Shown piece after piece: positions 1 through 32,000 of a DNA stretch of 32,000 nucleotides; within the stretch, counting starts at the first letter, position 1; each line of letters starts with the position of its first letter. The stretch is from Promethearchaeum syntrophicum (GTDB lineage: Archaea; Asgardarchaeota; Lokiarchaeia; Sigyniarchaeales; Promethearchaeaceae). Position numbers and translations under genes: made by a program. The stretch is taken from contig NZ_CP042905.2 of the NCBI RefSeq assembly GCF_008000775.2, positions 1,800,001 through 1,832,000 of the forward strand, written 5' to 3'. Below the pieces are notes generated by a model. The model had not been told where the DNA came from. It worked only from the letters and a program-made list of their open reading frames with translations, and did not search any database.

Positions 1-315
1 AATCCTATCCCTAGCTCTCAAAAAACTATAAAAATCCATCCTATTTCTTCTGATCAGTTTAAAAATTCACAAAGTTCAGTCGATCTTCCAACAGAAGATC
101 TCAGCTCATTATCGTCTAAACAATTATATAGAGAATTAATAAGGTTGGAGGCAAAACAATATCATTTAATTAAGAAACAGAAAACTTTACAAGAGAAATT
201 CAATGGTAGACAAATTAGTGAATCAGATTTTATAAGTACACGTGATGTAAATAATGTAGAAGTTAAAAATTGTGTAAATAAAATTCAACAGATAAAATCA
301 ATTATAAACAGATAA
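1..315 (+). CDS. hypothetical protein, C-terminal fragment (5' end outside window)
   Basis: Frame +1 is open from base 1 to TAA at 313-315 (NPIPSSQKT...LYRELIRLEAKQYHLIKKQKTLQEKF...QQIKSIINR*). Charged, coiled-coil-like. Absent from the ORF track because there is no start codon in the window. Confidence 0.4.
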   Translation, partial: NPIPSSQKTIKIHPISSDQFKNSQSSVDLPTEDLSSLSSKQLYRELIRLEAKQYHLIKKQKTLQEKFNGRQISESDFISTRDVNNVEVKNCVNKIQQIKSIINR

Positions 316-393
316 ACTTAATTATAAACAGATAAAATCAATAATAAAAAAATACAAATAATAGTAAAATAAAATTTAATTGGAGAAAGTATC

Positions 394-798
394 ATGTCTA
401 AAGAAGAATATTCTAAACTTTTGCAATCCGCTTTTGATAACGGCATTCCCTTTATAAATATAACAGAGTTCTATTCTTATGCCCTCATTCCTCAAGGTGA
501 TAAGTGGTTGGAAATTGCATACGATTTCGGTGAGAAATCGATAGACGAAAAAAAAGAGATTGATGGAGCTTCAGCTTTTTTTAAATTATGTGAAGAAGTT
601 GAAAAAAGCATGGCTCTAGAATTAAAAGTATTTTATTTGAATAAATGGAAAGAGTTTAAAAAAGGATTATCTGGATCAGAAGGAGATAAACTTAAATCTT
701 GCATTAAAGAACTAACCACTAATTCAAATGTGTATTCAGATGAATTGCCCGTAGTGTTTAATAAAGAAGATCTTGGAAAAATTCTTAGTAAACTTTAA
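394..798 (+). CDS. hypothetical protein (134 aa)
   Basis: ATG ORF preceded by GGAGAAAG 6 nt upstream. No recognisable motifs. Confidence 0.55.
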   Translation: MSKEEYSKLLQSAFDNGIPFINITEFYSYALIPQGDKWLEIAYDFGEKSIDEKKEIDGASAFFKLCEEVEKSMALELKVFYLNKWKEFKKGLSGSEGDKLKSCIKELTTNSNVYSDELPVVFNKEDLGKILSKL

Positions 799-902
799 CC
801 TATCTTAAGTTAGAGAATTCTTTTCAAAGTTTATTTATAAGCCTCATAAAATAAAAAAGTCGAGGTTTTTTTTACTATATTATAAATAACTTATAACTCA
901 AA

Positions 903-914
903 ATGTGATCACAT
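903..914. promoter_or_regulatory. perfect 12-bp palindrome ATGTGATCACAT abutting the start codon of the 915..1397 ORF
   Basis: Read directly: aaATGTGATCACATatg. The sequence is self-complementary, so it is a candidate dimeric-regulator operator. Confidence 0.25.
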
Positions 915-1397
915 ATGTCTGACCCTAAACCAATAGATTCAATACTCCGGAAGATCAAAAAAAAATGGGATTTGGATAAGGAAAATTGGTCAATATTGAG
1001 CAACCATGATAAAGATGGCAATAAAGAAATGCTTATCACTCAAGCACCTAATAGTTATTGGCTAAAAATGAAGACTGTCACTGCTAGAAGTCAAATGGCG
1101 TATGGTGTTGAATTAAAAAATTTAGATGAAGAAATCAGTAAGAAATTAGAAAAAAACAAAAAAATACCAGGAAAACCTAATACTAAACAAGAACTTATGC
1201 AATTATTTGGATTAATCGTACCGTCTAAAAAGGATATTTTATATACTGCTGGAGTTGAACAAATTTCACCTCAAAAAGTACAAACCCAAAAAGATAAAAT
1301 CGAGGAAAAAGAAAAAGACGCAGATAAATTGTTTAGATTATATTTACGAAGAAAATGGCAAAGAGAACAAGCATTAAGGGATGGATTGTATCTGTAA
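915..1397 (+). CDS. hypothetical protein (160 aa, lysine-rich)
   Basis: ATG ORF in the track. No recognisable motifs. Confidence 0.5.
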   Translation: MSDPKPIDSILRKIKKKWDLDKENWSILSNHDKDGNKEMLITQAPNSYWLKMKTVTARSQMAYGVELKNLDEEISKKLEKNKKIPGKPNTKQELMQLFGLIVPSKKDILYTAGVEQISPQKVQTQKDKIEEKEKDADKLFRLYLRRKWQREQALRDGLYL

Positions 1398-1409
1398 ATT
1401 ATTTAAATA

Positions 1410-2873
1410 CTAAATTCTACCATTTTTTAGATATTTTTGAGTACTTTGGTGATCAAACCAATAATTACCACTCCAACAAACCGTACATAAATCTTCTTTA
1501 GGAAGGTTCACGGCATCAATCATACCTTCCATGGATAAATACACCAAACTATCTGCATCAATCTCTTTACGCACTAATTCATTAGCTTCATCAGTAGAAG
1601 AAGCTTCAAATTCTTTCCTACAAAAAATTAATTCTTCTTTGGAGGGGAAATCTACTCCATAATGACAAGGAAATCTAATTGGTGGACAGGATGATCTAAC
1701 ATGAACTTTAACGGCCCCAGCCCATCGTAATAATTTTACAATTCTTGTCATTGTAGTTCCCCGAACAATGCTATCATCGATCAGGATAATTTCCTTCCCT
1801 TCTACAATAGCCGGAACTGGATTTAATTTCATTCTTACCAAATTCATTCTTTCAGCTTGACTTGGAGCAATAAAACTTCGAAAAACATACCTATTTTTCA
1901 TTAAACCTTCGTCATATGGAAGACCACTTTCTTTTGCATAACCCAATGCAGCAGATCGTCCTGAATCAGGTACAGGAACAACGATTGCATTATTATATTT
2001 AAATCCATGTTCCTTATCATACTTTGCAAGATTCTTTCCAAGGGCTTCCCTAGTTTTATGGATATTTTTTCCATCAATAATGCTATCTCCTCTTGCAAAA
2101 TACACATATTCAAAAATGCAATGATGGTTTTCAACTTCTAATAGTTTTTCTTGATGAAAAAAATGATCTTGGTGAACATGAATAATCTCTCCAGGTTTAA
2201 CATCTCTGATTAGTTTTCCACCTAATGAAGTTATCGCACTTGATTCTGATGCAATAATATATAATTCGGTATTTAATGATTTGACAGTTCCATAACAAAG
2301 TGGCTTATTTCCGCTCCGATAGGCATATATATCTCCTTCATTCGTTAAAATAACCAAAGAAAAAGCACCATCAAGAATTTTTGCAGTAAATTCTAAATTC
2401 TCCACCCAATCTTTCGTAACTAAAGTGTTAGAAGCAATAATATTAGCAATTACCTCTGTATCCCCATTTGTTAAGAAAATTTTACCCTTTTTACTCAATT
2501 CTTCTTTTAAAATCTTGTAATTAGTTATATTTCCATTATATACTATAGAAAAGGGAGGCGCTTGTGTAGTTTCGTAATGAAATGGTTGAGCATTTCTTAT
2601 ATCTCCAGATCCTGCTGTTCCGTACCGAACTTGACCGATTCCAACATGTCCCCATAATTTTTGCAAAATTTCTGGTTTCAATGCTTGAAAAACCAACCCA
2701 TGGTCTTTGTAGGTGTGAATTCTTTTTGAAGAATCAACAATACTTAAACCTGCAGCTTCTTGACCACGATGCTGTAAGGTCATTAAACCTCGAAAAATAA
2801 CTTGAGCGACGTCAACTGAAGGATCTCTAGCAACAACAGCAAAAACTCCACATTCTTCTCTAGGTTTAACCAT
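1410..2873 (-). CDS. purF: amidophosphoribosyltransferase (glutamine PRPP amidotransferase)
   Basis: Class-II amidotransferase N-terminus with a Cys nucleophile after a short propeptide (MVKPREECGVFAV). PRTase motif IILIDDSIVRGTT. Fe-S-type cysteines (CIFEYVYFA, CPPIRFPCHYG, CTVCWSG). The ORF is open to 2921, but the ATG at 2873 lies 13 nt after the purQ stop with GAAGGAA upstream, so I prefer 2873. Confidence 0.9.
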   Translation of the reverse strand: MVKPREECGVFAVVARDPSVDVAQVIFRGLMTLQHRGQEAAGLSIVDSSKRIHTYKDHGLVFQALKPEILQKLWGHVGIGQVRYGTAGSGDIRNAQPFHYETTQAPPFSIVYNGNITNYKILKEELSKKGKIFLTNGDTEVIANIIASNTLVTKDWVENLEFTAKILDGAFSLVILTNEGDIYAYRSGNKPLCYGTVKSLNTELYIIASESSAITSLGGKLIRDVKPGEIIHVHQDHFFHQEKLLEVENHHCIFEYVYFARGDSIIDGKNIHKTREALGKNLAKYDKEHGFKYNNAIVVPVPDSGRSAALGYAKESGLPYDEGLMKNRYVFRSFIAPSQAERMNLVRMKLNPVPAIVEGKEIILIDDSIVRGTTMTRIVKLLRWAGAVKVHVRSSCPPIRFPCHYGVDFPSKEELIFCRKEFEASSTDEANELVRKEIDADSLVYLSMEGMIDAVNLPKEDLCTVCWSGNYWFDHQSTQKYLKNGRI

Positions 2874-2886
2874 TTTTTTATTTCCT

Positions 2887-3657
2887 TCAAATTTGCTTTT
2901 TTCTGATATATTCAACTGCATTTTTGAATATTTTTAAGCCGTTTTCTGCTGGAATTTTTCCACGCGTCCATTTTGGGTGCTGATATTTATTTAAATGGCA
3001 TTCGGGATGAGGCATCATCCCAAAAATATGGCCTGAATCATTACAAATTGCAGCTATCCCATCTATTGAACCGTTTGGATTGTTGGGATATTCGTCTGGA
3101 TCATAAACAAATGGGACTAAATTTCTTTCCCACAATTTTTCCAATGTTTTTTTATCTTTAACTACAAATTGGCCTTCTCCATGTCTAACAGGAACTTCCA
3201 AATTATGTTTGTAATCGTGTGTCCATACACATGGTGACTTCAGTGGTTTTAATTGAACCCATCGCCCTTCAAATAAACCTGAAGCATTACCTATTAACGA
3301 TACTTCCTGTTGATATTGAACACCATCTAACTCGGGTAAAACACCCATTTTAACTAGAACTTGAAATCCATTGCACACACCAAAAATTAATTTATCTGCA
3401 TTTATGAAATTAGTTAAATCTTCTCTTAAATTATATCGAAACTTATTAGCTAGAACGCGTCCAGAACCAAGATCATCAGCAAACGCAAAACCTCCCGGAA
3501 ACATCAATATATTGTAATTTTCCAAGTTTTCTTTTTTATTGATTAAATCATTAACATGTACGCGATTTACGATATCTGCTCCTGCGAGTTCAAATGCATA
3601 TTTCGATTCATAGTCAGAGTTAATACCAAAACCAGTAATAATACATACATTGACCAT
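2887..3657 (-). CDS. purQ: phosphoribosylformylglycinamidine synthase, glutaminase subunit
   Basis: Type-1 glutamine amidotransferase motifs GVCNGFQ (Cys nucleophile) and GMMPHPE (His/Glu). The start lies 2 nt after the purL stop. Confidence 0.9.
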   Translation of the reverse strand: MVNVCIITGFGINSDYESKYAFELAGADIVNRVHVNDLINKKENLENYNILMFPGGFAFADDLGSGRVLANKFRYNLREDLTNFINADKLIFGVCNGFQVLVKMGVLPELDGVQYQQEVSLIGNASGLFEGRWVQLKPLKSPCVWTHDYKHNLEVPVRHGEGQFVVKDKKTLEKLWERNLVPFVYDPDEYPNNPNGSIDGIAAICNDSGHIFGMMPHPECHLNKYQHPKWTRGKIPAENGLKIFKNAVEYIRKKQI

Positions 3658-3659
3658 AA

Positions 3660-6587
3660 TTATTTACCTCCGTATATGGGTTTTAGCGTAGCTTGCCAAG
3701 ATTCTTTTAATTCTGCAATCGGAACATCGATAATAGTTTCGCCATCATTTCCGATGATATTTAAATTAGTTCCTTTAACAACCCCAATGTTGGCAAATTC
3801 TGTTCCTTCAATCATAATTTCAAAAATACCTTTATTTTCTGGTGTTATCGTTAATATTAATCTACTAGCTGATTCTGAGAATAAAATAATATCATCTCTT
3901 AGGTATTCATCACAGGGTATTAATGAGAAATCAATTTCCATACCAAATCCTCCAGCAAAAGCGGATTCTGCGAGAGCTACTCCTATCCCTCCATCAGAAC
4001 AATCATGACATGATAAAACTAATCCTTGTTGGATTGCTTTATATAAAAGTCGATATCTCTCTATAGCTGATTTCGGGTCTACTTGAGGAACAGAAACTCC
4101 TTTTAAATTAAGTTCATCTAGATATTCAGTTGATCCCAGTTCATTTTTTGTTATTCCTAAAATGTAAACTAAATCCCCTTCATTTTTTACATCCATTGTT
4201 ACTGCTTTTCTAACATCTGGTAGTTTTCCCATAACTGAAAAGAGCATTGTAGGTGGGACACTGACGCTAATTTCACCTATTCTATAATCATTTCTCATAG
4301 AATCTTTTCCTGAAATACATGGTAATCCAAAATTGGTTGTAATATCGTATAGTGCTTTATTAGCCCGAACTAATTCGCCTACATATTTTTCTTCATCTTC
4401 TTCTGTAAAACCCATTGCCCAGCAAAAATTATCTAAACCAGCTAAATAATCTGGATTCGTACCTACGCACACAACATTCCTAACTGCTTCATCGATGGCG
4501 TTGGTAACCATAGCATAAGTGTCAATATCTGAATATCTAGGACACATACCATGGGATACCCCTACACCTTCCCAAGAATCGAAAATTGGCCGTATAACCG
4601 CTGCATCACTGGGACCATCATTTTCAATACCCATGAATGGTTTTACTATACTTCCTCCTTGGACTTCATGATCATATTGTCTTAATATGGATTCTTTGGA
4701 ACAAATATTTAAACGGCCCAGCATGTTTTTAAGAGTTTCTGTTAGATTTTTAGGGCAATCGAAAATTGGATCATTAATTGTTGGATTATTCCAAAAACCT
4801 TTCAGTTTTTTCTGGGGAACTCCATTATGTAGAAATTCCATCGAGATATTCCCCACCATATTATTATCATAATAGAATTGGAATTGTTTTGAATTATTAA
4901 ATTCTCCAATTATAGTAGATTCTACATCATATTTCTTAGATAAAGATAAAAATTCATCAATATTATTTTTTGGAACCGCTATCGTCATGCGTTCTTGAGC
5001 TTCACTAATCAAGATTTCCCATGGCATTAATCCAGGATATTTCAAAGGAGCCTTTTCCAAATCTAAGCGAACACCTATATCCTCACCCATTTCCCCCACA
5101 CTTGATGAGATCCCACCCGCTCCATTATCTGTAATTGCATGAAATAGTTCTTTATCCCTTGCTTCCAAAAGGAAATCCAATAATTTCTTTTGAGTAAAAG
5201 GGGATCCTATTTGAACTGCTGTTGCAGGAGAACTTTCGTTAATTTCTAATGAAGAGAATGTAGCTCCATGAATTCCATCTGCACCCACCTTTCCTCCAGA
5301 CATTACTACAAAATCTCCTGGTTCAGGATGTTTTTCATGGGTTGGTTTATCATTAATACTTGCTGGTGCAATCCCTCCGGTCCCCACAAATACTAGAGGT
5401 TTCCCTAAATATCGTTCATCAAAATATAAACTACCATTTACTGTAGGAATCCCCGATTGATTTCCACCATCTATGACACCTTTATGGACTCCCTTTAATA
5501 CTCTTCTAGGGTGAAATAATCTGGGGGGGATTTCTCCCTCAAAAAAAGGACTTGCAAAACAAAACACATCAGTATTAAAAATTAATTTGAACCCTTTTCC
5601 AGTTCCCGCAGGATCTCTATTACATCCCACAATACCTGTGAGTGCTCCTCCATATGGATCCAATGCTGTAGGGGAATTATGAGTTTCAACTTTCATTGCA
5701 ATTGTGAATTCATCATTAAATTTTATTACACCTGCATTATCTTTAAAAACTGAAACCAAATAATTTGAATTGATTTTATCTGTGGCTCCTTTAATGTAAG
5801 TTTTAAAAACGGAATCAATGGTTTCTATCTTTTCTCCTTCAGTGTATTCGATTAAAGCATTAAAAATTTTATGTTTGCAATGTTCTGACCAAGTTTGAGC
5901 TATACATTCAACTTCAACATCAGTAGGATTAAGTGAAAGACCAAGTTTTTCTCGTTCTTCTTTGTTTTCTTTAAAATAGTCTCGAATGGCTTTCATTTCT
6001 TCTAAATTTAAAGCTAATACATGAATTTTACTAATATCTATTAAATTTTGGTCCGAACCCGATAAATCAAACTCATTTACACTTGGAACTTTGTTTATTA
6101 CAACTTTAGGAATATAGGGTTCAAATCCTTGGTAGGACATCCCTTCAACTATATTCCATCTTTCAATTAATTCATTAGCAATTAAATCATGAGTAATTAA
6201 TTCTGCGACATTTTTAGAAATCCCATAAAACAGATATTGTTTAGAAGAATAAACTTCGTCGACTTCTTTCTGTAAAGCGTCTTTTATTGCCTGTTTTGCT
6301 GTTTGTCCAACATTATCTGTGACTCCAGGTTTAAAACCGACTTCCACAATAGTTCCATTAATTTTCTTGGAAAACGGTTTGTTTATACTAAATTTTTCAA
6401 CAATTTGATCTGATAAAACTTCTTTTCCCAAAAATTCAAGTTCTTCTTGATTTAAATCCCCCACGATGGTATAAACGTTAATAATTTGAACTTTTTTTAT
6501 ATTTAGAATACCTAAATCTATCATAATTGCATTTTTAATATTTACATTGGTAGAAATCCCAACTTCTATTCTATGTACATTCTGCAC
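3660..6587 (-). CDS. purL: phosphoribosylformylglycinamidine synthase subunit PurL with N-terminal fused PurS-like repeats
   Basis: Motifs WSEHCKHK (aa 233-240), ETHNSPTALDPYGGA and TDNGAGG. GTG start. At 975 aa it has ~185 aa ahead of the WSEHC region compared with small PurL. Residues 78-148 (IVEVGFKPGVTDNVGQTAKQAI...LIANELIERWNIVE) read as PurS, and residues 3-70 as a degenerate second copy. Confidence 0.9.
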   Translation of the reverse strand: MQNVHRIEVGISTNVNIKNAIMIDLGILNIKKVQIINVYTIVGDLNQEELEFLGKEVLSDQIVEKFSINKPFSKKINGTIVEVGFKPGVTDNVGQTAKQAIKDALQKEVDEVYSSKQYLFYGISKNVAELITHDLIANELIERWNIVEGMSYQGFEPYIPKVVINKVPSVNEFDLSGSDQNLIDISKIHVLALNLEEMKAIRDYFKENKEEREKLGLSLNPTDVEVECIAQTWSEHCKHKIFNALIEYTEGEKIETIDSVFKTYIKGATDKINSNYLVSVFKDNAGVIKFNDEFTIAMKVETHNSPTALDPYGGALTGIVGCNRDPAGTGKGFKLIFNTDVFCFASPFFEGEIPPRLFHPRRVLKGVHKGVIDGGNQSGIPTVNGSLYFDERYLGKPLVFVGTGGIAPASINDKPTHEKHPEPGDFVVMSGGKVGADGIHGATFSSLEINESSPATAVQIGSPFTQKKLLDFLLEARDKELFHAITDNGAGGISSSVGEMGEDIGVRLDLEKAPLKYPGLMPWEILISEAQERMTIAVPKNNIDEFLSLSKKYDVESTIIGEFNNSKQFQFYYDNNMVGNISMEFLHNGVPQKKLKGFWNNPTINDPIFDCPKNLTETLKNMLGRLNICSKESILRQYDHEVQGGSIVKPFMGIENDGPSDAAVIRPIFDSWEGVGVSHGMCPRYSDIDTYAMVTNAIDEAVRNVVCVGTNPDYLAGLDNFCWAMGFTEEDEEKYVGELVRANKALYDITTNFGLPCISGKDSMRNDYRIGEISVSVPPTMLFSVMGKLPDVRKAVTMDVKNEGDLVYILGITKNELGSTEYLDELNLKGVSVPQVDPKSAIERYRLLYKAIQQGLVLSCHDCSDGGIGVALAESAFAGGFGMEIDFSLIPCDEYLRDDIILFSESASRLILTITPENKGIFEIMIEGTEFANIGVVKGTNLNIIGNDGETIIDVPIAELKESWQATLKPIYGGK

Positions 6588-6719
6588 GAGTGAATCGACT
6601 CTTTAAAACATATAATTTTATTAAATTCTCAAGTAAAACAATGGAAATCCATATAACAATTTTTTTATAAAAAAAAACAAATCCAAAAATAAAAATTGAA
6701 GAATGATTTAATGCCTCAC

Positions 6720-7118
6720 ATGAAAGTTTATTTAGCCATTAAATATCATCAAGATAATTCTAACAGGGAATTAATTATGCAAGTATTGCATGAATTGGAA
6801 TCGGTTGGGATTGAAACAATTTCTATAATGCGGGATTTTGAACAATGGGGAAAAGTACAGTATACCCCTCAAGAATTGATGAAATTATGCTTCGACAAAA
6901 TAGACCACTGTGATGCTATCATAATTGAGTTTTCAGAAAAGGGTGTGGGATTGGGGATTGAAGCAGGGTATAGTTTTGCTAAAGGAATCCCGATATATGC
7001 CATTGCAAAAATTGGGGCGGATATCTCAACAACTTTACAAGGTTTGACCAAAAATATCTATTTTTATGAGAAAATGGCTGAATTAAAAGAAATTTTTGAT
7101 AAAATGAAAGGAATATAA
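6720..7118 (+). CDS. nucleoside 2-deoxyribosyltransferase-like family protein
   Basis: MKVYLAIKY... N-terminus and SEKGVGLGIEAGYSFAKGIPIYAI, resembling the Gx(E)xG-AxAxGKP signature of the NDT/Rcl-like fold. The ORF is open from TTG 6696; alternative ATGs lie at 6711 and 6720. Confidence 0.6.
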   Translation: MKVYLAIKYHQDNSNRELIMQVLHELESVGIETISIMRDFEQWGKVQYTPQELMKLCFDKIDHCDAIIIEFSEKGVGLGIEAGYSFAKGIPIYAIAKIGADISTTLQGLTKNIYFYEKMAELKEIFDKMKGI

Positions 7119-7141
7119 TCAATCCCTATATTTAGAGAGGA

Positions 7142-7179
7142 AAATGAAATTCATTTCGATTTTTTCTCAAAAAAAAAAA
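7142..7179. terminator. candidate bidirectional terminator between convergent genes
   Basis: Palindrome AAATGAA-A-TTCATTT (7142-7156), then T6 (7160-7165) for the + gene and A11 (7169-7179, which is a T11 run on the - strand) for purC. Oligo-T tracts are the usual archaeal termination signal. Confidence 0.35.
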
Positions 7180-7186
7180 CAAAGCA

Positions 7187-8143
7187 CTAAACCCCAAGAT
7201 TGTTTTTTATTCTTTCAACTATTGAACCCTCTATTACGGGTTGAAATTTCATTCCAGTAATCATTTCATAAGATTTCACATATCTTTTTACAAATTCTAC
7301 CTTAATATCATCGGGTATACTTGGAATAACCCCTTCGCCCATATAACTCTTCTCATTTATCAGCCATTGTCTGAAAAATTCTTTATCTAATATATCTGGT
7401 TTTTGCTCATTTGAGAATTTGTTTGCATAAGAGTCTTGTATCCAAAATCGCGACGCATCCGGGGTGAATATTTCATCTATAACAACTAATTCATCTTCTG
7501 GAGTAATTCCAAATTCAAATTTACAATCAACTAAAATTAGATTATTTGAAGAACATAGTTTTGAAGCAAATTCAAAAAGCTTCAATGTTTTCTCTTCTAT
7601 TTCTGCATAAATATCTCGATTAACCAGTCCTTTTCCAATTATTTCTTCGCGGGAAATAGGCATGTCATGTTCACCAACTTCTGCCTTAGTAGTGGGTGTC
7701 AAAACAAGATCTGGAAATTTCTGATAATTTTTTAAACCCTCAGGGAATATTATGCCGGAAACGGATTCTCCTTTTTGATAAGCTCTCCATGCACTTCCTG
7801 TTATATAGGCCCTAACTATCATTTCAACCGGTAATGTTTTACAATTATGGGCTCTCACTACATTCACATCAGGAATATCGATAATATGATTAGCTGCTAT
7901 ATGTTTAGTTTTCTCAAACCAAAAAGCGGACATTTGATTTAATAATTGACCTTTAAAAGGTATCGTAGTAATAACTCTATCAAATGCGCTAAGCCTATCA
8001 GTAGAGATTATTGTTCTAACTCCGGTGGTATCATTAATATAATTCTCTCGTACCTTTCCTTGATATCTTCTTCCCAAATTAGGTAAATCTATCTCATTTA
8101 AAGTGTTTCCTAACTGATCCCGAATTAAATTCTCATCAATCAT
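7187..8143 (-). CDS. purC: phosphoribosylaminoimidazole-succinocarboxamide (SAICAR) synthase
   Basis: Motifs YQGKVRENY, STDRLSAFD and LVDCKFEFG. At 318 aa this is the long form. Confidence 0.9.
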   Translation of the reverse strand: MIDENLIRDQLGNTLNEIDLPNLGRRYQGKVRENYINDTTGVRTIISTDRLSAFDRVITTIPFKGQLLNQMSAFWFEKTKHIAANHIIDIPDVNVVRAHNCKTLPVEMIVRAYITGSAWRAYQKGESVSGIIFPEGLKNYQKFPDLVLTPTTKAEVGEHDMPISREEIIGKGLVNRDIYAEIEEKTLKLFEFASKLCSSNNLILVDCKFEFGITPEDELVVIDEIFTPDASRFWIQDSYANKFSNEQKPDILDKEFFRQWLINEKSYMGEGVIPSIPDDIKVEFVKRYVKSYEMITGMKFQPVIEGSIVERIKNNLGV

Positions 8144-8195
8144 GCTAATCTATAAAAATAATTGTGCAATTAAAAAGTAATCTATGAATGGATTA

Positions 8196-8549
8196 TTACT
8201 GCTTTTTATAATTCTTTGCTGAAAATTCTTTGATTGGGTATTTTATTGCGTTCTTCTCAATTTTTTGCGCGATTATTTCTGTAAAATTTTCCAATTTCAA
8301 TGAATTTACTAAATTTATTAAATATATAAATACATCCGCCATTTCATCAGTGAGGGAATCAAGATTTTTAGGAACGAAATCGTCAGATTGAAATAAAAAA
8401 ACTTCTAATAATTCCGCGGCTTCAATGTTTAACGCTATTGCAAGAGCTTTAGGTGAATGGTATTGATTCCAATCTCTTTCATCTATAAAATTTTTAACTT
8501 TCCTCCTAAAATCCATAATTGTTGTACTTGAATCGTTTTTTAAATCCAT
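8196..8549 (-). CDS. MazG-like / dCTPase-type nucleoside triphosphate pyrophosphohydrolase
   Basis: 117-aa all-alpha protein with FIDERDWNQYHSPKALAIALNIEAAELLE and TDEMADVFIYL, the paired acidic metal-binding helices of the MazG/DCTPP1-like family. Confidence 0.7.
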   Translation of the reverse strand: MDLKNDSSTTIMDFRRKVKNFIDERDWNQYHSPKALAIALNIEAAELLEVFLFQSDDFVPKNLDSLTDEMADVFIYLINLVNSLKLENFTEIIAQKIEKNAIKYPIKEFSAKNYKKQ

Positions 8550-8564
8550 GATTGTTCATCTAAA

Positions 8565-9404
8565 TTATTTATTTCTTATTATTTTGTGTTTTATTAAAAA
8601 ATTAAAAATTGTTTCATTATATTCTTGAAATATCTGTGATAATCCAAAATGTCCTGTCATTTTTACAATATGCAGTTCAGAATCTGCTATTTCATCGTGC
8701 ATTTCTTTAGACATATAAAAAGGAGCAAAATTATCTAGTTCTGCTCCCATAATTAAACATGGACAAATTATTGGAGAAGGATCTAATCCTAATTCAGTCA
8801 TATCTAATATTTCAGCGCGAATTTTTTCCTTCAATATCTCTTTTTCCGAATTTGAAGTTTCAATATCTTCAGGTTCAATTGCCCCGTGAATAAATGGTAA
8901 AGTTCTATCAATAATAGTATCTATAGATGTCTGAGCTATTTTCTTAAAATTAATTCGTGTAAACTGAGGAAGAAGATTCCAGAAAATATTACGGATTGTA
9001 TTATCCAATTTTAAAGTTCCTCCATTTAAAATAATAAGAAATGACACCTTTTCAGGGTTACTCAATGCATACTCTAACGATACACAGCTTCCAAATAAAC
9101 TATGCCCTATAAATCCAAATTTTGAATCAATTTCCAAGAGATTTAGTAAGTGCTGGAGATCATTTACTGTCTGTTCAATAAGATTTTCTTGTAAATCTTC
9201 CTTAGAACTCTCACTTTTTCCATGGCCAACCGCATCAAATAGTATAATTTGAAAATGTTTCTTAAGGAAAGGAATCTGTTTTGCAAACATTGTTAAAGAT
9301 GAACCATATCCGTGAACCAGAACAATTTTTGGAAAGTGATCTTTTTCACCATTAATCACTCTATAATACACATTCAGTGAGAGTTGATTTTTGAAAAAGG
9401 GCAT
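8565..9404 (-). CDS. alpha/beta-fold hydrolase
   Basis: LVHGYGSS oxyanion region, nucleophile elbow GHSLFG (G-x-S-x-G) and a C-terminal His (KMTGHF). Confidence 0.75.
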   Translation of the reverse strand: MPFFKNQLSLNVYYRVINGEKDHFPKIVLVHGYGSSLTMFAKQIPFLKKHFQIILFDAVGHGKSESSKEDLQENLIEQTVNDLQHLLNLLEIDSKFGFIGHSLFGSCVSLEYALSNPEKVSFLIILNGGTLKLDNTIRNIFWNLLPQFTRINFKKIAQTSIDTIIDRTLPFIHGAIEPEDIETSNSEKEILKEKIRAEILDMTELGLDPSPIICPCLIMGAELDNFAPFYMSKEMHDEIADSELHIVKMTGHFGLSQIFQEYNETIFNFLIKHKIIRNK

Positions 9405-9455
9405 TAGAATAGATAATACGAAAAAATATAAAAAAAATTACAACTGGATTAAATC

Positions 9456-9803
9456 ATGATAGAATTTTTTCAAGAGATCCTGATATCATTAAAAAAAATT
9501 AAAGGTATTCATGGAAGTGCAATAATTGAAAGGTACGGGGGTATAATTAGTTCAACATTACCTGGTTGGGTAAACCAAGAATTAATTGCAGCGTTGGCTA
9601 CTCATATCTTGAAAATTAGCGAAAAATCCGCTTCTGAATTAAATTTAGGGACTTTTTTGGATGCAATTATTGAGAATGAAAGAGGAAAATTACTCTTTTA
9701 TGCCATAGGTGATAAAATCGTTAGTGTTATCACAACTCATGATGCAAAATTGGGGATTTTAGATATGAAACTCAGGGCTGCTTTAGAAAAATTGAAATTT
9801 TAA
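9456..9803 (+). CDS. Roadblock/LC7 (MglB-like) domain protein
   Basis: 115 aa. IKGIHGSAIIERYGGIISSTLP...LLFYAIGDKIVSVITT follows the Roadblock/LC7 alpha-beta-alpha pattern. Confidence 0.7.
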   Translation: MIEFFQEILISLKKIKGIHGSAIIERYGGIISSTLPGWVNQELIAALATHILKISEKSASELNLGTFLDAIIENERGKLLFYAIGDKIVSVITTHDAKLGILDMKLRAALEKLKF

Positions 9804-9943
9804 AAAAGCTACTTGTAGAAAATTCGCTATAATCCTCAACAATTGAAACGATACTTATAATGCTAATTTTTCAGATTTAATATTTTGATTTAATTTTTAG
9901 GAGAAAAATTAACCTTTTTGACAAAAAAGTAAAGCTTATAATT

Positions 9944-10714
9944 TCATTTTTTCCAAATGCGATAAAATAAATCATCTTTTTTTGGCATTAACATTGAATC
10001 TTGTGGTATTGGATCATTTGTAAATTCAACAGGACAATTTTCAATAAGAACACAAGGTGTTTGTTCATCACATTCGCCCATAACGACATGTGCCGTATCA
10101 GATAATTGATCAGCTATTGCGCGAGTGGTCCATTTCATTTCATGTCCGAATAGATCCTTTCTTCCTCGACAATCTATTATCGGATGAAACCCATCAATTC
10201 CAATTGCAACTCCAACAACTCCCTTTCTTATGGGTTGAACACGAGAATCTGAAATGATTATTCCAAAATCTGTTAACCCAAATTTTTGTTTGATTTTCTG
10301 AACTAGATCACGCGCAGAGCCAAAAGGGTTCCTGGGCCAAAGTGAAACCTTTCCTTCTATACCGGAATTTGATTCGTCTATACCGCCATTAGCAATCAAA
10401 ATACCATTTTTTTCAGTAAAGAGCATTCCTGGAATACCCCCAACAATTTCATCTGATTCTTCTAAAACCAACTGAGCAAATTTTGGATCAATTTGATATT
10501 TTAAGGCAAGTTCTTCTGCTTTTTCCGAAATATTTTTCACAGATTCGATGTCAATTATTCTATTTTCAGAGGTACCCACCAATGTTTCTGCAATAACTAT
10601 AACTGATCGTTCCGTTAATTCTATTTTATTATAATCCAAAGTTTCACAGATTACTTCAAACAGATTTTCATTATTTTTAATGATATGAGAAGTTTTTAGG
10701 GCCGTAACTTTCAT
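9944..10714 (-). CDS. CofE-like (F420-0:gamma-glutamyl ligase family) protein
   Basis: VIVIAETLVGTSENR, IANGGIDESNSG, SLWPRNPFGSARDL and GIIISDSRVQPIRKGVVGVAIGIDG match the CofE-family layout as I recall it. The start overlaps the upstream DHPS stop as ATGA (10711-10714). Confidence 0.65.
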   Translation of the reverse strand: MKVTALKTSHIIKNNENLFEVICETLDYNKIELTERSVIVIAETLVGTSENRIIDIESVKNISEKAEELALKYQIDPKFAQLVLEESDEIVGGIPGMLFTEKNGILIANGGIDESNSGIEGKVSLWPRNPFGSARDLVQKIKQKFGLTDFGIIISDSRVQPIRKGVVGVAIGIDGFHPIIDCRGRKDLFGHEMKWTTRAIADQLSDTAHVVMGECDEQTPCVLIENCPVEFTNDPIPQDSMLMPKKDDLFYRIWKK

Positions 10715-12048
10715 TTGCTATAACCTTCAAATGTTTTTGAATACCTTATTTTAGCTTCCTTTTCTTTTTTTAGAGTATTTTCAATTAAGGATGCAATAAT
10801 ATCTAATTTTAGATGTTGACCTTTTAGTTTTTTTATCAAGCTTTTAAATTGACCAATCGTCCCTATTAACACAACATCAAAGATTTCCTCGGTTTTCTTC
10901 CATTCAGTTGAGATTACTTGACTGTGGGTAGCAGCATCTCCTCCTCTTGAAAGGAGTTCTTGTTTTAAAATCAAAGCTGCAGGAGCTGTGATATTATGTA
11001 GAACAATTAACTTATTGATCATTTTTTGGTTCATAATTTTTGAACCACCAGGAAAGACGCCATATGATCTTAAAAAGTAATCAGCACCAAGAGGATTTGT
11101 AAAAGGATCAATGATTTCACAAATATGACTATCAGCTTTTGAGATTATCGGTTTCTTTCGAATTGATGTTGCAACTTTAATTGTTTGTTTAACCTTTTGA
11201 TCAACATCATGTGTGCGAATAATATGGGCTCCATTATATACGGCAATCGAAGTTGCAGCTAAACTCCCTATTTCTCTTTTATCTGTGTCAGATTCATCAA
11301 GAATAGAACCAATGAAGGATTTTCTTGATAATCCAATAAGAATCGGATTTCTAAAACAACGAAAACTTTCGATCGAATCAAGTATCGCGAGATCATATTC
11401 GTAGGTCTTTTCAGAAATCCATTTACCTATCCCGGGGTCAACAATTACTTTACTTGTATCATATCCCTTATCTCGAAGTTGAGTTATGGTAGCGTGTAAA
11501 GCCTTTAGAATTTCATCAATAGATTTTCTGTCTCCCGGTTTATTTTCTGTAGCCATTAGTACAATTGGGCATCCATATTCACATATAATATCAATCATTT
11601 TTGGATCTGTTTTAAACGAGCTTATATCGTTGATAATAGATCTAATCTCATTTTTTTTAGCAAATTCTAATCCCAATTTCGCAATTTCTGCATATTGAGT
11701 ATCAAATGAAAGAATAATATCTTTAGGAAAGTGCTTTGATAACAGATTTAGTGCATTTAATATGCGTTTTTTCTCTTCTTCAACAGAAATTACATCTGAC
11801 CAAGGAGCAGTAGATCTTGCCCCTATATCGATGATAGATGCTCCATTTTTAATAAAATTCTTGAGCTTCTCAATTAAACTATCATTTGGAACAAAGGAAT
11901 TTTTATGGAAACTTTCTGGGCTTAAATTAATTACACCCATAATTCTAACTGGATTAAAATCACCAATTGAGTAACCCGGAAATAATTCATTATTGATAAT
12001 CCCCATTAATCTGAAATAATGTTTCCAATTATTTATATTTTGAAACAA
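10711..12048 (-). CDS. folP: dihydropteroate synthase family (pterin-binding) protein with ~140-aa C-terminal extra domain
   Basis: Pterin-binding motifs GVINLSPESF, DIGARSTAP, SFDT, DPGIGK, GLSRKSFIG and IRTHDV. Residues ~300-445 lie beyond the TIM-barrel core. Whether it serves the folate or the methanopterin branch cannot be decided from sequence. Confidence 0.8.
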   Translation of the reverse strand: MFQNINNWKHYFRLMGIINNELFPGYSIGDFNPVRIMGVINLSPESFHKNSFVPNDSLIEKLKNFIKNGASIIDIGARSTAPWSDVISVEEEKKRILNALNLLSKHFPKDIILSFDTQYAEIAKLGLEFAKKNEIRSIINDISSFKTDPKMIDIICEYGCPIVLMATENKPGDRKSIDEILKALHATITQLRDKGYDTSKVIVDPGIGKWISEKTYEYDLAILDSIESFRCFRNPILIGLSRKSFIGSILDESDTDKREIGSLAATSIAVYNGAHIIRTHDVDQKVKQTIKVATSIRKKPIISKADSHICEIIDPFTNPLGADYFLRSYGVFPGGSKIMNQKMINKLIVLHNITAPAALILKQELLSRGGDAATHSQVISTEWKKTEEIFDVVLIGTIGQFKSLIKKLKGQHLKLDIIASLIENTLKKEKEAKIRYSKTFEGYSK

Positions 12049-12295
12049 TATTTCAATTTGATTGAATATTAGAATTTTGGTGATTATATTAGTTTATAAA
12101 AATTTTATGTTGGAATTTTTAATTTGAATTAATGATTTTCATAATTACTATTAGAATTTGCATCTTTTTTATTGAATTTTCTATCGAAATCGATCATATT
12201 TAAAGAGAAATTCTTAATAGAGGTCGAGCATTATATTTCTATGTATAAACAAAAAAAAATCCACCCTTTTGCGCTATTTTCAATTATTTTTATTA

Positions 12296-14533
12296 ATGGA
12301 TGATGAATATATGAGTTCAAAAAAGATTCAGCTTAAAATTAAAGGAGATTTAAATAATAAAAATAAAACCGAAACAAAAGATAAAAATGATTCAGCGGAA
12401 AATATTGTTGTTCAAGAAGGATTAGAAGAAAGTAATAAAAATACTCCTTCCCAAAATGAAGAAATAACTCCAAAAGCAATAAATAAGAATGAATTCCAAC
12501 AAAAAACATCAAAACCTGAATCCAAAATAAAAAAAGATTATAATGCAGAAAACATCGTTGTTTTAGAAGGATTAGAAGGGATTAGAAAACGACCTTCCAT
12601 GTACATCGGCTCTCAAGGAAGGCGAGGATTTCACCATCTTGCTTTTGAAGTAATTGATAATTCAATTGATGAAGTGATTGGAGGATTTTGTTCGAAAATC
12701 CAAGTTATTCTTGAAGCAGATAATTCATGTACCATTAGAGATAACGGTCGTGGTATACCAGTTTCAAAGCATCCTAAGAAGGGAGTTTCTTCCTTAGAAA
12801 TTGTTTTTACATCTCTTCATTCAGGTGGAAAATTTGATAAAAAATCCTACGCGGTGTCCGGAGGACTTCATGGGGTTGGTCTGGCAGTAGTTAATGCTTG
12901 TTCGGAATGGTCTACGGCAAAAGTCAGAAGAAATGGAAAACTATACAAGATAAAAATGGCTCGAGGTCATATTATCGACCATTTATCTGAAAGAGAGACA
13001 GATAGAGCATTGGATGATACAGGTACCGAGATTCAATTTTTACCAGATAAGGAAATATTTACTGGAATGGAAGAAGAACAATATCTGTTTGATTATGATT
13101 ATTTAGCAGGAAGATTAAGAGATCTTGCTTATTTAAATCCAATTGAGATCGAAATTATTGACAGAAGAGCGGAGAAAGAAAAAAGTGAAATTTTCAAGTA
13201 TGAAGATGGATTAGCTGATTTCGTCAATTATCTGAATAAAGCCAAGAAGACACTGCATGAAAATATTGTCCATTTTAAAAAAAAGAGCAATGGGATTATT
13301 GTTGAATTATCTTTTCAATATAATGAATCATATAATGAAATTGTTCAGTCATTCGTAAATAATATAAACACTATCGAAGGGGGTACCCATTTAACAGGAT
13401 TTAAATCTGCCCTTTCAAGAGTATTCAATAATTACATTAAGGATCACCAGTCACAATTTAAAAATCTAAAAGATAAAACCCTAAAAGGGACGGATGTTAG
13501 AGAAGGGATTGTGGCAATTCTCTCTGTTAGTGTTCCCGAACCCCAATTTGAAGGGCAAACAAAAACAAAATTAGGAAATCCTGAAGTTAAAACCATAGTT
13601 TCCGACATTGTATATGAAGAAGTTTATCATCATTTTGATTCAAATCCAAAGGAAACCAAATCTATAATACATAAATGTATTAGCGCTCAACAAGCACGAC
13701 TTGCTAGTCAAAAAGCTAGAGAACTAACCAGAAGAAAATCTGCTTTGGAAACCTTACGCTTACCTGGGAAATTAGCTGATTGTTCTTCAAAAAAAGCTGA
13801 AGAATGTGAAATTTTTATTGTCGAGGGAGATTCTGCAGGTGGATCTGCAAAACAAGGAAGAAATCGCAGTACTCAAGCAATTTTACCATTACGAGGTAAA
13901 ATTTTGAACGTAGAAAAATCCAGGATCGGAAAAATCCTTGAAAATAAAGAAATTGCAGCAATGATTAAAGCCATCGGTGTTGGGATCGACGAAGGGAAAA
14001 ACAATGGAGATGAAGAGGATGATGATGATGATGAGGAAAGCCAATTCGATATTTCTCAACTTAGGTATCATAAAATAATTATAATGTGTGATGCTGATGT
14101 TGATGGACATCATATCGAGACTTTATTATTAACATTTTTCTTTAGATATATGAGACCTTTAATTGATGAGGGTCATATTTATCTTGCCGTACCGCCAATT
14201 TACAAACTAAATTACAAAAATAAATTTAAATATCTATATATTGCAGATGAAGCCAAACTACTTAATGCCGAATTAGAATCTTTCATGAAAGAACATAAAA
14301 TATCAGATATTTCAAAAATTAAAGTTCAACGATATAAGGGGTTAGGGGAAATGAATCCCGAAGAATTATGGGATACTACAATGGAACCTGAGAACAGGCG
14401 CTTAATCAGAGTTAAATATGATGATTTCACTAACACCGATATTCTCTTTTCAATTCTAATGGGGAGTGAAGTAGCACCACGACGGGAATATATAGTTGAA
14501 AATTATAATAAAGTATTGAATTTGGATATTTAG
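12296..14533 (+). CDS. gyrB: DNA gyrase subunit B
   Basis: GLEGIRKRPSMYIG, EVIDNSIDE and GGLHGVG (GHKL ATPase). EGDSAGGSAKQGR, PLRGKILNVE and DADVDGHHI (Toprim). The ORF is open from TTG 12269; ATGs lie at 12296 and 12311. There is a ~95-aa K/N-rich N-terminal extension. Confidence 0.92.
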   Translation: MDDEYMSSKKIQLKIKGDLNNKNKTETKDKNDSAENIVVQEGLEESNKNTPSQNEEITPKAINKNEFQQKTSKPESKIKKDYNAENIVVLEGLEGIRKRPSMYIGSQGRRGFHHLAFEVIDNSIDEVIGGFCSKIQVILEADNSCTIRDNGRGIPVSKHPKKGVSSLEIVFTSLHSGGKFDKKSYAVSGGLHGVGLAVVNACSEWSTAKVRRNGKLYKIKMARGHIIDHLSERETDRALDDTGTEIQFLPDKEIFTGMEEEQYLFDYDYLAGRLRDLAYLNPIEIEIIDRRAEKEKSEIFKYEDGLADFVNYLNKAKKTLHENIVHFKKKSNGIIVELSFQYNESYNEIVQSFVNNINTIEGGTHLTGFKSALSRVFNNYIKDHQSQFKNLKDKTLKGTDVREGIVAILSVSVPEPQFEGQTKTKLGNPEVKTIVSDIVYEEVYHHFDSNPKETKSIIHKCISAQQARLASQKARELTRRKSALETLRLPGKLADCSSKKAEECEIFIVEGDSAGGSAKQGRNRSTQAILPLRGKILNVEKSRIGKILENKEIAAMIKAIGVGIDEGKNNGDEEDDDDDEESQFDISQLRYHKIIIMCDADVDGHHIETLLLTFFFRYMRPLIDEGHIYLAVPPIYKLNYKNKFKYLYIADEAKLLNAELESFMKEHKISDISKIKVQRYKGLGEMNPEELWDTTMEPENRRLIRVKYDDFTNTDILFSILMGSEVAPRREYIVENYNKVLNLDI

Positions 14534-14540
14534 GATTAAA

Positions 14541-17036
14541 ATGTCAAATACAAATGAATCTGAGACTGGTTCAACTCCAGTACTATCACAAATAATTGAG
14601 CGGGAATTAAGAACGGAACTTTCTCGTTCATATCTCGATTATTCTATGTCTGTTATAGTTGGAAGAGCTATTCCTGATGTTAGAGATGGTTGCAAACCAG
14701 TTCAACGCAGAATATTGTATTCTATGGCTCAGAATAATTTTTATCACAACCGACCTCATTTCAAATGTGCCCGTATCGTTGGAGATTGTATGGGAAAGTA
14801 TCATCCTCATGGAGATCAATCAGTTTATGCTGCACTAGTTAGATTAGCACAAGAATTTTCTGTGCGATATATGTTAATTGATAAACAAGGTAATTTTGGC
14901 TCAGTAGATGGAGATGCTGCTGCTGCAATGCGTTATACCGAAGCTCGATTAGCTCAAATATCTGAACTATTATTAGAAGAACTGGATAAAGACACCGTAG
15001 ATTTTCAAGATAATTTTGATGGTTCACTCAAAGAACCAGTCTATTTACCTGCAAAACTTCCGTTATTATTAATGAACGGAGCGTCCGGAATAGCGGTGGG
15101 AATGTCAACAACTATTGCTCCCCACAATCTAAACGAAATTAATGATGCAATTTGCGCAGCCATTGATATGGGTGTTGATAAGTTCGATGGAAATGAAGTT
15201 GAGAAATTTATTAAAGGTCCTGATTTTCCAACTGGTGGCATTATTATGGGTAAGCAAGGAATCAAAGACGCAATTCATACAGGTCGGGGTTCCATTGTTT
15301 TACGAGGAAAATGCGAGATAATTCCTAATGGCACTGGAAAAAACCGTGATTCAATCATTGTAACCGAAATTCCATATGTTGTAAATAAATCGAGTTTAAT
15401 TCAAAAAATTGCATTATTAGTTAATAATAAAGTAATTCCAGAAATATCTGATGTTCGGGATGAATCAGATCGCAAGGGTATGAGAATTGTAATAGAACTT
15501 AAGAAAAATTCTGATGCCAATGCTTGTTTGAATCGATTATACCATAAAACTCAACTTCAAAACACTTTTAATATCCTTAATTTGGCTCTAATAAATAACG
15601 GTAGACAGCCAAAAGTGCTAAATTACGCAGAAATCATTAAAGAATTTATAACTCACCGTGAGGAAGTAATAAAACGGAGAACTATTTTTAATTTGAAAAA
15701 AGCAGAACGAAGAATGCACATCATCGAAGGGTTACTAATTGCAATTGATAATATCGATGCTATTGTTCAGCTCATAAAAAAAAGTGCAGATGCTAAGGAT
15801 GCAGCCCAAGTCTTAATGAAAAACTATTCCCTCACAGATTTACAAGTCACAGAAATTCTGAAAATGCCTCTTAGTCGTTTAACTAATTTACAAAATAAAA
15901 AATTGATTGATGAAAAAAGTGTTCTTGTAAAGACCATCAAAGAGTTAAAAGCCATTCTTGCAGATCGCAATAAAATTTTAAATATAATCAAAACGGAATC
16001 CAAAGAAAATTCAAAGAGATATGGGGATGAACGAAGGACAGAAATTCAAGAAATGGAAGAAGAATTGAAAATTACTTACAAAGAAACTGTCCCTGAAGAA
16101 CAATGTGTTATTGTAATCACTCAAGATCAAAAAGTTAAACGAATGACTCTTGAACAATATCAAGCTCAAGGAAGAGGTGGAAAAGGAAAGCGGGGTATGA
16201 AAATGAGAGAAGAAGATGTTATCGTAGATATGTTTATTGCTTCAAGTCATGATACTATTTTGCTTTTTACTCAACAAGGAAGGGTCTATTCTGTTCCAGC
16301 TTTCAAATTTCCTTTAGCTTCCAGAAATGCACAAGGTAAGGCTCTTGTAAATTATGTAAATCTCCGGCCTGGTGAAAAAATAATTGATATTGTTAGTATT
16401 GAAAACTTTTCAGATGTAAAGACAAGTTTAGTTTTTGTTTCCGCTAAGGGTATAGCAAAAAAAACAAATTTAAATGCATTTTCTAAAATTCGACAGACCG
16501 GAATTAAATGCATCACAATTCGTGAAGATGATCAACTTGTTCGTGTAAAATTATGTAACCCGAAAGAAGAAGTTCTAATTGCAACAAAAAATGGTTTTGC
16601 TATTCGTTTCAAAGAAAATGAACTCAGATCATCTGGAAGAACTGCCATGGGTGTTAAAGGAATTACTTTACGCGGAGATGATAAAGTAGTTGATGCAGTT
16701 ATTCATGATCCAGATACTTCAATAATCACTATTACTAAAAAAGGGTATGGGAAACATACTAAATTGAAACTCTATCGTTTGACTCATCGAGGAGGTAAAG
16801 GTGTAATAAATATTAAATTACGGTCTGAAAAAGATGAGGTTATCGCTGTTAAAGCCGTTCCTTCCGAAAAAAATCTCTTACTCGCGAGTGAAATGGGTTT
16901 ATTAATCCGAATTCGCACTGAAGATATTCGAGAAACTGGAAGAGCTACAATGGGTGTAATTATAATGAGGTTTAGTGCTGACGAAGATGAAATCTCTTCA
17001 GTTGCCCTTTGTAATATAGAAGAAGAGTTATGTTAG
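14541..17036 (+). CDS. gyrA: DNA gyrase subunit A
   Basis: Active-site Tyr context AAAMRYTEARL, plus GKYHPHGD. The GyrA-box QAQGRGGKGKRG in the C-terminal domain is the gyrase hallmark that distinguishes it from topo IV. The start lies 7 nt after the gyrB stop. Confidence 0.93.
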   Translation: MSNTNESETGSTPVLSQIIERELRTELSRSYLDYSMSVIVGRAIPDVRDGCKPVQRRILYSMAQNNFYHNRPHFKCARIVGDCMGKYHPHGDQSVYAALVRLAQEFSVRYMLIDKQGNFGSVDGDAAAAMRYTEARLAQISELLLEELDKDTVDFQDNFDGSLKEPVYLPAKLPLLLMNGASGIAVGMSTTIAPHNLNEINDAICAAIDMGVDKFDGNEVEKFIKGPDFPTGGIIMGKQGIKDAIHTGRGSIVLRGKCEIIPNGTGKNRDSIIVTEIPYVVNKSSLIQKIALLVNNKVIPEISDVRDESDRKGMRIVIELKKNSDANACLNRLYHKTQLQNTFNILNLALINNGRQPKVLNYAEIIKEFITHREEVIKRRTIFNLKKAERRMHIIEGLLIAIDNIDAIVQLIKKSADAKDAAQVLMKNYSLTDLQVTEILKMPLSRLTNLQNKKLIDEKSVLVKTIKELKAILADRNKILNIIKTESKENSKRYGDERRTEIQEMEEELKITYKETVPEEQCVIVITQDQKVKRMTLEQYQAQGRGGKGKRGMKMREEDVIVDMFIASSHDTILLFTQQGRVYSVPAFKFPLASRNAQGKALVNYVNLRPGEKIIDIVSIENFSDVKTSLVFVSAKGIAKKTNLNAFSKIRQTGIKCITIREDDQLVRVKLCNPKEEVLIATKNGFAIRFKENELRSSGRTAMGVKGITLRGDDKVVDAVIHDPDTSIITITKKGYGKHTKLKLYRLTHRGGKGVINIKLRSEKDEVIAVKAVPSEKNLLLASEMGLLIRIRTEDIRETGRATMGVIIMRFSADEDEISSVALCNIEEELC

Positions 17037-17048
17037 TTTTTTATTTTT
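17037..17048 (+). terminator. oligo-T tract after gyrA
   Basis: TTTTTTATTTTT immediately follows the gyrA TAG stop. The intergenic gap to the convergent gene is only 16 nt. Confidence 0.3.
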
Positions 17049-17052
17049 CATG

Positions 17053-17679
17053 TTAAGGTGGTAATACCATTAGTAGCCAACTAATGAGTATTAACAATCC
17101 GATAAGAAAGATAATTGGAAAAAAAATATATTCCTTCCAATCATAATCTTTTGCATATTCTTCAATATCTTTTGTTGTAAATCCTACTTCAGATTTAATG
17201 CTTCTTAGGACCTCTTCAAATTGAGTAAAAAGATATTTTCGCCAATCTACATAAATAAATTTAATGTAATACACAAAAAACGCTGTTATTAAAATATTTA
17301 ATAGAATTTTAATAAAAATGGGTATTTCTAGTGAAGAATATTCAATAATAGATAGAAATATGGAGGATATAACGATAAATAAGGGTAATAATATTTTTTT
17401 CTTAGGGAATTTCTTCTTTTTTATGAAATCCATTTTTTCATGAGCGAAATTGAAAGCTACATATTTGGTTGTCTCTTTGATGTCTTTATCGTACATTGAA
17501 ATTCTCAAATTATTTGTTTCTTTTTGAAATCCCCAGAAAATATCAATCAGCTCAGATTCATCACGAGTATCAATTACAGCATTCTTAGGTTGTTCGTTTA
17601 GGATGTCATCTAAACCTAATTTATAGTAGACATCCAGTAAAATTTCTTCAGATTTTTCAATAGGGAATTTTTCGCTCAA
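17053..17679 (-). CDS. hypothetical membrane protein (about 3 TM helices)
   Basis: TTG start with a strong GGAGGAG 5 nt upstream. Hydrophobic segments are LLPLFIVISSIFLSII, IFIKILLNILITAFFVYYI and FFPIIFLIGLLILISWLLMVL. Confidence 0.6.
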   Translation of the reverse strand: MSEKFPIEKSEEILLDVYYKLGLDDILNEQPKNAVIDTRDESELIDIFWGFQKETNNLRISMYDKDIKETTKYVAFNFAHEKMDFIKKKKFPKKKILLPLFIVISSIFLSIIEYSSLEIPIFIKILLNILITAFFVYYIKFIYVDWRKYLFTQFEEVLRSIKSEVGFTTKDIEEYAKDYDWKEYIFFPIIFLIGLLILISWLLMVLPP

Positions 17680-17882
17680 AACTTCTCCTCCAAAGAGTCA
17701 AAGAAATATATTAAGTAAACTTTTATAAATTTTTAGACTTTATTGTTAAAAACGCCATCTAACATTCGCGATCCTAATTTAAATAATATATTTCAAAAGA
17801 ATTATAAAATGATAAGTAGAAATGATATACATTACTCACTTTTTGATATCAAGATCTATAAATATATTTGGTGAATAGTTAA

Positions 17883-19274
17883 TTGGATGAAAAAACAAAA
17901 AATGGATTGGATCAAAAAAGTGTGATTAAACCAACCGATACATTCCCTGATAATAATATAGTGTATAGAGTTGCGCATTTTATTCAAAAATATAGAGTTA
18001 ATAGATTTTTCCAATATGTTCCCTTCACAATTTTTAGAGCTCTCTCTGTTCCAATTGGTTTTCAGCATGCAGTTAATGGCCATTCTCAATTATCGAAGAC
18101 ATGGAAATTCCTATACCCTCCAAAATTCTTAGAGAAAATTAATTTAAAAAGATGGACAAATTCCTTTATTCGGTACAATATTCAACTGTATTTTGATCAG
18201 GCTTTATATTTATCACTTAGAAATTCAAAAAATAAAGATTTTTTCCATCCTGTAGTTGGTTTAAACCACCTTGAAAAAGCGATTCGCCAAAAAAAGGGGG
18301 TACTAATACCCTTAATTCATTTGGGGGAATATCTCCACCCTTTATATACGCTTTTCCATCGCAATGTAAACGTGGCTGAGAATTCCCAAAAAATTTTTGT
18401 TGCTGCGTTATCCTCGAAAGAGAACGAATTCCTTTTTAGAGAAGAAATTAAGAAAATTGATAATCTTTCAGCAATTATTACAACGGATTTTAAATCTGTG
18501 CAAAAAACAGTTCAATTTTACTTAAAAAAAAATTATTGTGTATTTCTTGCTCAAGATTACTACGCTAAGAAACAATTAAGAGTGCCCTTTCTCTACAATT
18601 CAAAATTCTACAATTTTCTCACACCTTGTCCTCAGATGTTAACAAATCTCCATCTAAATTTAGGATGTCCTATTATTCCAGTAACTACATACCCAAGACA
18701 GAATTTGAAATTCTCCGTTGTAAAATTCCTACCTGAAATTAATCCTATGACTGTGGATATTTCCAATGAAGATCAAACACTTCAAAAAGAAATCATGAAA
18801 TTTCGGGATGGAACTCTTACCAAAAAGCAAAAATATGGTTTATTATCTCTCTTAATTAATAGAAAGCTGAATTATTATTTATTACAGTACCCCTATTTAT
18901 GGCAAGGAGCATTTCTATTCTTCGATAGAACCCAGTTAAGAATTAAGTTTAAAAATGTAAAGTCTTACATTCAAATGTTGAAAATTAGTATTTCAAAATT
19001 AGTATTATTTATCCAAAATTCATATGAACCTGGTAGAAAAGATGAAGTTATTTTAAATACTTTAAAAACCTTTATTGCTGATTTAGAGGAGATTAAAGAG
19101 GATCCAAGAGACATCGTCACTTTAAAAAATAGTTATATTGAAATTAGTTGCCTTAATGGGAAAAAAGTATTTAATAAAGTTGTTAAAATTCTATTAACCT
19201 ATCAAAATTCCCATATTAAGCAAAACCACAGTTTCATTTCTCCGAGATTAAAATCCCTACTAAAGCTATTTTAA
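17883..19274 (+). CDS. LpxL/HtrB-like lysophospholipid acyltransferase family protein with C-terminal extension
   Basis: TTG start with GGTGA 8 nt upstream. KKGVLIPLIHLGEYLHP corresponds to G(V)xxxxxHxGNWE. YLKKNYCVFLAQDYYAKKQLRVPF corresponds to ALKKGExVxxxxDQD...xFxPFF. LQYPYLWQ corresponds to PEQYLWxHRR. These comparisons are from my memory of E. coli LpxL. Confidence 0.5.
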   Translation: MDEKTKNGLDQKSVIKPTDTFPDNNIVYRVAHFIQKYRVNRFFQYVPFTIFRALSVPIGFQHAVNGHSQLSKTWKFLYPPKFLEKINLKRWTNSFIRYNIQLYFDQALYLSLRNSKNKDFFHPVVGLNHLEKAIRQKKGVLIPLIHLGEYLHPLYTLFHRNVNVAENSQKIFVAALSSKENEFLFREEIKKIDNLSAIITTDFKSVQKTVQFYLKKNYCVFLAQDYYAKKQLRVPFLYNSKFYNFLTPCPQMLTNLHLNLGCPIIPVTTYPRQNLKFSVVKFLPEINPMTVDISNEDQTLQKEIMKFRDGTLTKKQKYGLLSLLINRKLNYYLLQYPYLWQGAFLFFDRTQLRIKFKNVKSYIQMLKISISKLVLFIQNSYEPGRKDEVILNTLKTFIADLEEIKEDPRDIVTLKNSYIEISCLNGKKVFNKVVKILLTYQNSHIKQNHSFISPRLKSLLKLF

Positions 19275-19405
19275 AAGATCTTCCATAACAATAACCCTTC
19301 TATACAATAATTTTCTGAATGCGATCCAATTCTTTTGACCAACAAAAAAAAGACTATTAAGTAAATAAGATAAATATGATAGTATACGTTTAGAAGGAAA
19401 TTACA

Positions 19406-20740
19406 ATGATAAATGAATTAAATGAATTTCGCTTGAAATTTAAAGAACAATGGTGGTGCGTTAGCGCCTTTACTGACCTAGATAATGAAAATTTGACTGA
19501 TGAGATTGAAAAATTGAACAAGTATACAAAAAATCAACTTAGTTCTTTTAAAGAATCAGATATTAACCCAAGATTCGTGCCGGATGCAAATGATCGACAA
19601 AAAATTGCGTTTTTATCCCAAAACCTCCAAATTGAGCTAACTTGGGATAATTATATTGACAATTTCAATTTTAAAACTGATAATTACACCTACGATAAAT
19701 TAGGTTATTTATTATTTCGCATTCGGCTCAAAGATAATTCAAGTGTAAATATTTTCGATGTTAGACCTAATTATCTGCAGCAAATTATTTTCCATGTATG
19801 GTTTGGATTAACTAAGAAATTCCAATTTGAATTTAAATTCGATGATTCAACTCCTCCCTACATTGTATCTGTTTGCTCTGGAACTAATAATAATTCTGTA
19901 ATTGAATGGAAAAAGGAAAATATTCATAAATATAAATCGGAATTAGGTCAGTGGATCCAATTATATTCTGGACAGTTTCCCGATTATAGAGATGAATTAT
20001 ATGAAAGACGAATTGAAGTCGATCTATCAAATCGAACATCCGAAATGCATTTTATAAATCGTAATTCTGGTTTAATATATATGGAACCTGATAATTATAA
20101 GCGATTTTTTATCAAAGATAAAGATTCTCCTGATTCTAGCGGATATATGCATAATACGGTTGTTAGAACCATTATTCAAATCCGTTCTATCGCTTTTGCA
20201 ATGATAGTTGTTAGCAATGAAGTTGATAAAGACACCGGACAATTAGGTTCAGATGAATTTATGGCTAAAAAATCAAAAGAAATAAAAGATAATCTAGAAA
20301 AAACTAATAAACTAAAATTAATTCTGCAAAAAACGCTTTCTCCATTCTTTTCAGATTTGACCCGTTCTCATCGACAACATTATCATGCTGTACTTAAACG
20401 TTGCGTCGAAATTAATGAAATTGAGAAAAATTGGAAACTTATCCTCGAAAAAATTGATTCAAATACTCAAGAAATGAATTCAATCTTTTTAGATAAACAA
20501 GAAGAAGCATCTGACCGACAGGAAAAAATTCTTAACATGGTCAATATCATATTAGGTGCAGGAATTGTATTTGATATTATAGGATTTATTATTTCTGAAG
20601 AAAGTGTCCAAAAATTAATAGTTCAAATCATCGGTGGGGGATTATTATTGTTTCTTGTAGTATTATTCCTGAAATTATATGGTCCAAAAAGAAAGAAAAA
20701 AACGAAAAAAAAGGAATCTGAAAAGGGAGAAGAAGATTAA
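19406..20740 (+). CDS. hypothetical membrane protein with CorA-like topology (soluble N-domain, helical stalk, 2 C-terminal TM helices, polybasic tail)
   Basis: TM helices ILNMVNIILGAGIVFDIIGFII and LIVQIIGGGLLLFLVVLFLKLYG are separated by an 8-aa loop and followed by KRKKKTKKKESEKGEED. Residues ~260-370 are a charged helical region. There is no GMN motif. Confidence 0.6.
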   Translation: MINELNEFRLKFKEQWWCVSAFTDLDNENLTDEIEKLNKYTKNQLSSFKESDINPRFVPDANDRQKIAFLSQNLQIELTWDNYIDNFNFKTDNYTYDKLGYLLFRIRLKDNSSVNIFDVRPNYLQQIIFHVWFGLTKKFQFEFKFDDSTPPYIVSVCSGTNNNSVIEWKKENIHKYKSELGQWIQLYSGQFPDYRDELYERRIEVDLSNRTSEMHFINRNSGLIYMEPDNYKRFFIKDKDSPDSSGYMHNTVVRTIIQIRSIAFAMIVVSNEVDKDTGQLGSDEFMAKKSKEIKDNLEKTNKLKLILQKTLSPFFSDLTRSHRQHYHAVLKRCVEINEIEKNWKLILEKIDSNTQEMNSIFLDKQEEASDRQEKILNMVNIILGAGIVFDIIGFIISEESVQKLIVQIIGGGLLLFLVVLFLKLYGPKRKKKTKKKESEKGEED

Positions 20741-20755
20741 AGGGAGATAATTTAA

Positions 20756-23578
20756 TTGGCAATTGAAATCAATAAAACTCCAAAACCTTTAACTGAAATT
20801 CTTTCAGAATTACACGGTGAAGGTTTTATCATATATGCCGGAGCGGGGATATCTATTCCTGCCCCAACATGTGCACCATCTTGGTGGACTCTAACCGAAG
20901 AAATTCTCTCTGCTTTTTTTAAACGCGTTCCAGATGAATATGGATTACCTGGAGATATGATAATTAAAAGCGAAATTTGGCAACCTGAGATTATTTTTGA
21001 AAGTTTTGCAAAATTATTTGACGAATACCTCTATAAAGTTTTTCCTGTACTTGATGTTGCTCAATCAAACGGAAATCATCGAATTATTGCTCAACTAGCT
21101 AAACTTGGCGTTTTAAAAGCCGTTTTTACAACGAATTTTGATATTTATATAGAAAAAGCACTCCGCGATGAAGGTGTAGAATTTGAAGTTATAATTGATA
21201 ATGATCAATATGATGAACTTTATAATCAATTAAGCTCCCAAGGTTTTGGTTCCAAATTTCTCCTTTGTAAAATTCATGGAACCACAGAACGCCCAGATAC
21301 TATTGTAAGTGTTGCGTCTGCCTATAAAAGTTCAAAAGGATTTTCTCCACCAAAATCTCAAGTCCTTCAATGGTTAATGAAACGTTATCCAACTTTGTTT
21401 TTGGGATATTCTGGTTGGGATTTTGAACATAACAATTATCGAAAATTTTGGGATCGCACGGGACCGACTTTAAAACATATTTATTGGAATCGACGTCCGG
21501 GAGAAACTGGAGGGCCAAATTTCGATACGATTTTTAGTTCATGCAAGAATAAATTCGATTTCTGTGAATCCGATCTTCCAAGTGGATGGCTTAATGCTTT
21601 AAAACAGAACGTATCTTTGGGATTTGAAGAAATTGAAAATCAAATTTCAACAATTGAAGATCTATCGAATCAAATAAAGGATAAAAGACAAGAATTTCTT
21701 AATAATTGGGCAATGGCTATCTCCGAAGCCTCTACTCTTGCTGCGGTTATAACTGAAGGAATTCATTTCTCTGCAGCATTTCGGACTAAATTAGAGCAAA
21801 CCAAACAACAACAAGCAGCTCAGGTTCAAGTTTCTCCTGAGAAAATGGCAGAGCTTCAAAGAAAAAATCAAGAAGTTACTGCTAAATTACAAAATCCTTC
21901 CTTAACAGCAGATGAGAGAGCAACCATCATGCAAGAAATGTTCTATACCCAAATGGAAATGCAGCTTTCTTACATTAAACCAGAAGAAAAAGAGATGATC
22001 AAACACCTTTTCATCGAAAATCGATATCCTGGAATTACCGATAGTCAAATTTATAGACCCCAATTTTTAGGAAAAATAACTCCTTGTCTGGGACGCTTCT
22101 CAGCTGCTGAAGCTATCGATATCGCTCTTGATTTTATTAATCGGGATATAGAAACACAGAAGAAACAAGCAGAGATGCAAGCTGCAGGTAAATCAACCCA
22201 AGAAGCCTTTGAATTTGCTCAGGCTGAAATGGATGTAAACCGAGCTATTTTTGGTATCATGCAACCCGAAGAAGAAAAATGGAAACCTGCTTATGATGAA
22301 ATGTTAATTTCAAAAGAAAAATTTTTCGCAAAGGAAATAGATAGAGCCGCATTTATGGCGGAATTGGCGGGAATTTGTGAAAAAGCCGTTAAAAAAGATA
22401 TGGGTTTGGAAATTCCAGTAATGGATTTACTATCAAAATTAGTTCAAAATACTGCATCTGCTCCAACTCCAGAAGAATTTAATGAACGATGCCAAGCTTT
22501 ATTTCTTGCGGTGACAATGGCTGCTGCAAATTTTAACTCTCATTTGATGAAAACTGCCGAATCTAATGCTTTAGTAAAAGCTATGATGGGAGGAGTCACA
22601 AACGCTCCAAGTGTACCTGATCCTGCAATGATTCAACAATCTCAACAAGCTATGGCCGCTAAAGCTAAAGAATTAATGGCTCTTATGCAAAGCGGGGAAA
22701 TTGATGGGACTGAATACGGTAAACGCATGCAAATTTTCGTTGCTGAAAATCAAAAACGATTTCAACCGAAACCAATTGAAGGAAAAGGATCAGATGGTCG
22801 TGTTTTAGTCCCTCTTGAAATATTATCGGCATATGATAACAAAATCAGGGAACTATTTGGCCCCGCTTTTGATGCAGAAGCTCGATTTGAGGGTGATAAA
22901 ATATCACACGCTGAAATACTCCTCGAAATGTGTGTTTTGAGCCTATGGTTAACAATTGCTCAGGCAGGAGATGCAGAAAGTGGTCAGAAATTTCAAGTAC
23001 TCATGGCTCGCGGTGACTTCCCAATTACCTCGGGAAATGCTTCCGTTATATCATTTTTAATGGAGAAGAATAAAAATTGGATCGAAAAAGCAATGAATGA
23101 ATTACCCGCTCGATTCGGTCAACAACTCTGTACAAATCTTGTAACTGTTTCTAAATTAACGGATGATATTGAATTATGTAAACGCGCAACTCTTAAAAGC
23201 CTTGAATACACGGATGGAAAAATTAATGAATCCAATGCTTATGAGGTTCCATATACTCTAGCTCAATTCTATGAAAATCGTGGTGATGAAATTAATGCTT
23301 TAAAATATTGGAATCTCGCGCTTGATGGAGTAAGAACTTCCGTCCCTCCTGCATTCACTGATGTTATTCTATACCATACTGCCAAATTAACAGCAAAAAA
23401 TGGAGATAAACAAGTTGCTCTAAAAATGATAGGGAAATTACACCCGAATTATTTGGGAAATGAGCCACCATTTAAAACTCCCGCTCGTGATATGTCCCTG
23501 CAGCTAGCACAAAATTTGGCCCAAGAGCTTGGATATTCCACTGTAGAATCCGCTTTACAAGCATTATTGGAGCAGTAA
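20756..23578 (+). CDS. SIR2-like (NADase-type, SIR2_2-like) domain protein with long helical middle region and C-terminal TPR-like repeats
   Basis: TTG start with GGGAG 8 nt upstream, 15 nt after the preceding stop. Motifs IIYAGAGISIP (aa 25-35), FTTNFD (N127, nt 21134-21136), CKIHG (H174, nt 21275-21277) and LFLGYSGWD. No Zn-ribbon cysteines and no P-loop. C-terminal TPR-like segment: YTLAQFYENRGDEINALKYWNLALDG. Confidence 0.75.
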   Translation: MAIEINKTPKPLTEILSELHGEGFIIYAGAGISIPAPTCAPSWWTLTEEILSAFFKRVPDEYGLPGDMIIKSEIWQPEIIFESFAKLFDEYLYKVFPVLDVAQSNGNHRIIAQLAKLGVLKAVFTTNFDIYIEKALRDEGVEFEVIIDNDQYDELYNQLSSQGFGSKFLLCKIHGTTERPDTIVSVASAYKSSKGFSPPKSQVLQWLMKRYPTLFLGYSGWDFEHNNYRKFWDRTGPTLKHIYWNRRPGETGGPNFDTIFSSCKNKFDFCESDLPSGWLNALKQNVSLGFEEIENQISTIEDLSNQIKDKRQEFLNNWAMAISEASTLAAVITEGIHFSAAFRTKLEQTKQQQAAQVQVSPEKMAELQRKNQEVTAKLQNPSLTADERATIMQEMFYTQMEMQLSYIKPEEKEMIKHLFIENRYPGITDSQIYRPQFLGKITPCLGRFSAAEAIDIALDFINRDIETQKKQAEMQAAGKSTQEAFEFAQAEMDVNRAIFGIMQPEEEKWKPAYDEMLISKEKFFAKEIDRAAFMAELAGICEKAVKKDMGLEIPVMDLLSKLVQNTASAPTPEEFNERCQALFLAVTMAAANFNSHLMKTAESNALVKAMMGGVTNAPSVPDPAMIQQSQQAMAAKAKELMALMQSGEIDGTEYGKRMQIFVAENQKRFQPKPIEGKGSDGRVLVPLEILSAYDNKIRELFGPAFDAEARFEGDKISHAEILLEMCVLSLWLTIAQAGDAESGQKFQVLMARGDFPITSGNASVISFLMEKNKNWIEKAMNELPARFGQQLCTNLVTVSKLTDDIELCKRATLKSLEYTDGKINESNAYEVPYTLAQFYENRGDEINALKYWNLALDGVRTSVPPAFTDVILYHTAKLTAKNGDKQVALKMIGKLHPNYLGNEPPFKTPARDMSLQLAQNLAQELGYSTVESALQALLEQ

Positions 23579-23602
23579 GAGCGAATAATCCAAAATCCAA
23601 TC

Positions 23603-23628
23603 TTTTTTAAATTTTTTATTTATTTTTT
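23603..23628 (+). terminator. three T6 runs downstream of the SIR2 gene
   Basis: tcTTTTTTaaaTTTTTTatttaTTTTTTcc, read directly starting 25 nt after the stop. This is an archaeal-type oligo-T termination signal. Confidence 0.4.
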
Positions 23629-23717
23629 CCTCGCAAATATAAATTTAGAAATGAATTTTTATTATAAATTTGTATAGATATTTTTATGAGTATTTTCTAT
23701 ATTAATTAGTGAAAAAT

Positions 23718-23915
23718 ATGAGTGATGGATCGAACATTAAACAAATGGTGGTTGATTTAATCCGAAACCTACCTAATGATGTCACCCTTGAAGATATTCA
23801 GTATCATTTATTTGTAAAGCAAAAAATACAAAAAGCAGAACATCAAATTGAAGCTGGTGAGATAATCCCTCATAAAGACGTTATGGAGAATTTAAAAAAG
23901 AAATGGTTTCCATAG
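23718..23915 (+). CDS. type II antitoxin (small helical addiction-module component paired with ParE/RelE-like toxin)
   Basis: 65-68 aa (GTG at 23709 or ATG at 23718). Overlaps the downstream toxin gene by 13 nt. Paralogous to 25733..25909. Confidence 0.65.
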   Translation: MSDGSNIKQMVVDLIRNLPNDVTLEDIQYHLFVKQKIQKAEHQIEAGEIIPHKDVMENLKKKWFP

Positions 23916-24193
23916 AGTGGACACAAGAGGCTAATTTTGATTTTAATGAAATTTTGGCATACTTGTCAAATGCTTCTCCACAATACGCACATGCTCTTTT
24001 TGAAAAAGTGAAGGATGCTTTAGTGAATTTGAAAAAATTTCCTAAATTAGGTCGAAAAGTTCCTGAATCAGATAATGAAAACGATAGAGAATTAATTATT
24101 CAAAAATATCGATTGATTTACCGCTTTGTTGAAGATGTTGATAAAATATTTGTCCTAATGATAATCCATGGTAGTCGAATTCTAAACTTCTAA
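23903..24193 (+). CDS. ParE/RelE-superfamily type II toxin (plasmid stabilisation system protein family)
   Basis: 96 aa. WTQEANFDFNEILAYL...FPKLGRKVPE...RELIIQKYRLIYRF...IFVLMIIHGSR is the typical ParE/RelE layout. Confidence 0.75.
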   Translation: MVSIEWTQEANFDFNEILAYLSNASPQYAHALFEKVKDALVNLKKFPKLGRKVPESDNENDRELIIQKYRLIYRFVEDVDKIFVLMIIHGSRILNF

Positions 24194-24200
24194 ATTTTTT

Positions 24201-24767
24201 TTATATCCTTTTTCTAGCAATTAAAAATAGTGAGTCATCAGGTTCCATTTCTTTGTAGGTTTCCATTTTAATAATATCAAAACTACCTTCAAACAATATA
24301 CGGAGTTGTTCCTCAGTATAATATATGAAAAGAAGCCCATCAAAGTTTTCTTCCCTATCACCATGCCAAAAAGCATGACAAATTATTCCCTCTGGCTCTA
24401 AAATCTCTGCTTGTCGTTTTATAGATTGTTTAAGGTCTTCACGGGTTAGATGCATTAAAACCTTATTAGAATATAATCCTTGAAATTTACGATTGGTTTT
24501 TAAAGTTATTGCATCCAAAACGAGTAAATCTTCATCCGGATTTTGCTTTTGATATCGATCTATAAAGATTTTGGAATAATCAGAGCCAGTAACTTTGTAA
24601 TGTTTTTTCAACAATGTTAGGTCCACTCCTGGACCCATCCCGATTTCAAGAATTGATGAACTTTCAGGTAAATGCTTCTGTAATTCCGCAATTAACTCTC
24701 GCCCATCATATCCTTCCGCCATTTTAATATATTCCTTAACATTTTTTTCTTGATGAAAGAACCCCAT
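24201..24767 (-). CDS. class I SAM-dependent methyltransferase
   Basis: Motif I ILEIGMGPGVD, followed by VTGSDYS (acidic post-I) and a typical Rossmann-fold length of 188 aa. Confidence 0.75.
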   Translation of the reverse strand: MGFFHQEKNVKEYIKMAEGYDGRELIAELQKHLPESSSILEIGMGPGVDLTLLKKHYKVTGSDYSKIFIDRYQKQNPDEDLLVLDAITLKTNRKFQGLYSNKVLMHLTREDLKQSIKRQAEILEPEGIICHAFWHGDREENFDGLLFIYYTEEQLRILFEGSFDIIKMETYKEMEPDDSLFLIARKRI

Positions 24768-24982
24768 TTAAAATCATTCCTCATCATTCATACTTTTTTT
24801 AAAATTAAAACAGTTCTCATTATAAAAATTTTTTTTCCTTTTTTCATTTCATCCAACTTTATCTGCCCCATTTTATCTCATTTTTCAGATATTTAATCTA
24901 AGTTATTTTCTCTAAACTAAAACATTTAAGGAAAATAAGAATATATTATATTAATTCTAAAAAAAATCCTTACTGAAAAATC

Positions 24983-25600
24983 ATGCCAAGCAGAAGAGCA
25001 GATAATACATTAGTGTTTAAAGTAGTGTTCTGGGGTCCCTCAATGGGCGGTAAAACGTGTGCATTGGAGTGGATATATCAGAAAGAGGGTCTTGCTAGCG
25101 GTAAACTTCAATCTATAACAGATCCTACAGGGCGGACTCTTTTCTTCGATAGAGTTGTTGCAAAAGTGTCTAATGTTGTATTTCAAACTTACACTGTAGC
25201 AGGTCAACGTAGGCATAAATATCAAAGAAAAACCGTTTTGAAAGGTAGCGATGCATTAGTATTCGTTTGGGATTCTTCATCCGATCAGTGGGAAGAAAAC
25301 ATCTTTTCTCTAAAGGAATTATTGAACTTTTATGGCCCTAAAGTTATGCCTGGTGCTGATGGTAATACTGAAGTTCCACTCGTTCTGATGGCTAACAAGA
25401 GAGATTTACCTAATCCGACCCCTATTGATAAGATTAGAGAAGTTTTGAACGCTGCGAAACTGAGTAATGTTTTAATATATGAAACGATAGCAATTACAGG
25501 CGTTAATGTGAAGCGAGCATTTGTGTTTTCTGCACGTGAAGCTGTTTTAAGACATTACATGCGTTTACAATCAGGTGCCACGGTCCCGAAAGCAGAATAA
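24983..25600 (+). CDS. mglA: MglA-like Ras-superfamily small GTPase
   Basis: G1 FWGPSMGGKT. Switch region GRTLFFD. G3 YTVAGQ (MglA-type TVxGQ instead of DxxGQ). G4 NKRD. Collinear with my recollection of Myxococcus MglA (KIVYYGPGLCGKTT...DRTLFFDF...LYTVPGQ...LKGVDGVVFVADS...YNKRDLPNA). Confidence 0.8.
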   Translation: MPSRRADNTLVFKVVFWGPSMGGKTCALEWIYQKEGLASGKLQSITDPTGRTLFFDRVVAKVSNVVFQTYTVAGQRRHKYQRKTVLKGSDALVFVWDSSSDQWEENIFSLKELLNFYGPKVMPGADGNTEVPLVLMANKRDLPNPTPIDKIREVLNAAKLSNVLIYETIAITGVNVKRAFVFSAREAVLRHYMRLQSGATVPKAE

Positions 25601-25732
25601 TCTTTTTTTCCCTAACATTTCTTTTTTTCCATTTCGTAATTGGAAAATTTCAATCATTTATTAATTAATAAATTAATTAATTACGATTTTTTATATATTC
25701 ATGATTCTTTATTAGAAATGGGACTATTTATC

Positions 25733-25909
25733 ATGCAAACTTTAAAGGAAAGCGTAATTAGATTCTTGAAAAACCAATCAGATGATGTTAATGCAGAGGA
25801 CATAATCGAATTTGTGATCATGAATCAGAAACTCGCTGAAGGAGAAAAAGATCTACAAGAGGGGCGAATTTATACGCATGACCAAGCAAAAGAGATTTTG
25901 AAAAGATAG
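25733..25909 (+). CDS. type II antitoxin, paralogue of 23718..23915
   Basis: MQTLKESVIRFLKNQSDDVNAEDIIEFVIMNQKLAEGEKDLQEGRIYTHDQ aligns with IKQMVVDLIRNLPNDVTLEDIQYHLFVKQKIQKAEHQIEAGEIIPHKD. The track ORF from TTG 25640 adds an implausible 31-aa leader. Confidence 0.6.
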   Translation: MQTLKESVIRFLKNQSDDVNAEDIIEFVIMNQKLAEGEKDLQEGRIYTHDQAKEILKR

Positions 25910-25920
25910 GAACAATAATA

Positions 25921-26190
25921 TGGACTGAATCTTCTTTAGAAGATTTGAAAGAAATTAAAAGCTTTATCTCCCATGATTCAAAGAAATTTGCGAATTAATT
26001 TATTGATAGACTATTTCAAACAACTGAAATTTTAGCGAAATTTCCTAAAATCGGAAAAAAAATTAAATCTATTCAGAATTCCGAATATAGAATGATTGTT
26101 TTTAAAAAATATCGAATTATATATAAAGAAATTGAAGAGAAGGTAAAAATTATAAGAGTCCTTCAAGCAAACAGAATGATGGATATATAA
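25921..26190 (+). pseudogene. decayed ParE/RelE-like toxin (in-frame TAA at 25996-25998, no canonical start)
   Basis: The frame starting at 25921 reads WTESSLEDLKEIKSFISHDSKKFAN*FIDRLFQTTEILAKFPKIGKKIKSIQNSEYRMIVFKKYRIIYKEIEEKVKIIRVLQANRMMDI*, collinear with the intact toxin at 23903..24193. It is preceded by ATA ATA rather than ATG. Confidence 0.65.
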
Positions 26191-26227
26191 AAAATATTTC
26201 AGTAACATATTAGCATTTTTTTTTGGT

Positions 26228-26419
26228 TCATCGAATCTCTTTAACTCGACCTATTTTTCCTGAGGTTAATCGCACTTTAATTCCATGAGGATGTTGTGCA
26301 GAATTAGTTAATAAATCTTTCACAATTCCAGTAGTTAATTCCCCGTTACGTTGATTTTGCTTCTCGACAATTGATACGGATAATCCGGGTTTTATGTTTT
26401 TTCTAAAATTTCCTTGCAT
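26228..26419 (-). CDS. YwbE-like small conserved protein (DUF2196-type)
   Basis: 63 aa. RKNIKPGLSVSIVEKQNQRNGELTTGIVKDLLTNSAQHPHGIKVRLTSGKIGRVKEI matches the YwbE-family consensus as I recall it. Confidence 0.65.
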   Translation of the reverse strand: MQGNFRKNIKPGLSVSIVEKQNQRNGELTTGIVKDLLTNSAQHPHGIKVRLTSGKIGRVKEIR

Positions 26420-26701
26420 ATGAAAAAATATAACTCCCTATAATGTTAATTTTTTGATGAGATCCTATTATTGAATATTTAAATTAATTCCTTAAACAAT
26501 GAAGAGAAATTAAAGAATTGAATAACAAAAACCATATGGTTCATATGGAAGAATGAAAAACCCTTATTTTACATAATGATGATGGATTAAATTCATATGA
26601 TTTTTTTCACCTATTATAATTAGGTTAATCGGAAATTGAAGAAGTTTCCAGAGAAAATTTTCCGAATAACCCTTTACTATAAAAAAAAGAGGAAAAAAAA
26701 A

Positions 26702-27946
26702 ATGCAATTAGTGATATTACAAGATATTGACCCCGGAACTATAATCGGAGCAATATTTATTGGATTGGCATTGATCATTGCTTCAGGGGTATTTTTTTAT
26801 TTCAAAAATATGATTGTGGTGCCATTTAACGAAATTCATGTTATATCGAGTGGAACTAAGACAAAAACATTTGATGGAAAAGGAAGGTATTGTTTTATAA
26901 AATTTCTCATGAGTAAAACAATAATTCCAAAGCATGTCCTTGACATCGAACCGGGATTATTAGATCTCCTTGATTGCGACAATCTTCCATTCGGTGTGGA
27001 AATATCTGTCAAAGTACAGGTAACTGACCCTCAAAAAGCAGCGGCTACTTTAACACGAATAGATCATAGTACCGTTGCCAAAGTTGTAGAAGATACTGTA
27101 ATGTCCGCAGCAAGATCCATTGCTATGGAGAGAACAATTCTAGATATTATGAAAAAACGTGAAGAAGTCGAACAACGAGTTTACAGTATGGTAGCAGATG
27201 CCTTGGGCAAGCTTGGATTATCAGCTATAATTTTTGACATCAAAAATATTCGTGATACTGAGGGAAATGATGTAATCACCTCATTGGAACGAGTTAAAAT
27301 TGCAGAATTGCGGAAAAATGCTCAAGTGGCCGAAGCTATTCATAATAAAGAATCCTTCGTTAAAAGTGAACAAATGAAACAAGAACAAGAAACTGCAAGA
27401 TTAATTAAAGAACAAGATATCATTGCTAAGCAAGTCCTTGTTGATCAAGAACGTTTAATCTTAGATAAACAACAATCAACCAAGAAAGCTGAAATCGAAA
27501 AAGAACGTCTAAAAATAATGGCAGAAGCCGAAAAGGAAAAAAATATGATAGATGCTGAAGCAGAAGCAGAAGTGATCAGAGTAAAAGCAGAAGCAGAAGC
27601 AGAAGCAATCAAGTTGAAAGCTATAGCTAATGCAGAAGCTATTTTAAAGAAAGGTATTGCAGAAGCTGAGGTTCTAAAGAAGAAAAATGCTGCTATGGGG
27701 GGTAATTACGCAGCTCAAATAGAATTATCAAAGATTTTAAGTAAAGCTCAAATTGATTCCGCAGGAAAAATTGCTGAAGCCCTGGGAAAAAATAACAAAA
27801 TAATGTATCTTCCAGTAGATGGAGATAACGGGCTACTCTCAAATTTCTTGCCGAAAATCGATGCCTTTTTCCAATCTGGAATACCCACTGATATTATGGG
27901 ACAATTGTCTGGGAAAAAAAATATTAAAAAACTAGCTTCAAAATAA
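26702..27946 (+). CDS. flotillin-like SPFH/band-7 domain protein
   Basis: N-terminal TM/hairpin IIGAIFIGLALIIASGVFFYF, then an SPFH core (VVPFNEIHVISSG...FGVEISVKVQV). A long coiled coil carries Glu-Ala repeats (AEAEAEVIRVKAEAEAEAIKLKAIANAEA), the flotillin hallmark. The track ORF from TTG 26636 adds a poly-Lys leader encoded by an A-tract, so I prefer ATG 26702. Confidence 0.85.
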   Translation: MQLVILQDIDPGTIIGAIFIGLALIIASGVFFYFKNMIVVPFNEIHVISSGTKTKTFDGKGRYCFIKFLMSKTIIPKHVLDIEPGLLDLLDCDNLPFGVEISVKVQVTDPQKAAATLTRIDHSTVAKVVEDTVMSAARSIAMERTILDIMKKREEVEQRVYSMVADALGKLGLSAIIFDIKNIRDTEGNDVITSLERVKIAELRKNAQVAEAIHNKESFVKSEQMKQEQETARLIKEQDIIAKQVLVDQERLILDKQQSTKKAEIEKERLKIMAEAEKEKNMIDAEAEAEVIRVKAEAEAEAIKLKAIANAEAILKKGIAEAEVLKKKNAAMGGNYAAQIELSKILSKAQIDSAGKIAEALGKNNKIMYLPVDGDNGLLSNFLPKIDAFFQSGIPTDIMGQLSGKKNIKKLASK

Positions 27947-27983
27947 TACTTTTTTTTTTAAAAATTTTTTTGAGGTGAAGAAA

Positions 27984-28631
27984 ATGGTAAAGGTTCCTGT
28001 GGGCGAAAAGGTTGAAATAAATCTTTGGGATTCGGACAAGAAACGCGGAATTGCTAAATATTTTTCGAGTACGATGGATCTTGTAAGAGCAGAAAGTGAA
28101 TTTGAACTTAATCCCGGGGATACTGCAGTGGTAGTAGAATCTTATGATAGTTTTATCGTTGTAGTGCCAGAAGATGACTATACAAAGTTATTAAGTGGAA
28201 AGAATATTGAAAATATTGATCCTGTTGGCTTAAATAGACAAATTTATAAAATCTTAAAGGAAAGAATGAAAGAAACCGGTGGAATTCTATCCCTTGATGA
28301 ATTATGGTCTATTTTAAATCGAACTTCGATCCAAAACATATTAGATAAAAAAGATCTTAAAAAAGCCATTAACATAAAAGATAGTCCGTTCGATAGAATA
28401 AAGGTCGAAGGGAGGGTATATATAGCTCTTCGTCCCCAAGAAAATATGGAAGATATAAAATTAATAGTGAAATTTGGGAGAGAAGCATCATTTCTAACGA
28501 AAAATCTAATTCGCACTTCCTTTAATTGGTCAGATTTACGTATAGAACGTTTACTTTGGTACTTAATAGATCAAGGGTCCTGCAGGATTGAAAATCAATT
28601 CAGAACGGGTACTCGTTATTATTTTTTATAA
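27984..28631 (+). CDS. EAP30 (ESCRT-II Vps22/Vps36-like) tandem winged-helix protein with N-terminal NfeD-like beta domain
   Basis: GAGGTGA lies 5 nt upstream of ATG 27984. Compared with human SNF8 from memory: ETGGILSLDELWSILNRTS...KKDLKKAI...VEGRVYIALRPQE matches NGGLITLEELHQQVL...QDDLIRAI...VGGTYLIQSVPAE, and NMEDIKLIV...FNWSDLRIERLLWYLIDQG...GTRYYF matches NMDHTVVLQ...LKWETERARQVLEHLLKEG...EAHYWL. The N-terminal LVRAESEFELNPGDTAVVVESYDSFIVVVP resembles the NfeD C-terminal OB-fold. Confidence 0.6.
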   Translation: MVKVPVGEKVEINLWDSDKKRGIAKYFSSTMDLVRAESEFELNPGDTAVVVESYDSFIVVVPEDDYTKLLSGKNIENIDPVGLNRQIYKILKERMKETGGILSLDELWSILNRTSIQNILDKKDLKKAINIKDSPFDRIKVEGRVYIALRPQENMEDIKLIVKFGREASFLTKNLIRTSFNWSDLRIERLLWYLIDQGSCRIENQFRTGTRYYFL

Positions 28632-28917
28632 ATAGAAGTAATTAAAAAAATGATTGATTAACTCTGCCGCCTTGTTAATCTTTGATAATACTTTGAATGG
28701 AAATTTATTTTTAACACATGATATTATACTTTTATTCTTGAATTTTTTTATTGTTAACATCTCTAAATATTATTTTTTAATAAAAAATTGATTCATATTT
28801 TTCAATTTACTCAAAGAAATTCAATAAAAAGTGATATTATAATTATATAGGTTGAAAAAACAATAATTATCCATAAATTATTTTTTATGGAAAGCAAAAC
28901 CCGTAGGATGACCTATA

Positions 28918-30978
28918 ATGAACAAGCATTTCACAATTTTTGCAGTAGTTCTTACAATGTTAACGCTCAACTTTGGCTTAATTGAGGTAGCAGAAAGTGT
29001 GTCTGATCAAACTGAAACGTTAAAGTATGGGGTAGATCCTGGTTGGCCTCCAGGGGAATTTGTTGAGGATGGGAAAGTCAAGGGATTTGATGTAGATTTG
29101 GTACAATTAATCGGGGATTATATGGATTGTGAGGTGGAATATTATCCGATGGATTGGAACGATGTGTTAGAATCAGTAAAAAATGGTTCATTGGATATAT
29201 TATGCGCGACAGATACCCCTGAACGTCGTGAGTTTTTTGATTTTAGCAAACCGATTTTAAATCTTTCTAATCGAATTTTTGTAAATGAGAAGGTTGTGGG
29301 CATTTCTAATGTAAATGATTTGGCAAATCATACTGTAGCGGTAGTGAAGGAATATGCAACTCATGTATATCTTGAAGAGAATGTACAAGATGTGCACATT
29401 GTTGTTGTAGAAAATGTTGAAGAAGGTTTAGAGATGCTAGTAAACGGGGAAGTGTTTGCACTTTTTGATGAGATGCATATTGTTTCATATTACATTCAAG
29501 AGCATAATTATGAAAATCTTAAGGTGATTGGAGATGAATTGGTATTTGGACCGTTTTGTATTGCTGTGAAGAAGGGAAATTCAAGTTTACTCGAAAAAAT
29601 AAATTCAGAAATTGATAATATTTTTGAAGCTGGTGAATATGACAGAATATATGAAAAATGGTTTGGAACTAGTTTCACCTCGGGCCCGTTCTCATGGGAA
29701 ACCATTATAGTAATTTCTATTATAGTTTGTGTCTTAGCAAGTGGTTTAGGGATTGTCAGTCTATGGAACAGAACTTTAAAAAAACGAGTTAATGAGAAAA
29801 CAATTGAGCTGAAAATGGCTCAAAATGAATTATTGCAATCTCAGAAGATGGAAGCCATTGGTCAATTTGCAGGGGGTATTGCACATGATTTTAACAATGT
29901 CTTAACAGTAATACTTGGGTTATCAAATTTAACAATAGATTCTCTAAGAGATGAAAATGAAGAAATAAATAGAAATGAACTTATAAAAAATCTTGAAGAT
30001 GTCTTAAGAGCGGGAGATAGGGCTGCAAAGCTGACAAAGGACGTACTCACTTTCAGTAGAAAACAAGTTTTCCAATCGCAAATCGTGAACCTTAATAAAT
30101 TACTTAAAAATAATAAGGATATGTTAGCGAGGGTGTTGGGGGAAAATATTTCTTTTAATTTAAAACTGGATCAGGAGAATAAAAGCATTGAAATTGATCC
30201 AAACCAGATGTCATTGGTTATCTTGAATATGGCAATTAATTCACGTGATGCAATGCCAAATGGGGGAGATTTTACAATAGAAACTTCTAGAACTTATTTA
30301 TCAAAAGGATTAAAAGGTTTTAACTTAAAACCAGGAAATTATATTAAGATTTCATTACGGGACACGGGCATTGGAATGGATGAAACTCACAAGCAGCATT
30401 TGTTTGAACCATTCTTTACAACTAAAGAAAAAGGGAAAGGAACAGGGTTAGGATTATCGATTGCGTTTGGAATCATAAAACAATACCATGGGGAAATAAA
30501 AGTAGAATCAAAATTAGGAACGGGAACTGTTTTTCATATTTATCTTCCAGAGATTGATGTGATCGATCCTCAAGATGATGAGATTATACTAAAAAAACAA
30601 GAAACTCTGAATGGGAAAGAAACTATTTTACTTGTGGAAGATGAAGAAATGGTTAGGAAATTTGCGTTTAGAGTATTAAATTCTCATGGTTATAATTGTT
30701 TGGAAGCTAAAAGTCCAAAAGAAGCCATTAAAATTTCACAAGAATATCATGAGAAAATTGATTTATTATTGAGTGATGTAATAATGCCAGATTTTTCTGG
30801 GCTTGAACTTAAGAAGAAAATTGAAAAGAGACATCCCGATATGATAATATTGTTTATTTCAGGTTATGATGCAAACATAATAAGCAATAATGGAGAATTA
30901 GAAGTGGGTATTAATCTACTTAAAAAACCGTTTTCATCAATTGAATTATTAGAGAGAATTCATTTATTACTAAATTAA
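28918..30978 (+). CDS. hybrid sensor histidine kinase (periplasmic solute-binding sensor, HisKA, HATPase_c, receiver)
   Basis: Signal/TM helix FTIFAVVLTMLTLNF. SBP_bac_3-like domain (YGVDPGWPPGEFVEDGKVKGFDVDLV). A second TM helix (IIVISIIVCVLASGLGIV). H-box GGIAHDFNNVL. N/G boxes NMAINSRDAM, DTGIGM and GTGLGLS. Receiver domain ILLVEDEE...LLLSDVIMPDFSG...LKKPF. Confidence 0.9.
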   Translation: MNKHFTIFAVVLTMLTLNFGLIEVAESVSDQTETLKYGVDPGWPPGEFVEDGKVKGFDVDLVQLIGDYMDCEVEYYPMDWNDVLESVKNGSLDILCATDTPERREFFDFSKPILNLSNRIFVNEKVVGISNVNDLANHTVAVVKEYATHVYLEENVQDVHIVVVENVEEGLEMLVNGEVFALFDEMHIVSYYIQEHNYENLKVIGDELVFGPFCIAVKKGNSSLLEKINSEIDNIFEAGEYDRIYEKWFGTSFTSGPFSWETIIVISIIVCVLASGLGIVSLWNRTLKKRVNEKTIELKMAQNELLQSQKMEAIGQFAGGIAHDFNNVLTVILGLSNLTIDSLRDENEEINRNELIKNLEDVLRAGDRAAKLTKDVLTFSRKQVFQSQIVNLNKLLKNNKDMLARVLGENISFNLKLDQENKSIEIDPNQMSLVILNMAINSRDAMPNGGDFTIETSRTYLSKGLKGFNLKPGNYIKISLRDTGIGMDETHKQHLFEPFFTTKEKGKGTGLGLSIAFGIIKQYHGEIKVESKLGTGTVFHIYLPEIDVIDPQDDEIILKKQETLNGKETILLVEDEEMVRKFAFRVLNSHGYNCLEAKSPKEAIKISQEYHEKIDLLLSDVIMPDFSGLELKKKIEKRHPDMIILFISGYDANIISNNGELEVGINLLKKPFSSIELLERIHLLLN

Positions 30979-31057
30979 CCTAGTAATAAATTAAATTTCA
31001 ATTTCTTTTTAAATTCCTTTTTCTTAAATAAATTATAAGAATTTTGGTGAGATTTTA

Positions 31058-31306
31058 ATGTCTAATGATGCAAGTAAACAAGCGATTGAATTTTTTGTTA
31101 AACGCGGGGATTTAGCAAATACTACAGCAGATCATCATGTGCGTGATAATGAATTTGCAAAGGGAGTAAAATTATATCATCAAGCATATAGTTTTTATAA
31201 GAAAGCACTTCAAAGTATGCCAGATGATGAAGAATTGAAGCAGAAATTGGAAAATGTTCGGGAAAAATACCAGAATGCAAAGGAAAAAGATAAACTTAAA
31301 GGATAG
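31058..31306 (+). CDS. standalone MIT-like three-helix domain protein
   Basis: GGTGA lies 9 nt upstream. KQAIEFFVKRGDLA...DNEFAKGVKLYHQAYSFYKKALQSMPDDEELKQKLENVREKYQNAKEK is collinear with the VPS4A MIT domain recalled as [65 protein letters not shown]. Confidence 0.5.
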   Translation: MSNDASKQAIEFFVKRGDLANTTADHHVRDNEFAKGVKLYHQAYSFYKKALQSMPDDEELKQKLENVREKYQNAKEKDKLKG

Positions 31307-31331
31307 CTGTATCAATGATATTTTTTTTATT

Positions 31332-31715
31332 TTAGAAAAATTGTTCCTCTAATTGGTTTTTAAAATAAGTGAAGAAAGTTAAATCTCCCTCCCATTTCTC
31401 GATTATAATCGAGAATTCTTCGAGAAACATGTCTCTAATTTTTTGCAGTTGCTTTCTAATTGCACTATCTTTTTCTTTGGTTTTTGAACGACCGATAACA
31501 AAAAATGGAATTGGCTTCTTGACTGGGATTATCATGATTTTTGAATTTCTCATTTTTATAGCGTCGATAGAGTCTTCTGCCAAGTTTTGAACAGCCGACA
31601 TGAATCCTGAAAAGATCATTGGGTTTATACCTTCACCAATATCCTTAGATTTAGCCGATAGGTAAGGTAAACCGTTTTTATTAATGATCCATAGTTCTTC
31701 TAGTTTTAACGCCAT
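31332..31715 (-). CDS. longin-/roadblock-like alpha-beta domain protein (putative GTPase-regulatory module)
   Basis: 127 aa. LWIINKNGLPYLS...NPMIFSGFMSAVQNLAEDSIDAIKM...IMIIPV...FFVIGRS, then a C-terminal helix. This beta-beta-alpha-beta-beta-beta-alpha pattern is typical of longin/Roadblock-type folds. Confidence 0.5.
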   Translation of the reverse strand: MALKLEELWIINKNGLPYLSAKSKDIGEGINPMIFSGFMSAVQNLAEDSIDAIKMRNSKIMIIPVKKPIPFFVIGRSKTKEKDSAIRKQLQKIRDMFLEEFSIIIEKWEGDLTFFTYFKNQLEEQFF

Positions 31716-31774
31716 ATAGTGCCCCGTTTTTTAATTATTAAAAAATTTTGTACCAAATTGGCTAAAAAAGTGTG

Positions 31775-32000
31775 CTAATTCGAATCTATATCAATATCTA
31801 TAATCTTAACTTCTCTCACACGTTGTACGTGTAAAAACTCATCTCTAACTTTTTCAATTGAGATATTTTTTTCACGCAGTGTGGCTGCATCAATATAAGT
31901 TTCATAAAAGCAGTTTATAGCTTCAAAACATAATCCTGTTGTGTGAATTGTCCCAATATCTAAATTGAATTTCTTGAGTACATCAGAAATTCCTTTAACT
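31775..32000 (-). CDS. hypothetical protein, C-terminal fragment (5' end outside window)
   Basis: The minus-strand frame is open from the window edge to TAG (complement of 31775-31777): ...VKGISDVLKKFNLDIGTIHTTGLCFEAINCFYETYIDAATLREKNISIEKVRDEFLHVQRVREVKIIDIDIDSN*. Confidence 0.4.
   Translation of the reverse strand, partial: VKGISDVLKKFNLDIGTIHTTGLCFEAINCFYETYIDAATLREKNISIEKVRDEFLHVQRVREVKIIDIDIDSN

Follow-up and report, generated by a model that had tools for sequence, protein, structure and literature searches.

A SIR2 protein and a CorA-like membrane protein encoded side by side in Promethearchaeum syntrophicum: candidate parts of an Asgard NAD+/ADP-ribose-linked module

Results

Adjacent genes for a 444-aa CorA-like membrane protein and a 940-aa SIR2 protein in Promethearchaeum syntrophicum MK-D1 may be the local version of an Asgard module linked to NAD+ and ADP-ribose, which has up to three parts (SIR2 protein, CorA-like protein, NUDIX hydrolase). 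We hold this reading tentatively, at a probability of about 0.45. The two genes do not make up a conserved operon; adjacency is facultative and the SIR2 gene takes part in some lineages only. A literature search found no named system or description combining these proteins, in line with the initial annotation, which knew of none that pairs a CorA-like with a SIR2-TPR protein.

The gene pair

19406-20740, plus strand: gene of the 444-aa membrane protein with predicted CorA fold, ATG start (ORF list)
20742-20746, plus strand: GGGAG, Shine-Dalgarno-like, 9 nt 5' of the TTG of the SIR2 gene (direct reading)
20756-23578, plus strand: gene of the 940-aa SIR2-helical-TPR-like protein, TTG start (ORF list)
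23602-23629, plus strand: T-rich tract 25-50 nt past the SIR2 stop, its three T6 runs at 23603-23628 (direct reading)

An ORF check of the window (the whole 32,000-nt stretch analysed) found both predicted ORFs exactly as first described, and direct reading bore out their positions, the TTG start, the GGGAG site and the intergenic gap of 15 nt. Because of this short gap and the SIR2 gene's own ribosome-binding site we read the pair as an operon, with co-transcription very probable. The T-rich tract could plausibly serve the pair as an archaeal oligo-T terminator, as had been proposed. With dN/dS at about 0.09-0.13, all three local genes are under strong purifying selection.

Domains and conservation of the SIR2 protein

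20783-21625, plus strand: putative SIR2 catalytic domain of SIRim/defence type, aa about 10-290 (Pfam, PADLOC, Foldseek, alignment)
21653-22825, plus strand: variable all-helical middle region, aa about 300-690 (model secondary structure)
22826-23575, plus strand: conserved C-terminal helical-repeat (TPR-like) region, aa 691-940 (identity, PDB profile, alignment)

The 940-aa protein is annotated as 'SIR2 family protein' of P. syntrophicum (100% identical to P0001), and its AlphaFold model has a pLDDT of 86.6 and a pTM of 0.79. Profile and structure searches agree in placing the N-terminus in the SIR2 fold with its catalytic residues aligned. Pfam SIR2_2 matched aa 122-237 (E=2e-14) and the PADLOC ThsA1 model matched with E=4e-10; Foldseek with the SIR2 domain retrieved KomC (9v0g_E, TMt 0.65), the SIR2 domain of DSR2, ThsA and SPARSA. 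The motifs TTNFD (125-129, with N127) and KIHG (172-175, with H174) were confirmed, whereas GAGIS lies at 29-33, one residue off the 28-32 first given; a further motif, GYSGWD, spans 217-222. The GAGIS, TTNFD and KIHG residues do not vary in an alignment of 42 homologues, and N127 and H174 align with the catalytic N112 and H152 of ThsA. A motif scan of the protein revealed neither a CxxC pair (Zn ribbon) nor a P-loop, confirming that Zn-ribbon cysteines and a STAND ATPase are lacking, and a Pfam search gave no SIR2 (PF02146) signature. The domain is thus predicted from its sequence to be of the NADase/defence ("SIRim") type proposed earlier, without deacetylase-sirtuin features.

Mean identity across Asgard lineages is 57% for the SIR2 domain and 45% for the C-terminal 140 aa, the second most conserved region of the family; the middle helical region reaches 24-30%, and its Q/A/E/M-rich stretch (aa about 561-690) is mostly missing from a group of paralogues of ~855 aa, as seen from the gap pattern. 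In a PDB profile search the C-terminal region weakly matched designed TPR proteins as well as the TPR region of IFT140. The family is full-length in Loki-, Odin-, Sigyn- and Hermod-named archaea, its dN/dS is about 0.09, and a hypervariable segment is absent. GC3 is native, and a search of viral contigs found no family members. Such conservation is not what a fast-evolving virus sensor usually shows.

Both the SIR2 and the CorA-like family are also present in marine eukaryotes. The SIR2-family C-terminal 140 aa are recognisable in eukaryotic homologues, one of which (P0062) aligns with the 940-aa protein up to residue 940.

The CorA-like membrane protein

20525-20686, plus strand: two C-terminal TM helices, about aa 374-397 and 403-427 (hydropathy, alignment, model)

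The 444-aa protein (NCBI 'hypothetical protein DSAG12_02209'; 100% match to P0076) consists of a cytosolic alpha/beta N-domain (aa 1-245), a helical stalk (aa 247-373), the two TM helices, joined by the short acidic loop EESVQK, and a polybasic tail. Hydropathy marks segments at about aa 374-399 and 400-427, and the AlphaFold model (pLDDT 83.6, pTM 0.74) has helices at 339-395 and 399-443. In a Foldseek search against the PDB the top 19 matches were CorA/CmaX structures, with E-values from 2e-3 and probabilities up to 0.99 at low TM-scores of 0.2-0.33. No GMN motif was found, and Pfam and NCBIfam searches gave no CorA match; the UniRef label is 'CorA-like Mg2+ transporter'. The model thus predicts a CorA fold and topology without GMN, in line with the initial annotation. 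N380 is invariant within the close family, and the alignment revealed the conserved cytosolic motifs YSGQ..DY, LSNR.SE.HF and RSHRQHY, which differ from those described for CorA. The family is mostly confined to Asgard archaea.

The commonest partner seen for this family, fused or adjacent, is a NUDIX hydrolase. A NUDIX domain follows TM2 in 14 of 36 family representatives, most with a full or near-consensus Nudix box; the best PDB match of the fused domains is labelled 8-oxo-dGTPase domain, and a NadM-Nudix match of ADP-ribose type is weaker. A free gene for a NUDT5-like ADP-ribose pyrophosphatase adjoins the CorA-like gene at four loci (L001, L002, L015, L088). The fused and the free NUDIX fall into different subfamilies, so the association arose twice. 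The MK-D1 window holds no NUDIX gene, so this partner was invisible to the first reading. That CorA-like proteins elsewhere are fused or adjacent to a hydrolase of putative ADP-ribose type suggests a signalling or defence module, so far undescribed, based on NAD+/ADP-ribose. The NUDIX fusion, with the missing CorA matches and GMN motif, also speaks against an ordinary CorA.

Genomic neighbourhood and linkage

17883-19274, plus strand: gene of a 463-aa protein, directly 5' of the CorA-like gene (synteny in L008, L009, L010, L087)
23709-24193, plus strand: ParD-like antitoxin (23709-23915) and ParE toxin (23903-24193; Pfam ParE_toxin, E=2e-15)

The window, earlier described as a defence island, is core chromosome: the neighbours are purine biosynthesis, gyrase and eukaryote-signature genes. 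Of the two ParE-type toxin-antitoxin modules claimed, one ParDE is intact; the other ParE-like gene (25906-26190) is a pseudogene, interrupted by an in-frame stop. The small SAM methyltransferase gene keeps its place where SIR2 is absent. In Promethearchaeum-like genomes the 463-aa gene always directly precedes the CorA-like gene; its product had been called an LpxL-like acyltransferase, an assignment left unconfirmed by Pfam, NCBIfam and PDB sequence searches, which gave no match.

The order CorA-like-SIR2 is found in the window and at three further loci (L008, L009, L025), and SIR2-CorA-like-NUDIX at L001; at L002 a CorA-like gene on the minus strand is followed by NUDIX and SIR2 genes on the plus strand. 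One MAG carries two paralogous triads, and at L015 a relic of the SIR2 C-terminus, a decayed SIR2 gene, stands after NUDIX. The proposed two-gene module is thus only partly borne out: SIR2 joins in some lineages, in these three gene orders, and two close relatives lack it at the very same syntenic position. L087 retains gyrBA, the 463-aa gene, the CorA-like gene and the methyltransferase gene, with SIR2 and ParDE absent; L010 lacks SIR2 and has a truncated ParE. SIR2 and ParDE thus form a variable insert between the CorA-like and methyltransferase genes. No SIR2 gene was found within 7-10 kb of the CorA-like genes of L. ossiferum, Harpocratesius, L011 and L088, and eight SIR2-family loci (L003, L004, L006, L020, L022, L082-L084) have no CorA-like or NUDIX neighbour. 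Most SIR2-family genes examined are solitary amid housekeeping genes; neighbours include molybdenum cofactor genes and those for ribosomal protein L16, tRNA intron endonuclease, TFIIB and CDC48. CorA-like genes of Harpocratesius adjoin desulfoferrodoxin, rubrerythrin and rubredoxin genes, and rubredoxin genes lie near the L001 CorA-like gene.

Discussion

The proposed module would comprise up to three proteins: one of SIRim-type SIR2, regulated through its helical/TPR-like tail, a two-TM protein of CorA fold, and a NUDIX hydrolase, which the MK-D1 locus lacks. By analogy with DSR2, a cue may act via the helical/TPR-like region and free the SIR2 domain, whose intact catalytic residues, aligned with those of ThsA, suggest that it splits NAD+, releasing nicotinamide and ADP-ribose. 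The latter, or a closely related derivative, would bind the conserved cytosolic domain of the presumably pentameric CorA-like protein and open or perturb the membrane, as its fold and partner genes suggest. NUDIX could then destroy the ligand and reset or limit the response, in keeping with the NUDT5-like similarity and the CRISPR CorA-NrN precedent. The module might serve abortive-infection-type defence or stress/metabolic signalling; we lean slightly towards conflict or defence, and a defence role for the pair is possible. Of the first reading, the SIR2 type, CorA fold and probable co-transcription stand, whereas the conserved pair and the defence island do not.

The same biochemical steps could operate outside immunity, with SIR2 and a CorA-like/NUDIX 'channel-enzyme' acting in NAD+/ADP-ribose signalling or homeostasis, for example in a redox/energy-stress pathway, analogous to ADP-ribose gating of TRPM2 via its NUDT9-homology domain. 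The full-length spread of the SIR2 family over Asgard lineages, its sequence identities and low dN/dS, its housekeeping neighbours, native GC3 and absence from the viral contigs searched speak for such a role, as do the rubredoxin-type genes beside CorA-like genes and the precedent of ancient TRPM2 proteins as active NUDIX channel-enzymes (PMC6461439). However, in both sequence and structure the SIR2 domain is nearest to the antiphage NADases ThsA, KomC, DSR2 and SPARSA and to no housekeeping enzyme, the gene is polymorphic in presence within a variable slot shared with toxin-antitoxin genes and decayed in L015, and the oxidative-stress neighbourhood was seen at two loci only. We consider this physiological role somewhat unlikely.

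Rather less probable is that the two proteins are not coupled at all, the 940-aa protein being a stand-alone DSR2-like NADase, for defence or for some other purpose, that occupies a variable slot. Its CorA-like neighbour would then be an ion channel that really works with NUDIX or, in MK-D1, with the 463-aa protein. The insert-like behaviour of SIR2 with ParDE, the many solitary SIR2-family genes and the fact that DSR2 functions as one protein alone fit this explanation. Yet at least three CorA-like sublineages, with 44-49% identity between them, show the adjacency, and they differ in gene order, in orientation and in the branch of the family tree that their SIR2 members come from; for two low-copy families among several thousand genes, even a single chance adjacency would be rare, and the short gap and ribosome-binding site indicate an operon. 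An ordinary CorA Mg2+/Co2+ transporter beside a protein-deacetylase sirtuin, as the UniRef label and the fold search might suggest, is very improbable; it is contradicted by the motif and profile tests on both proteins (no CorA match or GMN; SIR2_2 and ThsA matches in place of PF02146 and Zn-ribbon cysteines) and by a mostly Asgard CorA-like family fused to NUDIX.

Comparison with known systems

The DSR2-like layout proposed earlier is supported: among full-length Foldseek matches of the 940-aa protein, DSR2 (defence-associated sirtuin 2, Bacillus subtilis) ranks best (E=4e-8), and both share an N-terminal SIR2 domain, the Asn/His pair, a long all-helical region and a similar total length (about 1000 aa). 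The TM-score is only 0.21, so the domain geometry is not common to both. In contrast to DSR2, the 940-aa protein has no DSR model among its PADLOC hits, conservation of its C-terminal region extends from Asgard archaea to eukaryotes, with no visible sign of fast evolution, its family is at times linked to CorA-like and NUDIX genes, and it has no known viral trigger, tail-tube or other.

By sequence profile the closest SIR2 domain is that of ThsA, the SIR2-SLOG or Macro effector of Thoeris with the TIR partner ThsB (PDB 6lhx, E=4e-6). The 940-aa protein lacks a SLOG or Macro ligand-binding domain, and no TIR gene adjoins its gene in the window; ThsA is a signal-activated effector, whereas the SIR2 domain here is proposed as a signal producer. 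The SIRim subfamily, which includes human FAM118A/B (SIRanc), shares GxG and xxNxD motifs, the missing Zn site, and prokaryotic and eukaryotic members (bioRxiv 10.1101/2024.09.18.613514). FAM118B structures gave a weak profile match (E about 0.1); FAM118A/B differ in architecture from the 940-aa protein with its helical/TPR-like tail, and the text of the SIRim paper does not describe the Asgard-plus-protist clade found here.

CorA, ZntB and CmaX share with the 444-aa protein the predicted cytosolic alpha/beta domain, long stalk helix and two C-terminal TMs, but differ from its family in the GMN motif, Pfam CorA match and NUDIX fusion. TRPM2 likewise joins a membrane channel to a C-terminal cytosolic NUDIX (NUDT9-homology) domain with an ADP-ribose link to NAD+, and ancestral TRPM2 retained NUDIX catalysis (PMC6461439); as a 6-TM TRP tetramer it has a wholly different channel fold from the 2-TM CorA-like protein and is an analogy only. 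CRISPR-associated CorA effectors bind SAM-AMP and, in type III systems such as Bacteroides fragilis Cmr, accompany NrN, DEDD or SAM-AMP lyase (PMC10600005), where the CorA-like protein here is fused or adjacent to NUDIX. No cas10 or cmr is among the genes annotated in the window. The two differ in the presumed signal (an NAD+ product here, SAM-AMP there) and in the degrading enzyme (NUDIX here; DHH, DEDD or lyase there), and the signal logic proposed for the Asgard module mirrors that of type III CRISPR CorA-NrN.

The gene pair and its transcription signals

Both genes of the pair from Promethearchaeum syntrophicum MK-D1, with their start codons, were found exactly as the initial annotation had described them, and so was the ribosome-binding-like GGGAG in the gap between them:

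19406-20740, + strand, 444-aa CorA-like ORF, ATG start
20742-20746, + strand, GGGAG inside the 15-nt intergenic gap, 9 nt ahead of the TTG
20756-23578, + strand, 940-aa SIR2 ORF, TTG start

The oligo-T signal proposed to follow the pair is present as three T6 runs downstream of the stop codon of the 940-aa gene. The short gap with its GGGAG and the T6 runs behind the second stop make it very probable that both genes lie on one transcript.

The 940-aa SIR2 protein

SIR2_2 (PF13289) was the sole Pfam match of the 940-aa protein (aa 122-237; 54.1 bits, cut-off 24.5; E=2e-14). A PDB profile search aligned its TTN(127)FD and KIH(174)G motifs with TTN(112)YD and KMH(152)G of Bacillus ThsA, where N112 and H152 have been reported to be catalytic. 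Across 42 aligned homologues the invariant residues are G29, A30, G31, S33, T125-T126-N127-F128-D129, K172, H174, G175 and G217-Y218-G220-D222. The canonical sirtuin signature PF02146 gave no match in Pfam, and a sequence motif scan revealed no CxxC pair and no P-loop. The earlier description of a SIR2 of NADase/defence type lacking Zn-ribbon cysteines and P-loop thus agrees with the searches. Matches to PADLOC models (ThsA1, E=4e-10; PDC-S65; short-pAgo-associated SIR2) were all confined to the SIR2 domain.

The AlphaFold model of the protein (pLDDT 86.6, pTM 0.79) shows an alpha/beta SIR2 domain at aa ~10-290, followed by ~650 aa that are wholly helical. Foldseek searches with the SIR2 domain alone returned KomC (TMt 0.65), the SIR2 domain of DSR2, ThsA and the SPARSA SIR2 as best matches. 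With the full-length model DSR2 was the first PDB match (E=4e-8, ~1000 columns), but with a TM of only 0.21 and an rmsd of ~40 A. The claimed likeness to DSR2 appears to hold for the overall layout, SIR2 followed by helices, but not for the sequence models, as no DSR model was among the 14 PADLOC families matched at E<=0.1, and identity with DSR2 is unsupported. Similarly, the helical tail is borne out by the model, whereas its TPR-like end has weak support, from weak matches in the PDB profile search (profile positions ~754-855) to designed TPR proteins and to the TPR region of IFT140. Profile matches and the predicted structure together indicate a SIR2 of the defence or "SIRim" type with a predicted intact active site and a DSR2-like layout; the same tests did not support its membership of DSR2 or ThsA.

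The 444-aa CorA-like protein

Searches of Pfam, NCBIfam and PDB sequences with the 444-aa protein revealed nothing significant, CorA (PF01544) included, and a motif scan found no GMN, GVN or GIN. Its AlphaFold model (pLDDT 83.6, pTM 0.74) displays an N-domain of alpha/beta type, long helices that form a stalk and, over the hydrophobic segments 374-399 and 400-427, a pair of C-terminal helices; a polybasic tail follows. The top 19 Foldseek matches in the PDB were all CorA or CmaX (probability <=0.99, ~350 columns). Their TM values are low (0.2-0.33), which is to be expected when a protein with such long helices is modelled as a monomer. The predicted structure accordingly has a CorA fold, with an alpha/beta cytosolic domain, a stalk and two C-terminal TM helices, in keeping with the CorA-like topology without GMN that had been recognised from the sequence. 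The hallmark residues of the family (W168, W183, YSGQ 187-190, D193, LSNR 207-210, E213, S221 and RSHRQHY 320-326) are all located in the cytosolic domain. An ordinary CorA and sirtuin pair was rejected on account of the lack of GMN, of a CorA or PF02146 match and of a Zn ribbon.

NUDIX partners of the CorA-like family

The CorA-like alignment, used as a profile against 1.84 billion representatives, detected 93 proteins (55 below 1e-30), many of them 540-615 aa long. The Pfam NUDIX domain was found in 14 of the 36 scanned CorA-like representatives; where fused, it is placed after TM2 and hence on the cytosolic side. Among the inspected representatives, the Nudix box matched the full consensus in five and was near-consensus in six more. 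The fused forms belong to Loki-, Hermod- and Promethearchaeota, judged by source names where given. At four loci from other genomes or contigs where NUDIX is not fused (L001, L002, L015 and L088), a separate NUDIX gene adjoins the CorA-like gene. These free NUDIX proteins are orthologous (50-70% identity) and have intact Nudix boxes; their matches to human NUDT5 and to bacterial ADP-ribose pyrophosphatases extend almost from end to end (E=2e-16). The fused domains form a separate subfamily, with 2yyh as the best PDB match, followed by the Nudix domains of NadM-Nudix and the AraR regulator (E ~1e-10 to 1e-9). As fused and free NUDIX are different subfamilies, two NUDIX lineages were recruited independently to the same membrane protein. 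The CorA-like gene of the MK-D1 window has neither a NUDIX neighbour nor a NUDIX fusion. Mainly because of the links of the family to NUDIX and to SIR2, we propose that the ligand of the CorA-like protein may be NAD+-derived and of the ADP-ribose type.

At two loci other neighbours of CorA-like genes hint at an oxidative-stress context: desulfoferrodoxin and rubrerythrin genes adjoin them in Harpocratesius (L017, 9485-10407), and rubredoxin and rubredoxin-reductase-like genes lie nearby in L001 (12223-15716).

Genomic neighbourhood and the variable slot

The genes of the window include purF/Q/L/C, an F420 ligase, a pterin-binding enzyme, gyrB/gyrA and a histidine kinase, together with scattered eukaryote-signature-type genes (Roadblock/LC7, an Arf/Ras-like small GTPase, an SPFH/Band-7 protein and an EAP30/Vps36-like, ESCRT-II-type protein). 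Other features around the pair are:

9456-9803, 24983-25600, 26636-27946 and 27975-28631, eukaryote-signature-type genes
17883-19274, + strand, gene for a 463-aa protein (w463)
23709-23915, + strand, ParD-like antitoxin ORF upstream of ParE
23903-24193, + strand, ParE toxin (PF05016, E=2e-15), overlapping the antitoxin ORF
25640-25909, + strand, second antitoxin-like ORF, intact
25906-26190, + strand, second ParE-like frame with in-frame TAA (…KKFAN*FIDRLF…), 28% identical to the first ParE

With its purine-biosynthesis, gyrase, cofactor and eukaryote-signature-type genes the window is core chromosome, and the defence-island context initially assumed is not upheld. Only the first of the two ParE-type toxin-antitoxin modules reported there is intact; the second has decayed, its ParE copy being a pseudogene. 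The purF/Q/L/C cluster also contains a nucleoside 2-deoxyribosyltransferase-like ORF (6696-7118, + strand; E=4e-5, under the Pfam cut-off) and a MazG-like pyrophosphatase (8196-8549, - strand).

In Promethearchaeum-like genomes (L008-L010, L087) the w463 gene is always located directly upstream of the CorA-like gene. Its product lacks a TM segment and an HX4D/E motif and gave no match to Pfam, NCBIfam or the PDB sequences, so the LpxL-like acyltransferase proposed at this position is left unconfirmed. Judged by its position only, w463 could take the place of NUDIX in this lineage.

Gene turnover is concentrated locally between the CorA-like gene and that of the small GTPase. Depending on the genome, ParDE, a leucine-rich-repeat (LRR) protein or PadR is also present in the variable slot of the SIR2 gene. 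A relative with 75% identity (L087) has gyrBA, w463, the CorA-like gene and the small SAM methyltransferase (MTase) gene and lacks both SIR2 and ParDE. SIR2 is also missing from the locus of another Promethearchaeum species (L010), where the CorA-like gene is accompanied by an antitoxin, a fragment of ParE and an LRR protein; this 641-aa LRR protein (L010, 11023-12948, + strand) fills the slot held by SIR2, ParE and MTase in MK-D1.

Linkage of the SIR2 and CorA-like genes

Loci were gathered for both families and their neighbours scored by tblastn; few of the contigs were long. When metagenomes were scanned with the SIR2 alignment, generic SIR2_2 proteins of the TTNFD type dominated the matches, and only ~8 true family loci emerged. 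The Promethearchaeum-type order gyrBA, w463, CorA-like, SIR2 was found in the window, L008, L009 and L025. L001 has the order SIR2 (925 aa), CorA-like (434 aa), NUDIX (205 aa), and in L002 a CorA-like gene on the opposite strand comes before NUDIX (197 aa) and SIR2 (851 aa). L001 and L002 are separate paralogous triads of the same MAG (CorA-like 44%, NUDIX 52% identical). The occurrence of three gene orders, with SIR2 members from separate branches of the family tree, argues for selection on the proximity of the two families.

In L015 (CR_4 MAG) the CorA-like and NUDIX genes are followed by a 101-aa remnant of the SIR2 C-terminus. This ORF (8852-9157, - strand), right after NUDIX and beside ribosomal-protein genes, comprises only the last ~100 residues of a SIR2-family protein; either a SIR2 gene was lost here and left this trace, or the ORF is an artefact of assembly (N runs occur in the contig).

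No SIR2 gene was detected within 7-10 kb of the CorA-like genes of L. ossiferum, Harpocratesius, L011 and L088. Eight SIR2-family loci had no CorA-like or NUDIX neighbour and showed ribosomal, tRNA-processing, cofactor and transcription genes instead. The linkage is real but facultative, as the two genes are neighbours at some loci and apart at others (L087, L010 and the eight SIR2-family loci). The two-gene module first suggested is only partly borne out: the adjacency recurs but is not conserved. The idea that SIR2 has a conserved small partner encoded ahead of it in Odin, Sigyn and L. ossiferum was also considered and rejected, since the 341-366-aa proteins found there show no relationship to one another or to the 444-aa protein.

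Defence or physiology

We tentatively favour, with a probability of about 0.45, a common biochemical scheme based on NAD+/ADP-ribose with a slight lean towards defence. The SIR2 protein is a candidate signal-producing enzyme, the CorA-fold membrane protein would occupy the effector position and an adjacent or fused NUDIX would degrade the signal as a hydrolase. The lean towards defence comes from the closest SIR2 relatives, which are antiphage NADases, and from the SIR2 gene itself, which comes and goes in a variable slot and seems to have decayed in L015.

The same observations speak against an explicitly non-immune version of this scheme, which we consider somewhat less likely and which has several features of the locus on its side. 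The MK-D1 locus is core chromosome, and the SIR2 family is kept at full length across Asgard lineages; only the middle helices are variable (mean pairwise identity 24-30%, compared with 57% for the SIR2 domain and 45% for the last 140 aa). Between MK-D1 and a congener every segment of the SIR2 gene is at least 79% identical, and its dN/dS is low (~0.09, compared with 0.13 and 0.11 for the two upstream neighbours). The GC3 of the SIR2 gene is native (0.234, within the 0.20-0.30 of its neighbours), its higher total GC being due to codon positions 1 and 2, and recent horizontal acquisition is therefore unsupported. Neither protein has members on IMG/VR contigs or a significant structural match in BFVD, which also gives no support to a virus or mobile-element origin.

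Eukaryotic relatives

Searches of EukProt revealed SIR2-family members of 1563 aa (P0062) and 1313 aa (P0066) with long N-terminal extensions. P0062 aligns with MK-D1 residues 15-940 (E=8e-77), with ~47% identity in the SIR2 part and TTNFD and KIHG retained; a homologue search from P0062 for the eukaryotic distribution returned P0062 alone. The N-terminal extensions of P0062, P0066 and P0069 (EukProt/ENA) measure 450-830 aa and consist of repeated ~100-aa units without Pfam match. An intronless 1333-aa homologue (361-4362, + strand) was found on an 11.9-kb metagenome contig (L026, GC 43%). Its neighbours are an ankyrin-repeat gene (5804-6814, + strand) and a Tubby-domain gene (8231-10690, - strand; E=2e-44), the latter domain being one that we take to be eukaryote-type, and because of these neighbours the contig is very probably eukaryotic. 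In a crude, distance-based neighbour-joining tree of the SIR2 domain without support values, six eukaryote-type sequences formed one clade that is sister to all Asgard sequences.

The CorA-like-NUDIX fusion family likewise includes a marine-eukaryote transcript from MMETSP (P0140, 849 aa), which is 29% identical to the MK-D1 444-aa protein (E=8e-43) and whose NUDIX domain falls into one subfamily with the fused domains of Asgard, and a 956-aa counterpart on a metagenome contig (P0217, JGI contig). The Nudix box of the P0140/P0217 fusion is partly degenerate (…KRSIMEDLG), and a long low-complexity tail is present.

The phylogenetic reach of both families is unusually interesting. A far-reaching and improbable reading is an ancient ADP-ribose second-messenger pathway common to Asgard and some eukaryotes. 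In it, ADP-ribose would be produced by a SIRim NADase whose helical/TPR-like part acts as a conserved sensor, and would gate a CorA-fold channel with a fused or accompanying NUDIX ADP-ribose hydrolase, a "channel-enzyme" of prokaryotic type that corresponds in function to TRPM2-NUDT9H; both families would have been transferred between Asgard archaea and early or marine eukaryotes.

Should the NAD+/ADP-ribose scheme favoured above hold, it would, since marine eukaryotes have homologues of both families, provide a testable bridge from NADase immunity or signalling in prokaryotes to ADP-ribose signalling in eukaryotes, and open a first functional approach to a large, conserved, uncharacterised Asgard SIR2 family. 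To our knowledge, SAM-AMP in type III CRISPR is the only ligand known so far for CorA-family signal-gated membrane effectors, a short list that a NAD+-derived ligand with a NUDIX "off-switch" would then join. As MK-D1 is cultured and both proteins model confidently, the predicted NADase, ADP-ribose-binding and channel activities are directly testable.

Comparison with known systems

None of the three components is new in kind, whether the putative SIRim NADase with its DSR2-like layout, the candidate membrane effector of the CorA family or the NUDIX hydrolase. Together they would follow a known scheme of signal enzyme, CorA-type effector and signal-degrading enzyme. Full-text literature searches revealed no description of SIR2 with CorA-like and NUDIX proteins, in agreement with the earlier statement that no named system pairs the two proteins, and the Asgard and archaeal defence surveys checked make no mention of SIR2, DSR or CorA.

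Identity with ThsA was rejected, as the 940-aa protein shows SIR2_2 only, its C-terminal 650 aa being helical in place of the SLOG or Macro sensing domain of ThsA, and no TIR domain, and thus no counterpart of the adjacent Thoeris ThsB, was found among the scanned window ORFs. In Lokiarchaeum ossiferum only, a HEAT-repeat and TIR_2 gene (L084, 11267-12838, - strand) lies two genes from a SIR2 paralogue (P0048), a single case that is possibly a Thoeris-like echo.

The eukaryotic TRPM2 channel has a NUDT9-homology domain and is gated by ADP-ribose (PMC6461439, PMC5671594); its likeness to the CorA-like-NUDIX proteins is an analogy only, as the channel fold differs. In type III-B CRISPR, SAM-AMP is a second messenger that is bound by a divergent protein of the CorA family (PMC10600005). 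In contrast to the cas10/cmr locus of this effector, no Cas domains were found among the window ORFs, a weak partial Cas3d match (E=5e-4) being taken as chance. The degrading enzyme that accompanies the CRISPR effector (NrN/DEDD) has an analogous pattern here in NUDIX, fused in 14 of 36 representatives or adjacent in L001, L002, L015 and L088. By analogy, the form common to type III CRISPR and the present genes would be a candidate signal enzyme, here SIR2, a CorA-fold membrane protein and an adjacent or fused hydrolase, here NUDIX.

Follow-up and report, generated by a model that had tools for sequence, protein, structure and literature searches.

A flotillin gene and a gene for an OB-fold/EAP30 winged-helix fusion protein form a conserved pair in Asgard archaea

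A flotillin-type gene and the gene directly downstream of it, which codes for an OB barrel fused to an EAP30-type tandem winged helix, form a two-gene operon that is conserved in Asgard archaea. The pair was found in a 32,000-nucleotide stretch of DNA from Promethearchaeum syntrophicum MK-D1 (G+C about 31%), referred to here as the window; the two genes are called ORF1 and ORF2 (Table 1). We count the identities of the domains, the fused OB/EAP30 architecture, the lack of a membrane anchor in ORF2 and the strict conservation of the gene pair as established, and the gene pair suggests a direct link of flotillin microdomains to the ESCRT machinery. The preliminary description of this DNA had taken both the architecture and the linkage to be undescribed, and no published description of either was found in the literature.

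Table 1. Features of the flotillin-ORF2 gene pair (positions within the window)
Feature	Position	Strand	Basis or remark
Flotillin-type SPFH gene (ORF1)	26702..27946	+	Upstream gene of the pair, 414 aa plus stop
N-terminal hydrophobic membrane anchor or hairpin (residues ~12-36)	26735..26809	+	Kyte-Doolittle
SPFH/Band_7 domain (residues 40-212)	26819..27337	+	Pfam PF01145, E 2.5e-17, profile positions 3-172 of 176
Lys/Glu- then EA-rich helical region, flotillin-type coiled coil (residues ~213-340)	27338..27721	+	Read from sequence
Conserved flotillin C-terminal region (ALGKNNKIMYLP...LPK.D...QSG) then Lys-rich tail	27722..27943	+	Alignment of 12 partner flotillins
Spacer with oligo-T runs and GAGGTGA ribosome-binding site (27972-27978)	27947..27983	+	37 nt, read from sequence
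ORF2, soluble OB plus tandem winged-helix protein, predicted (DSAG12_02218)	27984..28631	+	215 aa plus stop
Five-stranded OB barrel, NfeD-like (residues 1-64)	27984..28175	+	AlphaFold model
Variable linker, one short strand (residues 65-79)	28176..28220	+	Strand at 74-78 in model
First winged helix of EAP30 module (residues 80-150)	28221..28433	+	Pfam EAP30, SNF8 alignment, model
Second winged helix of EAP30 module (residues 151-215)	28434..28628	+	Model, SNF8-common residues

With the end of the flotillin stop codon at 27946 and the ATG of ORF2 at 27984, 37 nt separate the two, and the GAGGTGA motif lies 5 nt upstream of the ATG. A GTG at 27975, given as the ORF2 start in a mechanical ORF list, was rejected, as it falls inside the ribosome-binding site and homologues start at MVKVP. 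Because all 31 aligned homologues begin with MVK(V/I)P, we place the start at the ATG, which gives a protein of 215 aa. Thus the spacing, the strong GAGGTGA site and the 215-aa same-strand ORF reported in the preliminary description held when the coordinates were re-read, and the starts of the homologues agree with them. The product of ORF2, annotated as hypothetical, shows 100% identity to P0001. When the ORFs 80 aa or longer within bases 1-24800 and seven ORFs beyond were scanned with Pfam, the ORF at 28918-30978 being left out, no gene for Vps25, ESCRT-III or Vps4 came up in the window, in line with the earlier claim that none is present there. An 82-aa ORF at 31058-31306 was considered as a MIT domain and rejected, since its matches are to consensus TPR designs, calpain-7 being reached only at E 2.6.

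ORF1 had been described as a flotillin with a membrane segment, an SPFH core and an EA-repeat coiled coil, and each of these was recovered. In addition to the Band_7 match, the protein has one strongly hydrophobic N-terminal segment (residues 14-32, IIGAIFIGLALIIASGVFF, with a best 19-residue Kyte-Doolittle mean of 2.66) and an EA-rich stretch (AEAEAEVIRVKAEAEAEAIKLKAIANAEA). In the PDB, only human flotillin-1 (3.4e-13), in an alignment that reaches residue 313, into the EA-rich helical region, and flotillin-2 matched by sequence at E<=0.001. Against the model for bacterial FloT (NCBIfam NF058507), ORF1 scored 70 bits, the cut-off being 700; by its sequence, ORF1 is flotillin-like but no FloT equivalog. 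Orthologues at 11 other loci are 51-71% identical, and the flotillins paired with ORF2 are close orthologues of one another (mean column identity 64%), with N364, N365, K366, I367, Y369, P371, P384 and S392 invariant across the 12 proteins aligned. A second, unpaired Band_7/flotillin-like protein is encoded on the same contig; it shows 25% identity to the partner flotillin, and the alignment ends before the C-terminal region. We infer that the OB domain may dock at this conserved C-terminal region.

The C-terminal half of ORF2 had been proposed to align with human SNF8/EAP30 over GG(I/L)xSLxEL, DLxxAI and NM(E/D), and a HMMER alignment of the two proteins shows the three motifs (GGILSLDEL/GGLITLEEL, DLKKAI/DLIRAI and NMED/NMDH). 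The terminal YY/YW that had been proposed as a further match falls outside all of the alignments. The Pfam EAP30 profile (PF04157), suggested at the time as a check, matches ORF2 with an E value of 2.5e-9 and 37.6 bits, above the curated gathering cut-off of 26.8, residues 83-202 being aligned with profile positions 92-217 of 219. Among 26 diverse family members the profile is matched in 25 (best E 2.8e-12), and weak matches to HTH_60 or HTH_9 appear in one member each. A profile of the family detects human SNF8 (E 1.1e-10), yeast Vps22 (1.6e-8) and, more distantly, Vps36 (2.7e-3); by fold as well as by sequence, SNF8/Vps22 and then Vps36 come out best among solved structures. The AlphaFold2 model of ORF2 has a mean pLDDT of 91.8 and a pTM of 0.83, and the top six Foldseek matches of the full model are ESCRT-II chains (E 7e-7 to 7e-4). 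In the model, the first winged helix consists of helices 80-93, 104-111 and 122-129 and strands 136-141 and 144-149, and the second of helices 155-167, 173-180 and 184-197 and strands 200-205 and 209-214. The invariant GG (first winged helix) and D, W and R (second winged helix) of the ORF2 family are common to SNF8. At position 203, all 31 sequences have Asp or Glu, aligned with D214 of yeast Vps22, which we take to be a Vps25-binding residue in contact with Vps25 R83; a literature search for this D214/R83 contact found no report. This acidic residue is the one indirect hint that ORF2 might bind Vps25 through its second winged helix and join an ESCRT-II complex. The N-terminal helical region of the family (EAP30 profile positions 1-91) is absent from ORF2, in which residues 1-64 form a beta barrel. 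A search with the C-domain profile returned only the family itself and did not reach canonical Asgard Vps22. On sequence grounds, we assign the C-terminal 135 aa to a true EAP30/Vps22-family tandem winged helix, and not to a merely generic wHTH.

The N-terminal domain is modelled with high confidence (pLDDT 87.6 and 91.8) as an OB barrel with strands at 9-16, 21-27, 31-37, 47-53 and 58-62. Among the 50 Foldseek matches listed for the barrel, three NfeD domains, PH1510-C (3wwv, TM 0.63/0.72, rmsd 2.2 A), MTH693 (2k5h, TM 0.67, rmsd 2.0 A) and YbbJ (8z5g, TM 0.61, rmsd 2.8 A), are the three best by TM-score and the only ones with an rmsd below 3 A, their E-values being weak (about 1e-2); nucleic-acid-binding OB folds superpose at 4-7 A. 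At the sequence level, ORF2 has no match to Pfam NfeD (PF01957) at E<=1, and when the members were scanned one by one in two overlapping sets of 18-19 N-domains, NfeD appeared in 2 per set at E 0.027, with Hfq and eIF-1A matching at similar levels, below threshold. PDB profile searches with two N-domain alignments gave only noise (e.g., an Sm protein at E 0.4-0.5), and the OB-domain profile, run against 1.84 billion representative proteins, found only its own family. A comparison by hhalign with a YbbJ alignment, which is shallow in that it holds only Enterobacteriaceae proteins at least 73% identical, aligned 7 columns at a probability of 0.2. Matches to three NfeD fragments in hmmsearch (5.2, 3.8 and -1.3 bits) were suggestive in their register, with a weak local motif, A.S..L..GD..vVv, but too weak to count. 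In a control, the YbbJ profile missed PH1510-C and reached MTH693 and PH0471 only at E 0.07 and 0.1, respectively; because it barely detects known NfeD relatives, the sequence-profile test for NfeD has little power. Thus, of the NfeD-like OB domain of the preliminary description, the OB fold and the closeness to NfeD structures stood, whereas every sequence test stayed at noise level. What suggests a relationship to NfeD is the modelled fold and the gene context.

ORF2 has no hydrophobic segment (best 19-residue Kyte-Doolittle mean 0.87), and the protein is therefore soluble, with no membrane anchor. Mean pairwise identity within the family is 58% for the OB domain, 24% for the linker and 36% for the winged helices, so that the OB domain is the better conserved half and the winged helices evolve faster. 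The two halves also differ in charge, the C-terminal one being basic (pI 9.75, net +8) and the OB half acidic.

The ORF2 family comprises 24 clusters at 50% identity, all of about 215 aa, and is apparently confined to Asgard archaea; a scan of GTDB genomes gave 3 loci only. A survey beyond a single genome, which the preliminary description had called for, found a flotillin gene directly upstream and on the same strand in 14 of the 14 full-length members examined, amid unrelated flanking genes. The spacers at the other loci measure 1-157 nt, and the adjacency persists down to about 30% ORF2 identity. No other neighbour is common across the family, some flanking genes being kept only between closely related contigs. 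L007, the only relative that does not have the OB domain, has no adjoining flotillin gene. None of the ESCRT genes vps25, vps23/28, ESCRT-III and vps4 was found at 13 related loci. We conclude that, in Asgard archaea, flotillin and ORF2 make up a strictly conserved gene pair in one operon. The preliminary description had named three findings that would refute its reading (a C-terminal half that is only a generic wHTH, an N-terminal domain unlike an OB/NfeD barrel, and an adjacency confined to one genome), and none of them was obtained. Some members come from metagenome-assembled genomes (MAGs) labeled Hodarchaeales or Hermodarchaeota, lineages reported to have no ESCRT proteins (PMC10936438). 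Such labels seem untrustworthy, given that the 'Hodarchaeales' locus L014 and the 'Promethearchaeota' locus L018 are syntenic.

The pairing of SPFH genes with nfeD in operons is established (PMC2636767), and the NfeD family (PH1510-C, 3WWV; MTH693, 2K5H; YbbJ, 8Z5G; YuaF/YqiJ) shares with ORF2 a five-stranded OB barrel of equal size and the position of an SPFH operon partner, the gene order of E. coli qmcA-ybbJ being identical. The differences lie in what the barrel is joined to: a membrane anchor or a ClpP protease in NfeD, an ESCRT-II module in ORF2. Classical NfeD is membrane-anchored and carries its OB domain at the C-terminus. In YbbJ, for example, membrane segments precede the OB domain, whereas ORF2 has no TM helices and its OB domain starts at residue 1. 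According to the summary given in PMC13086221, QmcA and YbbJ form a cage of 26 heterodimers.

ESCRT-II Vps22 (SNF8/EAP30) resembles ORF2 in having both winged helices in full, with GG, D, W and R conserved, and differs in its N-terminal helical region, in whose stead ORF2 has the OB barrel. Asgard Vps22 has been described as carrying a fused steadiness box, its gene lying next to vps23/vps28/vps25 (PMC10936438), whereas the ORF2 gene adjoins flotillin and has no ESCRT neighbour. As Hatano et al. report just one Vps22/36-like gene in each Asgard genome (PMC9192718), ORF2 would be a second, divergent Vps22-family paralogue. Vps36/EAP45, with its GLUE domain and tandem winged helix, follows the same logic as ORF2, an N-terminal domain that targets the protein to a membrane site and then an EAP30-family module, and gives the best Foldseek TM-score among the Vps22 and Vps36 chains (0.42). 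By sequence, however, Vps36 is farther from ORF2 than is Vps22, with no sign of orthology, and its targeting domain, of the PH/GLUE type, binds lipid and ubiquitin, whereas that of ORF2 is an OB barrel presumably directed towards flotillin. SPFH genes also occur in archaeal ESCRT loci (Meth_adaptin), and in B. subtilis YdjI localises PspA (PMC10936438); other bacterial operons join PspA, flotillin and YqiJ/YuaF (PMC11237479). In these systems, as in the flotillin-ORF2 pair, an SPFH scaffold with or without an NfeD-like partner is linked to ESCRT-related proteins; there, however, the link is an operon with ESCRT-III, PspA or Vps4, and in ORF2 the SPFH-partner domain is itself covalently joined to the ESCRT-II module, with no ESCRT-III or Vps4 gene nearby.

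Taken together, these observations can be accommodated by an explanation in which ORF2 is a soluble adaptor whose gene takes the place of nfeD in SPFH operons such as qmcA-ybbJ. By analogy with the solved flotillin, HflK/C and QmcA assemblies, the flotillin would assemble into a cage that is anchored in the membrane and lies on its cytoplasmic side, and the NfeD-like barrel would dock on it through the conserved C-terminal region or the SPFH domain. The flotillin microdomain would then display, on its cytoplasmic surface, many copies of the Vps22-type tandem winged helix. Their likeliest purpose would be to engage ESCRT components encoded elsewhere (Vps25 and, through it, ESCRT-III, or Vps22), coupling a flotillin-delimited membrane patch to ESCRT-driven remodelling, e.g., budding or repair. 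As a whole, docking together with display of an ESCRT-II-like platform, we regard this explanation as evenly poised. The OB domain probably binds flotillin; that the winged helices have an ESCRT partner is put forward more tentatively, as somewhat doubtful. Counted against ORF2 as an adaptor are its position outside any ESCRT locus, the missing Vps22/Vps36 N-terminal helices, winged helices less conserved than the OB domain, the insignificant OB-NfeD sequence link, the opposite layout of NfeD (anchored, OB at the C-terminus) and ORF2 (soluble, OB at the N-terminus), and the labels of ESCRT-less lineages on some members, unreliable as these look.

The bolder form of the adaptor explanation, which we consider unlikely, is that in Lokiarchaeia-type Asgards flotillin cages are coated, via a domesticated NfeD barrel, with a ring of Vps22-like modules that nucleate ESCRT-III around the flotillin-delimited patch. 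This would be a hard-wired, prokaryotic flotillin-ESCRT cooperation, and ORF2 would act as a functional analogue of Vps36, with a targeting domain and an EAP30 core. In eukaryotes, flotillin and ESCRT cooperate in endosomal sorting and exosome formation. Asgard ESCRT-II is said to have no Vps36 subunit.

It also seems possible, though rather unlikely, that ORF2 serves only as an assembly cofactor of flotillin, a soluble replacement for NfeD whose winged helices mediate self-association or stabilise the cage through ESCRT-II-type wH-wH contacts, with no link to the rest of ESCRT. Within the SPFH operon, the gene is found where nfeD would be expected, and NfeD proteins have been proposed to promote SPFH oligomerisation (PMC13086221). 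ESCRT genes are unlinked to the pair at every locus examined, the winged-helix half is under less constraint than the OB half, and the helical region that is absent from ORF2 likely promotes the Vps22-Vps36 interaction, according to Makarova et al. (PMC10936438). Asgard Vps22 homodimerises as well (PMC9192718). However, Vps22-family signatures, including the always-acidic residue 203, are kept across members only 25-35% identical, and a complete Vps22-type tandem winged helix is not obviously needed for mere oligomerisation.

ORF2 could instead bind nucleic acid, as a regulator of the operon or as a tether of DNA or RNA to the membrane, its similarity to EAP30 reflecting only shared ancestry. 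The basic C-terminal half beside an acidic OB half would fit this, OB and winged-helix folds are common in such proteins, and Foldseek gave matches, with weak E-values, to ScpB, TFIIIC and RNA polymerase III subunits and to cold-shock proteins. Yet the only significant sequence relatives are ESCRT-II subunits, the protein-binding NfeD domains fit the barrel far better (rmsd 2.0-2.8 against 4-7 A), richness in Lys is expected at about 31% G+C, and strict pairing with a membrane scaffold is atypical for a regulator; we judge nucleic-acid binding to be improbable. That the two genes are functionally uncoupled neighbours, and the likeness to EAP30 and OB folds a coincidence, is very improbable: the oligo-T runs between the genes could serve as an archaeal terminator, but adjacency at all 14 loci, at ORF2 identities as low as about 30% and amid unrelated flanks, effectively refutes it, and the EAP30 matches lie above curated thresholds and the structure model is of high confidence.

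Asgard ESCRT-II has so far been described as one Vps22-like protein and Vps25, encoded inside the ESCRT/ubiquitin locus (PMC9192718). In ORF2, the N-terminal domain and the conserved gene partner point to one membrane site, the flotillin scaffold. If the docking is as we infer, the pair would be the first concrete candidate for a route by which the Asgard ESCRT pathway is targeted to a membrane, and a prokaryote-only module (the SPFH-NfeD pair) would have been fused to a eukaryote-signature one (ESCRT-II). Should the winged helices have no ESCRT partner, ORF2 would still be a new kind of soluble, NfeD-like flotillin cofactor. Carriers of the pair include two cultivated Asgard archaea, P. syntrophicum MK-D1 and L. 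ossiferum. Cryo-tomography has shown SPFH-like baskets on the membranes of Asgard archaea (bioRxiv 10.1101/2025.11.06.686947).

ORF2, the gene adjoining the flotillin-type gene ORF1 on its downstream side, encodes a product 100% identical to the hypothetical protein DSAG12_02218 of Promethearchaeum syntrophicum, which assigns the window to MK-D1, an Asgard archaeon in culture; G+C is about 31%. The preliminary description had read the C-terminal half of this protein as the tandem winged helix of ESCRT-II EAP30 subunits, and this was borne out by profile and structure comparisons. The Pfam EAP30 profile (PF04157) matched residues 83-202 at 37.6 bits (curated cut-off, 26.8) and was matched individually by 25 of 26 diverse family members. 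A profile of 31 homologues found human SNF8 (E 4e-9), yeast Vps22 (2e-6) and human Vps36 (3e-3); a more diverse C-domain profile recovered SNF8 (1.1e-10), Vps22 (1.6e-8) and Vps36 (2.7e-3) from the PDB, with no other PDB matches. The AlphaFold2 model of ORF2 (mean pLDDT 91.8, pTM 0.83) shows residues 80-150 and residues 151-215 each folded as a complete winged helix, and the best six Foldseek matches in the PDB were ESCRT-II chains. All five family-invariant C-domain positions within the SNF8 alignment (GG, Asp, Trp and Arg) are shared with SNF8. Residue 203, Asp or Glu in 31/31 aligned sequences, lies opposite D214 of yeast Vps22, which we take to be a contact to Vps25. The N-terminal helical region of Vps22/36 is missing, as the Pfam match begins at profile position 92. 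We conclude that the C-terminal half of ORF2 is a Vps22-type ESCRT-II module.

The N-terminal domain of ORF2 (residues 1-64) forms five strands in both the full-length model and a model of the isolated domain (pLDDT 87.6). Foldseek superposed it on the C-terminal domain of the stomatin operon partner PH1510 (3WWV; TM 0.63/0.72, 2.2 A, 64 columns), on MTH693 (2K5H; TM 0.67, rmsd 2.0 A) and on YbbJ in the QmcA-YbbJ cage (8Z5G; TM 0.61, rmsd 2.8 A). Among the 50 PDB matches listed for the isolated domain, these NfeD-family structures gave the top TM-scores and the sole rmsd values below 3 A, at Foldseek E-values that were all weak, around 1e-2. Sequence methods did not connect the domain to NfeD, a negative of little weight because the YbbJ profile barely detects known NfeD relatives (MTH693 at E 0.07, PH0471 at 0.1, PH1510-C missed). 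In a targeted comparison, two archaeal NfeD fragments scored slightly above zero, aligning in the register that was expected (A.S..L..GD..vVv); homology to NfeD is plausible, not demonstrated. Of the NfeD-like domain proposed earlier, the OB barrel, its closest folds in NfeD and the operon context stand, a sequence-level link was not found, and we describe the 64 residues as a predicted NfeD-like OB barrel on the grounds of fold and context. ORF2 differs from NfeD in carrying the barrel at its N-terminus and in lacking a membrane segment. Within the ORF2 family, mean pairwise identity is 58% for the OB domain versus 36% for the winged helices; the winged-helix half of ORF2 is basic (pI 9.75). 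In one family member, the 121-residue metagenomic protein P0039, a Lys-rich linker and a CxxC...CxxC zinc ribbon come after this OB domain in place of the EAP30 module. The barrel may therefore be portable, docking different cargo domains onto flotillin, a suggestion drawn from this single cluster.

ORF1 has one strongly hydrophobic N-terminal segment and, as read from the sequence, a long helical stretch that is first Glu/Lys-rich and then Glu-Ala-rich. Its only solved sequence relatives were human flotillin-1 (E 3e-13) and flotillin-2 (E 2e-7). Because its score against the bacterial FloT equivalog model fell far short of the cut-off, ORF1 is, to judge from its sequence, flotillin-type and not FloT. 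The flotillins paired with ORF2 homologues cluster tightly, at 51-71% identity to that of the window; they end in Lys-rich tails and share a C-terminal motif, NNKI.Y.P ... P ... S, whose residues are invariant. One contig (L008) has a second flotillin-like gene, whose product is 25% identical to the paired flotillin and whose alignment ends ahead of the motif region. The Lys-rich tails (e.g. KKNIKKLASK; in ORF1, part of the C-terminal region at 27722-27943) are complementary in charge to the acidic OB domain (net -6, pI 4.4), which could contribute to docking.

We found 35 ORF2-family proteins in a 5.8-billion-sequence collection; among 1.84 billion representative proteins, clustering at 50% identity gave 24 clusters for the family. 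Nearly all cluster members have about 215 residues, the others looking like fragments, and a search with the C-domain profile returned nothing beyond the family itself. A Band_7 gene (385-433 aa) lies directly upstream on the same strand, 1-157 nt off, in 14/14 full-length members with a readable neighbourhood (the window and L001, L003, L005, L006, L008, L010, L011, L012, L013, L014, L015, L016 and L018), a sample extending down to about 30% identity. No further neighbour is common to the 14 loci, flanking genes being partly kept only between close contigs (e.g. L003/L008 and L014/L018). Adjacency to flotillin is thus not peculiar to the MK-D1 genome. The sole relative without an OB domain (L007:1615-2079) is EAP30-only, matches ORF2 residues 65-215 with 42% identity, follows an in-frame stop and lacks a flotillin neighbour; it is a copy in decay or else a paralogue that stands on its own. 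Members with a named source come from Promethearchaeum, Lokiarchaeum ossiferum, Harpocratesius and assorted 'Promethearchaeota/Lokiarchaeota' MAGs, with one label each of Hermodarchaeota, Hodarchaeales and Bathyarchaeota. These labels are not reliable, because L014 ('Hodarchaeales' at NCBI) and L018 ('Promethearchaeota') share the order MFS, sulfatase, flotillin, ORF2 homologue, alpha/beta hydrolase, MFS; the MAG labels should not be used to argue for presence in ESCRT-less lineages.

The preliminary description had given the coordinates and features of the pair correctly. From the ORF1 stop to the ORF2 ATG there are 37 nt (1-157 nt at the other loci). A mechanical ORF list started ORF2 at GTG 27975, which falls within the ribosome-binding site; homologues all begin MVK(V/I)P. 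The spacer contains oligo-T runs (27948-27971; T12, then T7 behind AAAAA). Since such runs can serve as archaeal transcription terminators, ORF2 might be expressed below the level of flotillin.

Features of the window
Feature	Position	Strand	Remarks
Roadblock/LC7 protein	9456-9803	+	E 1.5e-8; farther upstream
Unannotated ORF	17883-19274		~450 aa; ahead of SIR2_2 gene
Unannotated ORF	19406-20740		~450 aa; ahead of SIR2_2 gene
Protein with SIR2_2 domain	20756-23578	+	940 aa; E 2.3e-14
ParE toxin gene	23903-24193	+	E 2.4e-15; next after SIR2_2 gene
Arf/Ras-like small GTPase	24983-25600	+	Arf E 3.6e-9; 1.1 kb upstream of flotillin gene
DUF2196 protein	26228-26419	-	63 aa; E 3.6e-30; divergent, upstream of flotillin promoter region
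ORF1, flotillin-type	26702-27946	+	414 aa
Band_7/SPFH domain	ORF1 residues 40-212		E 2.5e-17
Ribosome-binding site GAGGTGA	27972-27978	+	5 nt ahead of ORF2 ATG
ORF2	27984-28631	+	ATG start at 27984
Helical protein	31058-31306	+	82 aa; consensus TPR designs, E 2.5e-6
Weak longin-domain match	31332-31715	-	127 aa; Fuz_longin_1, E 0.011; convergent with 31058-31306

SPFH genes typically share operons with nfeD genes (PMC2636767), and in E. coli qmcA-ybbJ the SPFH gene comes first, as it does in flotillin-ORF2. According to the summary in PMC13086221, 26 QmcA-YbbJ heterodimers assemble into a cage; membrane-attached cages are likewise built by flotillin, HflK/C and prohibitin (PMC12478178). We propose that ORF2 substitutes for NfeD and that its OB barrel probably docks onto the flotillin assembly, where, because ORF2 has no membrane anchor, this contact alone would hold it. 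Many copies of the Vps22-type tandem winged helix would thereby face the cytoplasm from the flotillin microdomain. The likeliest use of this module would be to recruit ESCRT proteins whose genes lie elsewhere: Vps22 is one candidate, and Vps25, which would bring in ESCRT-III, is the other; we put this step forward tentatively. That flotillin recruits an ESCRT-II-like module is a reasonable inference. Precedents for cooperation between SPFH and ESCRT-III superfamily proteins are the Meth_adaptin ESCRT loci, which include an SPFH protein, the localisation of PspA by YdjI in B. subtilis (both PMC10936438), and operons joining PspA, flotillin and YqiJ/YuaF (PMC11237479).

Vps22 self-associates in Loki and Heimdall (PMC9192718), and ORF2 could act purely as a cofactor in flotillin assembly, with winged helices that merely self-associate; we consider this rather unlikely. 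Ribosomal, cold-shock, Mpa and Stn1/Ten1 OB folds superpose on the OB domain at 4-7 A, and a role for ORF2 as a nucleic-acid-binding winged-helix/OB protein seems improbable. Coincidence as the reason why flotillin and ORF2 are neighbours is essentially excluded by the conserved adjacency.

Full-text literature searches found no paper that treats EAP30 together with flotillin in Asgard archaea or that cites the locus tags; the preliminary description, too, knew of no account of this architecture or linkage. In the ESCRT census of Makarova et al., Asgard ESCRT-II architectures comprise Vps22+SB, Vps25 and wH+SB+Zn ribbons, and the SPFH link is limited to the Meth_adaptin loci (PMC10936438); Hatano et al. 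give a single Vps22/36-like gene per Asgard genome (PMC9192718). Recent Asgard structure-mining and cell-biology papers treat SPFH proteins in general terms only. Because the EAP30 match is precomputed in public databases, ORF2 may already have been tallied, without remark, as an 'EAP30' copy. The parts are of known kinds and their combination is new; the fusion to an OB domain and the obligatory pairing with flotillin appear to be undescribed. The pair offers a specific, testable hypothesis, resting on a small, lineage-restricted family, on what directs ESCRT-II-like modules to their target in eukaryote relatives that can be cultivated.

The two convergent genes near the end of the window lie 2.4-3 kb downstream of ORF2. 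By eye, the 82-residue product had resembled MIT; it matches TPR designs, and calpain-7 just at E 2.6. Neither gene, nor that for the DUF2196 protein, is kept beside the pair in other loci. The SIR2_2/ParE region may be a defence or toxin-antitoxin islet. Arf/Ras-like GTPases and Roadblock/LC7 proteins are typical Asgard eukaryote-signature proteins; at L015, the pair also has an Arf-like gene some 3.5 kb upstream, which may be coincidence.
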